DNA of 64,000 nucleotides. Origin: an uncultured Dehalococcoidales bacterium (GTDB taxonomy: Bacteria > Chloroflexota > Dehalococcoidia > GIF9 > UBA5629). This document shows, in pieces, positions 1 through 64,000 of this stretch (position 1 is its first letter; each line of letters opens with the position of its first letter). A program made the position numbers and the translations under genes. Below the pieces are notes generated by a model. The model was given only the letters and a program-made list of their open reading frames with translations. It made no database searches and was not told the origin of the DNA. The stretch covers positions 42,576 to 106,575 of the forward strand of contig CAYNVO010000003.1 of assembly GCA_964400675.1 (NCBI GenBank), written 5' to 3'.

Positions 1-2019
1 GAAATTTAGCCCCGGTGCTCCCATGGCTGTCCAGCCGAAGTTTGAGTCTGTGACCCAGTTATAAATGTCGCTTCCAGCGCTGTCGCTGGCAGCATAGATT
101 ATTAGGGCATCCCGGAATCGGTAATCGGCGATTATATGCATCTGTCCAGGCGCCGGGATAGAAGTGGTTCGCTGGAACGAAACGCCGCCATCCAGTGAGT
201 ATGCCACCATGCCTTCAGCGGCATCGCCGACTACAACAGCGCCTGTTGGTGTAGCGGTGATGCTATGTCCGGTGTTTAAAGTTGTGGCTGCGCTTGGTGA
301 CCATTGCCATGTCTGGACGTTGCTGACCCCGTGGCGGACGTAATTGTTATCCAGGACATAAATGTGAGACACATCATTAATTCCGGTGACGACAAAATCG
401 GCTACATTAGCCCCCGGCAGAATGCTATCCCAGGTCTGACCTCCATCCAGAGATTGCCTTAAATCACTTGTTAATCGCGAGGCGAAGTATATAGTCGGGT
501 CATTACCGAAGTTGCTGGTGCGCATTATCAGGTCGTTACTTGTTGACAGTAGACACAGTACCCGTTCCCATATCTGTCCTGTAGGCGATCCTGTTGTCTG
601 CCAGATGCTGTCGAAGTTGTTTATCCCGCCGCGGTTATTGATAGATGCCAGGTATATGACATCTGAAGTCGGAGTAATTGCCACATCGGAGAGAAAACTT
701 ATCTCGGTGTCTATCAGGCTGAGCTGATTCCATGTTCTGCCGTTATCAGGGCTTAGAGATAATGCCGATTCATCCAGTGGAGTGCCGGTCAAATAAGCGC
801 CGGGCCAGCTTGCCGGATTATTGAGTGGGGCAGAACTGGTGGCGCAGTATGCCCGGCTGCCGTCAGGGCTCCAGATTACCTGGGCATTGGCAAAACCTGA
901 GTTACCGCCTCCAGTCGGCGCCTTTTGAGCTTGATACCAGCAGGTTCCCGGGCAGCTAGCAGTAGCGTCAGTGAACCATGTTACCCCTGCGGCTGTAGTG
1001 GCATTGCCGCGAACTTCGCCAGCCAGCAGCTTGCCAGAAGCATAGTTACCGTAATAGGCAATGCTGGAAATTCTCAAAGGTGCCGGAGTCGGCATCAGTA
1101 GATAGCCGACGGTGTTGTCGAAGCGGTAGATACCGGCATTTGCTGTCGGTGCATCCAGGCTGACATACATGCGGCGCAGGCTCGGAGCCTGTCCTGAGAA
1201 GTCGGCGGGCAGTTCTAGGTCAGCAGTTATGACTTGAGCTACGTTGGGAGAGGTGCCAGCACCTGCGGTGGTAACCTCCACCGGACCCCAGGCGCCCCAG
1301 TTGGTGGTGTTAGCTGCTATGTCGTGAGTACCAAGATTGATGTAGGTGCCGGCGACATGGGTTGAGACAGTCACCAGGCTGGAATCGGCTCGATAATTTG
1401 GGGAAAATTTCGCCGCCAGTGTATCGCCGCTGAATCCCTGAGATGCCCAACTGCCGATGCCAACCGCCTTGAAAACATAGATGTCTCCGCCACCAGCTCC
1501 GGTTCGTGTGCCGATGGCTATGTCATAGCTGCCATAATTCGGCGAGATGGCAATGGCACTTATACTACTGGCTGCGGGGCAGTTGGTGTTCTGCCAGTTA
1601 GCGCCGCCATTGGTTGATATGAATACCCCGCCGGGCAAGCCCCCATTGCTGGTGACCACCGCTACGAAGTTCGGGTTATCCGGCGCCATTGCCACGTTCC
1701 ATGCGGGCAGGGTGGCGCCAACATTTGCCAGATGGCTGGACAGGTCATCCCAGGTAACGCCTGAATTCAATGACCTGTAGATTTTGCTGTTAGAAATATC
1801 TATCGCATAGAAGGTTCTGCCATCAACGCCGACTGCGATGTCGTTTATCTCAGATGGACTGACGATAACGTTACCTGTGCTGCTTGGAGTGCCTACAACG
1901 CTCCATTTCATCGTCCCGGCGTTAGCTAAAGGTGGTTTGGCTGGTATTATGAGGCAGATGATTATAGCTAATGCCAGACCAAGTCCGAGCCTCAGGATAT
2001 TAAAAGTGGGATTTTTCAT
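1..2019 (-). CDS. BNR/Asp-box repeat beta-propeller protein, secreted or membrane-anchored. Partial: N-terminus at 2019, C-terminus beyond the window start.
   Basis: Own minus-strand translation from ATG (revcomp of 2017-2019) gives MKNPTFNILRLGLGLALAIIICLIIPAKPPLANA (signal/anchor), then repeated S-x-D-x-G-x-T-W Asp-box motifs (SLNSGVTWD, STNGGANWQ, SPDNGRTWN, SLDGGQTWD). The frame stays open to position 1. Absent from the ORF track because no stop lies inside the window. An AGGA RBS sits upstream. Confidence 0.6.
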   Translation of the reverse strand, partial: MKNPTFNILRLGLGLALAIIICLIIPAKPPLANAGTMKWSVVGTPSSTGNVIVSPSEINDIAVGVDGRTFYAIDISNSKIYRSLNSGVTWDDLSSHLANVGATLPAWNVAMAPDNPNFVAVVTSNGGLPGGVFISTNGGANWQNTNCPAASSISAIAISPNYGSYDIAIGTRTGAGGGDIYVFKAVGIGSWASQGFSGDTLAAKFSPNYRADSSLVTVSTHVAGTYINLGTHDIAANTTNWGAWGPVEVTTAGAGTSPNVAQVITADLELPADFSGQAPSLRRMYVSLDAPTANAGIYRFDNTVGYLLMPTPAPLRISSIAYYGNYASGKLLAGEVRGNATTAAGVTWFTDATASCPGTCWYQAQKAPTGGGNSGFANAQVIWSPDGSRAYCATSSAPLNNPASWPGAYLTGTPLDESALSLSPDNGRTWNQLSLIDTEISFLSDVAITPTSDVIYLASINNRGGINNFDSIWQTTGSPTGQIWERVLCLLSTSNDLIMRTSNFGNDPTIYFASRLTSDLRQSLDGGQTWDSILPGANVADFVVTGINDVSHIYVLDNNYVRHGVSNVQTWQWSPSAATTLNTGHSITATPTGAVVVGDAAEGMVAYSLDGGVSFQRTTSIPAPGQMHIIADYRFRDALIIYAASDSAGSDIYNWVTDSNFGWTAMGAPGLNF

Positions 2020-2150
2020 CGACTTTTTCCTGTTATTAGCAGATATTAGCCTCCTGTCGTTCTGGGGGAGCTAAACGACCGAAGAATAACACAGTTTTGC
2101 TATTACTCTAAATTTCCTCTTCGAGTGAGTAGGGGTCTATTTGCGGTTTC

Positions 2151-4322
2151 TCATGACATGGTTTCGTGGGGTAGCTTGTCGGGGGGAACAATCTCTGTGT
2201 CTGTCACCTCAATTAGCGGCATGCCATCAGTATAGTGAGGTGCAGGTGGTGTGAATTCCTGACCGGGCGCATAGGTGCTTTCTTCAGTTATCGTGTTAAT
2301 CAGGCTGTATACTATTTCTACGCTGCCTTCGTGAGGTTCTTTGTGCTTGCGTGGCAGCCAGCAGTTGAGTATTTCCCACTCCTGGTATATATATCGTCTC
2401 CAGGTGATAGCCAGACCGGTCATACCTTCGGTTGCCTTTTTGCCACTGGCTGGTGGAGTTATAGTCCTGGTTTCTAGCTGTTTCCACTGACTGGATACTA
2501 TTCTCAATGGCTTTTTCGCGGTAAAGTTACATGTTGTGGGTGCCTCTTCACTTGCGGCTTCTGCCTCCTCTACTTCCTCTGCAGTTGGTGGTGTTGGTGC
2601 TTTTAGCTGTCTATCCTCTTTAACGGTTTTAGCTTGAGGCAACGCTGTACCTGATGGTGTGGACTTTATCTCTTCTTCATACATCTGTAGAAGCTCACCG
2701 AACTTTTCCATGAGCTGCTCTCTGGTTGTCGCCGGTCCCAGTTTTGGCTTGTCTCCGCCTATCATAACCACTGTGGTTTGAGGTGGTGGTATGGGTTGGG
2801 GAGGTGGAGGGGGCATGTATGGATAGTAAGGTGGAGGTGGCGGTGCTGGTTTTGGTTGCAGGCTGCGCAGCAAGAGGTATAAGCCGTAGCCGCCCAGTAT
2901 AAGCAGGATAATTGTTGCCGGTATCATGACGAACGGCATAGTGTAGTCGGGTTCCCAGTCTATAGTTATTGTCTTGGGGGCATCCATGGGCGTAGAGCCG
3001 CTGGATTTAACGGCGTTTAACTTGCCGCCGAAGACGCCGATAATTCCAGACATACGAACCTGCGCATCTGTCATGCTCCATTCGGCTGTGCTGCCAGACT
3101 TGTACCAATCACTGCCCTCTGCTTCACCGTAAGGTGATGTCAGGGTCAGTCTGTAATAGGTGTCATAGTAAGCAGTACAGGTTCCGGCTGCATTAACGGT
3201 CAGGCTTAGCTCTCTACCGGGAACTGTCTCGCCCGTAGGTAGTTTCCAGTAAGCGAAGCGGTACTGCGTGCCCTGGGCGTCGGGGTCATTAACCTGGTCA
3301 GGGGCAAGATTTTTCAAGACATAGCCTTCCTTATACCAGCCTGCGCCTGATATTTGACCAATTTTAGAAGGCTCCGTTTTGAGCTCGATAGAATACTCGG
3401 TGTAATAGGGAAATATGGCATCATATGAATACTCGGTAACTGTTATTTTATCTACCTCAGCTTTGAACCTGATACCGGAATCGGTCGGATGCTGCACAGT
3501 AGGGTCGACGCTTATAGTTCTTACCGCACCTAAATCGAGGCTGATTTTTGTGGACTCACCGCCTCGCAGCGTGACCGTGGGGGTTGCTCCTACGTATACT
3601 TTCGTCTGGCCGACTTTAAGTCCGTTGCCGATGGTAACTGTAGCCTCATAGCCTCCCTTTTCCACTATGATACTAAAGCTCTGTTGCCCCGTTATAGCTG
3701 GGGTTGAGCTATCTTTGGCTTCAACTACAAAACTATAGCTGCCGGCACTGCCTTTGGCTGGAATACCTGAGATGTAGCCTACGCTTGCATTTAGCATTAG
3801 TCCTGTAGGTAATGTACCGCTCATTATTGACCAGGTGTATGGTGATGTTCCGCCGCTGACACCTATCGTAGCGTTATAGCTCTCACCCTCCTTTGCCTGT
3901 GCCAGAGTTGTTGTAATGAATGTGAGTGGAGGTTGGATAATGGTGAGAACAAATGCTCGCGTGTCAGTGGCTAATGTTCCATCGGTAACCCGGGCGGTAA
4001 AATTGAAGGTGCCGGCTATTGCTGGTGTACCTGAAACAGTACCTGTGGCATCGAGACCTAACCCTGTCGGTAAACCTCCAGTTATAATAGTCCATGCGTA
4101 AGGTGGAGTACCTCCCACAGCTTGCAGCGACGTATAGTAAGCGCCTCCCATCTGACCTTGTGGTAGAAGTGGTGAGGTGGTGATAACAGGTTGTGCTAGA
4201 ACAGGGCTCGCAATCAGGGATGCGAAACCTAGAAGTACAAGCATGCAAACCAGGGTCAGGCAAATCCCTCGACCGATGGCTAATTTCATGGTAGGGCGTT
4301 CATTCCGGCGGATGGATTTCAT
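2151..4322 (-). CDS. Type-I membrane surface protein. Signal peptide, tandem putative Ig-like domains, one TM helix, proline-rich cytoplasmic tail of about 230 aa.
   Basis: 723 aa. N-terminal hydrophobic signal (LTLVCMLVLLGFASLIASPVLAQP). Repeated 'GGTPPYxWxxxxGxLPxGLxLxxxG' Ig-like units. TM segment PFVMIPATIILLILGGYGLYLLL. PKPAPPPPPYYPYMPPPPPQPIPPP tract. Confidence 0.6.
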   Translation of the reverse strand: MKSIRRNERPTMKLAIGRGICLTLVCMLVLLGFASLIASPVLAQPVITTSPLLPQGQMGGAYYTSLQAVGGTPPYAWTIITGGLPTGLGLDATGTVSGTPAIAGTFNFTARVTDGTLATDTRAFVLTIIQPPLTFITTTLAQAKEGESYNATIGVSGGTSPYTWSIMSGTLPTGLMLNASVGYISGIPAKGSAGSYSFVVEAKDSSTPAITGQQSFSIIVEKGGYEATVTIGNGLKVGQTKVYVGATPTVTLRGGESTKISLDLGAVRTISVDPTVQHPTDSGIRFKAEVDKITVTEYSYDAIFPYYTEYSIELKTEPSKIGQISGAGWYKEGYVLKNLAPDQVNDPDAQGTQYRFAYWKLPTGETVPGRELSLTVNAAGTCTAYYDTYYRLTLTSPYGEAEGSDWYKSGSTAEWSMTDAQVRMSGIIGVFGGKLNAVKSSGSTPMDAPKTITIDWEPDYTMPFVMIPATIILLILGGYGLYLLLRSLQPKPAPPPPPYYPYMPPPPPQPIPPPQTTVVMIGGDKPKLGPATTREQLMEKFGELLQMYEEEIKSTPSGTALPQAKTVKEDRQLKAPTPPTAEEVEEAEAASEEAPTTCNFTAKKPLRIVSSQWKQLETRTITPPASGKKATEGMTGLAITWRRYIYQEWEILNCWLPRKHKEPHEGSVEIVYSLINTITEESTYAPGQEFTPPAPHYTDGMPLIEVTDTEIVPPDKLPHETMS

Positions 4323-4376
4323 CTGTTACATCTATTATAGTCGCCAAATCACCTTTTGTCGACATCAAACGAGAGC

Positions 4377-4964
4377 TTATTCGCTATTCGGAGTGCCCTG
4401 CTTCTGAACCTCTGGAATCACTCTCCTGCGATAGGTATAACGTTTCTGTGTCCACACGCCACTGAAAAAGCTCCGGTTTAGCAGATATCGGTTATCGGCT
4501 ACATTTAAGAGGTCCTTGGATGCCCCGCCTTCAAAGTAGGCCACCTCGACATGCTTACCCATGTTCTTTACAGCTTGAAGGGCATAGGCAAAATCAGAAT
4601 CACCGCTGACGAGGACTGCCACATCATAGAAGTCGTTCCAGGCAAAATATAGCAGGTCTGTAGCCAGCATAATATCTATGCCTTTCTCAACAGGGACACC
4701 CTGTGCCACCTTGGTGCCCCCCAATCTGATCTCCAGATATGGCGTCTTGCGCAGGTTATCGAGGAACTCCTGTTGGTCTCGATAGCTGTCGGGCCTTTGA
4801 GCCGGGTCCTGTAAGACATTGTAGTAATATGTTCGGAACAAGCGCCTGGAGCCACATAGCTTGCTGGCGAACTCAGCAAAGTTGAGGTTGTGGCGTCCGA
4901 AGTTACTGCGTAGACCGTGATATAGATTGCTTCCGTCTATGAATATTGCGACTCTATCATCCAT
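4377..4964 (-). CDS. NYN/LabA-like (PIN-like) domain protein, putative RNase.
   Basis: VAIFIDGSNLYHGL, KGIDIMLATD and VLVSGDSDF motifs, characteristic of the PF01936 NYN family. Confidence 0.75.
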   Translation of the reverse strand: MDDRVAIFIDGSNLYHGLRSNFGRHNLNFAEFASKLCGSRRLFRTYYYNVLQDPAQRPDSYRDQQEFLDNLRKTPYLEIRLGGTKVAQGVPVEKGIDIMLATDLLYFAWNDFYDVAVLVSGDSDFAYALQAVKNMGKHVEVAYFEGGASKDLLNVADNRYLLNRSFFSGVWTQKRYTYRRRVIPEVQKQGTPNSE

Positions 4965-5170
4965 GACATTCCCCCTCTAGGCCTGTTAGTAGCCTTTGAT
5001 GGTTGACATTATACCATCGTCTATGGCAGACGTATATATTAACATTCAGCTGATTGTATAGGCTCTTCATTTATCCGCACGGCGATTAGCGTGCTGCTTA
5101 TGATTGACAGGTATCTGTACGCCGTGCTATTCTGCCTTCTCGTAACAGGCAGGAAGGAGCGTCTACGTTT

Positions 5171-5782
5171 ATGAAGTCGAAGCGAGTAGGTAAAAGGACA
5201 CCGGAACAGGAATTGAGGTTGGACCTCAATGTACCAAACGTTGTGACTGCGGTGCGTGTGGTGATGGCGTGTGTTATTTTCTGGCTCTTGTGGCAGGGAG
5301 AGTTCCTGGCGGCAGGTATTTTAATTCTTATTGCTGCGGCTACCGACGGACTGGACGGCTTGCTGGCTCGCAGACTCGGGCAGTCAAGCCTGGGTGGGTC
5401 TATTTTCGACATGGTGGCTGACGAGATACTATTTATGCCCAGCCTGATTCTAGCCATAGTAGTGGGGTTGTTCGCAAGGACAGACCACCTGATGCCTTTC
5501 AATCCCTATCCATACGCGGTACTGGCTCTTGCCGGAGGAGTTGCGGTGTTTGCAGGCATAGGCACATTTCTATGGAAACGTCGGAGTCGCAACATAGAGT
5601 TTCCTACTCCCACAGGTGTGGCTAAGGTCAACTTCTGGTTCTGGCTGGCGCCGCTGGTGGTAGCCGTTTTTGGAATTGGCCCTGACTGGTTGCTTGCCAC
5701 GCTGATGTATATGGCGATTGTCTCCACCATTCTAACATTCTATTCCTATCTCAAGAAGGGCGGCTACGTTTTCACTGACTGA
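5171..5782 (+). CDS. CDP-alcohol phosphatidyltransferase family protein.
   Basis: DGLDGLLARRLGQSSLGGSIFDMVAD matches the D-G-x2-A-R-x8-G-x3-D-x3-D signature. Multiple TM segments. Confidence 0.7.
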   Translation: MKSKRVGKRTPEQELRLDLNVPNVVTAVRVVMACVIFWLLWQGEFLAAGILILIAAATDGLDGLLARRLGQSSLGGSIFDMVADEILFMPSLILAIVVGLFARTDHLMPFNPYPYAVLALAGGVAVFAGIGTFLWKRRSRNIEFPTPTGVAKVNFWFWLAPLVVAVFGIGPDWLLATLMYMAIVSTILTFYSYLKKGGYVFTD

Positions 5783-5844
5783 CTTTGTATCCGGTCTCGC
5801 TCGACAGATTCATGCCTGACGTGGTGTAAGATACGGAGAGTAAG

Positions 5845-6210
5845 GTGATATACGAGCATTTCCGGCAGCCTGTAATTCCCAGAGCTGCATTTTTTCTCCG
5901 CGTTGGCTGGCATGTTTTTATCGCTCTGGGTATTGTCATCGTTTCGCTGGGGATTGGCATTGTCGGCTACCATGAGTTAGAAGGCTTATCCTGGATTGAT
6001 TCTACGGTTAATGCCGCCATGATTCTCGGTGGCATGGGGCCCCTGAATCAGCTACAAACCGATGCCGGCAAGCTGTTTGCCTCATTCTATGCGCTGTTTT
6101 CCGGAATAATCTTTCTTGTTGCCATTGCCATCCTGCTTGCCCCGGTCGTGCACCGGTTCCTCCATAGATTTCATTTCGATTTCGACTCTGAGAGTTCAAC
6201 CGGGGACTGA
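5845..6210 (+). CDS. Small two-TM membrane protein, possibly pore-loop channel-like.
   Basis: Two hydrophobic helices flank 'YHELEGLSWIDSTVNAAMILGGMGP', which resembles a channel pore-loop. No confident family call. Confidence 0.35.
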   Translation: MIYEHFRQPVIPRAAFFLRVGWHVFIALGIVIVSLGIGIVGYHELEGLSWIDSTVNAAMILGGMGPLNQLQTDAGKLFASFYALFSGIIFLVAIAILLAPVVHRFLHRFHFDFDSESSTGD

Positions 6211-6229
6211 TTCACTCCGGAATTGCACT
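6207..6229. repeat. 23-bp direct repeat, copy 1 (CTGATTCACTCCGGAATTGCACT).
   Basis: 20 of 23 identical to 7301..7323. Both copies lie immediately 3' of a stop codon and bracket the adh gene. Confidence 0.6.
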
Positions 6230-6263
6230 TCACAATTTGATGATGTATAGGAGGTAAAGGAAT

Positions 6264-7295
6264 ATGCGTACAGTTATATTAGCCGATGGCAAACTGGTTA
6301 TAAAAGACGTACCTAAACCTTCCCCCGGGCACGAAGAAGTCCTAGTCAAGATTACCACTGCAGGTGTTTGCCACTCGGATTTACATCTGGTTAAGGGAGA
6401 TTGGCCTGCCTTTGTCCGACCATTCCCAATTCCGATGGGTCATGAAGGCATAGGAATAGTCGAGGAGCTGGGTCCTGGAGCGGAGAAATATATACAGAAA
6501 GGCGATAGGGTTATATTGGGTCTCGGTGGCTCAGGCGGAGGATACTGGTGTGGCGCTTGTGAATATTGCCTTAGTGGCAGACCCAGGCTCTGCAAGCAGG
6601 CTAAGGGCATTATCGGTGCCTATGCCGATTACATTTCGGTCTGGGCGAAGTCATTAGTAAAGCTGCCTGAGGAAATAAGCGACAGGGAGGTTCCACTGGC
6701 ATGCGGAGGATTAACAGCCTATAGCGCCGTCAAAAAGCTTATCAAATTCGATGTTGTACCAGGCAAGCCGGTAGCCATTATTGGCGCGGCGGGTGGGCTT
6801 GGGCACTATGGAGTGCAGGTAGCCAGGGCGTTCGGGTATAAAGTAGTCGGAGTTGATGTGGGCAAAGAAAAAATAGAGTTTGTGAAGAATCTGGGTGCTG
6901 ATTATGCCGTGGATGTAAGCGAAGCAGTCGAATTCGTCAAGGAGAAGTTTGGTGGCGTGTACGCCAGCATCGTATTTTCACCCAAAATAGCCGGCTTTGA
7001 GCTTGGATTAAAGTTGTTGAAACGTGGAGGAGTATTCGTGGGCGTAGGAATGCCCGCGGTGAGCGAAGGAACAATATCGATGACTCCGGTGGAGCTGTTA
7101 GCCAGGGACCTGCTCATAATGGCGTCGGCGGTGGGTACAGTGGAGGAAATGAGAGAATTGGTTCAACTGGCAGCCGATGGAAAAGTCAAAACTCACGTAA
7201 GTAGAGTTGCCGGCTTATCGGAAATCAGCCAGGTACTTGAGGAGCTGGAGGAAGGAAAGTACGCCGGCAGAGCCATTATTGATATGACGAAATAG
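6264..7295 (+). CDS. Zinc-dependent alcohol dehydrogenase (MDR family).
   Basis: GVCHSDLHLVKGDW, GHEGIGIV, structural-Zn motif CGACEYCLSGRPRLC, Rossmann motif AIIGAAGGLG. Confidence 0.85.
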   Translation: MRTVILADGKLVIKDVPKPSPGHEEVLVKITTAGVCHSDLHLVKGDWPAFVRPFPIPMGHEGIGIVEELGPGAEKYIQKGDRVILGLGGSGGGYWCGACEYCLSGRPRLCKQAKGIIGAYADYISVWAKSLVKLPEEISDREVPLACGGLTAYSAVKKLIKFDVVPGKPVAIIGAAGGLGHYGVQVARAFGYKVVGVDVGKEKIEFVKNLGADYAVDVSEAVEFVKEKFGGVYASIVFSPKIAGFELGLKLLKRGGVFVGVGMPAVSEGTISMTPVELLARDLLIMASAVGTVEEMRELVQLAADGKVKTHVSRVAGLSEISQVLEELEEGKYAGRAIIDMTK

Positions 7296-7300
7296 AGGAG

Positions 7301-7323
7301 CTGATTCAGCCCGGAACTGCACT
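7301..7323. repeat. 23-bp direct repeat, copy 2 (CTGATTCAGCCCGGAACTGCACT).
   Basis: See copy 1. Lies between the convergent adh and SIR2-like genes. Confidence 0.6.
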
Positions 7324-7328
7324 AAACG

Positions 7329-8399
7329 TCATGTAGTGTGATTATTCAAGTAACACTGAAAGCCATCCAAATGGATGTCAATTTCCTGCTTCAGCATTGG
7401 AAATAGTCGTTTACATTTCATTATGATGGCTCTTCGCTTGATGTCTTCATTTTTTTTACGGCCGTAACAGTCAACAACCTGCAATTTGGTGTGCATCCCC
7501 AGTGAACGGGAAAATAAATTCACCACCTTGCGATCATATTCTGGAAACGAATAACCGATTACTGTGACTATGTTCGCTGTTTTCAATTCCTTCTCTGCTG
7601 AAGACCAAAGAGGCTGAATCATCTTGGGGTATGGTTCATACGGAATAATTATGAAAGGTTGGACAGATTCGCCACAATTTTCAGAACACCTCTTATTATC
7701 GAAAAAATTCTTGAACATGAAAGGATAATACAGATGTAGATGATTACAGGAAGGACAAATCCCCCAATCGATAGACCCGTTAAGTTTGATAAGTTTTATG
7801 GGGTTGTTTTGTGCATAGAATTTTTTACGCTTATCGTCAATCCAATCAAATTTAAGCAAATAATCAAAGTAGACATTTGCATCAAAGTCTTCGTGTAAAA
7901 GAACGTCGAAATTGAAAGAAAGTATTGCAACTTGGCCTGGGTGATTGCTCTTCAAAACTCTGTCTATGAATCTCTTGTATAGAAGGTTTTCATGGCCAAT
8001 GCTGGACTCTGCTAAGTGCTCAAAAATTAACCTTCTAACGAGTTCTACCCCCTTGATATCTCCATTTTGTTGTAACATCATCAGGATTTCATCAACGTAA
8101 CGCCTTTTGTTCCGTAGCCTTTTATTCAGTATGCCACGTGTATCGAAAACCATATCGCCTCTCTCATCCCATTCTTTAAGAAGAAATTCGTATTCTGGAT
8201 AAATTGATGCAGCTAATTTAAGGAATTCACGATAATTGGAGAATCTTTCATTCTCCTCTTGAAGATCTGGACTCCCATTGTCATTATATGGAAGAAGTCG
8301 CCCACAATCCAACGGATAGTTCCAGACTAAGTCCCTTCCTAGTGGGGTATTGGCAGATGCTGCAGATGCTCCGGCCCCAAAAACATATACATGTTTCAT
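7329..8399 (-). CDS. SIR2-like (sirtuin / SIR2_2 DHS-like NAD-binding) domain protein.
   Basis: N-terminal VYVFGAGASAASANTPLGRDL resembles the sirtuin GAGIS..G.P.FR loop. SFNFDVLLHE resembles the (T)TNxDxLxE motif. IKLIKLNGSIDW resembles the SIR2_2 'KLHGSxxW' motif but has Asn where the catalytic His is expected. Cx2C...Cx2C Zn-ribbon (CPSC...CSENC). VIGYSF near the C-terminus. Confidence 0.55.
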   Translation of the reverse strand: MKHVYVFGAGASAASANTPLGRDLVWNYPLDCGRLLPYNDNGSPDLQEENERFSNYREFLKLAASIYPEYEFLLKEWDERGDMVFDTRGILNKRLRNKRRYVDEILMMLQQNGDIKGVELVRRLIFEHLAESSIGHENLLYKRFIDRVLKSNHPGQVAILSFNFDVLLHEDFDANVYFDYLLKFDWIDDKRKKFYAQNNPIKLIKLNGSIDWGICPSCNHLHLYYPFMFKNFFDNKRCSENCGESVQPFIIIPYEPYPKMIQPLWSSAEKELKTANIVTVIGYSFPEYDRKVVNLFSRSLGMHTKLQVVDCYGRKKNEDIKRRAIIMKCKRLFPMLKQEIDIHLDGFQCYLNNHTT

Positions 8400-8630
8400 T
8401 TTACTTCATGCCACCTCCCCCTTTTTAATGCTTGCCAATTAACCCAAGCGAGGTTATTTTTTCTTAGCATTTCCACACTTTTAGGTAATACTTCGTTGTT
8501 GAAGACAAGCCTACTATTCACAGCAATGATTTTATACTCCTATTAGCCTTAAGGCAATTTGCGACACAAGCTGCATCTGCACAATCAAGCCAAAAAGTAA
8601 ACTCGGGTTTTACTGGTATTTCGTCCGTTT

Positions 8631-9947
8631 TCAATGATAGCTGGCCAACTTAGAATCCAATGTTCTTTTTATACGTGTCTCTACAAATTCTTTCGTAAGC
8701 ATTTCATCGTAGCGAAAGTAGACCATGGTAACAGCGTTTTCAGAGCAAAGGCTTGCTTTCAATTTGTCACGTTCCTGTGTTTGTTGAAAACCATCCTCGC
8801 CACCAAAAAATGGGATAGGGTCATAATGTTGGCGTCCCTGATATTCAATTGCCAACCGGAGTTCAGGTACAAAGATGTCTAGTCGTTGTCTACCTAACCA
8901 TTCTGGACTTGCTTGATGGACAATTTCATTCTTGGGAAAAATGTCCTTCACCATATTCAGCAGTTCCCTTTCAGATACCCAGCCCTCGCCAATGTGCGGA
9001 ATGCCCAGTAGGTCACGTATTTCATTTTCGGCTTCATGCTCGTCGATATTTTTCTCGATGGCTATTCGTTTAATGTAAGGGCCATAGTGAACCTTCACAT
9101 TACTACCATACATCGGGTGGCAATAGAAAAGTTCAGAGGGAATATCACGGCAAAGATGGCAAATACCGCTTCGGAACTTAGATTTCTGATATGAAGCTAT
9201 AAACTTGTGAGCCCAACCGCTTTCTGCATAAGGATTTTTCTCCTCAACTGCTTTCAAATAGTGCTTCTCCAAGGCTGTTCTGAAACATTCGCAGAAATAA
9301 GACTTGCCACAAACCTTACATATGAACCTGATAATCCGGTCATCTATATATGCCGCCAGGTAATCAGGGTGACATTGACACGACGGAACAAGGTCATCGC
9401 CGATAGAAGTAAGAACTTCAACAGGAAGTCCTATATGTCCCCAATACCCCATGCGAATTATGTAACGGGAAACCGTTTTTAGATGCTTGCTCTTAACCTC
9501 GAGTGGTTTCGGGCAAATCAAATTAACGGGCTTCTCTAAGTGAATTACAGGAGAATCGTTATGCCTAACTATAATCGTGAACTCAAACCATCCCAATTCA
9601 ACCACCGATTGCCTGGGTAAATCCTTTAGGAACCAGGGAAGATGAATTATTGAAGGTTGAGGTGGATACCTGTATCTCGATGGCAGATGTGAATCCGGCG
9701 ACCCTATTAGCATATATTCGCGACTTAGAGACAAGCCTTTGGCAAACCGCGAAGGGCCAGGGTTGAAGCCTATTTTGAAACGAAGTATCTCTCCAGAAGC
9801 GACAAAATTCCTAAGTTGCTTGTCAAATTGCTCAACAACAAGTTGAATAATGAGTTCGGGTAAACTCCGCATTGGTGAACTTAGAATCTTGTCCTTCAAC
9901 CCACATCGAAACAGGTCAAAATCTATGTCCAGCCGGAGAGTAAACAC
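8631..9947 (-). CDS. Cys-rich (zinc-finger-like) protein with a C-terminal DUF559/Vsr-like endonuclease domain. N-terminal ~170 aa are unassigned.
   Basis: C-terminal RLDIFVPELRLAIEYQGRQH...QTQERDKLKASLCSENAVTMVYFRYDE fits the DUF559 pattern 'D..P..L.IE.DG.QH....RD..L...G..V.R'. Central Cys clusters CQCHPD, CKVCGKSYFCEC, CHLC. 231-bp gap to the SIR2-like gene on the same strand. Confidence 0.45.
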   Translation of the reverse strand: MFTLRLDIDFDLFRCGLKDKILSSPMRSLPELIIQLVVEQFDKQLRNFVASGEILRFKIGFNPGPSRFAKGLSLSREYMLIGSPDSHLPSRYRYPPQPSIIHLPWFLKDLPRQSVVELGWFEFTIIVRHNDSPVIHLEKPVNLICPKPLEVKSKHLKTVSRYIIRMGYWGHIGLPVEVLTSIGDDLVPSCQCHPDYLAAYIDDRIIRFICKVCGKSYFCECFRTALEKHYLKAVEEKNPYAESGWAHKFIASYQKSKFRSGICHLCRDIPSELFYCHPMYGSNVKVHYGPYIKRIAIEKNIDEHEAENEIRDLLGIPHIGEGWVSERELLNMVKDIFPKNEIVHQASPEWLGRQRLDIFVPELRLAIEYQGRQHYDPIPFFGGEDGFQQTQERDKLKASLCSENAVTMVYFRYDEMLTKEFVETRIKRTLDSKLASYH

Positions 9948-10109
9948 TTGCTTATTCGCCCAATCTTTTAGAAACTTTAGGCTAATCGGTTGGCACTGTC
10001 AAACGTACTTTTTCTCAGAACCAAAGAGCCTTATTTGCTATCACTACACTTTTTTCAAATACGCAGGTAACGATTCATCGTTTTGTTACCCTTCGCCCGG
10101 GGCAATGTC

Positions 10110-10652
10110 CTAAATCTGTCCTTTTACCTGGACCGGCAGGCAGGCGACCATGAGATAAACTTCGGTGGCGTGGCTGGCGAGTAGCTGGTTGGCTTTGCCC
10201 AGCAGGTCGCGGTAGATGCGGCCGAGCTTAGTTTCAGGTACCAGTCCCATGCCGACCTCGTTGGAAACGATGACGAAGCTGGCATCGAGCCTGTCCATGA
10301 CGGCGATAAGCTGGTTTATTTCAGAAAGCACCCTTTTTTCAGCTTCCGGGTAGTCAGGCTCGTCATGTAGCAGGTTGGAGATGAGCAGGGTGAGGCAGTC
10401 TATGATTACCAACCCGGCATCGCCGATTCCTTTCTCTATTCCTCTGCCGATGCCTGTTGATAGCTCCAGAGTGTGCCAGTTTTGGGGACGGTCTTTTTTG
10501 TGTTCGGCAATGCGAGCCTGCATTTCTTCATCGAGCGCCTCGCCGGTGGCGACGAAGAGGACTTTGTTGCTGAGCTCTTTAGCCAGTTGCTGGGCATAAT
10601 GGCTTTTGCCGCTGCGGGCGCCGCCGAGTAGAAGGATGATTTGTTTAGCCAT
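10110..10652 (-). CDS. cobU: Adenosylcobinamide kinase / adenosylcobinamide-phosphate guanylyltransferase.
   Basis: P-loop GGARSGKS and the VSNEVGMG...NQ CobU family motifs. 180 aa. Confidence 0.85.
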   Translation of the reverse strand: MAKQIILLLGGARSGKSHYAQQLAKELSNKVLFVATGEALDEEMQARIAEHKKDRPQNWHTLELSTGIGRGIEKGIGDAGLVIIDCLTLLISNLLHDEPDYPEAEKRVLSEINQLIAVMDRLDASFVIVSNEVGMGLVPETKLGRIYRDLLGKANQLLASHATEVYLMVACLPVQVKGQI

Positions 10653-10682
10653 TGTTGTGCTCCGAAATAGCGTTCATTTGTT

Positions 10683-11489
10683 TTACTGTGGTTGAGATTC
10701 TTCGCTGCGCTCAGAATGACAGGACGGGAAGATCTCAGAATGACAGGGCAAGAAGTGCTCAGAGTGATGGAGATTTGGATTCTTCGGTCGCTTTGCTCTC
10801 TCAGAATGACAGGAGGGGTTGCCAAGGCTGTACTCCTGTATATCTAATGTCCAGTGGTTGTCCCTGGATATGGGAACAGATTTACCTATTTTTACGGGCT
10901 TCTTGAACGCCGGTCCGTCATATACAAAAGTGTGGAACTCTCCGGCTTCGCCGCAGACGTCGATTTTTGATTTCGCCGCCAGCGCTTTAAGCTCGGAAGC
11001 CAGTTTGCCATCCACCTGCCTGCCCAGCCATTCCTTGCCGAAGAACTCGGTTTTTACGCTGACAACAATGGCTTTGAATCCAGCATCGATGAAGTCGGTC
11101 AGAAGACGGGCGCTGGCCATCCCCCACAGGGGCAGTATTGCCTTCACTCCTGATTCGCCACAGACCCGGTCTATCCAGTCCTTGTGTTCCTGCAGATATA
11201 TATCGCCGGTTATCAAGCCAGTTATGCCTTTGAGCTTAAGCTCGGCTAATGCTTCTTTGAACCCGGCTTCGTAGGTCTCCCAGGTGACTTTTTGCTGAAG
11301 TATGGGCAGAGCCATAGCCTGTGCCTGTAGAGCTATGAGTTTGCGGTCCAAGCCGTGAGACATAGCTCTGGTTGAGTCCGTGTTTATAAAGTTGAGCAGA
11401 TGGCTGACCTTTAAGCCCTGGGAAATCGCTTTCCAGCAGGCAAAGCAACTGTCCTTGCCACCGCTCCATGAAGCTGCATATTCAGTCAT
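10683..11489 (-). CDS. PP-loop ATPase of the MJ0570/Dph6 (ATP_bind_4, diphthine-ammonia-ligase-like) family. C-terminal ~40 aa are read through the repeat array.
   Basis: SWSGGKDS PP-loop at the N-terminus. CGEAGEFHTFVYDGP matches the Dph6-family 'GEgGEyHT.V.DgP' block. The C-terminal tail (CHSE repeats) is translated from the tandem repeat, so the real stop may differ. Confidence 0.6.
   Translation of the reverse strand: MTEYAASWSGGKDSCFACWKAISQGLKVSHLLNFINTDSTRAMSHGLDRKLIALQAQAMALPILQQKVTWETYEAGFKEALAELKLKGITGLITGDIYLQEHKDWIDRVCGESGVKAILPLWGMASARLLTDFIDAGFKAIVVSVKTEFFGKEWLGRQVDGKLASELKALAAKSKIDVCGEAGEFHTFVYDGPAFKKPVKIGKSVPISRDNHWTLDIQEYSLGNPSCHSERAKRPKNPNLHHSEHFLPCHSEIFPSCHSERSEESQPQ
10693..10816. 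repeat. Degenerate tandem array of about four copies of the CCTGTCATTCTGAG-containing unit (minus-strand reading), related to the element at 50.1 kb.
   Basis: Minus strand reads CCTGTCATTCTGAGAGAGCAAAGCGACCGAAGAATCCAAATCTC / CCATCACTCTGAGCACTTCTTG / CCCTGTCATTCTGAGATCTTCCCGT / CCTGTCATTCTGAGCGCAGCGAAGAATCTCA. It overlaps the 3' end of ORF 10683..11489. Confidence 0.6.
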
Positions 11490-12217
11490 TGAAACCTCCC
11501 AATCAAGATGAGTAGTAGAAGCACCAGAACCTCGGCTATCTCGTTGATGGCTCCGTAGTTATCGCCGGTAAGCCCGCCCAGACGGGAACGGAAGTAGCTG
11601 GCTATGCCGAATGCAACAAGCCACAGGGCTGCCATGAGCACCAGACCCCACAGCTTCAGCAGGGCTACGGCGACAATCAAAGCTATGACGGTGGCTATGG
11701 TCAGTCTCTGCCAGGTGGCACCCCGTTTGAAGGCAAGTCCCATGCCGGAGTGTTTGGCATAGGGGAAGGTGAAGATGATGGAGACCATCACCCAGCGGCT
11801 CAAAGTGGGCATGAGCAGCAGGGCTGGCAATATCGGCGCTGCGGAGAGGGAGACATATTTGAGCAGCAGCAGGAGAATGGCGCCGACGATGCCGAAGGCG
11901 CCGACTTTGCTGTCCGACATTATGTCCATCCGTTCCTTTTTGGACTTGCCGGCGATAACGCCGTCGCAGGTGTCGATGAAGCCATCGAGATGGTGGGCGC
12001 CGGTCAGTATGACCAGAGTTATGATGAGCAGTGCGTTTACCACGGAAGAGGGCAGGATAAAACTCAAGCCATAGTAAAGGCCAAGCAGGACGACGCCGAG
12101 AATCAAGCCGACCAGCGGGAAATAGGTCAGTGATTGGCCCGAGGTCTTAGCTGTGGCCTTGTGCCGTAGTGGTGTGGGGAATATGGTCAAGAATTGGATT
12201 GCTTCCCAGAAACCCAA
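11486..12217 (-). CDS. cobS: Adenosylcobinamide-GDP ribazoletransferase (cobalamin synthase), membrane protein.
   Basis: Polytopic membrane protein of 243 aa with CobS-like N-terminus (MGFWEAIQFLTIFP) and HLDGFIDTCDG. Confidence 0.85.
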   Translation of the reverse strand: MGFWEAIQFLTIFPTPLRHKATAKTSGQSLTYFPLVGLILGVVLLGLYYGLSFILPSSVVNALLIITLVILTGAHHLDGFIDTCDGVIAGKSKKERMDIMSDSKVGAFGIVGAILLLLLKYVSLSAAPILPALLLMPTLSRWVMVSIIFTFPYAKHSGMGLAFKRGATWQRLTIATVIALIVAVALLKLWGLVLMAALWLVAFGIASYFRSRLGGLTGDNYGAINEIAEVLVLLLLILIGRFQ

Positions 12218-12228
12218 ATTTATTCTCC

Positions 12229-13302
12229 TTATTGTGGTTCGAGCGGTCTGGCTTCGGAGACGCCGGCCTGAGCAAATGTAGCCATCTGGCTCAGAGTTCT
12301 GACGGAGGCTTCAGCCAGTGAGATGCCCAGGACAGCGCCGGTGCCTTCGCCAAGTCGCATATTAAGATTTAGCAATGGTTTCAGTCCCAGAAACTGTAGC
12401 AGCAGCTCATGTCCTGCCTCTGCCGAGAGATGGGCGGAGATGAGGTAATCTCTGGCTTGTGGTGATAAGCCGATGGCGATGAGGGCGGCAGTCCCGGAGA
12501 TGAAGCCGTCGATGACCACAGGGATTCTGTAGGCAGCGCCGGCAAGCATAACTCCAACCAGCCCGCCGATTTCGAAGCCGCCGACCTTGGACAAGATGTC
12601 TATCGGGTCCTTGGGATTAGGCTTGTTAATCGATAGGGCTCTTTCTATGACCTTGATTTTATGGGCGAGCTGTTTATCGCCGATGCCGGTGCCCCGGCCG
12701 GTGATTTTCCTGGGCTGTTTGCCGCTGATGGCGGCGAAGATGGCGCTGCTGGCGGTGGTATTGCCGATGCCCATATCTCCAGCGCCGATGATATCGACTC
12801 TCTTAGCCATCTCGGCTTCGACCGTCTGGATGCCGGCTTCTATGGCGTCAATGGCTTGCTGGCGTGTCATCGCCGGTCCCTGTGTTATGTTCTGGGTGCC
12901 GAAGTCTATCATTTTACATAATAACCCGGGCAGCGGTTGGAAGCCGCCTTTGACTCCCATATCTACTATTATAACCCGGGCGCCTATCTGTTCGGCCATG
13001 ACATTTATGGCGGCACCGCCTTTGAGGAAGTTGAGGACCATCTGGCGGGTTACTTCCTGAGGATAGAGGCTGACCGTTTCGGCAGCGACGCCGTGGTCAG
13101 CAGCCATGATGATTATGGACTTATGTTCCAATTTAGGTGTGGCTTCGCCCTTGATTCCGGCAATTTGAATCGACAGCTCTTCCAACCTGCCCAGGCTGCC
13201 GTGCGGCTTGGTCAGACTGTTCTGGCGGCTCTGCGCAGCTGCCATCGCTGAGCTATCCAGCGGCTTGATTTCTTTAAGTATTGTGTCTAAGGAAGTGGTC
13301 AT
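12229..13302 (-). CDS. cobT: Nicotinate-nucleotide--dimethylbenzimidazole phosphoribosyltransferase.
   Basis: 357 aa. CobT-like blocks (GAGDMGIGNTT, IDGFISGTAAL, HLSAEAGH). Confidence 0.85.
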   Translation of the reverse strand: MTTSLDTILKEIKPLDSSAMAAAQSRQNSLTKPHGSLGRLEELSIQIAGIKGEATPKLEHKSIIIMAADHGVAAETVSLYPQEVTRQMVLNFLKGGAAINVMAEQIGARVIIVDMGVKGGFQPLPGLLCKMIDFGTQNITQGPAMTRQQAIDAIEAGIQTVEAEMAKRVDIIGAGDMGIGNTTASSAIFAAISGKQPRKITGRGTGIGDKQLAHKIKVIERALSINKPNPKDPIDILSKVGGFEIGGLVGVMLAGAAYRIPVVIDGFISGTAALIAIGLSPQARDYLISAHLSAEAGHELLLQFLGLKPLLNLNMRLGEGTGAVLGISLAEASVRTLSQMATFAQAGVSEARPLEPQ

Positions 13303-13321
13303 TGTTTAAGCTCCTTGCCTG

Positions 13322-13846
13322 TTAATATTCGATGCCGCGCCTGGCATCTGTACCCTCGGTGAGGGGATGTTTAATCATGAGCATTTCGGTGACTAAATCA
13401 GCCCGCTGTATTATCTCCGGTGGCGCCTTCCGACCGGTCAGAACCAGTTCAACTGAGGCAGGCTTTGAATCAAGTATGTCCAGCACCTGCTTGACGGTTA
13501 TCAAGCCCTGGCTGATGGCGATAAAAATCTCGTCGAGTATGACCATGTCATACTTCCCGCTGAGTATCTCTTGCTCGGCGTAGGCTAATGTTTGATGAGC
13601 CTCCTGGCTTGATTGCTCCTTGGATTTTTTAAAGCTATCGCCGACGCTTATCTGGACTATCTCGAAGGGGTTGTACTGCTTTACGAAGAAATGCTCGCCG
13701 CAGGGTAGCCCTTTTAAGAACTGGATGAAGGTCACCTTCATACCCTGTCCCGCGGCTCTCATCGCCAGACCTAGAGCGGCAGTGGTCTTGCCTTTACCGT
13801 CGCCGGTGTAAACATGGACAAGACCTTTGGAGTTTTTTTCAACCAT
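13322..13846 (-). CDS. cobO: Cob(I)yrinic acid a,c-diamide / corrinoid adenosyltransferase (BtuR/CobO/CobP family).
   Basis: VHVYTGDGKGKTTAALGLAMRA and DEI..AI motifs, typical of PF02572. 174 aa. Confidence 0.8.
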   Translation of the reverse strand: MVEKNSKGLVHVYTGDGKGKTTAALGLAMRAAGQGMKVTFIQFLKGLPCGEHFFVKQYNPFEIVQISVGDSFKKSKEQSSQEAHQTLAYAEQEILSGKYDMVILDEIFIAISQGLITVKQVLDILDSKPASVELVLTGRKAPPEIIQRADLVTEMLMIKHPLTEGTDARRGIEY

Positions 13847-15356
13847 GATTCCTCCCCAGAGCGATTTTATAGACCTGTGACATATCGAGGTTGCTCCTGA
13901 TTATATCGGCTAGTTTATCATATATTTCCTGTTTGTTTATCGATACTGTTGGGGCTTCGGGCAATCTCCTGAGCTGTCGCAGCCTGCTCAGAAGTCGGCG
14001 TGTGAATTCGCCATTGTGAAATAAGCCGTGGATGTAGGTGCCAAATATAAGTCCGTTGCTGCCGACAATGCCATCGAAGTAATCGACTTTACCCTGTGGC
14101 GTTTCGAAGACCTGGAGTATCGGCTGGCAGCGCTGGCTTCTGGTCTGCCCCATATGAATCTCGTAGCCAGTGACCTCCATGCCTTTAAGCCCTTTCAGCA
14201 AGCCTTTGTCGGCATAAACACGGGCTTTAACCTGTGTGGTCGTTTTGTCATTGTGAAAGATGGTTGTGCTATTGAGCAAGCCAAGCCCATTGATGCTGTC
14301 GTGCCTGGATTCGACTTTATCAGGGTCATGTATGCTTTTACCCAGCATCTGGTAGCCGCCGCAAATACCTATTACCGGGATGCCTGACTGTGCCAGGTGG
14401 ACAATAGCCTGTGCCAGCCCTTGTTGTTGCAATTTAATTAAATCGGCGATGGTGCTTTTGGTTCCGGGCAGAATGAGCAGGTCTGGACTGCCCAACTCAG
14501 GTACAGTGCTCACATAGCGGACGGCACAGCCCTGCTCTTCAAGCGGGTCGAAATCGTCGTAGTTGGAGATATGGGGCAGGCGTATAACAGCCACATCGAC
14601 AGTGCCGTTAGCCGAGTCTGTTTGTCTTTCGTCGAGATAGACCGAGTCCTCTTGAGCGATACCCATGTCGCGAAAATAGGGAATGACTCCCAGAACAGGT
14701 TTGCCGGTGCGTTTCTCCAGGATATCCAGCCCTGGCTTCAGCAGTTGGAGGTCACCGCGAAATTTGTTGATGATGAAGCCTTTGATAAGGTCGCGCTCTT
14801 GGCTGGTCAGCAGTTCCAGCGTGCCGATGATTGAAGCGAAAACGCCGCCGCGGTCAATATCGCCTACCAGCAGAACGGGAGCATTTACCATTCCGGCTAT
14901 TCTCATATTGACTATTTCTCTGTCTTTGAGGTTTATTTCTGCCGGGCTGCCAGCTCCTTCAATAACCACGATATCATAGGTAGACAGTAGATGACCTAGA
15001 GAGTTCTTGATTATCTTCAGCAGGTTGGGGGTATAGCTGTAATATTGACTGGCCTCCATGTTTTTAGCCACTTTCCCTAAAACGATTACCTGTGAGCGGT
15101 TATCGGCTTCGGGTTTAAGCAGCACAGGATTCATATGGACGGAAGGCTCGATGCCGGCTGCCTCAGCCTGTACTGCCTGAGCACGTCCGATTTCACCGCC
15201 TTCCCTGGTAACGAAGGAATTTAAAGCCATGTTCTGTGCTTTGAACGGGGCGACTTTGAGGCCGTCTTGCCGGAAAATTCGGCATAATCCGGCTGTGATT
15301 ACGCTCTTACCTGCAGATGAAGCTGTGCCCTGTATCATCAGGGTTTTAGCCGGCAT
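13839..15356 (-). CDS. cobQ: Cobyric acid synthase.
   Basis: 505 aa. N-terminal MIQGTASSAGKS (CobQ/CbiP ATP-binding domain). C-terminal GATase1-like domain with GICGGYQMLG. Confidence 0.9.
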   Translation of the reverse strand: MPAKTLMIQGTASSAGKSVITAGLCRIFRQDGLKVAPFKAQNMALNSFVTREGGEIGRAQAVQAEAAGIEPSVHMNPVLLKPEADNRSQVIVLGKVAKNMEASQYYSYTPNLLKIIKNSLGHLLSTYDIVVIEGAGSPAEINLKDREIVNMRIAGMVNAPVLLVGDIDRGGVFASIIGTLELLTSQERDLIKGFIINKFRGDLQLLKPGLDILEKRTGKPVLGVIPYFRDMGIAQEDSVYLDERQTDSANGTVDVAVIRLPHISNYDDFDPLEEQGCAVRYVSTVPELGSPDLLILPGTKSTIADLIKLQQQGLAQAIVHLAQSGIPVIGICGGYQMLGKSIHDPDKVESRHDSINGLGLLNSTTIFHNDKTTTQVKARVYADKGLLKGLKGMEVTGYEIHMGQTRSQRCQPILQVFETPQGKVDYFDGIVGSNGLIFGTYIHGLFHNGEFTRRLLSRLRQLRRLPEAPTVSINKQEIYDKLADIIRSNLDMSQVYKIALGRNHG

Positions 15357-16443
15357 GGCTTATGACTCCAATTTCTTTTACAGCCTCGATTAGCTTCTGG
15401 CATTCGGGCAGGGTGCGTGGTGCCAGGCGTATGTACTGGGGCAAACCGAAAGAGGTACAGTCACGAACTAATATGCCTTTCTTTAATATGGCTTGCCTGA
15501 AGGCTGTGGCATTGCCGACTCTGACCAGGAAGAAATTGGTCTGCGATGGTAGCGGCGATAGTCCAATGCCCTCCAGTTCTTTTATCAGGAAATCTTTGGC
15601 TGCACGGATGTTGTTATGACACTCCTCAAGATAATTATCAGCATTTAAGGCAAAGACGCCGGCTTCCTGTGCCGGGGCATTGACGTTCCATGGCGGGCGG
15701 ACACGTTTCAGAACGGAAATGATTGGCTCGGCGGCTATAGCGTAGCCGAGGCGCAGTCCGGCCAGGGCATAGTCCTTGGTCATTGAACGGAGGATAATTA
15801 AATTATTATGGTCTATTAAATCCAGAGATGTCCAGGCGTTCTGGGTGAAGGCGATGTAGGCTTCATCGAGTATGACCAGGCTGTCCTGCGTACTTGACAT
15901 AATCTGTATAAATTTTCCTTTGGACATGTATTGCCCGGTAGGGTTATTGGGGTTACACAGAAAAACGGCTTTAGGTCGGTGCTTCTGGAGTAAGTTTGCA
16001 AATTCCTTTATATCCGGCTGGAAATTCGGCTCCTTGAGGACTGGCTGTTTCAATACGCAGGCATTGGCGAGGTGGCAGGCAGTTTCGTATTCACCATAGG
16101 TCGGTTGCGGAATAAGGACTAAGTCATCGGAGTCCAGGTAGGCAGTAGTTACAAGCCTGATTAGCTCGGTGGAACCGCTGCCTATGATTAGCCTGTCTTG
16201 AGATATATTTAGCTTTTGAGCCAGCAACTGCTTTAATTCACCGGCTTCGGTGTCAGGATAGCATGCTATCGATGTATCGGCTAAAGCTTCTTTTATGCCG
16301 GGTGGTGGCCCGAATGGATTACAGCTAACGCTGAAGTCGAGCACGGTCTCTGATGAGATACCAAGCCTGGCTAACTCTTCATGGTCTATGCCGCCGTGAA
16401 CGCAGGGTGAGATCTTATTTATAGCTGGTCTAGGTAACAACAA
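15346..16443 (-). CDS. cobD: L-threonine-O-3-phosphate decarboxylase (class I/II aminotransferase fold).
   Basis: 365 aa PLP-aminotransferase-like protein (SMTKDYALAGLRLGY lysine region) inside the cobalamin operon. Assignment to CobD over HisC rests on context. Confidence 0.7.
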   Translation of the reverse strand: MLLPRPAINKISPCVHGGIDHEELARLGISSETVLDFSVSCNPFGPPPGIKEALADTSIACYPDTEAGELKQLLAQKLNISQDRLIIGSGSTELIRLVTTAYLDSDDLVLIPQPTYGEYETACHLANACVLKQPVLKEPNFQPDIKEFANLLQKHRPKAVFLCNPNNPTGQYMSKGKFIQIMSSTQDSLVILDEAYIAFTQNAWTSLDLIDHNNLIILRSMTKDYALAGLRLGYAIAAEPIISVLKRVRPPWNVNAPAQEAGVFALNADNYLEECHNNIRAAKDFLIKELEGIGLSPLPSQTNFFLVRVGNATAFRQAILKKGILVRDCTSFGLPQYIRLAPRTLPECQKLIEAVKEIGVISHAG

Positions 16444-17359
16444 AATATATCACCTCGGCAAAGATAGATATCAGGCACCAGATAATGGCTGTTACAAAAA
16501 TGATTTGTCGAGAAGCGTTAATCGTGTCAAGTGATAGCGGGTACTGGTTATCACCAAGTCGGTAATTGTCGATTTTTTCCAGTTGTATTCCCAGGGCACC
16601 GGCGATGGCGCTCATCGTCCAGCCGGCGTTGGGACTTTCTGTTTTTTTGTGGTCGCGAATCATGATGTGCCAGGCTTGCGAGGCATTTTTTCGGCATATA
16701 AGAGAAGCCACCACTATTATCAGGGAGGCAATCCGTGCCGGGATGAAATTAACGATATCGTCCAGTCTAGCGGCAAACTTGCCCAGATATTCCCATTGCC
16801 CATGGTACCCCACCATAGAATCGAAGGTGTTTATTACACGGTAACCTATGGCTCCGGGCACGCCGAAGAGGAAAAAGTAAAATAGAGGGGCTACAAAACT
16901 ATCGCATATATTTTCGGCTGCTGATTCTACTGTGGCTGATATAACCTGCTTCTTGTCGAGTTTGGTAGTGTCACGGCTGACCAGAGATTGCAAGCGCAGG
17001 CGTGCCTGGTCCAAATTATTTTTAGCTATAAGCTTTTTAACTGTGTCAATGGCTTGCCTGAGTCCGCGTAAGGAAAAACTGAATTTCAGCAAGAACCCGG
17101 CGATAATGACGTAAACTATGAGATTAAACTCACTCAGGAGGGATAGCAGAAAGTAAATGGCGGTGACAGTCAGCCCAAGCGTTATTAAAACCATGCCGAT
17201 GCCGTAGGTAAGCTGCCGGGCCCTGTCTTTTTTTGGAGCCAGCTTTGTCTCCAGAGAAATTAGTTTGCCCATCCAGGCTATGGGATGCCAGGTGTTTGAT
17301 GGCTCACCAAGGATAAGGTCAAGGGCAAGAGCTATGAGCAGGATTATTACTATTTCCAT
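16430..17359 (-). CDS. cbiB: Adenosylcobinamide-phosphate synthase (CbiB/CobD membrane protein).
   Basis: 309 aa polytopic protein. N-terminal LDLILGEPSNTWHPIAWMGKLI is the CbiB signature. Confidence 0.85.
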   Translation of the reverse strand: MEIVIILLIALALDLILGEPSNTWHPIAWMGKLISLETKLAPKKDRARQLTYGIGMVLITLGLTVTAIYFLLSLLSEFNLIVYVIIAGFLLKFSFSLRGLRQAIDTVKKLIAKNNLDQARLRLQSLVSRDTTKLDKKQVISATVESAAENICDSFVAPLFYFFLFGVPGAIGYRVINTFDSMVGYHGQWEYLGKFAARLDDIVNFIPARIASLIIVVASLICRKNASQAWHIMIRDHKKTESPNAGWTMSAIAGALGIQLEKIDNYRLGDNQYPLSLDTINASRQIIFVTAIIWCLISIFAEVIYFVVT

Positions 17360-17373
17360 GATTTTTCAAGCAC

Positions 17374-18162
17374 TTATTTATCTTTGTCAGACACGATAAG
17401 GGTGGCGGGCAAATCATTAATCGGGTGGGGATAGACGTAGACTTCGGCTCCGTAAACCTCCTTGATAGTTTTTGCATTTATCACCGATTCAGGAGTTCCG
17501 TGGCAGTAAACTCTTCCATCACTAAGCATTATCAGGCGGTCGCAATACTGAGATGCCAGGTTCAGGTCATGAAGCGTCACCACAACAATTAGCCCTTGCT
17601 CTCGACATAACTGGCGGGCTAAATCCAGGGTTTCTATCTGATAATTAATATCTAAATTGGCGGTGGGTTCATCCATAAGTATTATTTTTGGTTCCTGAGC
17701 TAAGGCGCGGGCAATGGTCAGGCGTTGTCTTTCGCCTCCTGACAGCTCGCCCACCCTGCGTTCAGCATAAGCAAGCGTTTGGGTCGCTTTCATGGTCTTT
17801 TGTACTATAGCCAGGTCATGTTCTCCTTCATAGCGCAGTAGCCCTAGATGCGGAGTGCGCCCCATAAGCACCACCTCTAGGGCAGTGAATAGTTCAGGTA
17901 AGGTTGGATTTTGAGGGACAACAGCCACCAGTTGAGCTAAATCCCGGTGACTCATGTCGGCTATGTTCTTGCCATCGAGGAAGATGTGTCCTGAGCTCGG
18001 CTTAATCAGTTGGGTTATTCCTTTGATTACCGTTGATTTGCCGGAACCGTTAGGACCTATGATGCCCAGCATTTCTCCAGGCTTAGCTTCAAGGCTGATG
18101 TTATGGAGCACTGTTTGCTTGTTATAGCCCAGGCTGACGTTATCCAAGCGCAGTTTGAACAT
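17374..18162 (-). CDS. btuD: ABC transporter ATP-binding protein (iron-siderophore/cobalamin FepC/BtuD type).
   Basis: Walker A GPNGSGKST, LSGGERQR signature, Walker B ILMDEP. Operon context with btuC/btuF-like genes. Confidence 0.8.
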   Translation of the reverse strand: MFKLRLDNVSLGYNKQTVLHNISLEAKPGEMLGIIGPNGSGKSTVIKGITQLIKPSSGHIFLDGKNIADMSHRDLAQLVAVVPQNPTLPELFTALEVVLMGRTPHLGLLRYEGEHDLAIVQKTMKATQTLAYAERRVGELSGGERQRLTIARALAQEPKIILMDEPTANLDINYQIETLDLARQLCREQGLIVVVTLHDLNLASQYCDRLIMLSDGRVYCHGTPESVINAKTIKEVYGAEVYVYPHPINDLPATLIVSDKDK

Positions 18163-19242
18163 TTAGAATATTGCCCTCTTTTTTTGTCGCAGCAGATAAA
18201 GAAAGAAAGGAGCACCTATAAAGGCGGTTATTACGCCTACTGGTATCTCTGTAGGCGCCAGCATGGTTCGGGCGGCGGTATCAGCTAGAATTAAAAAAAT
18301 AGCTCCGGCGAAGGTGGCTAAAGGCAGGAGGAAACGGTGGTCTGGACCCCAGATAAGCCGAACAGCATGTGGGACGATGATGCCGACAAAGCCGATGATG
18401 CCACAGAAACAGACCGCAGCGGCGGTTATCAAGGTTGCAGCCCCGAGCAAAGTCAGCTTGACCTGTTCCACGTTGATGCCCAGCTGTTGGGCTTGTTCTT
18501 CGTCGAGCTGCATTACGTTTAAAGGTCGGGCATGAAGCCAGATGACTATTGTGCCGATGAGTATATAAGGTGCCACCATGCCTACCTGCCACCAACTGGT
18601 CAGGGAGAATGTGCCCAGCAGCCAGGAGATTATGCCGTGCAATTTGTCTCCCGATGCAATCATCAGGTAAGAAGTGATTGCAGCCAGGAAAGCGCCCAGG
18701 GCTACACCGGCTAGGATAAGGGTTGTCATAGGCAGGGTTTTACCGACTCTGGCTATGTAATAAACTACAGCTACGGCTGTAATAGCACCAGTGAATGCCA
18801 GTAATGGAATGCTGGCAGCTTGCCAGGCTATGGGTAGCATGAAACCGATGACGGCTCCTAATGCTGCACCCTGGGCGACGCCAATGAGGTATGGGTCAGC
18901 CAGTGGATTGCGGAAAAGTCCCTGGTATGTGGTACCGGCCACGGCTAATGCGGCACCGACTAGTCCGGCTAGAAGCAACCGGGGCAGGCGTATGTCAAAA
19001 ATGATTGTTTCTATATTGCTTGGCCAGGTTGCCTGGATATGGACGAACGGTAGTTTGTCTAATAGAACGTCGCATACCTTATCGAAGGGAATGTCAGTGC
19101 TGCCTACGGCTAAAGTCGCTATAAGTACTATTCCTAGAAGTATGACCAGTCCGACTATGGCATAAATTCGGCTACGCCAGTGGATTGGGTAAATGGCTGC
19201 AGTTTCTGATATGCTCGAATTCTTAAACAATTCTAATGCCAT
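18163..19242 (-). CDS. btuC: ABC transporter permease, FecCD family.
   Basis: 359 aa, about 9-10 TM helices, FecCD-type sequence. Follows the ATPase. Confidence 0.8.
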   Translation of the reverse strand: MALELFKNSSISETAAIYPIHWRSRIYAIVGLVILLGIVLIATLAVGSTDIPFDKVCDVLLDKLPFVHIQATWPSNIETIIFDIRLPRLLLAGLVGAALAVAGTTYQGLFRNPLADPYLIGVAQGAALGAVIGFMLPIAWQAASIPLLAFTGAITAVAVVYYIARVGKTLPMTTLILAGVALGAFLAAITSYLMIASGDKLHGIISWLLGTFSLTSWWQVGMVAPYILIGTIVIWLHARPLNVMQLDEEQAQQLGINVEQVKLTLLGAATLITAAAVCFCGIIGFVGIIVPHAVRLIWGPDHRFLLPLATFAGAIFLILADTAARTMLAPTEIPVGVITAFIGAPFFLYLLRQKKRAIF

Positions 19243-19296
19243 TCTTGTTCAGCCTTTACACCTCTAGCACTGATGTACATGCTTGTTTCTTTTCGG

Positions 19297-20262
19297 CTAT
19301 TTGAAGAGTTCAGGGTGAATGAAGCAGGCCATTTGTTCCAGGGCTTCTACTATTCTGGGACCTGGGCGGTGTATCAGGTCGCCATCGATTTTATATATCC
19401 TGTCATTTAGCAGCGCCTGTGTATTTTTCAACCTGGTCTCAGTCTGTACATATTGCCAGGGCAGGTCTTCTCCAGTCCCCATGCCAACGGAGGCTACTAT
19501 TACCTGTGGGTCTCTGTAAATGACCGTCTCCAGGTCGATTGTCTTGTCGCCAGAGATATCAGAGGCGATGTTTTGTCCACCGGCACTGCGGATTACATCA
19601 TCAGCCAAAGTTCCTGTGCCGGCGGTCATCAGTGGGTCATGCCAGGTGACATAAAATACTCTCGGTTTTTGTTTTGAGGATAAGGTTTCTGTTTTGTCAG
19701 TTATAACTTCAATCCTTGACCTTAAGCTGCTGACCATCTCCGTAGCCTGTTTATTTTGTCCGGTGATTTTACCTACCAATGTTATGCTGTCCAGCACTTC
19801 AAGCAGGGAAGTTGGTGTTAGAGCCACAACTGTCAGTCCAAGTTCTTCCAGGGCAGGTATGACTGTTTTGCTGTGAATATTGGTTGCCAGCACCAGGTCC
19901 GGCTCAAGTGAGACAACCTTTTCTATGTCGACAGTGCTGAACCCCCCCACTTTAAGTTTAGTTGTAGCCGCCTGAGGATAATTACAATACTCAGTAACTC
20001 CGACCACTTTATCGCCCAGGCCGAGAGCGAACAAGATTTCGGTATTGCTCGGTGATAGAGAGATTATTCGTTGGGGTGTTTTTTCGATTGCTACGCTTCT
20101 GCCAAGGCCGTCAACTATATTGCCCGGCGTAGATTGTGCAGCACAACTGGGGCAAAGAAGAAATGCTAGTGCTAACAGGATAAGGAAGTATTTTGGGCTA
20201 TGTTGGCTCATTATTTTTCTCCTTTGCGTCAATCGCAAATTAAAATCCCCATGCTCCAACAA
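19297..20262 (-). CDS. btuF: ABC transporter periplasmic/extracytoplasmic corrinoid-binding protein (class III SBP).
   Basis: Lipoprotein-like N-terminus (LLCPSCAA). RIISLSPSNTEILFALGLGDKVVGV is typical of BtuF/FhuD-type binding proteins. First gene downstream of the riboswitch. Confidence 0.75.
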   Translation of the reverse strand: MLEHGDFNLRLTQRRKIMSQHSPKYFLILLALAFLLCPSCAAQSTPGNIVDGLGRSVAIEKTPQRIISLSPSNTEILFALGLGDKVVGVTEYCNYPQAATTKLKVGGFSTVDIEKVVSLEPDLVLATNIHSKTVIPALEELGLTVVALTPTSLLEVLDSITLVGKITGQNKQATEMVSSLRSRIEVITDKTETLSSKQKPRVFYVTWHDPLMTAGTGTLADDVIRSAGGQNIASDISGDKTIDLETVIYRDPQVIVASVGMGTGEDLPWQYVQTETRLKNTQALLNDRIYKIDGDLIHRPGPRIVEALEQMACFIHPELFK

Positions 20263-20294
20263 GCAAGGGGATTAATTCTAAATAATAAATCCCA

Positions 20295-20430
20295 CCCCCT
20301 TACTCCGCGGAGGTAGCCATACCTAGTAGGGTCGATGTTCTGACTATTACAGCAGGCGGGACTGTGCCGGGATTTCACCGGCTTGCATTCCAATTAAGCC
20401 CAAGATTGCCCCTGGGCACCCTACCGCAGC
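20295..20430 (-). promoter_or_regulatory. Cobalamin (B12) riboswitch aptamer in the leader of the btuF-cobU operon.
   Basis: Minus-strand sequence ...GGTAGGGTGCCCAGGGGCAATCTTGGGCTTAATTGGAATGCAAGCCGGTGAAATCCCGGCACAGTCCCGCCTGCTGTAATAG...CCCTACTAGG contains the B12-box-like core GCCGGTGAAATCCCGGC-CAGTCCCGCC-CTGTAA and a closing P1 (GGTAGGG...CCCTACT). ORF 20347..20598(-) inside it is judged spurious. Confidence 0.7.
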
Positions 20431-20627
20431 TATTAAGTTTGTTAACAGAATACCTGGAAATCGGTATAAAGTCAATAGAGCCAATATATCGAATGAGCCG
20501 GGCATACTACAAATCACCTTTCCTGATTGCCGGCTAGTTGCTTTCTGCTGATTTAGAATAAATCTTGATTGATGTATTACTGGCAACCTACTTGACAAAG
20601 ATCCGTCGTTCCTTTATTTTATGAGTA

Positions 20628-22307
20628 TTGAGGTACGAAGAGATGGGTGGGCGGAGGACAAAGCCCCAACTTGCCTCTGGAGATAAGGCTCTAGACTTAA
20701 GTCTGCAAGACTTGGTTAATAGTCTGGAAGACGAACTTTTTATCGTAGACAATGAATATCATATAAAGTTCGTTAACTTAGCTATCATGCAGAGGTTGGG
20801 TGGACATGCCGCTTCTCCAGTTGGCAGACTGTGTTACGATGTCTTTGAGGCTAGAGGAAGTCCTTGCAGCTCACACTTGTGGTTATGCCCTATAAACAAA
20901 GTATTACACAGCGGTAAATCAGTTGTAATCGTTCATCCCAGATATCCTATAAGCTCGGACATTGTCTCAAACGAACACATTAGAATCGTTATGTACCCAC
21001 TAAGAGATAGCCGCGGCAACATAAGCGCTGTCGCTGAGTTAAGACGAGACGTCACTGTAGAAAAAGAGATGGAGCATCAGGTTCTGAGACGTCATCATTA
21101 TCTTCAAGCTTTAAGTCGTATTTCAAGCGCTACGAGCGGGTTGCGGAATTTGAATAGTATCTTAAATGTATGTCTAGACATTGCCTTGGAGTCTGTCGAT
21201 GGTGAAATAGGGGGTATTCTGCTTTTTGATGAACAAAAACAAAGGCTACATTATCGTGTTTCTCGTGGTTTATCCGCCAAATATGTTGAGAAAATGCAGA
21301 TGGCTCCGGGAGAAGGGATAGCGGGCAGAGTGGTGAAAACTGGGGAGCCTATCCTGGTGGAGGACATCTCAAAAGACGCACGTGTTGTTCATAAGGATTT
21401 GATCAGTACTGAGGGACTTAAGGGATTTGCCAGCGTTCCATTGAAAGCGAAGGAAAAAGTTGTAGGTGTGATTAACATGGCGAGTCATATGCCAGGCCGA
21501 TTCAGGGAGGATGACATCTATCTTTTAAACTCAATGGGTTGTCAGATAGGAATTGCAATTGAGCAGGCGAGACTCTATGACCGTCTGGCAAGTGCAGCGA
21601 GGAGGTACCAGGCTCTTCTTCGGCATGCTTTGACTGCTCAAGAGGATGAAAGAAAGAGAATTGCTCGCGAGCTCCATGATGAGACCAGCCAGGCTATTAC
21701 CAGCTTGACTCTCAGTCTGCAAGCAATTATGGGGATGGCTGAAATGAAGGGCATTGTAGATAAAGACATCATAGAAAGGCTTAGATCAACACATGCCTAT
21801 ACAGTTCATGCTGGCAATGAAATAGTTAAGCTTATGAAGGAACTCCGCCCCACATTATTGGATGAGCTTGGAATGCCTGCAGCTATTCATCGCTATGCCA
21901 AAGATACCCTTCAAACTCAAGGTGTTGGTGTAACTGCTGAATTTTTGGGTACAGACGGGCGTTTTCCCCCGGAGACCGAAGTAACGCTTTTCCGTGTTGC
22001 TCAGGGACTTATAGGGAACATCTTGAAGCATTCAGGTGCGAAAAATGCTGTAATTAAGCTAGAGTGTGATAACGCCAAATGTGTATTAAAAATCGAAGAT
22101 GACGGCAAAGGTTTTAATGTTAGCAAGCTTACACGTGTAGATCATAGCGGTCGGGGTGCGGGTCTATTCACCATGAAGGAGAGAGTGAGGTTGGCAGGAG
22201 GTAATTGTAAGATTGAATCCCGGCCGGGACAAGGAACCAAAGTTACGGTGAATATCCCGCTCCCTGCGAGTGAGGTAGATGAAAAAGATAAAAGTCTTGA
22301 TAGTTGA
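20628..22307 (+). CDS. Sensor histidine kinase with PAS and GAF sensor domains and a HisKA_3 + HATPase_c core. Cytoplasmic, no TM.
   Basis: GAF-like block (EGIAGRVVKTGEPILVEDI). HisKA_3 H-box ERKRIARELHDETSQAITSL. HATPase G-boxes (DDGKGF, GRGAGLFTM). Confidence 0.8.
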   Translation: MRYEEMGGRRTKPQLASGDKALDLSLQDLVNSLEDELFIVDNEYHIKFVNLAIMQRLGGHAASPVGRLCYDVFEARGSPCSSHLWLCPINKVLHSGKSVVIVHPRYPISSDIVSNEHIRIVMYPLRDSRGNISAVAELRRDVTVEKEMEHQVLRRHHYLQALSRISSATSGLRNLNSILNVCLDIALESVDGEIGGILLFDEQKQRLHYRVSRGLSAKYVEKMQMAPGEGIAGRVVKTGEPILVEDISKDARVVHKDLISTEGLKGFASVPLKAKEKVVGVINMASHMPGRFREDDIYLLNSMGCQIGIAIEQARLYDRLASAARRYQALLRHALTAQEDERKRIARELHDETSQAITSLTLSLQAIMGMAEMKGIVDKDIIERLRSTHAYTVHAGNEIVKLMKELRPTLLDELGMPAAIHRYAKDTLQTQGVGVTAEFLGTDGRFPPETEVTLFRVAQGLIGNILKHSGAKNAVIKLECDNAKCVLKIEDDGKGFNVSKLTRVDHSGRGAGLFTMKERVRLAGGNCKIESRPGQGTKVTVNIPLPASEVDEKDKSLDS

Positions 22308-22932
22308 TGATCACACTCTCGTGAGAGACGGAATCCGGGCTTTACTAGGTTTAGTTGCCGATATAGAAGTGGTTGGTGAGGCAACGAATGGCAGGGACGC
22401 ACTGGAAAAAGTCGAACAGCTTGCCCCAGATGTGGTACTGATGGATCTGTCAATGCCTATTATGGGTGGGCTTGAAACAACACGGAGAATACGCAAGAAA
22501 CACCCGGCGACGAAAGTGTTGGCACTAACCCAATATGATGATAGCGACTATGTAGTCCCTGTTATCGAAGCAGGAGCTCGTGGTTTTGTTACTAAGATGG
22601 CGGCGTTTTCAGAACTTGCCTCAGCTATTCAAGCCGTGTATAGCGGAGATTCTTATCTGTCGCCTTCGGCAGCAAAGGCGCTTGTTCAAGAATACCAGCA
22701 AAAAACCACTGTAGAGGGGGAAAAAGACCCTTATAATCAGTTGACAGACAGAGAGAGAGAAGTGCTTAAGCTTGTTGTCGAAGGGTACACTGCTCGCGAA
22801 ATAGCAGATATACTGGTCATCAGTCCTAAAACAGTGGAGTGGTATAAAAGTAACTTAATGAATAAGATTAACATCCATAACAAAACTGACCTCATTAAGT
22901 TTGCCATACGCAAAGGAATTATAGCCGCGTGA
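22279..22932 (+). CDS. Response regulator, NarL/FixJ family (REC + LuxR-type HTH).
   Basis: KVLIVDDHTLVRDGIRALL...VVLMDLSMP receiver domain. C-terminal LTDREREVLKLVVEGYTAREIADILVISPKTVEWYKSNLMNKI LuxR HTH. Confidence 0.85.
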   Translation: MKKIKVLIVDDHTLVRDGIRALLGLVADIEVVGEATNGRDALEKVEQLAPDVVLMDLSMPIMGGLETTRRIRKKHPATKVLALTQYDDSDYVVPVIEAGARGFVTKMAAFSELASAIQAVYSGDSYLSPSAAKALVQEYQQKTTVEGEKDPYNQLTDREREVLKLVVEGYTAREIADILVISPKTVEWYKSNLMNKINIHNKTDLIKFAIRKGIIAA

Positions 22933-23124
22933 TGACCCGGGCGAAGTTCCTCCGCTAATCTTAAGCCGCTTCTGCCCCAGATTCTTCCCAACAAAAATCA
23001 AGTGTTATTCCAGTAATAATTCTGGGGATCGAGCCATGTTTTCTTAGAGGTTTTCCTATTGTCGCTTAATTTATAACCATGTACTATTCTCGTAGATTTA
23101 GTAGTTTCTGTTCAGAAAGAGCCT

Positions 23125-25248
23125 ATGTATCCATCTACAGCAAAAGGCGCCAATAAATATCAGCCCGATAAAATGACAAAATTCTCTTTTGATCATAGCC
23201 TAGTTCCACCATGCCAAGCTGCATGTCCGTTACATATGGAAATACGTGAATATGTTGATTTAGTTGCCCAGGGAAGGATTATGGAAGCTCTGCAAGTGAT
23301 AAGGGATGGTAATCCGTTCCCCTCTATTTGTGCTTATGTTTGTACTCACCCATGTGAGGATGCTTGCAGGCGTAGCCAGGTGGACAAGCCTGTTGCCATT
23401 CGTGCGCTGAAGAGGTTTGCAGTTGAATTTGGTGGTGATAGAAGAATCCGTGCTGAGGCAGAAACTATGCATAGTGAGAGGGTAGCTATAGTAGGTTCTG
23501 GCCCAGCAGGGATGGCCTGTGCCTACTATTTACGAAAATTGGGTTATCCTGTAACTATCTTCGAAGCTCATTCTGGTGTAGGTGGCATGCTTCGGGTAGG
23601 TATTCCACAGTATAGGCTTCCCCGTGAAGTACTGAATACAGAAGTGCAAAGGTTGATGCAGATGGGCGTTGAAATAAGGACAAATACGCGTGTAGTCTCA
23701 TTAGACCTGCTATCTGACATGGGTTACAAAGCCATCTTTATAACTATTGGTGCTCACCAAAGCCTTAGGATGGGCATAGAGGGTGAGGATGGCCCCGGTG
23801 TAATAGATGGTGCCACTTTTCTCCGCGAGGTGAATCTTGGTCTCAAACCATCTTTAGGTAAGAAAGTTGCTGTAGTGGGAGGTGGTAATGTAGCAGTTGA
23901 TGCTGCGCGTACAGCTCTCCGCTTAGGCGCACACAAAGTAAGTATTCTCTACCGTCGCAGCCGGGCAGAAATGCCAGCAGACCCGATAGAAATAGAGCAA
24001 GCCTTGGAAGAAGGGATTGACATTCGCTTCTTGGTGGTGCCGGTTAAATTAAAAAGGCGTAATGGGCAGTTAAGTATAAGTTGTATAAAGATGGAGCTTG
24101 GCGAACCTGATGCTACCGGTAGACGGCAGCCTATACCTATTAAAGGCAGCGAATTCAATAGGCAGGTAGACATACTGATTACAGCTATTGGACAGTCACC
24201 TCAGGCTCCAAGTGATTTCCGTCTGCGTATCGGCAGAGGGAGCACTATTCATGTTGACCCAGTCACTCTTACTACAAATAGGGTGGGAGTTTTTGCTGGT
24301 GGTGATGCTGTCACTGGACCGGCGACCGTAACCGAAGCTTTGGCATCTGGTAGGCTGGCAGCTTTTCGTATTGATGATTATCTTCAGCATAGATATCCGC
24401 AAGTTGACAAGGAAATGCGGTCACATTTGCAAGGTGATCTGTTGCCTGAGACTGTAGAGATGATCAGAAAAATAGGTCGGCTTGAACCTCCGATTCTGCC
24501 GCCTGAAGCAAGAATAGAAGATTTCAAGGCGGTGGAGTCGGTTTATGATTGGTCAACTGCTGTTAATGAAGCAAGAAGGTGTCTTCGGTGTGGTATGGGG
24601 GCTGAAATTGTGTCACAAGATAAATGTGCCACTTGCCTGAATTGTATAAGAGTCTGCCCATATCATGTTCCACGCCTCGATGTTAACGGTGCAGTTCAGA
24701 TACCAGTTGAGCAATGCCTGGCTTGTGGTATATGTGTTGCGGAATGTCCGGCGAAAGCGATAGTTCTGCGGAAGCCATATGACCAGAGACAGGTAACCGA
24801 CGAACTACATTATATACTTAAGTCCGCAGAGAAATCGAAATTCAAGCCGTTCATCGTCGGTTTTTGCTGCCAGTATGGACTTTTTGGTACTGGCACTCTG
24901 GCAAACCTGTGGCGGGAAGCTAAAGCTGGCATCTGGATAGTGCCTGTCTTGTGTGTGGCAAAAGTGGAGGCCGAACATATGTTGCATGCCTTTGAGATGG
25001 GCGCAGAAGGAGTTTTCATTGCTGGATGTGGTGAACAATGCGCTAGGGAGAATACGGCGTTGTGGATTAGTCAACGTGTTGGTAAGGTTAGAAAGACGTT
25101 AGCTCAGATCGGTCTTGAGCCTGAGCGAATACGAGATTTTATGTTGAGCTCTGCTAATGAAGATATTGCTCAGGACCTGGATAAGTTCGTTGAACAAATA
25201 ACCGGGTTATATTTTACCTCGACAATAGTGCAGGAGGTGAAAAGTTGA
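23125..25248 (+). CDS. Fusion flavoprotein: GltD/NfnB-like NAD(P)H-FAD oxidoreductase + 2x[4Fe-4S] ferredoxin + MvhD-like domain. Putative electron-input subunit of a methylene-THF reductase complex.
   Basis: N-terminus with GltD-type Fe-S cysteines (CQAACPLHMEI...PFPSICAYVCTHPCEDAC). FAD/NAD GxGxxG (VAIVGSGPAGMACAY, VAVVGGGNVAVD). CATCLNCIRVCP and CLACGICVAECP ferredoxin motifs. C-terminal FIVGFCCQYG...FIAGCGEQC resembles MvhD. Confidence 0.7.
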   Translation: MYPSTAKGANKYQPDKMTKFSFDHSLVPPCQAACPLHMEIREYVDLVAQGRIMEALQVIRDGNPFPSICAYVCTHPCEDACRRSQVDKPVAIRALKRFAVEFGGDRRIRAEAETMHSERVAIVGSGPAGMACAYYLRKLGYPVTIFEAHSGVGGMLRVGIPQYRLPREVLNTEVQRLMQMGVEIRTNTRVVSLDLLSDMGYKAIFITIGAHQSLRMGIEGEDGPGVIDGATFLREVNLGLKPSLGKKVAVVGGGNVAVDAARTALRLGAHKVSILYRRSRAEMPADPIEIEQALEEGIDIRFLVVPVKLKRRNGQLSISCIKMELGEPDATGRRQPIPIKGSEFNRQVDILITAIGQSPQAPSDFRLRIGRGSTIHVDPVTLTTNRVGVFAGGDAVTGPATVTEALASGRLAAFRIDDYLQHRYPQVDKEMRSHLQGDLLPETVEMIRKIGRLEPPILPPEARIEDFKAVESVYDWSTAVNEARRCLRCGMGAEIVSQDKCATCLNCIRVCPYHVPRLDVNGAVQIPVEQCLACGICVAECPAKAIVLRKPYDQRQVTDELHYILKSAEKSKFKPFIVGFCCQYGLFGTGTLANLWREAKAGIWIVPVLCVAKVEAEHMLHAFEMGAEGVFIAGCGEQCARENTALWISQRVGKVRKTLAQIGLEPERIRDFMLSSANEDIAQDLDKFVEQITGLYFTSTIVQEVKS

Positions 25249-25928
25249 TAGTTGCGGAACAGAAGCCTCTTGAAGCAATCAGGCAAATGATTGCTCCATA
25301 CCATAGGGTGTTGATTCTTGGCTGTGGTACATGTATGACAGTCTGTGATGCTGGCGGTGAACGTGAAGTATCCTTTCTCCATTGTTCATTACGATTGATA
25401 CAGGCAAAAAGCGGAGAAGAGCCACATATCTTTTCTGAGTATATTTTGAAAAGGCAGTGTGACCCTGAATTTATAGACCTTCTTGTTGATAAAGTCAGTG
25501 ATGTGGATGCCATTCTTTCCTTGGGTTGTGGTATAGGTGTGCAAGCCATAGCTGAATGTTTCCCAGATATGCCCGTATTGCCTGGTGTTAATACCTCTTT
25601 TATGGGTATGGCTAAGGAGTGGGGGGTCTGGGATGAGCGGTGCGTTGCGTGTGGAGATTGCAGGCTGGAGGATACTGCTGGCATTTGCCCTATTACCAGG
25701 TGCACCAAGGGAATATTAAATGGGCCTTGTGCCGGCACCAAAAATGGTAAATGTGAAGCAAGTAAAGACATGGAGTGCGCGTGGATTCTCATCTATCAGC
25801 GACTGGAAAGGCTGCAGCAACTTGAGAAAATGCGCCGATATTACCCGCCGAGAAATTTCCGCGCCGTCCCAAGGCCAAAGAGGCTTGTAAAAAAAGTTAG
25901 TGTTGGTGCAGGAGAAAGCGATGGCTAA
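25245..25928 (+). CDS. metV: MetV-type methylene-THF reductase-associated Cys-rich (MTHFR_C-like zinc-ribbon) subunit.
   Basis: 227 aa with many CxxC-type cysteines (LGCGTCMTVCD, CVACGDCRLEDTAGICPITRCTKGILNGPCAG). Immediately upstream of metF and overlapping it. Confidence 0.65.
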   Translation: MIVAEQKPLEAIRQMIAPYHRVLILGCGTCMTVCDAGGEREVSFLHCSLRLIQAKSGEEPHIFSEYILKRQCDPEFIDLLVDKVSDVDAILSLGCGIGVQAIAECFPDMPVLPGVNTSFMGMAKEWGVWDERCVACGDCRLEDTAGICPITRCTKGILNGPCAGTKNGKCEASKDMECAWILIYQRLERLQQLEKMRRYYPPRNFRAVPRPKRLVKKVSVGAGESDG

Positions 25929-26823
25929 TTCATTGTTTGAGGAGAAGCTCTATTCTGATACGTTCTTAGTGACGACGGAAGTTGGCCCACCAAAAGGGGC
26001 AGATGTGTCAGAATTGATTCACCACATAGACCTGCTAAAAGATAAAGTTGATGCCATCAATGTCACTGACCATCAGAGTTCGGTTATGCGTTTTCCGTCG
26101 TTGGGTGGCTGTCTGTTGGTAAAAGAATTGGGTGGGGAACCCATTCTTCAAGTAACCTGTCGTGATAGAAATCGCCTTGCTCTCCAAGCTGATCTTCTTT
26201 TTGCATATTCCAGGGATGTCCGTAATGTCCTTTGTCTTACGGGTGATTCTATTGATGTAGGTGACCATAGAGAAGCCAAGCCTGTCTTTGACCTAGATTC
26301 AATACAGTTATTGAAAGCGATAAGAACTATGGAGTCTGGAACGGATATGGCAGGCAATGAACTTAAGAAAGCTCCGAAATTTTGTGTTGGTGCCTCAGTT
26401 CATCCTGAAGCAGATTTCATCGAACCTCAACTTATTAAATTTGACAAGAAGGTTGCTGCGGGAGCGCAATTCTTTCAGACTCAGGGCATCTTCGACCTGG
26501 CAAGTATTCGGCGGTTCATGCAATACGCCTCACAGTTTAATGTGAAAATCCTGGCTGGAATTATAGTTTTGGCTTCCGCCAGAATGGCTCGATACATGAA
26601 TGAAAATGTACCTGGAATAATTGTCTGCCAGGCTATTATAGACGAACTTGCTGCTGTGGAGAAAGGCAAGGGACTTCAAAAGGGAATAGAGATTGCTGCT
26701 CGCCTGATAAAGGCAATGAGGGAGGAAAAACTGTGCCACGGGGTACATGTTATGGCTGTAGGTAATGAAGGTATTGTGCCTGAAATCCTGGAGGCAGCCG
26801 AATTGGCCGGTGTCAGTCGCTGA
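25921..26823 (+). CDS. metF: 5,10-methylenetetrahydrofolate reductase.
   Basis: MetF family blocks (TTEVGPPKG, VTDHQSS, LTGDSIDVGDH). Start set at ATG 25921 (MANSLF). ORF-track start 25900 also possible. Confidence 0.85.
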   Translation: MANSLFEEKLYSDTFLVTTEVGPPKGADVSELIHHIDLLKDKVDAINVTDHQSSVMRFPSLGGCLLVKELGGEPILQVTCRDRNRLALQADLLFAYSRDVRNVLCLTGDSIDVGDHREAKPVFDLDSIQLLKAIRTMESGTDMAGNELKKAPKFCVGASVHPEADFIEPQLIKFDKKVAAGAQFFQTQGIFDLASIRRFMQYASQFNVKILAGIIVLASARMARYMNENVPGIIVCQAIIDELAAVEKGKGLQKGIEIAARLIKAMREEKLCHGVHVMAVGNEGIVPEILEAAELAGVSR

Positions 26824-26893
26824 GATGACACTTTAATAAAATGGATGCAGGATTTAATCAATGAATTAATGCTACTTATGGAGGTAAAGGAAG

Positions 26894-27682
26894 ATGGGGA
26901 ACAGCGCAAAAATACTGGTTATAGATGACGAACTCGATTTCGTGGAAGCCTTCCGGATGGTATTTGAAGCTAAATCTTATCAAGTGGTAACAGCATCAAA
27001 TAGAGCAGAAGCTCAGGATGTGATGGGTGCAAATCCTGACATTATTGTGTTGGGCACTCTTGCTCCCGCCGGGCAAGCATTTGCAATGCACAACTGGTTG
27101 AAGCAGCATCCAAAATACAAGGACATACCGCTAGTGGTAATTGATGCCAGCCATGAAGAGCGTCATATCAAAGGATGGAGAAGGTTTGAGGGCATACAAA
27201 TTGAATGCGAAGCTTATATGACCAAGCCGATAGAGCCGGCTTCGATAGTGCCGCGAGTTCAAAACCTGCTTGAAGAGGCAACCAGACCCAGAAAGATTAA
27301 GGTGCTCATAGTAGATGACCATACAATGGTCAGACATGGGATACGTGCTCTTCTCACAGTGCAGAAGGACATGGAAGTGATAGGTGAGGCTGTGAATGGG
27401 CAGGATGCGCTTGAACAGGTGCAACGACTTTCTCCGAATGTTGCGCTGATGGATATAGTCATGCCTGTCATGAGTGGGCTAGAGGCAACAAGGCGAATAA
27501 GCAGCGAATATCCGCTAACAAGAGTTTTGATCCTGACCCAATATGATGAGGAAGAGAACATGCTTGTTGCCAAGCAGGCAGGGGCGCACGGTTTTATACC
27601 TAAAAGGGCAGCAAGCTCCGAACTTGTAGATGGCATAAGGGCTGTAAATGAGGGGAAATATTCTCCATGGTCGTTATCCTAA
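26894..27682 (+). CDS. Tandem receiver-domain (REC-REC) response-regulator-like protein without an output domain.
   Basis: Two CheY-like domains (KILVIDDELDFVEAF... and KVLIVDDHTMVRHGIRALL...ALMDIVMP). The second is a close paralog of the NarL-type RR at 22279, but the ORF stops before any HTH. Confidence 0.7.
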   Translation: MGNSAKILVIDDELDFVEAFRMVFEAKSYQVVTASNRAEAQDVMGANPDIIVLGTLAPAGQAFAMHNWLKQHPKYKDIPLVVIDASHEERHIKGWRRFEGIQIECEAYMTKPIEPASIVPRVQNLLEEATRPRKIKVLIVDDHTMVRHGIRALLTVQKDMEVIGEAVNGQDALEQVQRLSPNVALMDIVMPVMSGLEATRRISSEYPLTRVLILTQYDEEENMLVAKQAGAHGFIPKRAASSELVDGIRAVNEGKYSPWSLS

Positions 27683-27691
27683 CAGTGTTAG

Positions 27692-27985
27692 ATGCGAGAG
27701 GACAATCAGGAGGGTGGAATGCGACAAATATGTGAGACCTGTGCGTTCGCTAAAGATTTTACCGTGGGACCTGGCATATCAGGTTCGGATGAGGGTGTGG
27801 AGTGCACTAATTTAGAGTTTGCCAAATATCTTGACAGGCTACAAAAAAGCAATTCCTACCAGAAAGAGTTCAGTGAACGCGGCTTCATCAAAGTATTTAG
27901 AGTAGAAGCTGTCGCCTCTGATGAGAGCGAAGCATGTCAATTCTGGAGAGCTAAAAAGTTGAAGCATAAGAAAAGTGCAAAGTAA
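27692..27985 (+). CDS. Hypothetical small Cys-containing protein.
   Basis: 97-aa ORF directly after the REC-REC gene. CETC and C...C residues. No family recognised. Confidence 0.3.
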   Translation: MREDNQEGGMRQICETCAFAKDFTVGPGISGSDEGVECTNLEFAKYLDRLQKSNSYQKEFSERGFIKVFRVEAVASDESEACQFWRAKKLKHKKSAK

Positions 27986-28019
27986 CTAAAGGCTCTATTC
28001 AAAGACAGTATTTTGCCTC

Positions 28020-28049
28020 TTGCTTTCGTGTATTTGTGCATGATATAAT
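28020..28049 (+). promoter_or_regulatory. Sigma70-like promoter candidate (TTGCTT-N18-TGaTATAAT, extended -10).
   Basis: Read directly from sequence. Lies about 390 nt upstream of folD, at the head of a long non-coding leader. Confidence 0.35.
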
Positions 28050-28444
28050 CTAGCTTCGGCAAGGCAAGCAAAGCTCGGAGATTTACTTGCAAGCGACCCT
28101 AGTCTATTATTCTCTAGACCATGGGCTTACTATTGCGGCTGTTGCTAGCGCTTCAGCTTCTAAATCAACAATTGAAGAATTTCGGTATAAACTGAGTCAT
28201 CAACAGATAGTTAGCCAGCTTAAGCAGTTTTGGACTCAGGACATTTGCTGCCTTTCGAATATGTCGTTTTACTCTCGGTTACTGTTATGATTGAGAAAGC
28301 TGTGGCGTTTTCAATACAATCAAATCTAAATCAGGGGCAAAGTAAATAAGTTGGGGGTGATAAATATAGGTAATACATATTGAATCCAGCCCAGGAATTT
28401 GAGCGAAAATAATCAGCCTTCAAAAGAAGGAGGAAAAACGAGAA

Positions 28445-29335
28445 ATGACTGCAAAGATTATCAGTGGTACTGAAGTAGCTGCCGAGATTCGCGAGGAATT
28501 GAAGGGCAGAGTGAAAAAGCTAAAAGACAAGGGAGTGATCCCGGCATTAGCTGTGGTGCTGGTGGGAGAAGACCCGGCCTCGATCTCCTATGTTACCGCT
28601 AAGGCTAAGGGCTCTGAGGAAATAGGAATGCACGAGGAGACAATTCGCCTACCAGCAGATACTCCAGAAGCAGAAGTCCTGAAAAAAGTCGATGAACTTA
28701 ATAAAGACCCTAAATTTCATGGTGTATTGGTACAGTTGCCTTTGCCCAAGCACATTGACACCGAAAAGGTGATTAACTTTATCTCTCCAGAGAAAGATGT
28801 AGATGGCTTCCATCCTGTTAATGTGGGTAAGGCGCTCAGAGGTGAACCCTGTCCTTTGCCCTGCACTCCTCATGGAGTTCAGGAGTTGTTGGTCAGGAGC
28901 GGCAATGACCCAAGCGGCAAGCATGTCGTTATCTGCGGCCGGAGCAATATTGTAGGCAAGCCGCTGGCGGCTATCCTGATGCAGAAGAAGAAAGGGGCTA
29001 ATGCCACAATCACCATCTGCCATACCGGGACCAAGGATATAGGCTATTTTTCCAGGCAGGCTGATATTGTCGTGGCTGCTATGGGTGCTCCTAAGGCGAT
29101 AACCGCCGATATGGTCAGAGATGGCGCCGTGGTTATCGACGTTGGCGTTAACCGCGTAGAAGATAAGACAAAAGAGAAGGGTTTCCGCCTGGTTGGTGAT
29201 GTCGACTTCGATGCCATCAAGGAAAAGGCATCGGCGATAACTCCGGTTCCCGGTGGAGTCGGTCCGATGACTGTAACCATGTTGCTGATGAATACGGTGG
29301 AAGCAGCCGAGATTAAAGCAGGTATAACCGGCTAG
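28445..29335 (+). CDS. folD: Bifunctional methylene-THF dehydrogenase / methenyl-THF cyclohydrolase.
   Basis: 296 aa. FolD blocks (VVLVGEDPASISYV, LVQLPLPKHID, VVICGRSNIVGKP, PVPGGVGPMT). Confidence 0.9.
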   Translation: MTAKIISGTEVAAEIREELKGRVKKLKDKGVIPALAVVLVGEDPASISYVTAKAKGSEEIGMHEETIRLPADTPEAEVLKKVDELNKDPKFHGVLVQLPLPKHIDTEKVINFISPEKDVDGFHPVNVGKALRGEPCPLPCTPHGVQELLVRSGNDPSGKHVVICGRSNIVGKPLAAILMQKKKGANATITICHTGTKDIGYFSRQADIVVAAMGAPKAITADMVRDGAVVIDVGVNRVEDKTKEKGFRLVGDVDFDAIKEKASAITPVPGGVGPMTVTMLLMNTVEAAEIKAGITG

Positions 29336-29420
29336 AAGGATAATACTCATAAACTGTTAACTTCTTTGGCTATTCAGCACAGGCTTAAAATAAACTAAAT
29401 AAGAAGGAGGATACTACTAT

Positions 29421-31181
29421 ATGGCTTATGATGCAGTAAAGATGAAGGACTGGCAGATTTCAGAGGCAGCTGAGAAGAACATGCCAACCCCCGATGAGTG
29501 GCGGGAGAGACTCGGATTGCAGAAAGATGAGATTATTCCCTACGGGAGGCTGTGCAGGCTCGACTTCCTGAAAATAATCGAGCGTCTCAAGGAGAAGCAG
29601 GATGGCAAGTATATTGAGGTAACCGCCATCACACCCACTCCATTAGGTGAAGGGAAAAGTACTACCTCGATGGGTCTCATTGAAGGTCTGGGTAAACGGG
29701 GCAAGAACGTAGGTGGTTGTCTCCGCCAACCATCAGGCGGTCCCACCATGAACATCAAAGGGACTGCTGCCGGCGGTGGCAATGCGCTCCTCATTCCCAT
29801 GACCGAGTTCTCAATGGGTCTTACCGGAGATATCAACGACATCATGAATGCCCACAATCTAGCTATGGTGGCGCTTACTGCCAGAATGCAGCACGAACGT
29901 AATTACGACGATGCTGAGCTTGCCAAGCGCAATCTGCGTAGACTGGATGTAGACCCGACTCGTGTGGAAATGGGCTGGATTTTGGACTTCTGCGCCCAGA
30001 GCCTGAGGAATATCATCATAGGTATTGGTGGTCGCATGGATGGCTTCCTGATGCAGTCGAAGTTTGGCATCGCCGTCAGCTCAGAGCTGATGGCCATGCT
30101 TTCTATTGTAAGAGACCTGGCAGACCTGCGTGAGAGAATGGGCAAGATCACAGTCGCCTTTGACAAAAAGGGCAACCCTGTAACCACCGGAGACCTGGAA
30201 GTCGGTGGTGCCATGACTGCATGGATGCGCAACACCATCAATCCCACGCTGATGTGCACTGCTGAGTACCAGCCGTGCATGGTGCATGCCGGACCATTCG
30301 CTAATATTGCTGTGGGTCAGTCGTCTATCATTGCCGACCGCATTGGCCTGAAGATGTTCGATTACCACGTAACCGAGAGTGGTTTCGCTGCGGATATAGG
30401 CTTCGAGAAATTCTGGAATGTGAAATGCCGCTTAAGCGGTCTTATACCGCATGTATCAGTGCTCACCACCACCATCAGGGCACTCAAGATGCATGGCGGA
30501 GGGCCGAAAGTAGTAGCTGGTCTACCTTTGCCCGATGCTTATACAAAGGAAGACCTTAAGACTCTGGAAAAGGGCCTGTCCAACATGATACATCACATTA
30601 ATACCATCAGAACTGCTGGCATTAATCCTGTGGTTTGTATTAATGCCTTCCATACTGACACCAAGGATGAGATTGCAATGGTGCGCAAGGCGGCAGAAGA
30701 AGCTGGAGCACGTTGTGCTGTGTCCACTCACTGGGCAGATGGCGGCGATGGCGCTCTGGAGCTCGCCGATACGGTTATGGATGCCTGCAACCAGAAGAAT
30801 GACTTTAAGTTCCTTTATCCCCTGGAAACCAAGTTGCGTGAGCGGGTGGAAAAGATTGCCAAGGTGGTCTATGGAGCTGACGGTGTGTCATGGACACCTG
30901 ATGCCGAAGCTAAGGCAAAAATGCTTGAGAATGACCCACAATATGCAGACTTTATGACCATGATGGTCAAGACACACCTGAGCCTGACGCATGACCCGGC
31001 TATTAAGGGCACTCCCAAAGGTTGGACATTACCTGTCCGTGACGTCTTGATCTATTCGGGGGCAAAATTCCTCTGCCCTTGTGCCGGAACCATCAGCCTA
31101 ATGCCGGGCACCAGTTCCGACCCTGCCTTTAGAAGGGTGGACGTGGATGTTAAGACCGGCAAGGTAATGGGTCTATTCTAA
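29421..31181 (+). CDS. fhs: Formate--tetrahydrofolate ligase.
   Basis: 586 aa. [17 protein letters not shown]-loop region and overall Fhs collinearity. Confidence 0.9.
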
Positions 31182-31202
31182 AGAAAGTCAGGGAGACACT
31201 CT

Positions 31203-31238
31203 AAGGCTGGGTGGTGCTTTGCACCGCCCAGCCTTTTT
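31203..31238 (+). terminator. Rho-independent terminator after fhs.
   Basis: AAGGCTGGGTGGTGC-TTT-GCACCGCCCAGCCTT, a 13-15 bp stem with one G-U pair, followed by TTTTT. Confidence 0.6.
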
Positions 31239-31263
31239 AGTTAAAATCAATTCCGAGGTTGAA

Positions 31264-32712
31264 TTGGCCCCAAAAGAAATACTTCGAGAATTCGAGCCTA
31301 TCTTCTATCCTGAAGCTATCGCTGTCGTCGGCGTTTCACAGAACGTATTTAAGGTCGGCTCTCTGTGGTTGAAGGCAATTATAGACGCTGGCTTCAGCGG
31401 CCCTGTTTATCCGGTTCATCCAAGAGGCGGCGAATTTCTGGGACTGAAGGTTTATACCAGCATCAAGGAAATTCCGGGGATTGTAGACTATGTCATTGTT
31501 TCCATACCCAGAGAAGCTGTCCCCGAGTTGCTGGAAGATTGCGCTAATAAGGTAAAAGCTGTTCATTTTTTCACCGCTGGCTTCAGCGAAACAGGTGATG
31601 CTTCGGGCTATGAACTCGAGGAAGACTTGTTAAAAAAAGCACAAAGGGGAGGGTTCCGTATAATCGGGCCAAACTGCATTGGCGTTTATTCTCCGGATGG
31701 TAATGTGCCCTATGGACCCGGCGGCAGAATAGGCAAAGTTGGCTCAGTAAGCTTCATCTCTCAAAGCGGCGGCATCGGTGAAAAGCTGGTTGAGCTTGGC
31801 GCTGCCAGGGGCATCAACTACAGCAAAGGAATCAGCTTTGGCAACGGCATTGACCTTGATAGCGTCGATTTCATGGAATATATGGCTGCTGACCCGAAAG
31901 TTTCTATTATAGGCGCTTATCTCGAGGGGACAAGAAACGGTCGTCGCCTGTTCACGACCATGAAAGAGTCGGCTAGGTTAAAGCCTTTAGTCGTGTGGAA
32001 AGCCGGAAGGACTGATGTCGGCGCTACAGCAGCCATGTCTCATACCGGCTCTTTAGCCAGTCCTGCATCAACTTGGTCGGCAGCGCTGAGGCAGTGTGGT
32101 GCTGTTGAAGTTAAAAGCGTCGAGGAGTTAGCCGATACCCTTTTAATATTTCAGCAGCTCGGACAGTGGAGAGGTAGTGGCAGTGGCAACGGCATAGCCG
32201 TAGTCGGTGGATTAGCAGACGGTGGTGGTGGCATTTCCGTTTCATCCAGCGATGCTTGTGCCGAGCTTGGACTTCATATTCCACCTCTATCTGCGGAGAC
32301 AAGGCATAAGTTGACCTGTATCCTGGGTCAGGTAGGCAGTATCCTGCTTAACCCTGTGGACGTAAGCCAGAGCGGCAGCAATCCGTCTATTATACGGGAG
32401 GCACTTGGGGTTGTCCTCGCCGACCCAGCCATAGATCTGGTTATAATTCAAGAAGACGCCGGGATACTTTTAAAGTATTTTCCCCTAGAGTGGGTGCAAG
32501 ACATAAACACTGTTTTTGTCGATTTCAGAGCCAACCAGGAAAAGCCGATTGTTGTTGTCTCACCACCCGGGGCTTCTGATTCGCAGCGCCTTGAAATAGA
32601 ACGAAGATTGACGCAGGCATCGATACCTGTTTTCCCCACCATGGAACGAGCAGCTAAAGCTATAGCGAACCTCAGCAGCTATTATCGGATGCAGGAAGCG
32701 TCAAAGAGCTAA
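31264..32712 (+). CDS. Acetyl-CoA synthetase (ADP-forming)-type CoA-binding / ligase-CoA domain protein (alpha-subunit-like).
   Basis: PEAIAVVGVS...KVGSLWLKAI CoA-binding (succinyl-CoA-synthetase-like) fold followed by a ligase_CoA domain. The ORF-track start 31219 (TTG) lies inside the terminator stem, so the start is placed at the in-frame TTG 31264, which is preceded by GAGG. Confidence 0.55.
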   Translation: MAPKEILREFEPIFYPEAIAVVGVSQNVFKVGSLWLKAIIDAGFSGPVYPVHPRGGEFLGLKVYTSIKEIPGIVDYVIVSIPREAVPELLEDCANKVKAVHFFTAGFSETGDASGYELEEDLLKKAQRGGFRIIGPNCIGVYSPDGNVPYGPGGRIGKVGSVSFISQSGGIGEKLVELGAARGINYSKGISFGNGIDLDSVDFMEYMAADPKVSIIGAYLEGTRNGRRLFTTMKESARLKPLVVWKAGRTDVGATAAMSHTGSLASPASTWSAALRQCGAVEVKSVEELADTLLIFQQLGQWRGSGSGNGIAVVGGLADGGGGISVSSSDACAELGLHIPPLSAETRHKLTCILGQVGSILLNPVDVSQSGSNPSIIREALGVVLADPAIDLVIIQEDAGILLKYFPLEWVQDINTVFVDFRANQEKPIVVVSPPGASDSQRLEIERRLTQASIPVFPTMERAAKAIANLSSYYRMQEASKS

Positions 32713-32716
32713 TAGT

Positions 32717-32941
32717 ATGGAAGTAATAGGCAAGATTTTGCTTATAGCCGGCGGCATCATAGTAATCCTGGGGCTGATGCTGGTTTTCAGTCAGCACATA
32801 CCCTTCTTTGGCAAACTGCCCGGCGATATATTCATAAAGAGAGACGGTTTTTCCTTCTATTTTCCCATTGTCACCCTGCTTATCTTGAGCCTCCTGATAA
32901 CCATAATAGTTAATGTGGTCTTGTATTTCCTGAATAAATAA
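32717..32941 (+). CDS. DUF2905-like small membrane protein.
   Basis: 74 aa, two TM helices flanking PFFGKLPGDIFIKRDGFSFYFP. Confidence 0.55.
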   Translation: MEVIGKILLIAGGIIVILGLMLVFSQHIPFFGKLPGDIFIKRDGFSFYFPIVTLLILSLLITIIVNVVLYFLNK

Positions 32942-32954
32942 GAAGTCTTTTCTG

Positions 32955-33983
32955 ATGAAGACAAGCGATTTTGATTACCATTTGCCCCCTGAATTTATTG
33001 CTCAGACACCTGTAGAACCACGAGACAAATCTCGTCTTATGGTGCTTCATCGGTCTGATGTCTCCATAGAACACCGCTATTTTTACGAGATCGTTAGCTA
33101 TCTTCAGAGTGGGGATACTCTGGTTCTTAACAACAGCCGTGTTATTCCGGCTAGGCTCATGGGACGGAAAAGCGATAGCAGCGTAAATGTCGAAATTCTG
33201 CTATTGCGTCGCTTGGACAACAACGTCTGGGAAACGCTGGTCCGCCCGGGTAGGAAAATCACCACTGGCACACAAATAACAATATCAAGCGATACTGGTG
33301 CCGCTGATGAGGCAATAAACGCTGAGGTGCTGGAACAGGCTGACGATGGCATCAGGCTCATTCGTTTCTCAGACGACAGCTTGCTTGAGGGATTAGGTCG
33401 GGTCCCGTTGCCGCCTTACATACATACTCCGCTGGCTGATGCAGACCGGTATCAAACGGTCTATGCTGAAATAAACGGAAGTGTGGCAGCACCCACCGCC
33501 GGACTGCATTTTGCGCCGAGATTACTAAGTGAGCTGCAGCAAAAAGGCGTTCAACTGGCTTTTATAACTCTCCATATCGGGCTTGATACCTTCCGCCCGA
33601 TCAGAGTTGATGACCCTAGCCAGCACAAGATTCATAGAGAGTATGGAGAATTAAGCTCAGAAGTGGCTGCTTTGCTCAATCAGACCAAAAGACAAGGTAA
33701 AAAAGTGATAGCTGTGGGCACCAGCACGGTGAGGATGCTCGAAGCAGCAGCTTTATCCGGTACAGTGCAGCCTTTTTCCGGCTGGGTTGACCTATTTATC
33801 CTGCCTGGGCACCGATTTTGTGTCACAGATGCCATGATCACCAACTTTCATTTACCCAGGTCGACTCTGCTGATGCTCGTTTCAGCCTTTGCCGGTAAAG
33901 ATTTCATCTGGCAGGCGTACGAACAAGCTACGAGTTTTGGCTACCGCTTTTATAGCTTCGGCGACGCTATGTTAATTCTTTGA
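32955..33983 (+). CDS. queA: S-adenosylmethionine:tRNA ribosyltransferase-isomerase.
   Basis: MKTSDFDYHLPPEFIAQTPVEPRDKSRLMV N-terminus and overall QueA collinearity. 342 aa. Confidence 0.9.
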   Translation: MKTSDFDYHLPPEFIAQTPVEPRDKSRLMVLHRSDVSIEHRYFYEIVSYLQSGDTLVLNNSRVIPARLMGRKSDSSVNVEILLLRRLDNNVWETLVRPGRKITTGTQITISSDTGAADEAINAEVLEQADDGIRLIRFSDDSLLEGLGRVPLPPYIHTPLADADRYQTVYAEINGSVAAPTAGLHFAPRLLSELQQKGVQLAFITLHIGLDTFRPIRVDDPSQHKIHREYGELSSEVAALLNQTKRQGKKVIAVGTSTVRMLEAAALSGTVQPFSGWVDLFILPGHRFCVTDAMITNFHLPRSTLLMLVSAFAGKDFIWQAYEQATSFGYRFYSFGDAMLIL

Positions 33984-34152
33984 AGCGGTTCTTCCATAAC
34001 TCTGTCATGCATAGTGCTTTGGTAGTGGAAAAAATAGATTAATAAATATTAAAAACGTTGCAGCTTTGCCAATTAGCCAGCATATCTATATAATTTACTC
34101 CAGGTGTAAAAGCGATAGGAAAAAAGACGTTTGGAGGTATAATCGGTTAAAG

Positions 34153-35928
34153 ATGTGCGGCATTATCGGCTATTGTGGCAGACAGACAGCAGCTCCACTT
34201 GTTTTTGAATGCTTAAAGCGTGTGGAATACCGTGGCTATGATTCGGCAGGCATGGCTACTATATCAAACGGACAATTATTTGTTACCAAAGATATCGGCA
34301 AGCTTGAGGAGATTGAAAGCAAGCATACATTGAGCTCGTTACCCGGTAATATAGCTATCGGACATACCCGCTGGGCTACTCATGGAGGTGTTACTACAGC
34401 CAATGCTCACCCGCAGTGTGATTCTACTGGAACGATAGCTGTTGTTCATAACGGAATAATTGAGAATTATCAAGAACTCCGTCAACGTCTCACCAGCAAC
34501 GGGCATCACTTTGCTTCAGAAACCGATACCGAAGTCATTCCTCACCTTATTGAAGATGAAATGAAAAAGGGGTGTTCTCTGGAAACGGCGGTTTTAGCTG
34601 TAGCACCGAAGCTTGAAGGCTCCTATTCTTTTTTGGTTATATCGTCCCGTGATTCAGGCAAAATTGTTGGCACCAGAAAAGATAATCCTCTGGCTATTGG
34701 AGTAGGCGAAGATGGCTATTTTGTTGCCAGTGATGCCTTGGCTTTCTCCGGGTTGGCTAACCAACTGGTGTCTCTGGCTGATACTGAGGTAACAGTACTA
34801 ACATCAAAAGGGATTGAGGTTTTTGATGCTGCTGGAAATAAGCTGACAAAAGAAGCGCGACACATCGACTTGCAATGGTGCGATAGTGATAAACAAGGCT
34901 ACCAGTTCTTCATGCTCAAAGAGATTATGGAGCAACCGCAGACTATTGAGGCGGCTACAAATCAGAATAAAGAGTCATTCACCAAGATTGCCATGGATAT
35001 ACTTAGAGCGGGTCAAGTGATAGTCACCGCCTGCGGCACTTCCAGATACGCTGCTCTGGTTGGCAGATACCTCTTCTCCAAAGTCGGCAGAAAATTTTGC
35101 GATGTGGTTATGGCATCCGAATTTCATTATTTTGCTGATTCTGTAGACAGGAATACCGTGGTTTTAGCCGTCTCCCAGAGTGGTGAGACGGCAGATGTCA
35201 TCGAAGGTGTAAAAAGGGCCAGAGAGGCTGGCGCCCAAATCGTTTCTATCGTCAACAGGCCATATTCTCAGCTAGCTGAGATGAGCCATCATGTTATCTA
35301 TCTTAATTGTGGTCCTGAGCTATGTGTCGCAGCTACCAAGTCTTTCATCAGCCAGCTAGTTGTCTTCTATCTTTTGTCGTTTTCCATGGTCAACTCTTTT
35401 GATAAAGCCGTTACCGACCTCAAAAACATCAGCACTAAAGTGGCTAAGACTATTGAATGGAACAATGACAAAATTAGCGCGCTGAGCCAGGAATTAAAGA
35501 CCACGAATGATTTCTACTATATAGCCAGAGGGATTAACTTCGCCATCGCTTCTGAAGGCGCTCTGAAGCTTAAAGAAATCTCCTATATTCATGCAGAGGG
35601 TATGCCGGCAGGCGAACTCAAGCACGGCACCCTAGCCCTTATTGAACAAAGGACCCCTGTAGCTGTAATCTGCCCCGATGACTATACTTACCGTGAGACA
35701 TTAAGCAATGCCACGGAGGCTAAGTCAAGAGGCGCTTATATTATTGCCATCTCTGATAGAAAAAATGAGATTTATGATTTCTGGGTCAAGATCCCCAAAG
35801 TCGACGAGCTCTTATATCCCATAATCGCTGTAGTCCCGCTTCAGCTCTTGGCATACCATCTGGCGGTTAGCCGTGGATATGACCCGGATAGACCCAGGAA
35901 TTTGGCAAAATCAGTAACGGTTAAGTAG
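34153..35928 (+). CDS. glmS: Glutamine--fructose-6-phosphate aminotransferase (isomerizing).
   Basis: Starts MCGIIGY (Cys2 class-II amidotransferase) at ATG 34153. Two SIS domains. The ORF-track start 34066 is an upstream in-frame extension. Confidence 0.9.
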   Translation: MCGIIGYCGRQTAAPLVFECLKRVEYRGYDSAGMATISNGQLFVTKDIGKLEEIESKHTLSSLPGNIAIGHTRWATHGGVTTANAHPQCDSTGTIAVVHNGIIENYQELRQRLTSNGHHFASETDTEVIPHLIEDEMKKGCSLETAVLAVAPKLEGSYSFLVISSRDSGKIVGTRKDNPLAIGVGEDGYFVASDALAFSGLANQLVSLADTEVTVLTSKGIEVFDAAGNKLTKEARHIDLQWCDSDKQGYQFFMLKEIMEQPQTIEAATNQNKESFTKIAMDILRAGQVIVTACGTSRYAALVGRYLFSKVGRKFCDVVMASEFHYFADSVDRNTVVLAVSQSGETADVIEGVKRAREAGAQIVSIVNRPYSQLAEMSHHVIYLNCGPELCVAATKSFISQLVVFYLLSFSMVNSFDKAVTDLKNISTKVAKTIEWNNDKISALSQELKTTNDFYYIARGINFAIASEGALKLKEISYIHAEGMPAGELKHGTLALIEQRTPVAVICPDDYTYRETLSNATEAKSRGAYIIAISDRKNEIYDFWVKIPKVDELLYPIIAVVPLQLLAYHLAVSRGYDPDRPRNLAKSVTVK

Positions 35929-35935
35929 AAAACTA

Positions 35936-36679
35936 GTGATTCTGTCTGATAAGTCAACCAAACCAACAATTATCGCCGCCATCCCTTGCCTCGACGAGGA
36001 GCAGTTCATCAGTGATATAGTAACTAGAACCCGTAGATATGTGGATAAAGTAATTGTTATAGATGATGGGTCAACTGATGATACCTCTGAAGTAGCTAAA
36101 GCTGCTGGTGCTGAGGTCATAAGGCATGGAACGAGGCAGGGTGTTGGGGTGGCTACCAGGGCGGCGTTCGAAGCGGCAAAAACATGTCGGGCTGATGTGC
36201 TGGTAACTCTGGACGGCGATGGTCAGCACAATCCCGATGAGATTCCCCAGGTTCTGGCTCCTATCCTGAGTGGCGAAGCTGACCTGGTCATTGGCTCCCG
36301 CTTTCTCCAACCCACTCAAAAAACTCTATCAGCTCAACAAACTGAAAGAACCAATATCCGTCGTTATCGCAAATTTGGCATTGATGTAATCACGTGGTTA
36401 TACAACCTTGGCTCAAAGATAAAGGTATCTGATTCACAGAGCTGCTTCCGTGCCCATAGTCGAAGGCTGCTCGATGCCATAAACATGACAGAAAGCGGCT
36501 TTAGTTTCAGCGTTGAAGTCTTAATTAAAGCCAGAAGAAGGGGCTTAGTTATCACTGAAGCACCTATCTCCTGCCTCTATCACTCCCAGGGCTCCAGCCT
36601 TAATCCTGTAGCTCATGGTCTTGGGGTTGCCTTCGCTGTGATAAAGCTCCGACTTTTCAGTCACCAGCATAACAAGTAG
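35936..36679 (+). CDS. Family 2 glycosyltransferase (polyprenol-phosphate / Dpm1-like).
   Basis: IIAAIPCLDEE...VIVIDDGSTDDT and DGDGQH motifs. Confidence 0.8.
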   Translation: MILSDKSTKPTIIAAIPCLDEEQFISDIVTRTRRYVDKVIVIDDGSTDDTSEVAKAAGAEVIRHGTRQGVGVATRAAFEAAKTCRADVLVTLDGDGQHNPDEIPQVLAPILSGEADLVIGSRFLQPTQKTLSAQQTERTNIRRYRKFGIDVITWLYNLGSKIKVSDSQSCFRAHSRRLLDAINMTESGFSFSVEVLIKARRRGLVITEAPISCLYHSQGSSLNPVAHGLGVAFAVIKLRLFSHQHNK

Positions 36680-36732
36680 GTGAAAGCTAAGAAACTCAAC
36701 AAACTCAATAACACGGATAAAATGAGGTTAAA

Positions 36733-37956
36733 GTGAGTTTGAAGAACAAGAACGTATTCATCACTGGTATAAGCGGCTTTGTCGGTTCAAACATGGCAAA
36801 GCATCTTCTCAATGAAGGGGCCAATGTTTTTGGGCTGGTTAGAAGACGGGCTGATGGCACTATCCCGCAAAACATTAGATATCTGGGAATTGAGAACGAG
36901 GTAGCCCTTGTGGAGGGCGATATGCGGGATATTTCCAGTATTGCTTCCGCATTAGACATCAGCAAACCTGACATTGTCTTTCATCTCGCCGCTCAGTCTT
37001 TCATTCCCAGGTCGTTTTCATGCCCCGGAGAGACGATGGAAGTAAACTGTCTGGGGACAGCCAATCTCCTTGAGGCGATTAGAAATAAAAGCTTGGATGC
37101 AGTAACAGTTTTCGCAGGAAGCAGCGAAGAGTATGGCCTTGTATTCCTTTCGGATTCTCAGTATCAGCAAATCAAGAAAAAACACGGCACGATTTTCCCG
37201 GAGCCGATCAGTATCCCTGAATTGCCTATCACTGAGACCAATCCTCTCCGCCCCATGTCTCCCTATGCTGTCAGCAAGGTCTACGCCGACTATCTAACCA
37301 GAAACTATCATACTTGTTATGGATTGAAAACAATAGTCTCTAGGGGCTTCAATCAGGAAGGGGCCGGCCGAGGCAGTATGTTTGTAACTTCGTCGATTAC
37401 TCGGCAGGCGATGCAATACAAGCGTGGTGAAATCGATAAGCTAGTCATAGGCAATGTTAATGCCTTCAGGGATTGGTCTCATGTCAATGATATTCTGAAG
37501 GGGTACTGCCTGCTGGCTGAGAAAGGCAGATATGGAGACGTTTACAACCAGGGCTCGCAGAGGACCAACTCGGTGCTTAGCTATCTCTTGCTTAGTTTGG
37601 AATGTGCTGGATATGCGGTGAATAGGATTGAAACGCTTGGTGGCAAGAAAGTGGTAGATAATCCCAACGAATTGGATAGCTCAAAGATGTTCGGGCTTGG
37701 CTTTGAAAAGACCAGGGTGGATAAGCTGATGCTAGAAGGTAAATTGGAATTCCAGCTTTCGGATACAGGAATTATTGTCATTACCGATAAGGATAAAATA
37801 GCTGTAGAATTTGATGAAGAAAGGTTCAGGCCAGCTGAAGTACCGATTTTATTAACCAGGACTGCAAAAATGGAGGAGCTTGGCTTTAAAACGCAGCGCA
37901 GCCTTAAAGATATAATTAATGACCAATTGAATTATTTCCTGGATCCAGCTCGCTAG
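36733..37956 (+). CDS. NAD-dependent sugar-nucleotide epimerase/dehydratase (GDP-mannose 4,6-dehydratase-like) with a C-terminal extension.
   Basis: VFITGISGFVGSNMAKHL Rossmann motif, SxxYAxSK region (SPYAVSKVYAD). 407 aa. Confidence 0.65.
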   Translation: MSLKNKNVFITGISGFVGSNMAKHLLNEGANVFGLVRRRADGTIPQNIRYLGIENEVALVEGDMRDISSIASALDISKPDIVFHLAAQSFIPRSFSCPGETMEVNCLGTANLLEAIRNKSLDAVTVFAGSSEEYGLVFLSDSQYQQIKKKHGTIFPEPISIPELPITETNPLRPMSPYAVSKVYADYLTRNYHTCYGLKTIVSRGFNQEGAGRGSMFVTSSITRQAMQYKRGEIDKLVIGNVNAFRDWSHVNDILKGYCLLAEKGRYGDVYNQGSQRTNSVLSYLLLSLECAGYAVNRIETLGGKKVVDNPNELDSSKMFGLGFEKTRVDKLMLEGKLEFQLSDTGIIVITDKDKIAVEFDEERFRPAEVPILLTRTAKMEELGFKTQRSLKDIINDQLNYFLDPAR

Positions 37957-38059
37957 CAAGGCAAACTGATTGTTCGCATGAACTATCAGAGTCGCCTCGT
38001 TATGCCGCGGCGTTGAAACACGATTGGTACTCAGTGAGGCGTTAGTGTAGTATAGGATT

Positions 38060-39184
38060 GTGCAGATGAAGATTGCTGTAATTGTGGGTACACGCCCCGA
38101 GATAATTAAGATGGCTCCGATAGTAAGAGAGCTTGAGAACAATAGAGTAAACTACTTCATCCTTCATACCGGTCAACATTATTCGTATAACCTGGATAGG
38201 GTCTTTTTTGAACAGCTAAGATTACAAGATGCTAAATATAACTTAGAGGTCGGCTCCGGCTCTCATGCAGAACAAACAGGAAAAATACTTATAGGCGTGG
38301 AAAAAACTCTTGAAATTGAAAAGCCTGATATTGTTCTAGTTGAGGGTGACACTAACTCTGTGTTTGCTGGTGCACTGGCAGCAGTTAAGCTCCATATATC
38401 AGTTGGGCATGTCGAGGCTGGGCTGCGAAGTTATGACAGGCAGATGCCCGAGGAAATCAATCGTATTCTGACTGACCATTGCTCCGATTACCTGTTCGCT
38501 CCAACGGAGAAGGCAAAGGCAATCCTCCTCGGCGAGGGCATCCACAACGACAAGATATTTGTAACTGGCAATACCATAGTTGACGCTGTCTACCAAAACC
38601 TAGAAATAGCTAAAAGAAGTTCAAAGTTAGGAAGTTCTAAGTTCGAGGTTAAATACACAACTTCAAACGTAGAACATAGAACCTTGAACCTTGAACCCGG
38701 AAGCTACTTCTTGGTAACCCTTCATCGGCAAGAGAATGTTGATAACCTGGCGAGATTGGCCTCAATCTTGGAGGGGTTAGATAGGGTGGCTTCTGAGTTT
38801 CGTATGCCTGTAATCTATCCCATCCATCCCCGCTCTCAGAAAATGATGGCCAAATTTGGCCATAAACCCCGAAATATTAAGCTAATTGAACCCACCGACT
38901 TCCTGAGTTTTCTCCAGCTTGAGAGCAGTGCCAGGCTTATACTGACCGACTCTGGAGGAGTTCAGGAGGAAGCTTGCATACTCAAAGTCCCCTGTGTTAC
39001 TTTGAGAGACAATACTGAGAGGCCGGAAACCATTGAGGTCGGCGCTAATATACTAGCTGGTGCATCTTCAGATAAAATACTTGATTGTGTCAAGAGTATG
39101 ATTAGCCAAAAAAACAAATGGGCAAATCCATTTGGTGATGGCAAAGCAGGAGAAAGAATAGTAGAAATTATAACAGGAGATTAA
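38060..39184 (+). CDS. wecB: UDP-N-acetylglucosamine 2-epimerase (non-hydrolysing).
   Basis: MKIAVIVGTRPEIIKMAPIV, HVEAGLRSYD, DSGGVQEEA blocks. Contains an in-frame heptamer-repeat tract (38633..38697) in a linker region. Confidence 0.85.
   Translation: MQMKIAVIVGTRPEIIKMAPIVRELENNRVNYFILHTGQHYSYNLDRVFFEQLRLQDAKYNLEVGSGSHAEQTGKILIGVEKTLEIEKPDIVLVEGDTNSVFAGALAAVKLHISVGHVEAGLRSYDRQMPEEINRILTDHCSDYLFAPTEKAKAILLGEGIHNDKIFVTGNTIVDAVYQNLEIAKRSSKLGSSKFEVKYTTSNVEHRTLNLEPGSYFLVTLHRQENVDNLARLASILEGLDRVASEFRMPVIYPIHPRSQKMMAKFGHKPRNIKLIEPTDFLSFLQLESSARLILTDSGGVQEEACILKVPCVTLRDNTERPETIEVGANILAGASSDKILDCVKSMISQKNKWANPFGDGKAGERIVEIITGD
38633..38697. repeat. Inverted pair of GAACCTA-family heptamer arrays (MITE-like) lying in-frame inside wecB.
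   Basis: GTTCTAAGTTCGAGGTT ...25 nt... GTAGAACATAGAACCTTGAACCTTGAACC. Encodes SSKFEVKYTTSNVEHRTLNLEP in a variable WecB linker. Confidence 0.55.
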
Positions 39185-39186
39185 CT

Positions 39187-40110
39187 ATGGCTAAGATATT
39201 AGTTACTGGCGGCAAGGGATTTATTGGCTCAAACCTCGTTCCTGAATTAAACGAACGGGGACACGAAGTCTGGGTATGCGACTTGGGTCATTCAGAGTCC
39301 CCAAACTACACCCGCTGCGATGTTACCGAATACCGCCAGCTTGAGAGAATATTTGAACACCACGACTTTGATTTTGTCTATCATCTGGCGGCAGAATATG
39401 GCCGCTGGAACGGCGAGGACTATTATGAGAACCTGTGGCTGACCAATGTGATAGGTACTAAGAATATGCTTCGGATTCAGGAGCAGAAGAAGTTCCGCAT
39501 GATATTCTTTTCCAGTGCCGAGGTCTATGGAGACTATGACGGTGTAATGAGTGAAGACGTGATGGACAAAATACCCATAAAGCAAATGAACGACTACGCT
39601 ATAACTAAATGGGCAGGAGAGCTACAATGCTTGAACTCTCAAGCCATGTTCGGCACGGAGACTGTCAGGGTTAGACCGGTCAATGCTTACGGTCCGCACG
39701 AGCATTATAGTTCTTACCGCGGTGTAATCCCGGCTTTCATTTACAAGGCTCTGCATGATGAGCCATATACAGTTTATCAGGGGCACAAGCGCATCTTCGA
39801 TTATGTAGAAGATACCTGTCGCACCTTCGCCAACATTGTAGATAACTTCATACCCGGCGAAGTTTATAACATCGGAGGCAAAGAGGAGTGGGAACACGAT
39901 ATCAAATATGTTTCCGACCTGATATTAAAAAATCTGGGCAAAACTGATGCCAAAGTCAACTATAAGGAAGCAGAACCGTTTACCACACGCTTCAAGCACA
40001 TGGACTTCTCCAAATCCAGGAGAGACCTTAAGCACGCCCCCAAGGTTCCGCTGGAGGACGGAATCCCCAAAACTATTGAATGGATGCGCAAAGCCTACGG
40101 ATTTAAGTAG
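39187..40110 (+). CDS. NAD-dependent epimerase/dehydratase.
   Basis: ILVTGGKGFIGSNLV Rossmann motif and YAITK (YxxxK). Confidence 0.75.
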   Translation: MAKILVTGGKGFIGSNLVPELNERGHEVWVCDLGHSESPNYTRCDVTEYRQLERIFEHHDFDFVYHLAAEYGRWNGEDYYENLWLTNVIGTKNMLRIQEQKKFRMIFFSSAEVYGDYDGVMSEDVMDKIPIKQMNDYAITKWAGELQCLNSQAMFGTETVRVRPVNAYGPHEHYSSYRGVIPAFIYKALHDEPYTVYQGHKRIFDYVEDTCRTFANIVDNFIPGEVYNIGGKEEWEHDIKYVSDLILKNLGKTDAKVNYKEAEPFTTRFKHMDFSKSRRDLKHAPKVPLEDGIPKTIEWMRKAYGFK

Positions 40111-40119
40111 CCCAAGCCA

Positions 40120-40140
40120 AACCTTGATATAACCTAGAAC
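40120..40140. repeat. Heptamer-repeat tract (AACCTTGATATAACCTAGAAC).
   Basis: GAACCTA-family units immediately upstream of the GT4 gene start. Confidence 0.4.
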
Positions 40141-40144
40141 TCTT

Positions 40145-41344
40145 ATGAAAATCCTTATCGTCCAGGAGAGCGATTGGCTCAAGAGAGGGCCGCACCAACA
40201 ACATCAGCTAGCAGACCGCCTTTCGCTTAGAGGTCACCAGGTTCGGATTATCGATTACGAGATTTTGTGGCGAGACCAAGACAAAAGGGAGCTTTATTGC
40301 AAACGACAGCTATTCGAAAATGTATTCAAGGTTAATCAAGGGGCGAAGGTCACCGTAATTCGTCCCGGCATAATCAAGATACCTCTCCTTGACTATGTTT
40401 CCATTGTTTTTACTCATCAAAGAGAAATAAACAGGCAAATCGAAGAGTTCAAGCCTGATGTCATTATTGGGTTTAGTATCCTGAATAGTTATCTGGCAGC
40501 AAAGGCAGCCAGGAGTAATGACATTCCCTTCATTTATTACTGGATAGACGTGCTGCACCGCTTGATACCATTTAAGCCTCTACAGTTCATTGGTGAGATA
40601 TTGGAGCACAAAACGCTAATGCAAGCGGACAGGACGCTGACAATCAATGACAAGCTTAAAGACTATGTTATCACTGCCGGTGCCGCAGCTAACAAAACTA
40701 GTGTAATCAGGGCCGGCATAGACGTGGAGCAGTTTAAGCCATCAGCTAGTATTAGCAATTTAAGGAAACAATATGGACTTAAGGAAACTGACATTGTATT
40801 GTTCTTCATGGGCTGGCTCTATCATTTCTCCGGTTTGAAAGAAGTGGCTCAGGAGTTAGCCAAAGAAACTAACAAGAACCTGAAATTGCTAATAGTCGGC
40901 GAAGGCGATGCCTTTGAAGACCTTAAGCGAATACGAAACAAATACAACTTGCAAGATAGGCTCATCTTAGCTGGACAGAAGCCGTATACAGATATGCCAG
41001 CCTTCATCTCTGCTGCCGATATATGCCTGTTACCGGCATATCCTTGGGAGAAAACAATGCATGACATAGTGCCTATTAAGTTGTATGAGTACATGGCTAT
41101 GAAGAAACCGGTGATAGCAACAAGACTGCCCGGAGTTATGAAAGAATTTGGTAAAAACAACGGCGTAGTCTATGTGAGTAAACCTGAGGATGCCATTGAT
41201 AAAGCCAAAAGCCTTGTCAAAGATGGTAAAATAGGAGAGCTTGGCGATAAAGCCAGGAAATTTGTCCAAAAATACAGCTGGGATAGTATAACCGACGGAT
41301 TTGAGAAAATTCTAGAAGAAGTTGTGATGAGTTCTAGGTTCTAA
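40145..41344 (+). CDS. Family 4 (GT-B) glycosyltransferase.
   Basis: 399 aa, GT-B architecture. The C-terminus runs into the heptamer array (...MSSRF*). Confidence 0.7.
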   Translation: MKILIVQESDWLKRGPHQQHQLADRLSLRGHQVRIIDYEILWRDQDKRELYCKRQLFENVFKVNQGAKVTVIRPGIIKIPLLDYVSIVFTHQREINRQIEEFKPDVIIGFSILNSYLAAKAARSNDIPFIYYWIDVLHRLIPFKPLQFIGEILEHKTLMQADRTLTINDKLKDYVITAGAAANKTSVIRAGIDVEQFKPSASISNLRKQYGLKETDIVLFFMGWLYHFSGLKEVAQELAKETNKNLKLLIVGEGDAFEDLKRIRNKYNLQDRLILAGQKPYTDMPAFISAADICLLPAYPWEKTMHDIVPIKLYEYMAMKKPVIATRLPGVMKEFGKNNGVVYVSKPEDAIDKAKSLVKDGKIGELGDKARKFVQKYSWDSITDGFEKILEEVVMSSRF

Positions 41345-41385
41345 GCCAAGGGGTTCTAGGTTAAGAAGTTCTAAGTTCTAGGTAG
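41329..41385. repeat. Heptamer array, GTTCTAG orientation (GTTCTAGGTTCTAAG...GGTTCTAGGTT...GTTCTAAGTTCTAGGTAG).
   Basis: Inverted relative to the array at 41763..41782. The two together bracket the four-helix-bundle gene. Confidence 0.6.
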
Positions 41386-41396
41386 AATATTGAGTA

Positions 41397-41765
41397 ATGA
41401 AAATCGAAAGATTTGAGGACATCGAAGCTTGGAAAGAGGCTCGAAATTTGGTTAGCATGATTTACGATATTTCAAATGAAGAGCTATTTTCAAAAGATTT
41501 CAGCCTGAGGAATCAAGTCCGGGGGGCTTCGGTCTCCGTAATGTCCAACATTGCCGAGGGATTTGATAGGGGGACAAATAGAGAATTCATACAATTCCTC
41601 ATAGTAGCCAGAGCTTCCGCTTCTGAAGTAAAAAGCCAGTTATATGTAGCCTTGGACCGCAACTACATTCATCAAAATAAGTTTGATAAAGTATACCAGC
41701 AAGCAACGAAAGCCATAAGTCTTATTGACGTGTTCATCCGTTACTTGAAAAAACCCAGAACGTAG
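41397..41765 (+). CDS. Four-helix-bundle protein of the 23S-rRNA-intervening-sequence protein family (TIGR02436/PF05635-like).
   Basis: IEAWKEARNLVSMIY...VMSNIAEGFDRGTNREFIQFL..ARASASEVKSQL matches the family core. 122 aa. Confidence 0.75.
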   Translation: MKIERFEDIEAWKEARNLVSMIYDISNEELFSKDFSLRNQVRGASVSVMSNIAEGFDRGTNREFIQFLIVARASASEVKSQLYVALDRNYIHQNKFDKVYQQATKAISLIDVFIRYLKKPRT

Positions 41766-41782
41766 AACCTAGAACCTAGAAC
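41763..41782. repeat. Heptamer array, CTAGAAC orientation (TAGAACCTAGAACCTAGAAC).
   Basis: Perfect 7-bp tandem units. Overlaps the stop of the four-helix-bundle gene and precedes the RBS of the next gene. Confidence 0.6.
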
Positions 41783-41796
41783 GAAGAAGGAGCAAA

Positions 41797-42795
41797 ATGA
41801 GTCAACATATGAGCGAATATAAGGGTAAGAATATCCTCATCACCGGCGGGGCTGGCTGCATTGGCAGCAATCTGACTAAAGCTCTAATAGAAGCCGAAGC
41901 AGGCAAAATAATCGTCCTTGACGACCTTTCAGCGGCTGAAAAATGGAACGTCCCCGTTGACCCAAAGGTGATATTTATCGAGGGCAGCGTATTGGATGAA
42001 GAAGCAGTAAAGAGAGCGTTCTCTGCAAAGCTTGATTTCGTCTTCCATCTGGCAGCTCACTTCGCCAATCAGAATTCAGTTGATAATCCTGAGACCGACC
42101 TCGAGGTCAACGGTCTCGGCACACTCAAGGTTCTGGAATACTCTCACCTTGCCAAGGTAAGCAAGTTTGTCTTTGCATCTTCAGGCTGCTCAGTTTACGG
42201 CAGCCAGGCGCCTCTCCCCCTGAAAGAGGATTACGTATCGCTGCATCTCGACACTCCCTATCAAATCACCAAGCTTCTCGGCGAGCTTTACTGCAATTTC
42301 TTCCACAATTATTATGGGCTGCCTGTAGCTATAGCCCGATACTTCAATGTTTATGGTCCCGGTGAAATCCCCGGTGCTTACCGTAACGTCATTCCCAATT
42401 TCATGTGGTGGGCATTACACAAAATGCCCCTACCTGTGACTGGCACAGGAGCGGAAACCAGAGATTTCACCTATGTTGAAGACATAGTTGACGGCACGTT
42501 ACGACTTGGGGCAATATCTCAGGCTGTGGGTGATGCCTTTAACCTCGCGTCAGAAACAGAAACCAAGGTAATTGATATAGCTAATATGGTTAATGAGATA
42601 ACGGGAAATCCGTCAGGTGTTACCTTTAAACCTCGCCGCGACTGGGACCAGATTACGCGCCGGAAAGCCTCTATAGAAAAAGCCAGGAAAGTTCTCGGTT
42701 ATGAGCCAGGAACAAAAATAAAAGACGGAGTCAAGAAAGTGTATGAGTGGGTTGTAGCCAATCGTGATAAAATTGAGGAATGTGCCAGATTTTAA
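41797..42795 (+). CDS. NAD-dependent epimerase/dehydratase (UDP-sugar 4-epimerase / decarboxylase-like).
   Basis: ILITGGAGCIGSNL and YQITK. The C-terminus ...KIKDGVKKVYEWVVANRDKIEECARF has a paralogous remnant at 49922..49996. Confidence 0.75.
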   Translation: MSQHMSEYKGKNILITGGAGCIGSNLTKALIEAEAGKIIVLDDLSAAEKWNVPVDPKVIFIEGSVLDEEAVKRAFSAKLDFVFHLAAHFANQNSVDNPETDLEVNGLGTLKVLEYSHLAKVSKFVFASSGCSVYGSQAPLPLKEDYVSLHLDTPYQITKLLGELYCNFFHNYYGLPVAIARYFNVYGPGEIPGAYRNVIPNFMWWALHKMPLPVTGTGAETRDFTYVEDIVDGTLRLGAISQAVGDAFNLASETETKVIDIANMVNEITGNPSGVTFKPRRDWDQITRRKASIEKARKVLGYEPGTKIKDGVKKVYEWVVANRDKIEECARF

Positions 42796-42885
42796 TCTCT
42801 CGAAGTATGCAGGGCAGACAAACGCAGGGTTGCCGCAAATTAATTTTACATAAAATAACGATGCCTATATTTTCTTCAATCCGGC

Positions 42886-43308
42886 TTAATATCCTGTTCT
42901 AACAATCAAGAAACAGCCAACAACCACGAAGGCAATCCCTATCCAATGCAATATAGTTATACTTTCTTTCAAATAAATCAAGGCAAATATCGCTGTTAAT
43001 ACATAGGCCAAGCTCATCAGGGGGTAAATAAAGCTGACATTTAGAGTTGACATTGCACCAAGCCACAGGACTAATGCGATTCCGTAGCATAATATCCCGG
43101 CAATGATACGGGGGTTGGTGAATATTCTGGAGAGTGTATCAAGGTTGAAGAGCTGCCCCATACTTTTGATTTCTCCGACTTGATTCACACCACTTTTCAT
43201 CAGGATTTGTCCCATTGCCGCACCGAATATGCAGAGCAACACCAATAGTAGAGCAAACAACATAGCACTCCTTTTCTTGAACCTTGGTAGCCCAAATTTT
43301 CTTTTCAA
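42886..43308 (-). CDS. EamA/SMR-like four-TM membrane protein (ArnE/ArnF-like polyprenyl-sugar flippase subunit candidate).
   Basis: 140 aa, four predicted TM helices. Lies in the glycan cluster. Confidence 0.55.
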   Translation of the reverse strand: MKRKFGLPRFKKRSAMLFALLLVLLCIFGAAMGQILMKSGVNQVGEIKSMGQLFNLDTLSRIFTNPRIIAGILCYGIALVLWLGAMSTLNVSFIYPLMSLAYVLTAIFALIYLKESITILHWIGIAFVVVGCFLIVRTGY

Positions 43309-43393
43309 TTTTTACCCAGCAGTGTAGATTTTCTTACCGTTAAATCAGAGCTTGATATTAGGCATGCCAGCTCCTTAATGTCAATAATATAGG

Positions 43394-44293
43394 TTATGCC
43401 TTTTTAGCTAACAATTTGATCTCATATTGCATATTAAAAAGCTTGGCAAAAAAATACATTACCCCTATTAACATTTTCGTGCCCCAGTTCCATCTCAGGT
43501 TCTGCAAGGGTATTTCACTCTTTCCAAGGTAAATGACCTCAAATCCTGTCTCACGAAGCATTTGCGTTAGTGTCTGTTTGGAAAAATGAGTGATATGATA
43601 GATTGGATGTACTAACTTAATAGGTTTTTTCAACTTCCCGCCTGTGATTTTGTACAAAATGTCAGCCAGTCTAGGAATAAGGCTATTCTCGTCTACTGTC
43701 AAAATAAACAATAATCCATTGTCTTTCAGTATCCGTAGGCACTCTTCCAAGATTTGCCTGGGATTTGGGACATGTTCAATGGTATCCCACATTGTAACAA
43801 CATCAAAGTATGCTGATGGGAAATTAATGTCTTGCAATTCTTTTGTGTCCACTTTAATTCCAAATTTCTCCTTGGCATAGTTTGATGCATATTCCGAAAT
43901 ATCCACTCCGTATGGCTCCCAACCTTTGTTTTTTGCCATATCCAGAAAAACGCCTGTGGCACAACCGACATCCAATATTCTCCCCGCTTCCTTAGAGGAC
44001 ATTATAAGAGCTAATCCCTGTTGGAAGTTGGCTAATCTGGGCTCTTCTTTATACTTGGCATAGTCCTCGTGGCACTTTGAAAAAAATTTGACTTGGAACT
44101 CTTCGAAGTACTCGGCAGAATATAATTCTACAAGATTAATGTATAGCGGCTCAGTAAACACAAGGTGGCAATTGCGGCATTTTAATATATTGTATTCTCT
44201 CAGTTCATAAAGCCGAGAAATATCTTGTGAGTCACACAGTTGGCATTTAACATCGTTAAATTTATCAGGCTCTTTATAAGTATCCTCTGACAA
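43394..44293 (-). CDS. Class I SAM-dependent methyltransferase with an N-terminal Cx2C-Cx2C zinc ribbon.
   Basis: KCQLCDS...CRNCH ribbon. Motif I LDVGCATGVFLD. Confidence 0.75.
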   Translation of the reverse strand: MSEDTYKEPDKFNDVKCQLCDSQDISRLYELREYNILKCRNCHLVFTEPLYINLVELYSAEYFEEFQVKFFSKCHEDYAKYKEEPRLANFQQGLALIMSSKEAGRILDVGCATGVFLDMAKNKGWEPYGVDISEYASNYAKEKFGIKVDTKELQDINFPSAYFDVVTMWDTIEHVPNPRQILEECLRILKDNGLLFILTVDENSLIPRLADILYKITGGKLKKPIKLVHPIYHITHFSKQTLTQMLRETGFEVIYLGKSEIPLQNLRWNWGTKMLIGVMYFFAKLFNMQYEIKLLAKKA

Positions 44294-44336
44294 GATGATT
44301 ACCTGCCTAATAATTCATTAGTTCGAGCTTTTGATG

Positions 44337-45287
44337 CTATTTGTTGCAGTGCATACGGAACCAGTTGATAGTATTTTTCAATCCATCCTCAAGGTTGACT
44401 GAAGGCTGCCACCCTAGAATTTCCTTGGCTTTAGTATTATCACAAAAATGGTGCCATGCTTCTCCAGGCCGATAATCTAATGCCCCTACTCGCGGTTTTA
44501 GTGAGCTCTCCATTAAACGCAAAACCATTTCCACAACATCTATAATCTTGTACTCTAATCCATTGCCAATGTTTATTATTTCACCAATAGCACGTGGCGT
44601 AACTGAAGCTTTTATGTAAGCCTCAACGATATCATCAACATAATTGAATTCTCTTGTCTGCTCCCCCTTGGTCATTTCAAATTCCTCATCCATGATAGTC
44701 TTTTTAATGAGCGATGGAATCAGCAAGCTGCCTTCCTGCCCAGGTCCATAAGTCAGAAATGGCCTCAAAGTAATAATAGGTGCTCCATGCGTTTTGTGTA
44801 ACATCTGGCAAAAAGCAGTGGCAGATACCTTAGAAGCAGAGTATGGAGAAGAAGGATTAGGAATTTGATCTTCGCGGAACGGAGCAGGATTGTCACCATA
44901 ATCTTCAGAAGCCCCGGTATTTATAAAGCAATCGTAATTAATCCAATTTAAAGCTCGTAAAAGGTTAAGTGTTCCTCTTAAATTTACCTCTACCATCTCG
45001 TCAATTAGTTCTGGGGAGCGGGTGGTAGCAACGTATGCAGCGAGGTGAAATATTTTCTGCGGTTTGATAACAGCAATAACTGTTCTTATAGTTGTAAAAT
45101 CTCTTATATCACTATGATGAATGATAATCTCATTGCTTATATCTCCAAGCCTCCAAAGATTGGAACCAGCTCTGGCTAAACCATGCACCTCAGCACCTTC
45201 TCTCACCAGTCTTCTAGCCAAATGGGAACCTATAAAACCAGAGACGCCGGTAACCAGCACCTTGGTATTCCTCAATGTTTCAGTCAT
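44337..45287 (-). CDS. NAD-dependent epimerase/dehydratase.
   Basis: [18 protein letters not shown] and YSASK. Confidence 0.75.
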
Positions 45288-45634
45288 TTAACCTTGCCCT
45301 GGGCTTTAAAAAATTCTTGATACCAAGCGATGGTTTCCGTCAGTCCCTCTTCGACTGTATATTTGGGTCTCCAGCCCAGAACATCCCGGGCTTTCTGAGC
45401 TGAAAGATATTGGTGTTTTATCGCTCCTTTGGGTGTATTGAGTATCTCGGGTTGCAAGTCTGTTCTTTTCATCAGTTCAAGTATCGTTTGAACGATCTGA
45501 AGGACGCTCATCTGGGTCTCGTTACTGAAATTGAATGCCTCCCCGCAGATACTTGCATCATCCATTTTTTCCGCCAACAAAAGATATGCATCTACAGCAT
45601 TTAAAATAATAAGGCATTGACTTTTCACTTGCAA
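45284..45634 (-). pseudogene. C-terminal fragment of a CDP-/NDP-hexose 4,6-dehydratase-type epimerase. The N-terminal ~230 aa are absent.
   Basis: The 116-aa ORF aligns only to the C-terminal third of SDR epimerase/dehydratases (GEAFNFS...[17 protein letters not shown]). A TTG/alternative start is used, an in-frame TAA lies just upstream, and there is no room for an N-terminus before the next gene. Confidence 0.5.
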
Positions 45635-45657
45635 ATTTGATGCGCGCGTTCTTATAT

Positions 45658-46365
45658 TTAAAAGCCCCTTATTTTATATTTTAATATATTCCCCAAGAAT
45701 TCGAAAAAAGTCACCGGACTAACACTTGATTTGCCTTCCTTTCTACGTTCAAAAGCAACAGGTATCTCACCCACTTTTAATCCCAAACGGTTCGATTTAA
45801 TCATTATTTCAGCATCAAGAAACCAATCTTTGCAAGTGAGTTGCAATCCCTCATAGGCTTCGCGACTCATAATTTTGGGAGACCGGTTTACATCTCTGCT
45901 TTGCACAGGGAAGAAAACGGGGAGAATTAAATTGTACACTCTGGATTGAATCCTTCTTAATATGGAGACTTCGTTGCTGCCCCGCTTGGCCTTGCACAGA
46001 TCCAGTTTTTCTTCCACCAATTTTTTGAATATTCTTACTACGTCTTCTGCCTTTATCTGTCCGTCTCCAGGTGAAAAACCTAAATATTCACCTCTAGCTT
46101 TCTTAAGACCGCATATTATCCCCCACCCGTAGCCTTCATTTACGGGCACATTTACCACCGTTATTTCTTTATTGGAGCTCGCCAACCTTTGTAAAATCTC
46201 CGGTGTCCCATCAGTGGACCCGTTATTGACAAGTACTAGTTCTAACAAAACTCCGTTGGCTTTAAACCCACGCATTAGGTCCAATGCGACATGTTCAACA
46301 ACCCTCTCCTCATTGTAAAGAGGCACTATCAGAGACAAGAGCAAACCACTCCTCTCTTTTACCAC
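45658..46365 (-). CDS. Family 2 glycosyltransferase (Dpm1/GtrB-like).
   Basis: [11 protein letters not shown]...[10 protein letters not shown]. Confidence 0.75.
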
Positions 46366-46439
46366 TGAGCAATTTACCTCAAACCATAATTACATTAGCA
46401 AACTGGCAGCCCAGTCTGGTCGCAAATAAAAGCACCCTC

Positions 46440-47081
46440 TCATTTCTGACAAACATAAAGAATTCTGGCAAAAAATGGAATTGGCGACCTTATAATTTTG
46501 AATTTATATCCGATACTCGCCAAAAGAATTTGCCAGTCATAAGGCTTGCGGAAATGACTTTTTTCACGGTTTAGAAACATGTCGACCCAATAACTTGTAT
46601 GTAATGGTTCAGCAGTCGGGTCAATTTCGGCAATGAGCAATGTGCCGCCTTTCTCCAAGCTCGAAAAAATGTTTTCTAAGGTGAGCTGCTGTTCCGCCGG
46701 TTTAAGGTGATGCAGAAAATCCACCATCACAGCGCCGCTACAGGGTAGCAAATCGCATTCTATGGCATTCTTCAATGTGAAGCCGATATTTCCCCGTTTA
46801 CCCACCGTTTTCGAGGCGATTCCAATTCTTCTTTGGTCAAGGTCAATGCCGATGACCTTTCTTGCAGGAAAGCGCAAGGCCAGGTAATTTGACAATAGAC
46901 CGTAACCGCAGCCGATGTCAAATATTACACCGCGCTGAGGCAAAAAGTCTGAATATTCGTCGAAGTTCAGGAATTTTGTTCTGACCTTAACATAAAGCTT
47001 GACACATATCCCCTGCCCAGCATACAAGTCGGCAAGCTTACTATACAAATTATTTGGCATTTCGTTTCTCCGCCAGCGCAA
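46440..47081 (-). CDS. Class I SAM-dependent methyltransferase.
   Basis: Motif I VIFDIGCGYGLLSNYLA...VIGIDLD. Confidence 0.7.
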   Translation of the reverse strand: MRWRRNEMPNNLYSKLADLYAGQGICVKLYVKVRTKFLNFDEYSDFLPQRGVIFDIGCGYGLLSNYLALRFPARKVIGIDLDQRRIGIASKTVGKRGNIGFTLKNAIECDLLPCSGAVMVDFLHHLKPAEQQLTLENIFSSLEKGGTLLIAEIDPTAEPLHTSYWVDMFLNREKSHFRKPYDWQILLASIGYKFKIIRSPIPFFARILYVCQK

Positions 47082-47952
47082 TCAATGAGGCTCCAAAAGG
47101 CAAGGAGAAGTACCTTATCAGCCAGGTCTCAAGTCTGGTTAGCTGCAGGAATGTTTCGTTAATTACGGGGATTGTTTTAACCTCGATAGCTTCATCTATG
47201 GTACGGTTAATATTTCTCTTATCAAAGAGTCTGTTGCTCATTCTAATGGCAGCCAACACCGGGAAAAGTGATGACACGTAATATGATATTTTCTTGATCG
47301 AGAACCCGCTGCGCTGAAGTTTAGTAGCCAGTTCCGATTTATCATATCTACGTACGTGGTTTGCTATTCTATCATGGTGACTCCAGAGAAATCTATGAGC
47401 AGGAACGGTCAGAATCAAATATCCTGCAGGCTTTAAGGCTCGATTAATTTCTCTAAGCGCCGCTTCATCATCGCTGATATGCTCCAGCACATCGAACACC
47501 CCTATAATGTCCCAGTTATTAAGGAAGGGCAAAGAGAGTATGTCTGCTTGGTACAAATCAACAGATGAAGACCTTTGCCGGCAAAATCTCAGCCCCTCCA
47601 TTAGAATATCCATGCCCGCTATATTGATGCCGCTGCTTTTCAAATGCACCAGGACACTCCCATTGCCACAACCGATTTCAAGCATTACGGAGCTGGCTAA
47701 ATCAGGTACATTTCTTCTTAGAACATCAAGGATCAATTCTCGTCTTCCGACCTGCCAGAAGTGTTTCTGCTCCATTTTGAAAAGGAATTCAAATATTTCA
47801 GGGTCAAAACTATCGACCTTTCTCCCTTTCTCTACAAATGAAGGAATGCCGTCAACTACAGGGTAATGGATATGGCAGGCACGGCAAAAATATTTATCGC
47901 TGCTCTTCTCTAGTGCGCTGCGACATTTAGGGCAATACAACACCTGCTGCAT
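47050..47952 (-). CDS. Class I SAM-dependent methyltransferase with an N-terminal Trm112-like zinc ribbon.
   Basis: CPKCRS...CRACH ribbon. Motif I LEIGCGNGSVLVHL. Confidence 0.7.
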   Translation of the reverse strand: MQQVLYCPKCRSALEKSSDKYFCRACHIHYPVVDGIPSFVEKGRKVDSFDPEIFEFLFKMEQKHFWQVGRRELILDVLRRNVPDLASSVMLEIGCGNGSVLVHLKSSGINIAGMDILMEGLRFCRQRSSSVDLYQADILSLPFLNNWDIIGVFDVLEHISDDEAALREINRALKPAGYLILTVPAHRFLWSHHDRIANHVRRYDKSELATKLQRSGFSIKKISYYVSSLFPVLAAIRMSNRLFDKRNINRTIDEAIEVKTIPVINETFLQLTRLETWLIRYFSLPFGASLIALAEKRNAK

Positions 47953-48383
47953 AGGAATTACTCGCCGGCAATTATCTGTCTTCCGAAGGAATACTCGTAA
48001 ACCTTGTAAAATTGATAGTTTTTCTCAGAGTCAAGGGCTATTGTCCTCACTAGCGCGCCAGACATGACATGGGACACTAATTCTGTATAGCTCCAAGTAT
48101 ACCCCATGTTAAGATCTTTACACAATCGTATTTCATACCGCCAACAGCCTTCAAGCCGCTAGAACAAAGGCTCCTCTTACGTTATTGTAGTAACAGCTTA
48201 TTGACCTCTTATGATATAATTTTGCCCATATTAGGTTGCTGAAATTTACATCGCTAATACCTGTGGCATCGGGAATCAAATGACGGTCTTACATGAGTAC
48301 TTTTGGGGGTAGCATCTCAGTCTATCGTTGGCCAGACAATCAAGCGGTCTTACTTGTCATGAGGAGCCAAGAAGGCCAAATCA

Positions 48384-49922
48384 ATGAAACTACTTGATAG
48401 AATCAAATCAAACAAATCCCTAATCCTTATCCTTTGTCTTATATTTGTCTTGGCTCTGGGTGTTAGGGTGGGCATACTATGTAATACCTACGATGTACAC
48501 CCCGCTAATATTGTACTTGGAATGACCCAAGCAAAAATATTAGTCGAGGGGCTGGAATCCCTTACTGAAGCGAATGAGTTTCAAGGTGCTCTTTCCTCCT
48601 TAGGTATGACTATTGGTTCGTTTTGGGGACATTCTATGCAAAACGCTGTGATGCTAGCCGGGACTTATTGGGTTTTCGGAGAATACGACCCTATTTGTGT
48701 ACGGGTAATTTGGTTAATCATTGATTCCTTCGGTTGCCTCCTGATGTTCTTAATTGGGAAGGAATTGTTCAGCAGGAGAATTGGATTAATCGCAGCCTTT
48801 TTATATGCTATATGGTTACCTATTGCATATTTATCCACCTGGATGTTCTACTATAATTTGATGCCATTTATAACATTGCTTTCTCTGTACTTCTTTATAA
48901 AGGCAGTACGAACGGGGGCGATAAAGTTTTATGTCCTATCAGCTCTCTCTATTGGAATTGGTTGTTACTATTCACCAATTATTATGTTTTTGCCATTGAT
49001 GTTCGGTCTGGCTTTGTTCATATACAACCTTGGGAAATCAAATTTCCGAAAACAGGTTGCTAATGTAGCTAAAATGACTGCTGTTATGGTGGCAGTAGTC
49101 TTTCTAATTATATCCCCAACCTGGGGTATAATTCATTATATAAGGCCTGAGCTTAAGGATTTTACTATGAGAGGAGGCATCCTTTGGGGCGGTATGTGGG
49201 AAGGCTTTGGGGAGTTTGGGGAAAACCCGGTTGGAGCTGTGTTCAATGATTATGTAACTTATGACCAGGTAACAAAAGAGTGGGGCTACGATTCTGTAAC
49301 TTATAACCAAGAAAAAGGAGAGTGGGAATACGAGGTGGAAATGTGGGGCCCTGAATACGATGAGATATTTAAGCCACGGGTGTTAGACGCCATAAGAGAA
49401 CATCCGGCGTGGTGGCTGAGCCTCCTGGCCAGGAGAGTTCCCCACAGCATAGTCTATACCAGCCAGCTTGGAATACAATATTACCCTCGAGACGCGGAGG
49501 GTAATCGTATAGAGAGGAAATGTCAATATCCGACTATTGGCCCCATTATTGCAATGATAAAGGGTGGTACATTTTGGGAATTTGTTAAAAGTTGTCCTTA
49601 CGCTGCTTTTTATACGGGACTTATGTATCTGTTTGCCGTTGTGCCTGTTTTGCTTAGCGTCGTTGGTATCTGGGTTATGAGAAAGAACTGGAGACCATTG
49701 ATTTTGGTAGCGGCGGCTTCAATATACTTTGCTGCCGTTCACATAGTTATGTTTGTTTCCTCATATAAAAGCATGGTGGCGGGAAATTTGGCCTATATTA
49801 TTTTCAGTGCCATTGCCCTGGATTATATCTATAGAAGAATACGGGGTGCCGACATCAGAACTGACGAATTAGCTACGCCATCAACAGGAAAGCCATCGGC
49901 TATAGTCCGAAGACAAAAATAA
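48384..49922 (+). CDS. Polytopic GT-C fold glycosyltransferase (GT39/GT83 PMT_2-like).
   Basis: 512 aa with more than 10 TM helices and a PMT_2-like N-terminal region. The 3' end (...RRQK*) runs into sequence homologous to the epimerase C-terminus, so this looks like a recombination junction. Confidence 0.5.
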   Translation: MKLLDRIKSNKSLILILCLIFVLALGVRVGILCNTYDVHPANIVLGMTQAKILVEGLESLTEANEFQGALSSLGMTIGSFWGHSMQNAVMLAGTYWVFGEYDPICVRVIWLIIDSFGCLLMFLIGKELFSRRIGLIAAFLYAIWLPIAYLSTWMFYYNLMPFITLLSLYFFIKAVRTGAIKFYVLSALSIGIGCYYSPIIMFLPLMFGLALFIYNLGKSNFRKQVANVAKMTAVMVAVVFLIISPTWGIIHYIRPELKDFTMRGGILWGGMWEGFGEFGENPVGAVFNDYVTYDQVTKEWGYDSVTYNQEKGEWEYEVEMWGPEYDEIFKPRVLDAIREHPAWWLSLLARRVPHSIVYTSQLGIQYYPRDAEGNRIERKCQYPTIGPIIAMIKGGTFWEFVKSCPYAAFYTGLMYLFAVVPVLLSVVGIWVMRKNWRPLILVAAASIYFAAVHIVMFVSSYKSMVAGNLAYIIFSAIALDYIYRRIRGADIRTDELATPSTGKPSAIVRRQK

Positions 49923-49996
49923 AAGACGGCATCACGGAGGTTCACCGGTGGGTAAAGTCAAACTGGGACAAGATAGAAGAGTGCGCCAGATTTTAG
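49922..49996 (+). pseudogene. 25-codon C-terminal remnant of an epimerase paralogous to 41797..42795.
   Basis: Encodes KDGITEVHRWVKSNWDKIEECARF*, compared with KIKDGVKKVYEWVVANRDKIEECARF* at the end of 41797..42795. Identical 17-mer ACAAAAATAAAAGACGG at both loci (42705..42730 and 49913..49929). Confidence 0.55.
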
Positions 49997-50060
49997 GCTA
50001 AGGGAAAAACAATTGTGATTTTGTCATACGTGCGAGGAGCCATTCAGCAGAAGGACGACG

Positions 50061-50133
50061 TGGCAATCTCACAGTCGAGGGCGCATCAGTGAGATTGCTT
50101 CGCTCCGCTCGCAATGACAGTTTGAGCTACGGA
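50061..50133. repeat. Small repeat element with a 10-bp perfect inverted repeat (GCAATCTCAC-16 nt-GTGAGATTGC) and a CTGTCATTGCGAGCGGAGCGAAGCAATCTC core on the minus strand. Flanked by GGACGAC direct repeats.
   Basis: Same core as the 10.7-kb array. GGACGAC at 50053-50059 and 50131-50137 could be a target-site duplication. Confidence 0.5.
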
Positions 50134-50153
50134 CGACATCTAAAGGAGAACAG

Positions 50154-51233
50154 ATGACAGATAAGCTTAAAGTTGCCATAGTGGGTTGTGGTGCTGTAGC
50201 CGAAAAGCGCCATATTCCCGGTTTCGCCAGATTGAAAGACAGGGTTGCTGTGCGGGCTGTATGTGATAAAAATGAAGAATTGGCAAGACAAGTCGCTTTG
50301 AGACATCGAATTCCCAGAGTTTTTGTTAGCCAGACAGAGATGCTCAAGGCTGAAAAAGTCGACATAGTTGACGTCTGCACTCCACCTCAGATACACGCTC
50401 CCATAGCAGTTGAAGCGCTTGAAGCCGGTTGCCATGTGCTGATGGAAAAGCCCATGGCACTTAATACTGCTGACTGTGACAAAATGATAGAGGCAGCAAC
50501 AAAGAACAACCGCAAACTTTGCGTTGTTCATAACGTGCTTTTTCATCCCCCGCTTATCAAAGCCAGGGAGCTGGTCAAAGCGGGAGCCATAGGCAACTTC
50601 ATAGGTATGAGAATCCTATTATCAGACCCCAAAGACGAAATGATAATGCGCCAGGACTACTGGATACACAAGCTGCCCGGTGGATTGATTGGTGAAACCG
50701 GCCCTCACCCTGTTTACGTCTCCCTGGCTTTTCTGGATAAGGTTAATAACGTAGAAGTATTTGCCAAAAATTACCTGGAGCATCCCTGGGCACCTTTTGA
50801 TGAGTTCAGGCTCGAACTTGATGCTGATAATGGCATGAGCTCAGTGGCTATCTCATATTCCGGTGAACGATATGCTGCGGAGGTAGAGATATTCGGCTCA
50901 GAAGGTGCTCTTTATATAGACCTCCAGAGCATGCTGCTGGTGAAACACGGCACTAAGAAAACGCTCAGTTCTGCTAAGTTAGTCTCAACATCTTTCAGTA
51001 CGGTAACGCAAATTATCGGCGGTCTCATAGCCAACGGGTTCAAGACAACCACTGGCCAGTTCAGAGTGGGACATGAAAAAATAGTGGAGCTATTTGTCGA
51101 TAGCATTATTAAAGATACCACTCCGCCTGTTACAGGTGAAGAAGGGCGGGAAGTTATAAGGGTAATGGAGATGATAGTTGACAGGCTTTATGGCAAATAC
51201 GGTCGCCCTCAACCATCTGAACCTAGAACCTAG
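50154..51233 (+). CDS. Gfo/Idh/MocA family NAD(P)-dependent sugar oxidoreductase.
   Basis: VAIVGCGAVAEKRHIPGF Rossmann N-terminus, EKP motif (LMEKPMA). The C-terminus ends inside the heptamer array. Confidence 0.8.
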   Translation: MTDKLKVAIVGCGAVAEKRHIPGFARLKDRVAVRAVCDKNEELARQVALRHRIPRVFVSQTEMLKAEKVDIVDVCTPPQIHAPIAVEALEAGCHVLMEKPMALNTADCDKMIEAATKNNRKLCVVHNVLFHPPLIKARELVKAGAIGNFIGMRILLSDPKDEMIMRQDYWIHKLPGGLIGETGPHPVYVSLAFLDKVNNVEVFAKNYLEHPWAPFDEFRLELDADNGMSSVAISYSGERYAAEVEIFGSEGALYIDLQSMLLVKHGTKKTLSSAKLVSTSFSTVTQIIGGLIANGFKTTTGQFRVGHEKIVELFVDSIIKDTTPPVTGEEGREVIRVMEMIVDRLYGKYGRPQPSEPRT

Positions 51234-51258
51234 AACTTAGAACCTAGAACTTTGAAAC
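51219..51258. repeat. Heptamer array GAACCTAGAACCTAGAACTTAGAACCTAGAACTTTGAAAC.
   Basis: About 5.5 tandem 7-bp units spanning the stop of the oxidoreductase and the start region of the methyltransferase. Confidence 0.6.
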
Positions 51259-51260
51259 AG

Positions 51261-52037
51261 ATGCTACAAAAAGAAAAGGGACCGGTCCAGCAGTTCTGGG
51301 ACGCAACTCCCTGTGGGACTGGCGATATCAAAATTGAGCCTGAGACACTTGAATACTTTGAGGCTATATCGGAAAGACGTAACAAACTGGAACCCTTTAT
51401 CGCTGACTATGCCCAGTTTAATAGATGGGCAGGTAAAAGAGTACTTGAGATGGGATGTGGTGCAGGGAGTGACCTGCTACGCTTTGCTAAAGCAGGTGCC
51501 CGTATCACGGGCGTAGATTTATCACCACGCTCGGCTTCACTGGCAAAGACCAGACTGAGCATTTATGATTGTCAGGGTAATGTGCTAGTAGCCGATGTCG
51601 AACAATTGCCTTTTAAAACAGATTCATTCGACCTGGTTTATTCCTGGGGAGTCTTGCATCACACGCCAGATACCGAACAAGCCATTAGAGAGGTGTACCG
51701 GGTGGCCAAGCCAGGCAGTGAGATTTGCATTATGCTCTACCACAGGCACTCGCTGGTCGCTCTGCAAATGTATCTCATGTACGGACTTTTTGCTTTTAAG
51801 CCTTTGAGAGGCTTGAAAGACATACTTGCCAATCACCATGAAAGCCCTGGCACAAAAGCCTATACTGTAACCGAGGCTCAGCAGATGTTCTCGGTATTTA
51901 AAGACGTGAAAATCAAGGTCTGTCTCACTCCTTACGACCTACGTTATAAAAGAAACAAATACTTCCCCCGATGGGTTGGTAAACTTATCCCACAGCGCCT
52001 CGGATGGTTCATGGTCATCCGAGGGCAAAAGTCTTGA
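51261..52037 (+). CDS. Class I SAM-dependent methyltransferase.
   Basis: Motif I VLEMGCGAGSDLLRFA...VDLSP. Start set at ATG 51261. The ORF-track TTG 51252 lies within the heptamer array. Confidence 0.7.
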   Translation: MLQKEKGPVQQFWDATPCGTGDIKIEPETLEYFEAISERRNKLEPFIADYAQFNRWAGKRVLEMGCGAGSDLLRFAKAGARITGVDLSPRSASLAKTRLSIYDCQGNVLVADVEQLPFKTDSFDLVYSWGVLHHTPDTEQAIREVYRVAKPGSEICIMLYHRHSLVALQMYLMYGLFAFKPLRGLKDILANHHESPGTKAYTVTEAQQMFSVFKDVKIKVCLTPYDLRYKRNKYFPRWVGKLIPQRLGWFMVIRGQKS

Positions 52038-52053
52038 TGGAGGTTTGGCTAAG

Positions 52054-53916
52054 ATGTCTGGAATATGCGGCGCAATAGGAATCGAGAACGAGGGACTATT
52101 AAAGAGGATGGCGTTGCTCATGGCGCACAGGGGAGATATAGTCGAAGTCTCCGTCAATAATGGTGCAACGATTGCGGTAATCCGCCGCACCGATGAGCCT
52201 GGACTGTATAACAAGGGAGCAACGTCTATTGCCCTTGACCACGATATTTATGCCATAGGCAACCGGCTGATTGAAGACAATTCAGAAATTTACCAGCACC
52301 TCGTAACTACTAATTCATCTAGCGACACTGTAAAGGTCTTGCGGGGAAGCTTCGCTCTCGCCATAGTGAACACAGGCAGCAGACACACAAGGCTAACTTT
52401 AGCCCGTGACATATACGGCACCAGGTCGATGTATTACTTGCAGACCGGGCAGGCGCTCTTTTTTGCCTCAGAGATGAAATGTTTCCTGGCTCTTGAGGAA
52501 TTTAAGCTAGAAGTCAACCCCGAAGCACTGGGCTACTACCTGAGTTGCGGCTTTATCTCTGATAATCAGACTTTGCTCAAACAAGCTTACAAGGTCTTGC
52601 CGGGAGAGATGGTGGAGTTTGAAAACGGAAAGACTAATTACCTGAAGTATTGGAGCCCAATGCCTTGTGAGCAGGCACCTTTAGATATAAACCACTGGAT
52701 TCAAGCCACCTGGGCTAATCTTAAAAACGCCACCACAACCCAATTGCCTAGGAAAGAAGGTAAGGTAGGAGTAGCACTGAGCGGGGGACTAGACTCATCT
52801 TTGATTGCAGCTACTCTAAAACATGTCAGCCGAGACCCCAAATTAATAAGCTTCTCCTTAGACTATGGTGATGGTGGTAGTTCTGAGCTGGACATGGCTG
52901 TAAAGATATCTAAATATCTGGATATAGATTGTCGCATCGTCACACTAAACACAGAGAAAATCATAAGAGACCTGGAGCAACTGCAATGGCTCTATGATGA
53001 ACCTCTGGTGAAGTTCACCTTCATACCAACCTATTACCTTATGAACGCAGCCAGGGAGGAGGTGAAAACATTATTCACCGGTGATGGTGGAGATGAGCTG
53101 TTTATAGGCTATAGAAATGACTACTGGGAAGACCCCATGATAATCAAGTTTTTCTCGAAGCTGGGGGCAATCAGGAAGCCTGCCTTGAAAGCGGGTAGGG
53201 GGCTGGCTATGCCCCTGGCCAACCGGACCGGCTCAAAAACTCTATCGTTAGCAGCAGAATTTTTCACCAGAGAGCATGCCAGTCATCCTGAATGGCAATA
53301 CAGAATCGCCTCTCGAGTTTTTCATCCTTATTTCCCAGAGGAAGATTTGGCGAGACTGCTCAATGATGCCAGTTCGCGGGGGTTAACTGACAGCACAGTC
53401 AAAACCATAAATATGGCGAATGCCAGCAGCAGTATCGAGAAAATATCACATGTCATGGTTAGCGGTGAACTCCCCAATGACCTGCTCAGGTTGGACAAAT
53501 CTGCGGCGGCTACCGGGCTGAAAATAAGGTCTCCGCTGCTTGACCCAGAGATGACTAATTTTGCCCTGAGTATTCCGATATCACTGAGGCACCGGCATGG
53601 AACAACCAAATATTTGCTCAGGCAGTTAATTAAGAGCTACGACTTGCTGCCGCCGGAGGTAGCTGCTGGTAAGCAGAAAGCCGGGTTAACGGCACCGATA
53701 CATCAGTGGCTAACTGAGAGTTCATCCCGGGACTACTTTGATACCTTGCTGCAGTCCAGCGCCAGCCTCCTCAACCTGGATATGGCTTATATGCATAGGT
53801 TCTATCCCCCAAGAACATATACCCAAACCTTGAAAGCCTGGGCGTTGATAGGCATACTATTGTGGCTGAAAACTCTCACTACCAAATCCGGAAGGTCTTT
53901 TCATGACATCACCTAA
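52054..53916 (+). CDS. Asparagine synthase (glutamine-hydrolysing)-like amidotransferase (WbpS/AsnB-like).
   Basis: N-terminal MSGICGA GATase-II-like region and SGGLDSSLIAA PP-loop. Start set at ATG 52054. Confidence 0.75.
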   Translation: MSGICGAIGIENEGLLKRMALLMAHRGDIVEVSVNNGATIAVIRRTDEPGLYNKGATSIALDHDIYAIGNRLIEDNSEIYQHLVTTNSSSDTVKVLRGSFALAIVNTGSRHTRLTLARDIYGTRSMYYLQTGQALFFASEMKCFLALEEFKLEVNPEALGYYLSCGFISDNQTLLKQAYKVLPGEMVEFENGKTNYLKYWSPMPCEQAPLDINHWIQATWANLKNATTTQLPRKEGKVGVALSGGLDSSLIAATLKHVSRDPKLISFSLDYGDGGSSELDMAVKISKYLDIDCRIVTLNTEKIIRDLEQLQWLYDEPLVKFTFIPTYYLMNAAREEVKTLFTGDGGDELFIGYRNDYWEDPMIIKFFSKLGAIRKPALKAGRGLAMPLANRTGSKTLSLAAEFFTREHASHPEWQYRIASRVFHPYFPEEDLARLLNDASSRGLTDSTVKTINMANASSSIEKISHVMVSGELPNDLLRLDKSAAATGLKIRSPLLDPEMTNFALSIPISLRHRHGTTKYLLRQLIKSYDLLPPEVAAGKQKAGLTAPIHQWLTESSSRDYFDTLLQSSASLLNLDMAYMHRFYPPRTYTQTLKAWALIGILLWLKTLTTKSGRSFHDIT

Positions 53917-56389
53917 CGATTGGCAAATCAAAAAATGCCTGGTGCTGTCCGGCAGCCTGCTGCTGGCTACATTGGGGCTCATCGGGCTTGGGGCTCTGGG
54001 GCTTGATATACCGGTACTGAGGCAGATAGTGGCTTTTATCTTCCTCAGCCTCATCCCTGGCCTTCTTCTCCTCAGAATCCTCAGGATTCACAATGTGCAT
54101 ATAATAGAAAGCCTGCTCTATTCGGTGGGATTGAGCCTGGCATTTGTCATGGCAGTGGGCGTGGTGGCTAACTTTGCCCTGCCACCACTGGGAGTCTCCA
54201 AACCTATTGCTCTGGTGCCATTAGCAGTCACCTTCACCATCTTTCTCATAATCCTATTCTTCGCGGCTTACTGGCGAGACAAAGATTTCCGTCCGCTCAG
54301 CCGGAGTGATAGCCCGGCTTCGGAATCCACCTGGCAAAGTTTCCGTACTAATCCCACTCCCTACCTGCTGGCTACCCTGCTGCCTCTACTGGCTGTCCTG
54401 GGAGCTAACCTGGTCAATGCCTATTGCAACAATGCCCTGCTCCTTGTTCTCATATTTGTCATCGCCGTAATCATTGGTTTAGCTGCCTTCAACAAGTTCA
54501 TTCATCCCCGAGTTTACCCCTTCATGATATTCATGATGGCACTGGCGCTCCTGTATCAGACCACCTTTATATCCAGCAACCTGGTAGGCAGCGATATCCA
54601 CCTGGAGTATTATGCGGGCAGACTTGTGGTAGAAAATGGCTACTGGGATGCTACCTTCCCTACCAGTATAAATTCTTGCTTGAGCATTGTCATGCTGGCA
54701 CCCATATATTCGTTATTACTGAATGTGGACATTGTCTGGCTGTTTAAAGTAGTTTATCCCGTTTTGTTTGCCCTGATGCCCATGGCGCTCTTCCGCGTAT
54801 TCAGCCTGCAAATCAAATCGCAGTACGCCTTCCTAGCTGTAGTATTTTTCATCACCTTGCCCATGTTCACCATGGACATGGCTCAATTAGTCAGGCAGCA
54901 AGTGTCAGAGCTCTTCTTCATCCTGGTGGTACTTCTGATGGTAGACCGCAAGTTAACGTTGGTACAGAGAACCATTTTGGTACTTATCTTTGGTTTTGGT
55001 GTAGTCGTGTCTTATTATGGGTTGGGTACTGCCTATCCTATCGGTTATCTGGCTTTCGGCGCACTGGTGCTTATCTTCATTAAAAGCCGCCCCGGTCGAA
55101 CTCTATGGCAGTGGCTGACAGGAAAAGCTAATCCCATACCCGCTGATTTAACCTCAGCCGGAGCATTTAATAAAAAGGCCCTGGCTGTTATTGTTGGCGT
55201 GAGTCTGATTTTCATGTTCTGCTACTACGGAGTCGTTGCTTCAGGAACAGCTCATAGTGGCATCAGTGTTGCCTCAGGCATTGCTCAAGGCACTGTTTAC
55301 CAAATATTCACACCACCACCAACAACCGAAACACCACCAACAACCGAAACACCACCAACAACCGAAACACCACCAACAACCGGAACATCACCAACAACCG
55401 GAACATCACCAACAACCGGAACATCACCAACAACCGGAACACCATCCATCATCGAGAAGATTATAGCTAGATTCCCGATGTTGAACCCCCTGTATAAAGA
55501 GCCCTTGACTCAGACAGCCCTTGGGCTTGATTTTGCCCTGGCATCACCGGGAGGAAAAGTTTGGCGCATTTTCCAATACCTGGTTGAGCTCTGCCTTATT
55601 GTCGGCTGCTTCAGGCTCGTTTTCCGCCCTTCTTCGCTGGGGACTAAATTAAAAGCCGAATATATTTCGTTGACTATAGTAAGCGCCTTTATACTATTGG
55701 GTATCTTCGTCCTGCCCTCAATGTCCTATGGACTAGGTACCAGCCGCATCTGGCAAATCACCCTGCTCCTCATGTCACCCTTATTCATATTCGGCGGCGA
55801 AGCCATTGCTTCCGGAATAGCTAAGGTGGTTGGAGTATTCCGAAAGGGCTTTGCATCATTTAGGTCAGGATATGATAGTCGGGCGATTCTATGCTTTCCA
55901 GTGCTCCTAATACTCATACCATACTTTATATTCAACAGCGGAGTTGTCTTCGAGCTTAGCAAAAGCCAGACCACAGATTTTATTGATATCCCCTATTCCA
56001 TTGCTCTGTCAAGTTATCGAGTAGAGCTAAGTACTGTCTTCACTAAGCAAGATGTTACTGCCGCTGATTGGCTCGACACCGTAGCCAAGGAAAACCAACC
56101 TATCTACGTCGACCACCACAGTGATAAGCTACTCGGTTGCCAACTTGGTTGGCACTTTGAAGCACGGAATGCAATGTGGGGGTTTCTCTATATGCCCAAA
56201 GAGATGTCTTCACCAAGCTACATCTATCTTGGTACCTGGAATACCCAAAAGAGACTGCTGGTCTTTGGTACAGTTTATGCAGGCAGAAAGAGCGTTAGCT
56301 TCGACAATTTGCCTGAGGTTGTTTCATATATGGAGCAGAGTGATAGAATCTATAGCAATAATGGAGCTGAAATATTGCTACACAGGTAA
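53903..56389 (+). CDS. Large polytopic membrane protein with an extracytoplasmic Thr/Pro-rich repeat. Possible glycan polymerase, ligase or oligosaccharyltransferase-like protein.
   Basis: 828 aa. About 14 TM helices in the first 460 aa, then PPTTET x3 / SPTTGT x4, then more TM helices and a C-terminal soluble domain. Confidence 0.45.
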   Translation: MTSPNDWQIKKCLVLSGSLLLATLGLIGLGALGLDIPVLRQIVAFIFLSLIPGLLLLRILRIHNVHIIESLLYSVGLSLAFVMAVGVVANFALPPLGVSKPIALVPLAVTFTIFLIILFFAAYWRDKDFRPLSRSDSPASESTWQSFRTNPTPYLLATLLPLLAVLGANLVNAYCNNALLLVLIFVIAVIIGLAAFNKFIHPRVYPFMIFMMALALLYQTTFISSNLVGSDIHLEYYAGRLVVENGYWDATFPTSINSCLSIVMLAPIYSLLLNVDIVWLFKVVYPVLFALMPMALFRVFSLQIKSQYAFLAVVFFITLPMFTMDMAQLVRQQVSELFFILVVLLMVDRKLTLVQRTILVLIFGFGVVVSYYGLGTAYPIGYLAFGALVLIFIKSRPGRTLWQWLTGKANPIPADLTSAGAFNKKALAVIVGVSLIFMFCYYGVVASGTAHSGISVASGIAQGTVYQIFTPPPTTETPPTTETPPTTETPPTTGTSPTTGTSPTTGTSPTTGTPSIIEKIIARFPMLNPLYKEPLTQTALGLDFALASPGGKVWRIFQYLVELCLIVGCFRLVFRPSSLGTKLKAEYISLTIVSAFILLGIFVLPSMSYGLGTSRIWQITLLLMSPLFIFGGEAIASGIAKVVGVFRKGFASFRSGYDSRAILCFPVLLILIPYFIFNSGVVFELSKSQTTDFIDIPYSIALSSYRVELSTVFTKQDVTAADWLDTVAKENQPIYVDHHSDKLLGCQLGWHFEARNAMWGFLYMPKEMSSPSYIYLGTWNTQKRLLVFGTVYAGRKSVSFDNLPEVVSYMEQSDRIYSNNGAEILLHR
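55312..55443 (+). repeat. Perfect 18-bp tandem repeat, about 7 units (ACCACCAACAACCGAAAC x3, then ATCACCAACAACCGGAAC x4).
   Basis: Read directly. Encodes (PPTTET)3(SPTTGT)4 inside the membrane protein. Confidence 0.85.
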
Positions 56390-56432
56390 AATCAAAATCG
56401 CAATAGGTTCTAACATAAGGAGAAAATAGCGG

Positions 56433-57629
56433 ATGAGAATTTTGCAGGTGTGTCCCATTTTTCCTCCACAGCCCGGAAAGTTTGCCAGTGGTGTAACCCA
56501 GGTGGTATATCACATTAGCCAACAACTTGTTAGCCGGGGACACGAAGTTGATATATATGCTGCTAATGCTTTAGACCTGAGAAGGAAGGTTGAAAGCGAC
56601 CTATTGGTAATTGACGGCATAAAGGTGCACTATTTCCCCTATATAATGCATTACTACACCTTCTTTCTAACCCCATCCCTCATCCCCATGGTGAGAAAAA
56701 ACCTTAGAACATTTGATGTAGTCCATATACACGATTTCAGAACTATACAAGCAGTTATAGTTGGTCACTATGCCAAGAAGCTGAATGTTCCATACTTAAT
56801 GCAGCCTCATGGTTCAATACCGCATTACGGGGCAAGAGAGGGATTTAAGAAACTTTACGATGTATTTCAAGGATACAGTCTTCTGAAAGATGCGTCCAAG
56901 GTCATTGCCTTAACTCCAATGGAAGTCGAGCAATGTCAGAAAATGGGTTTAAGTGTAGACAGAATCACCATTGTGCCAAATGGGGTAACGCCTGCATTAC
57001 TTGATAGAATACCAGTCAGAGGCGCCTTCAGGCAAAAAAAGGGCATTGGTGCCGAGGAGAAATTGATCATGTACCTAGGCAGAATTCACAGAAGGAAGGG
57101 GCTAGACTTGCTCATAAGAGTTTTTGCCTCTCTGCCAAACTCGCCAAGGTCACGACTCGTTATAATAGGCATGGATGATGGCTATCTTTCCTCTATAACG
57201 GATTTGGTTGCTAATCTAGGAGTCGCTGACCGAGTTATAATATCTACAGAGTCGCCTTCTGAAGAAGATAAACTGGAGGCATATGTAGATTCCGATGTAC
57301 ATGTTCTGCCCGCGCCATATGAACCTTTCGGGCTAACTGTAATTGAGTCATGGGCCTGCGGTACACCGGTTGTAACCATCAACACCTGCGGCATTGCTGA
57401 TTGGGTGAACAGCTATGGGGGATACTCTGTTCTCTATGACGAAAGCGAGCTGAGACGAGCCCTCCTCACTTTAATAACTGACGAGGACTTAAGAAAAAGG
57501 CTGGGACAAGGTGGCCAAAAATTGGTTGCCGAGCGTTTTACCTGGGATAAAATAGCAGTGCAAATAGAAAATCTGTACCAAGAAGTTGCAGGCAAGGCAG
57601 TTATTACTAACAAGAACTTAAAGGGATAG
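56433..57629 (+). CDS. Family 4 (GT-B) glycosyltransferase.
   Basis: 398 aa. EPFGLTVIESWACGTPVV catalytic block. Confidence 0.8.
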   Translation: MRILQVCPIFPPQPGKFASGVTQVVYHISQQLVSRGHEVDIYAANALDLRRKVESDLLVIDGIKVHYFPYIMHYYTFFLTPSLIPMVRKNLRTFDVVHIHDFRTIQAVIVGHYAKKLNVPYLMQPHGSIPHYGAREGFKKLYDVFQGYSLLKDASKVIALTPMEVEQCQKMGLSVDRITIVPNGVTPALLDRIPVRGAFRQKKGIGAEEKLIMYLGRIHRRKGLDLLIRVFASLPNSPRSRLVIIGMDDGYLSSITDLVANLGVADRVIISTESPSEEDKLEAYVDSDVHVLPAPYEPFGLTVIESWACGTPVVTINTCGIADWVNSYGGYSVLYDESELRRALLTLITDEDLRKRLGQGGQKLVAERFTWDKIAVQIENLYQEVAGKAVITNKNLKG

Positions 57630-57635
57630 CTTGTC

Positions 57636-58508
57636 ATGGACTCGCCATGGAATCCGTCAGTTCAGTACCAAAAGATTGTTGAAGCAAACGTTAAAACGTA
57701 TGCCGAGATTGCTGAAGAATACGACAGGATAGAAACCTGTGTGGTCTCCCGCCGATGCCAGACCATGTTAGAAGAGGATATAGATGAAATTCTACAGATG
57801 CTCCGTTGCTCAGGTGCTCGTAAAGATATCTATGCACTAGATGCCTGTGGTGGGTCGGGAAATGTAGCGCTCAAATTACTGGATAGGGGTGTCAATGTGG
57901 TGCTGTGTGATATTTCTCCCGAACTCATTAAAATATTCGATTACAAATGTAAACAAAGGGGATTCTCAACCGAGATCATACGTCAAGAAATCGGCTCATT
58001 TCTATCCTCTACAGAAAGAAAGTTTGATCTGATAGTCTTCTCCTCTGCGCTTCACCATATAGAAAACTATACCGATGTGCTGTTGCTATCTCAAAGCCGA
58101 TTGAATAAAGACGGGATGATTTACACCGTGTTTGATGGAATAAAACGGGGATTCTTAACATACTGGATGATGATGGCAGATTACGTGGTCTTCGAAGTCC
58201 TCAACCGCCCCGGTAAACTCATCCCTGACATCATTAAAAAACTCAAAAGGATAAAAGCCGGGCAGTTGAGCAAGTCGGATTCAAAAGAAAGATTCGAGTT
58301 AACTCACGATAATATGGGTGTTCTGGCCGAATACCACGCAGGTAGTGGGATAGATGATCTCGCTCTGGTGAATGCAATGTCACAGCATGGGCTTAAAATT
58401 ATCTGGCATAAACGGTATCCTGATGCTCGCTATGCATTCTTTCGCCTTATCCTAAGGCTTCTCAGACGCCCAACAAGTTTTAGATTGCTTCTAGGGTACC
58501 GTGGGTAA
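57636..58508 (+). CDS. Class I SAM-dependent methyltransferase.
   Basis: Motif I LDACGGSGNVALKLL...VVLCDISPE. Confidence 0.7.
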   Translation: MDSPWNPSVQYQKIVEANVKTYAEIAEEYDRIETCVVSRRCQTMLEEDIDEILQMLRCSGARKDIYALDACGGSGNVALKLLDRGVNVVLCDISPELIKIFDYKCKQRGFSTEIIRQEIGSFLSSTERKFDLIVFSSALHHIENYTDVLLLSQSRLNKDGMIYTVFDGIKRGFLTYWMMMADYVVFEVLNRPGKLIPDIIKKLKRIKAGQLSKSDSKERFELTHDNMGVLAEYHAGSGIDDLALVNAMSQHGLKIIWHKRYPDARYAFFRLILRLLRRPTSFRLLLGYRG

Positions 58509-58641
58509 AGAAGGCCTACTTTGGATTATAATGTAACAGTGACATTTAGCATAATGAAAGGGTTCTTGATTGTTCCGCCAAATGCTGGTTAGTACTTACA
58601 AACACACAATATACTAGCTGAAGGTACACGGAGTCCAACAA

Positions 58642-60138
58642 GTGAAAAGGATATTACTAGTTTTTCCGGATATTTCACATGATCCCTGGCATACGGGTTA
58701 TTTTCATCATGGATTAGCGTCCATCTCAGCCTATCTCAAAAGCAGAATCAACGACATCGATATAACTCTACTTCACATTCATAGTAAGAAATTTAGTCAA
58801 GTTCAGTTTCTGGAAAAAATAGAAGAGCTTTCTCCAAGCATTGTTGCTTTCACGGCGACAGCTCATAGTTTTCCTCTAATACAACAATATGCCAGCTTGC
58901 TGAAAGATTTAAATAAAAAGGAACTCCTGATTGTATGTGGCGGCGTTCATGTAACACTTGATCCAGAAGAAGCTTTAGTATCTTCAGACATTGACGTTGC
59001 CATTTGTGGAGATGGTGAATACCCGATGGAAGCATTGGTAAACGAATGGATTGAAAACAGAAGAATTCCAAAAGAGAGTGGTATATGGTACCAAAAGAAC
59101 GGCAAGATAATCAATAACGGTTGCTCGATAGTAGGAGATTTGGACTCGATTCCCGAGCCTGACTGGGCACTATTTGATTACATGAATTTAAGTGCTCCCA
59201 GGCAAGGGGTAGGAAGCATTATGCTTTCTAGGGGATGCCCCTATAAATGCAGTTATTGCTGTAACCACAAGTTAACTTACGTGTATGAGGCAACAGGAAC
59301 AAACTACGTCCGGTTTAAAAGTGTTAAACGCTCGATATCAGAAATCAAAAACTTTTGTCAAAAGTTTCCTGCAATATCTACATTAAATTTTGATGATGAT
59401 ATATTACCTTTAAATTCAAAGTGGTTTTTAAAATTTGCTGAAGAATACAAGAGGCAGGTAAATAAACCATTTTGGTGCAATGTCAGGCCCAACTTGGTGA
59501 ACGAAAAAATTGTAGGGGCACTAGTCGGTTCCGGATGTATACGTGTGGGTATTGGTGTCGAGAGTGGAAATGAAAAAATACGAAATGAATTATTGAAAAG
59601 GAATATATCCGACACAACTATTACTAACGCAGTATCCTTGTTAAAAAACTACAACGCCAGTGTATACGGTTTTAACATGGTTGGTCTCCCTAAAGAAACT
59701 TGCACTGAGTTGATGGATACTATACGCATGAATGCAAATTTGGGCGTCGATGAGATACAATGCACCATTCTTTATCCCTATAAACATACCGCCATCTATG
59801 ATTTATGTGTTAAAGGTGGGTTACTTGTTCATCCAAAGTGGTTGATCGAACTCAGGAGAGAAACTATCCTGAAATTTGATTATGCTCAGAAAAATCGGAT
59901 ATATTTCACTGAGCTAACCATCAATTTAGTCGCAAAGCTTTATGCCAGGATGCCAAAACATCTAAAGGAATTGTTCCTGAGAACACTTTACTCATATCCC
60001 TCAGCAGTTCTATTTCTTCCGATTTTAAATATACTGTTGAAAGGACTCCTGGCTTCAAAAGAAGTAGGCTCTGGTATTCGAAAAATATATAGATTGTTTA
60101 TGCCACTGCCATCCGCGAATAAAAGTCTTTCACCATGA
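58642..60138 (+). CDS. B12-binding-domain radical SAM protein (class B radical SAM, probable methyltransferase).
   Basis: N-terminal B12-binding-like Rossmann domain (LIVCGGVHVT). CxxxCxxC radical SAM motif in SRGCPYKCSYCCN. GTG start. Confidence 0.8.
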   Translation: MKRILLVFPDISHDPWHTGYFHHGLASISAYLKSRINDIDITLLHIHSKKFSQVQFLEKIEELSPSIVAFTATAHSFPLIQQYASLLKDLNKKELLIVCGGVHVTLDPEEALVSSDIDVAICGDGEYPMEALVNEWIENRRIPKESGIWYQKNGKIINNGCSIVGDLDSIPEPDWALFDYMNLSAPRQGVGSIMLSRGCPYKCSYCCNHKLTYVYEATGTNYVRFKSVKRSISEIKNFCQKFPAISTLNFDDDILPLNSKWFLKFAEEYKRQVNKPFWCNVRPNLVNEKIVGALVGSGCIRVGIGVESGNEKIRNELLKRNISDTTITNAVSLLKNYNASVYGFNMVGLPKETCTELMDTIRMNANLGVDEIQCTILYPYKHTAIYDLCVKGGLLVHPKWLIELRRETILKFDYAQKNRIYFTELTINLVAKLYARMPKHLKELFLRTLYSYPSAVLFLPILNILLKGLLASKEVGSGIRKIYRLFMPLPSANKSLSP

Positions 60139-60244
60139 TATAAAAACTGGTAGGTGGGAAGAGGTCTGTGAATTGGCAGTGGAAAGGTGACCCCAATTTT
60201 AGTACCGCCTAGAATGAGAGACTTCTTGTGGAGCTAACCGGCTG

Positions 60245-61189
60245 TTATCTTCCATGTGTTGCACTGAGCCACAGGTGGCGCGCGCGCGCGGCTATCTTTG
60301 GACACAGCGCCAGCAATGTCCGGTAAGTCAACAGAGGCAGCGGCCCGTGGTGTATGCTTAATTGGACATAGTTGCCGAGAGACCAGCAGGCAAGCTTAAT
60401 CTTCTCGTGCAATCTGAGTCTATCACTCTGCAAAATGAGTCTTAGCAACATAATCTCTAACACCTCGCAGAGGAACCATACGTGTAGTCGGCTTATGCCC
60501 AGCTCACGTGCGATAGCCTGCGAGTTGCGGGAACGTTGTCTCACTCTCCTGACCATAAGCTTTTCTGGAACAGTAACAAACTCTCCTTTTAAGGAAAGTT
60601 CTGCCAAAAGCAAGTAATCAGCCGCGAGTGCTTTTCTGGACGGCAGTACCTCGTGCAGAGCGCTCTGCTTGTAAACCCCGTAAATCAAACTGTATGGGCC
60701 TATTGTTCGTGAGTATGCCGAACCTACGCGCATGAATCTAGCACAAGGGCTTAAGCCAATTGTTGATAACCCGGGGAAAGTGCAAATCGGCTCTCCCGTT
60801 TCGGAATCCACGCCTTCGCCCAAAACTCCAGTGAGGACGATTGCCTCGGATGCGTCGAACGCTCGGATACAGGACCGCAGATAGCGCGGCTCCCAGTAAT
60901 CGTCATCAGCAGCCCACATGAAATACTCACCGGATGATAATTCGAAGACCTGATTCCAATTCCATCCTATTCCCATATTTAGCTGATTCCGATAATACCG
61001 AACTCGTTCATCTCGCCGTGCATACTCCAGGCAGATTTCCTGCGTCCTGTCGGTTGACGCATTGTCCGAAATAATCAGCTCGAAGTTCTCATAGTCCTGC
61101 GCCAGCAGTGAATCCAGCGCCTGCCGGATGTGCGGCTCACCGTTGTATACCGGCATGCCGATGCTGACAAAGGGCTTGCTACTCGCCAT
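60245..61189 (-). CDS. Family 2 glycosyltransferase.
   Basis: VSIGMPVYNGEPHIRQALDSLLAQ...ISDNASTD. Confidence 0.8.
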   Translation of the reverse strand: MASSKPFVSIGMPVYNGEPHIRQALDSLLAQDYENFELIISDNASTDRTQEICLEYARRDERVRYYRNQLNMGIGWNWNQVFELSSGEYFMWAADDDYWEPRYLRSCIRAFDASEAIVLTGVLGEGVDSETGEPICTFPGLSTIGLSPCARFMRVGSAYSRTIGPYSLIYGVYKQSALHEVLPSRKALAADYLLLAELSLKGEFVTVPEKLMVRRVRQRSRNSQAIARELGISRLHVWFLCEVLEIMLLRLILQSDRLRLHEKIKLACWSLGNYVQLSIHHGPLPLLTYRTLLALCPKIAARARHLWLSATHGR

Positions 61190-61537
61190 ATTGCTTCAAT
61201 CCTCCTTCATCTGCAAAAATTTGCATAGAGGTTATATCACATTGAGCAAAACAGTATTGTCGGTGTCCGCCTCTAATTACTCATTATCCGTATTGCCCGG
61301 ACCAAGACTCATACCAGCCAGACATATATGCAGGGCGCCAGTGTAGCTTGAGGTAACAATAGCATCTGACACGCTCAGGTTATATTGGAATAATTCCTCG
61401 AACCGGGTAATGTATTCACAGCAGCGTCCACCCGGGCATTTGCCGCTGCATCCAGGGCATGCTGTGCTTCCAGTTCGGTTATGGATGGCTTGGTATAGTG
61501 AATTCTAGGCATGGTCCTTTTTGCCTTAGATGTACTC

Positions 61538-62293
61538 TTATCGCACCCGTTTGAGGTAGCCGTCAGGTGCAGCGGTGATGAGCAGCTTGTACTCGATATT
61601 TTTGTCAATTTGGAACTCGGCATGGGTTTTTAAAAACTCCCGGACCGCTGTCTTGGGATTGTTGCCTTTCCCCCAAGGACGGTCGTTAGTTGTTCCTTCA
61701 GGTAAATCTTCTATTCCAGTGTCACCAACCATACAATAACCACCAACGTTTACCAAGGGCGCATACGCCCTTAATTCAGCCAAAACATGCTCATGAGTAT
61801 GATTACTATCCAAACAAACCATCACTCTTTCTTTATTCTTTGCGAACCCACGAACTTTTTTAATAATTTTGTCATCTATGCTTGATCCTTCAAACATTGT
61901 TATTTTCTTGCTCAAAGGATGAGCAAGAATGGCCTCTTTGTTGTGAGAACGGATATCAATATCAATACCTATAACCTCACCATTTTCTATGGCTCCGCAT
62001 ACTTCCAAAATCGCCAGCATGGAGGCACTAAATATCAATGATCCTCCCCATGCTATTCCTGTTTCTATTATAAGATTCGGCTTAGATTCCCAGATGATCT
62101 CCTGCAACGCCTGCAGATCCTGTGGTGCTTGAAGGACCGGCACGCCAAGCCAGAAAAAGTTATAGGCATATTTTGCTTTAACAAGTTGCTCAATAAAAAC
62201 GTGGTATGCTTCTTGAAGAGGCTTATTGTTTTGATATGATGCGGCTCTCTCAAGCGCTTCTTTACGAAATTGCTCTAATGGATTTTCCTTCAT
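61538..62293 (-). CDS. CmcI/cephalosporin-hydroxylase-family SAM-dependent O-methyltransferase (sugar O-methyltransferase-like).
   Basis: IIETGIAWGGSLIF and the DS..H motif, typical of the PF04989 family. Confidence 0.65.
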   Translation of the reverse strand: MKENPLEQFRKEALERAASYQNNKPLQEAYHVFIEQLVKAKYAYNFFWLGVPVLQAPQDLQALQEIIWESKPNLIIETGIAWGGSLIFSASMLAILEVCGAIENGEVIGIDIDIRSHNKEAILAHPLSKKITMFEGSSIDDKIIKKVRGFAKNKERVMVCLDSNHTHEHVLAELRAYAPLVNVGGYCMVGDTGIEDLPEGTTNDRPWGKGNNPKTAVREFLKTHAEFQIDKNIEYKLLITAAPDGYLKRVR

Positions 62294-63678
62294 CTTTCTC
62301 CCATTTTATTACCTGGCTCACATTCTCTCATTAATTTACTCCAAAAAGAGAGATATTTGTCATCAGGGAAAAAAGAGTTATATTGATGTACCGTACTTTT
62401 CGTTTTTGACCGCCAGTTGGCAGATTCAGCCAACTTTTTTATTTTTTCTATTGCGCTTTTCTTCTCTTTATCGTTTTTTGCATTGCAGTAAGAAACAAAA
62501 GCTCCCCCATAATCGCCAAGTGATTCCAAAAATACATCTTTGGGCGATATATCTTTGATCTGTTTATTAATTTCCCATTTTCTGACAGTTTTTGGAAAAT
62601 TCAAAACTTCATTAAAGATTTTGTCCCATTCATTTACCATCTTTTCTAAAGAAAATGTATGAATTGCATATTCCTTGGCATTCTGTGATAACAAATTTCT
62701 TAACTCACGATTGTGATACAAATCTTGCAATGCTCTCACATACTCATTTTTATCCTTCGCAACAATACCCGTTATTCCATTTTCAACCATGTAACTTTCC
62801 ATCGGATTTGCCAATACAACCGGAACAACTCCAACCGCCATGGTTTCTTGTAGCACCTGATCACAGGTACCGTAATGATGTGGGGCAAGGGGATAACCAA
62901 AAATATCAAACGATGACAAATACTCCCATTTTTCTATCTCTGGCACAAATCCGGTAAAATTGAACTTCCCCCCGATACCACGGCGTTCCGCCTCCTGCTC
63001 TAGTTGTTTTCCATTTGGTCCGCCAACAATAATAAAATTTACACCGGGTATATCAACCCGATTACAGATATCTAAGAAATCAGGGTGCATTTTAGTGTAA
63101 TCAACATTACCGACGTATCCAATATTAAATCCGGAGTGTTCTTTGAGTTTGATTGATTTAACACGATCCAAGCCTCCAGTAGACCAGACATCACGCAAAT
63201 ATTTTTTACGTTCATCGGAAAGATTCCATACATCTTTAACTTTGTAACTTAGGGGTGTGGTAAAAACAAACATATCAGGATATCTAAGGATTTTATCTGT
63301 AAAACTATTTGGCGGAGGAGAGCCCAATATGTGACTCCAGAGGATCACTCGGCTTGCAGACAGACGTTCACGTACCAAAAAATCACAGAGTAGCGGATGA
63401 TTCCACCAATGAATAAGCACTACGTCGGAATCGGCTATTAAGTCAAGTATTTTATGTTTTTTCTTTGACATATTGTCAAACAGCGAAAAGCCGGCATTTT
63501 TAGCGACTTCAATGGCGTTTTGATTTGCATAATCAAGGCAAATAGCTCTGTGTGTGAAAGAGCGGCTGTCCTTGACTTTTGAAAGATAATTCAAAACCAC
63601 CGTACCGACGCCAGCGCCAAAGTGTGGAGTAATATGAAGAATGCACTTAGTAGTCATATTATCAAGCTCCTTAATCAA
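62290..63678 (-). CDS. GT-B glycosyltransferase (GT1/GT4-like) with a C-terminal extension.
   Basis: N-terminal ILHITPHFGAGVGTVV and central GT-B blocks. 462 aa. Confidence 0.6.
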   Translation of the reverse strand: MIKELDNMTTKCILHITPHFGAGVGTVVLNYLSKVKDSRSFTHRAICLDYANQNAIEVAKNAGFSLFDNMSKKKHKILDLIADSDVVLIHWWNHPLLCDFLVRERLSASRVILWSHILGSPPPNSFTDKILRYPDMFVFTTPLSYKVKDVWNLSDERKKYLRDVWSTGGLDRVKSIKLKEHSGFNIGYVGNVDYTKMHPDFLDICNRVDIPGVNFIIVGGPNGKQLEQEAERRGIGGKFNFTGFVPEIEKWEYLSSFDIFGYPLAPHHYGTCDQVLQETMAVGVVPVVLANPMESYMVENGITGIVAKDKNEYVRALQDLYHNRELRNLLSQNAKEYAIHTFSLEKMVNEWDKIFNEVLNFPKTVRKWEINKQIKDISPKDVFLESLGDYGGAFVSYCNAKNDKEKKSAIEKIKKLAESANWRSKTKSTVHQYNSFFPDDKYLSFWSKLMRECEPGNKMGER

Positions 63679-63985
63679 GAACCAGCATTTTACCCTTGAA
63701 GGATATATCGCGCAAATATTTTTGCATCTGTTCCTTATTAAAAACGGATGTCAGCAAAACTACAGAATCTGACATTGCTTGTTTTAAGTGTTCTGGTGAA
63801 ACTATAACTTTGCCATTTACTGACATTCCTTGCTTGTCCGGATTCTTATCTATAAGTGCCAAGATAGTACAATCTAACAAATCTGTAAATGTTGACAATA
63901 TAAAAAACTCTATTCCAATTCCCCAGACAAACAGGTTGGTTTTTGAATTCTTTAATTCATTCACCGTGCGCTTGTGTTTCAACAT
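63671..63985 (-). CDS. Hypothetical protein. May be the C-terminal part of a longer ORF that starts beyond the window end.
   Basis: 104-aa ORF. LFVWGIGIEF...ALIDKNP...VNGKVIVS is reminiscent of an NeuD/PglD-type N-terminal domain, but this is weak. Confidence 0.3.
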   Translation of the reverse strand: MLKHKRTVNELKNSKTNLFVWGIGIEFFILSTFTDLLDCTILALIDKNPDKQGMSVNGKVIVSPEHLKQAMSDSVVLLTSVFNKEQMQKYLRDISFKGKMLVLD

Positions 63986-64000
63986 GTATTCATTCTCATT

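Follow-up and report, generated by a model that had tools for sequence, protein, structure and literature searches.

A four-helix-bundle (4HB) gene of the S23p family lies within a glycan-synthesis operon of Dehalococcoidia, between inverted arrays of a heptamer, in the 64-kb window (the whole stretch of DNA analysed here). Members of this family are carried by intervening sequences (IVSs) of 23S rRNA. The unit is probably an IVS-type selfish cassette, residing in an operon instead of in 23S rRNA and accompanied by hairpin-only relatives.

The 4HB gene and its flanking arrays

The initial annotation had recognised a gene for a TIGR02436-like protein of 122 aa, and this assignment was correct. 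The ORF matched PF05635 (E = 8e-31; 106.8 bits against a cut-off of 33.8), with residues 7-110 aligned to profile positions 1-104 of 106, and TIGR02436 (E = 1.4e-29; 102.5 bits against a cut-off of 24), so that both matches exceeded the curated cut-offs across the full domain. Matches in the PDB to 2GSC (XCC0516; E = 1.2e-12) and 2RLD (E = 0.0035) showed that the protein is homologous to a solved four-helix-bundle member; 2GSC is a pentamer (PMC4990558). The S23p/four-helix-bundle family is very large; in one search, 7,969 of 8,000 scored candidates had E <= 1e-10. The GC content of the gene was 40.4%, against 46.3% for the window. PADLOC and PHROGs gave no match for the 4HB protein, and its interpretation as a defence-system or phage protein was rejected on this basis. 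To our knowledge, no function is known for the family outside DGRs.

Table 1. Positions of the 4HB gene, its neighbours and the heptamer arrays in the window
Feature	Position	Strand	Remarks
Gene-less heptamer hairpin	38618-38697	+	Within the wecB reading frame
Degenerate remnant	40121-40140	+	AACCTTG ATATAAC CTAGAAC, in the 34-bp spacer between an epimerase (307 aa) and the glycosyltransferase
GT4-family glycosyltransferase gene	40145-41344	+	Upstream neighbour
Left flank array	41329-41396	+	Five GTTCTAG/GTTCTAA units, then two degenerate opposite-sense units
4HB (S23p / 23S_rRNA_IVP / Avd-like) gene	41397-41765	+	122 aa, intact; PF05635, TIGR02436
Right flank array	41752-41792	+	CCAGAAC GTAGAAC CTAGAAC CTAGAAC GAAGAAG at 41755-41789
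NAD-dependent sugar epimerase/dehydratase gene	41797-42795	+	332 aa; downstream neighbour, same strand
Third array	51216-51257	+	CTAGAAC-type x 4.6, single orientation, at the GFO/IDH/MocA oxidoreductase-methyltransferase junction

Inverted heptamer arrays were present on either side of the 4HB gene, as had been annotated. In the left array, the GTTCTAG/GTTCTAA units started at 41331, 41338, 41353, 41368 and 41375 and were interrupted by two 8-nt spacers, and the degenerate opposite-sense units GTAGAAT ATTGAGT (41382-41395) lay just 5' of the 4HB ATG. The right array had a period of 7 and 4.4 copies by tandem-repeat measure. Both arrays had been described as overlapping the stop codons of the adjacent genes; this held for the left array, which contains the TAA of the upstream glycosyltransferase (41342-41344), whereas the stop codon inside the right array (TAG, 41763-41765) is that of the 4HB gene itself. 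The heptamers encode the last four codons of the glycosyltransferase (SSRF) together with its stop codon, and in relatives the C-terminus of this protein changed along with the array. At the other end, the right array overlapped the ribosome-binding site of the downstream epimerase (AAGGAG, 41787-41792). When up to 3 mismatches were allowed, the 14-mer GTTCTAGGTTCTAG had 19 matches in comparison with 4.65 ± 2.17 expected, a number reached in 0 of 100 shuffles, and the matches fell at four places, within a 13-kb part of the window.

The arrays had been expected to pair into a long stem when the transcript was folded. The left and right arms were predicted to pair in both the MFE and centroid folds of 41322-41795, and these terminal inverted repeats would thus form a stem around the insert, as in an IVS; the stem was interrupted, with 13 bp followed by approximately 14 bp with bulges. 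The arm-arm duplex had an energy of −36.2 kcal/mol against −14.8 ± 3.5 kcal/mol for the shuffled arm (0 of 500 as low), and the cofold of the two arms reached −39.1 kcal/mol, with a z of only −2.4 for the whole-unit fold. Scans of the cassette for an intrinsic terminator or a promoter of its own yielded nothing beyond chance, including one 9-of-12 promoter-like site at 41361-41388, and both elements were rejected.

Repeat-ORF-repeat layout across the protein family

The arrangement of an ORF between repeats characterises the protein family as a whole, in many phyla. The family was surveyed at 79-80 metagenome loci chosen by protein similarity alone (50-79% identity). The best flank period was 7 or 9 almost throughout, and 56 of 79 loci lay above the 99th percentile of control windows. 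The density of GTYC units upstream was 1.85 per 100 nt, the background being 0.67 (sign test 42:17, p = 0.0015), and that of GRAC units downstream was 2.74 per 100 nt, the background being 0.89 (sign test 53:8, p = 3e-9). RNA duplex energies differed between cognate and non-cognate flanks (p = 2e-6), a comparison blurred by shared units and GC content, and a k-mer test of 50 loci was used in its place. At 18 of these 50 loci, the cognate upstream flank contained two or more copies of the most frequent downstream 6-mer in reverse complement, compared with 3.1% of non-cognate flank pairings (p = 4e-15). The units varied by lineage (GTCCGAG, GTCACGA, GTTGCGG and 9-mers), and the arms stayed matched. 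Arrays had the same orientation on both sides at 7 of the 50 loci, so that no stem is possible there. Both neighbours were co-directional at 38 of the 53 loci in which both were called, in keeping with insertion of a promoter-less unit into operons.

The association was also seen from the side of the repeats. Among 120 genome loci from many phyla selected only by (TAGAACN)3, a 4HB ORF was found in 8, and it abutted the array in 4 of these 8. A 4HB gene was enclosed by each of the two arm pairs that stood in forward-then-reverse order at a distance of 466-500 bp (L020 and L066), and in L016 the gene lay between two complete hairpins. In cultured isolates (Nostoc, Calothrix, Anabaena, Pseudanabaena, Picosynechococcus and Riemerella), arrays were present at all seven 4HB genes inspected, six inverted and one direct (Pseudanabaena). 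No rRNA context was found in 20 loci of relatives. In a literature search, arrays around the PF05635 family were described only in the Coxiella IVS paper (PMC4990558).

Each GTTCTAG unit carries TAG, and a period of 7 cycles through the frames; an all-frame stop module is therefore true of this locus. It was rejected as a general explanation because GTCCGAG, GTCACGA and similar units are without stops.

The correspondence between repeat and protein bears on a somewhat unlikely alternative, in which the arrays are primarily putative binding sites of the pentameric 4HB protein, one unit per subunit, as for TRAP or HutP on RNA. The unit would then be a self- or operon-regulating RNA-/DNA-binding module and not an RNase III substrate. 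The period (7 or 9) tracks the protein phylogeny: in 52 of 54 loci, the repeat period agreed with that of the nearest protein neighbour (permutation p about 5e-4), and two L208 paralogues that are 48% identical differed, one having 7-mers and the other 9-mers. The upstream arrays peaked 25-75 nt 5' of the start codon, the direct-orientation subclass is unable to form a stem, and the family forms toroidal pentamers (PMC4990558, PMC10053308). The binding of nucleic acid by the related Avd, together with a reverse transcriptase, agrees with this alternative as well, which is also compatible with mobility. However, array length is highly variable, from 3 to 23 units, and not centred on five; hairpin-only elements lie far from any 4HB gene; and the Coxiella S23p protein is probably not made at all (PMC4990558). 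A HutP-type (UAG-N4)3 site was rejected because the part conserved between taxa is GTTCT/AGAAC, or a different unit altogether, and not UAG.

Gain, loss and gene-less hairpins among relatives

Presence of the 4HB gene among close relatives was sporadic. In the closest relative, L003, the flanking genes were 88-97% identical at the nucleotide level and no 4HB gene was found at the site, and in L003 and L004 the two arrays of the empty site abutted as one small hairpin. The copy at the orthologous site was frameshifted in L005 and L006 and intact in L208. The presence/absence polymorphism anticipated by the initial annotation was thus observed, although not for the proposed 457-bp unit: because the empty sites retain both arrays as a hairpin, only about 410-425 bp (the ORF and a few units) comes and goes.

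The 4HB gene was far more similar between lineages than the surrounding genes. Its nucleotide identity was 92.6% to L005 and 94.0% to L208, compared with 74-81% for the five flanking genes, and at third codon positions 84% (L005) and 87% (L208), compared with 47-63%. In the comparison with L208, the high-identity tract reached approximately 300 bp into the glycosyltransferase gene, and this tract looks like ordinary homologous recombination, not a site-specific event. The relatives of the 4HB gene at 89% identity or more all occupied the same locus, and the proposed search for additional cassette copies found no second one in the 64-kb window; therefore, nothing shows within-genome transposition. 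A supposed discordant pair, in which the 4HB protein P0181 occurred with the glycosyltransferase P0002 on one contig, was rejected because L207 is a different locus.

These comparisons make it improbable that the 4HB gene is an old vertical resident that was repeatedly deleted and whose high similarity reflects constraint rather than transfer. Such a history would agree with the finding that the close relatives all occupy one junction, 5' of the 332-aa epimerase gene, and units of like sense flanking the ORF would permit precise deletion. However, protein-level constraint cannot explain the contrast at third positions, the L005 copy was still 92.6% identical despite being a frameshifted pseudogene, and the gene was missing from the closest relative and present in more distant ones.

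Heptamer arrays without the gene occurred in the window and in relatives. The miniature reported inside wecB proved to be real, in frame and polymorphic: it was present in the window, L003 and L005, and absent from L004 and L208. The hairpin adds a net 15 codons to the frame, encoding ...RSSKLGSSKFEVKYTTSNVEHRTLNLEP..., and its predicted fold had an energy of −21.1 kcal/mol (z = −2.5). The third array contains the stop codon of the GFO/IDH/MocA oxidoreductase; at this junction, L003 carried a complete hairpin with both arms, L005 carried an array and L004 had neither. The hairpins were polymorphic at the wecB site and at two junctions. As in MITE/REP-like elements, copies were dispersed within one genome, at four sites in the window. 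Other taxa had several heptamer loci per genome, MAG CALMFJ01 having four, and the genes around hairpin-only elements in other genomes were convergent in 8 cases, co-directional in 9 and divergent in 2. No target-site duplication was recognisable, the element ends being themselves repeats, and no transposase (RAYT or IS) was found in the locus.

A heptamer array at every junction of the cluster, regardless of the 4HB gene, had been named as the pattern of a generic spacer motif, and it was partly found: arrays without the gene stood at several junctions, so that the arrays may be an independent element. Taken further, the arrays would be a generic intergenic palindrome of the lineage, REP-like and stabilising or insulating gene 3' ends, with the 4HB gene between two of them by chance. 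Its persistence at empty sites, its occurrence within wecB, at the GFO/methyltransferase junction and at further cluster junctions of relatives, and the mostly 3' position of hairpin-only elements in other genomes agree with this reading. We consider it quite improbable, since at the loci chosen by protein alone 22 of the 25 GTTCT-type arrays lay within approximately 200 bp of a 4HB gene and the remaining ~90% of the sequence held only 3, arrays accompany 4HB genes in various phyla and with many kinds of unit, and the repeat period follows the 4HB protein tree.

A site-specific gene cassette, integron-like or IS-like and moved by a dedicated recombinase or transposase, is highly improbable: the promoter-less ORF with an imperfect palindrome, in sense orientation between co-directional genes, is reminiscent of an integron cassette and its attC site, but it has arrays on both sides of the ORF, its GTTCTAG / CTAGAAC units do not match the GTTRRRY / RYYYAAC attC cores, no integrase (IntI) or transposase was found in the locus or within 10 kb on either side, a target-site duplication was not recognisable, and the recombination tract extends into the neighbouring gene.

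Likeness to known elements and a possible mechanism

The analogy with rRNA IVSs drawn in the initial annotation was apt. IVSs of 23S rRNA were discovered in 1990 and have raised the question of their origin ever since (PMC4990558). The Coxiella IVS contains an S23p ORF, three tandem heptamers (GACAGAT) of strain-variable copy number before the ATG, and a 28-bp terminal stem within which RNase III cuts were mapped, and its GC content is below that of the host (PMC4990558). Like S23p-bearing 23S rRNA IVSs (Coxiella burnetii, Leptospira; PMC4990558), the cassette has a gene of the same protein family in the loop of a stem from terminal inverted repeats, tandem heptamers of variable copy number before the ATG, a weak ribosome-binding site, GC content below the host's, and sporadic presence with evidence of horizontal transfer. 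It differs in its position between the glycosyltransferase and epimerase genes of a glycan operon, and not in helix 9, 25 or 45 of 23S rRNA (no rRNA was found in the window, where the sole Rfam match was a cobalamin riboswitch), in its heptamer, GTTCTAG instead of GACAGAT, and in an empty site that keeps a heptamer hairpin.

As an IVS-type selfish cassette, the unit would consist of a promoter-less S23p/PF05635 4HB gene nested in a heptamer stem whose 5' arm is (GTTCTAG)n and whose 3' arm is (CTAGAAC)n. The most likely role of the pentameric protein would be binding of its own repeat arrays. The arms would pair in the read-through operon transcript, and by analogy with S23p-bearing 23S rRNA IVSs, for which this has been demonstrated, the paired stem may be cut by RNase III, so that the host genes next to the insertion would tolerate it. 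If efficiently cut, however, the wecB hairpin would be harmful, which counts against this reading. Recombination inside the arrays may account for gain and loss of the 4HB gene; because units of like sense immediately precede the ATG and follow the stop codon, slippage or crossover could remove or install the ORF precisely.

Rickettsia palindromic elements, REP/BIME and Correia elements are small palindromic repeats; Correia elements are RNase III substrates, and Rickettsia palindromic elements insert in frame in coding sequences. The hairpin-only forms resemble them as short palindromes at gene ends, and the wecB hairpin, in frame within a coding sequence, resembles the Rickettsia elements in particular. 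Unlike all of these, the hairpins are assembled from 7-base tandem repeats and are associated with a single family of cargo genes. No RAYT-type transposase was seen here. The STRR heptamers of heterocystous cyanobacteria are tandem and abundant in intergenic DNA, and 4HB genes on Nostoc, Anabaena and Calothrix plasmids were flanked by heptamer arrays. The units seen here differ from the canonical STRR1-3 sequences, and a literature search found no published STRR link to the 4HB family.

Avd, the DGR accessory protein, binds nucleic acid together with the reverse transcriptase. It shares the homologous four-helix-bundle fold and forms pentamers, whereas flanking heptamer arrays are not described as a DGR feature. 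Neither a reverse transcriptase (RVT family) nor a template/variable repeat pair, the marks of a DGR, was found within 10 kb on either side of the locus. Among the neighbours of DGR reverse transcriptases, PF05635 is the most frequent (PMC10053308).

A wider proposal is raised here tentatively. PF05635 genes with period-matched arrays may possibly constitute a widespread, undescribed class of selfish cassettes, found in operons (glycan, restriction-modification, cas and ribonucleotide reductase) as well as in 23S rRNA, with hairpin-only derivatives at gene ends and inside coding sequences; the toroidal pentamer would recognise its own 7- or 9-base units for self-regulation, RNase III protection or movement. 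If this is true, the rRNA IVS is only the first-noticed special case.

Independently of this proposal, the survey shows the IVS anatomy (ORF, heptamers and stem) to be the usual setting of the S23p family, in operons of many phyla and with gain and loss at orthologous sites, which makes the nature of the IVS a testable question.

4HB genes were also observed to break metagenome assemblies and to score as CRISPR-array-associated in large screens. The array-flanked layout may explain both observations, although several of the genes do sit inside cas operons.

Anatomy of the 4HB cassette

The window derives from an uncultured member of the Dehalococcoidia (Chloroflexota), and its DNA is also found on the 220-kb JGI contig Ga0268285_1000005. 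The glycan-synthesis cluster consists of co-directional genes for a GlmS-like protein, GT2, a 407-aa dehydratase, wecB, a 307-aa epimerase, a GT4 glycosyltransferase, the 122-aa four-helix-bundle (4HB) protein and a 332-aa epimerase, and close homologues of the window proteins belong to Dehalococcoidia MAGs. The 4HB protein had been recognized as a 23S-rRNA-IVS type, and its profile matches (see table) and homology to the solved structure 2GSC bear this out, as the located repeats do for the inverted heptamer arrays proposed on both sides. Five GTTCTAG/GTTCTAA units lie 5' of the gene, the first two forming the last codons and stop of the glycosyltransferase; the 3' series (CCAGAAC GTAGAAC CTAGAAC CTAGAAC GAAGAAG) reaches the ribosome-binding site of the next gene. 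The arrays had been said to overlap the stops of the adjacent genes, which holds on the left, whereas on the right the stop is that of the 4HB gene itself. The repeat greatly exceeds chance in the window, with 19 matches against 4.65 expected, a number reached in 0 of 100 shuffles. As anticipated, folding of the complete unit is predicted to pair the arms, with an arm-arm duplex of -36.2 kcal/mol (-14.8 ± 3.5 with a shuffled arm), and this stem may be cut by RNase III. The GC content of the gene was 40.4%, compared with 46.3% for the window.

Features of the window
Feature	Position	Strand	Remarks
4HB gene	41397-41765	+	PF05635/TIGR02436 profile matches
407-aa GDP-mannose-dehydratase-like protein	36733-37956
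Identity mosaic versus L003	36733-41344
One-armed array, end of GFO oxidoreductase gene	51216-51257
~7.3-kb block between 332-aa epimerase and GFO oxidoreductase genes	42886-50154
Cobalamin riboswitch	20313-20438	-	RF00174, 38.5 bits, E = 3e-6
18-bp unit CACCACCAACAACCGGAA x 7.3, 97% identity	55314-55444		inside 828-aa ORF 53903-56389
Short coding repeat, 42 bp x 2	49248-49333
Short coding repeat, 24 bp x 2.5	10709-10767

Gain and loss of the gene and of its arrays

Related loci were fetched via orthologues of the neighbouring glycosyltransferase. The 4HB gene was absent from both L003, the closest relative (88-97% DNA identity in flanking genes), and L004; where the gene is missing, the arrays meet directly and form one small palindrome, centred in L004 on GTTCAACGTTGAAC. 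The copy was frameshifted in L005/L006 and intact in L208, with the same flanks. The initial annotation had raised presence or absence of a 457-bp unit; the gene is indeed polymorphic, although only ~410-425 bp varies and the arrays remain behind. Filled sites carry one or two downstream-sense units immediately 5' of the ATG; therefore, the ORF is bracketed by same-sense units, an arrangement that would permit its precise loss or gain through slippage or crossover between them.

Nucleotide identity of the 4HB gene was 92.6% to L005 (third positions 84%) and 94.0% to L208 (87%), versus 75-81.5% (48-63%) and 74-81% (47-59%), respectively, for five flanking genes. In a sliding window, identity peaked at 92-97% across the ORF, with ~70-88% on either side, and against L208 the elevation extended ~300 bp into the glycosyltransferase gene. 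Judged by these values, the 4HB gene is far younger than the genes around it. Its raised identity, lower GC and absence from L003 together indicate recent exchange between lineages, and we infer that it moved probably by homologous recombination. Additional copies with the same flanks had been envisaged, but the 64-kb window held a single cassette; this, the position of all close relatives of the gene at one junction, and the recombination tract running into the neighbouring gene argue against free transposition. Identity to L003 was also mosaic (dehydratase and wecB 97%, 307-aa epimerase 92%, glycosyltransferase and 332-aa epimerase 88%), indicating recombination within the glycan cluster.

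The gene-less miniature noted in wecB proved real: it is an in-frame hairpin, a 15-codon indel that the window, L003 and L005 carry and that L004 and L208 lack. At the GFO oxidoreductase junction, where the window has one arm, L003 has a full hairpin and L004 nothing. L003 also carries an extra array 3' of its 332-aa epimerase gene, with a new 3' end on one side and what is left of the original end on the other. In order, this stretch (L003 10100-10230) comprises the stop, the array and an out-of-frame C-terminal coding relic (RDKIEECARF*); it is a scar of recombination whose joint coincides exactly with the array. The heptamer arrays are not private to the 4HB gene, and the hairpins behave as an independent element. 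The alternative that they are generic spacers, present regardless of the gene, holds in part.

Distribution of the repeat-ORF-repeat layout

A scan for (TAGAACN)3, with one genome per species, yielded at least 120 stretches. The matches listed came from Acidobacteriota, Shewanella, Vibrio, Pseudoalteromonas, Geomonas, candidate-phyla bacteria, Chloroflexota, Bacteroidota and others, and many were two-armed hairpins with loops of 4-120 nt. Among them, forward-then-reverse arm pairs 466-500 bp apart occurred twice (L020, L066), each enclosing a 4HB gene, and L016 had an opposite-strand 4HB gene between two complete hairpins. Eight of the 120 listed loci contained a 4HB gene, which abutted an array in four. 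The cassettes of three unrelated metagenome/MAG loci (L066, L143, L146), with GTTCT-type arrays, share one junction, between a gene ending ...LGYL* and an APS-kinase-like gene starting QEGFVIWFTG.

Among 80 metagenome loci selected solely on similarity to the 4HB protein (50-79% identity), tandem periodicity of 7 or 9 bases was found in the flanks of 56 of 79 (threshold, 99th percentile of control windows). GTYC units were enriched upstream (42:17, p = 0.0015) and GRAC units downstream (53:8, p = 3e-9). Units differed by lineage (GTCCGAG, GTCACGA, GTTGCGG, GGGTTTGTT and others), and the two sides stayed matched. At 18 of 50 loci, the predominant downstream 6-mer reappeared as its reverse complement in the cognate upstream flank, versus 3.1% of non-cognate pairings (p = 4e-15). 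Repeat period tracked the protein tree (nearest neighbours agreed in 52 of 54), and L208 has two 4HB paralogues, one with 7-mers and the other with 9-mers. The latter (L208 524-910; 128 aa, sharing 48% identity with the 7-mer paralogue) lies at the GlmS/GT2 junction between units GAGTTCNNN and NNNGAACTC. Conceivably, the 4HB protein binds the repeats. A minority of loci (7 of 50) had both flanks in the same orientation; this subclass, the hairpin within coding sequence and the interruption of the stem weigh against pairing as the whole explanation of the arrays.

Adjoining genes were mostly co-directional and typically encoded sugar-nucleotide enzymes, DNA methylases or other variable-island functions. 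In cultured isolates, all seven 4HB genes that were inspected, on cyanobacterial and Riemerella plasmids, had arrays on their flanks, and some isolate genes lay inside cas6/cas4, cas10/cmr3 or ribonucleotide-reductase gene pairs. There is good support for the architecture of the cassette, for its being gained and lost, and for the layout being general to the protein family as a whole. The array-flanked cassettes within cas operons (cas6/cas4 twice, cas10/cmr3 once) were on plasmids of Anabaena sp. 90, Pseudanabaena galeata and Picosynechococcus PCC 7003 (L214, L215, L216). A large clustering screen scored '23S rRNA IVP' as CRISPR-associated (PMC10910872), for which such locations, or the arrays themselves, may be the reason.

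Relation to known elements and other features of the window

The Coxiella burnetii 23S rRNA IVS has a GC content below the host's and a 28-bp terminal stem whose loop contains an S23p ORF with a weak ribosome-binding site. Three tandem heptamers (GACAGAT) varying in copy number by strain precede the ATG, and RNase III cuts map inside the stem, at the first repeat; IVSs are sporadic, with horizontal transfer inferred in Leptospira (PMC4990558). The window element would work like such an S23p-bearing IVS but, lying outside rRNA, does not count as an rRNA IVS by location. Avd of diversity-generating retroelements belongs to the same family (PMC10053308), but no reverse transcriptase lies near the window 4HB gene. 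We found no paper on repeat arrays around the PF05635/TIGR02436 family in general.

The ~7.3-kb block between the 332-aa epimerase and GFO oxidoreductase genes, missing at the corresponding place in L003, L004 and L005, has a GC content of 41.8% (window, 46.3%) and no heptamer arrays at its edges; it comprises EamA, three methyltransferase, SDR-type epimerase/dehydratase and GT2 genes (-) and a PMT_2 gene (+). The Pfam match of the 407-aa dehydratase is split in two stretches, which suggests an internal insertion; the length of the protein is identical in all relatives.
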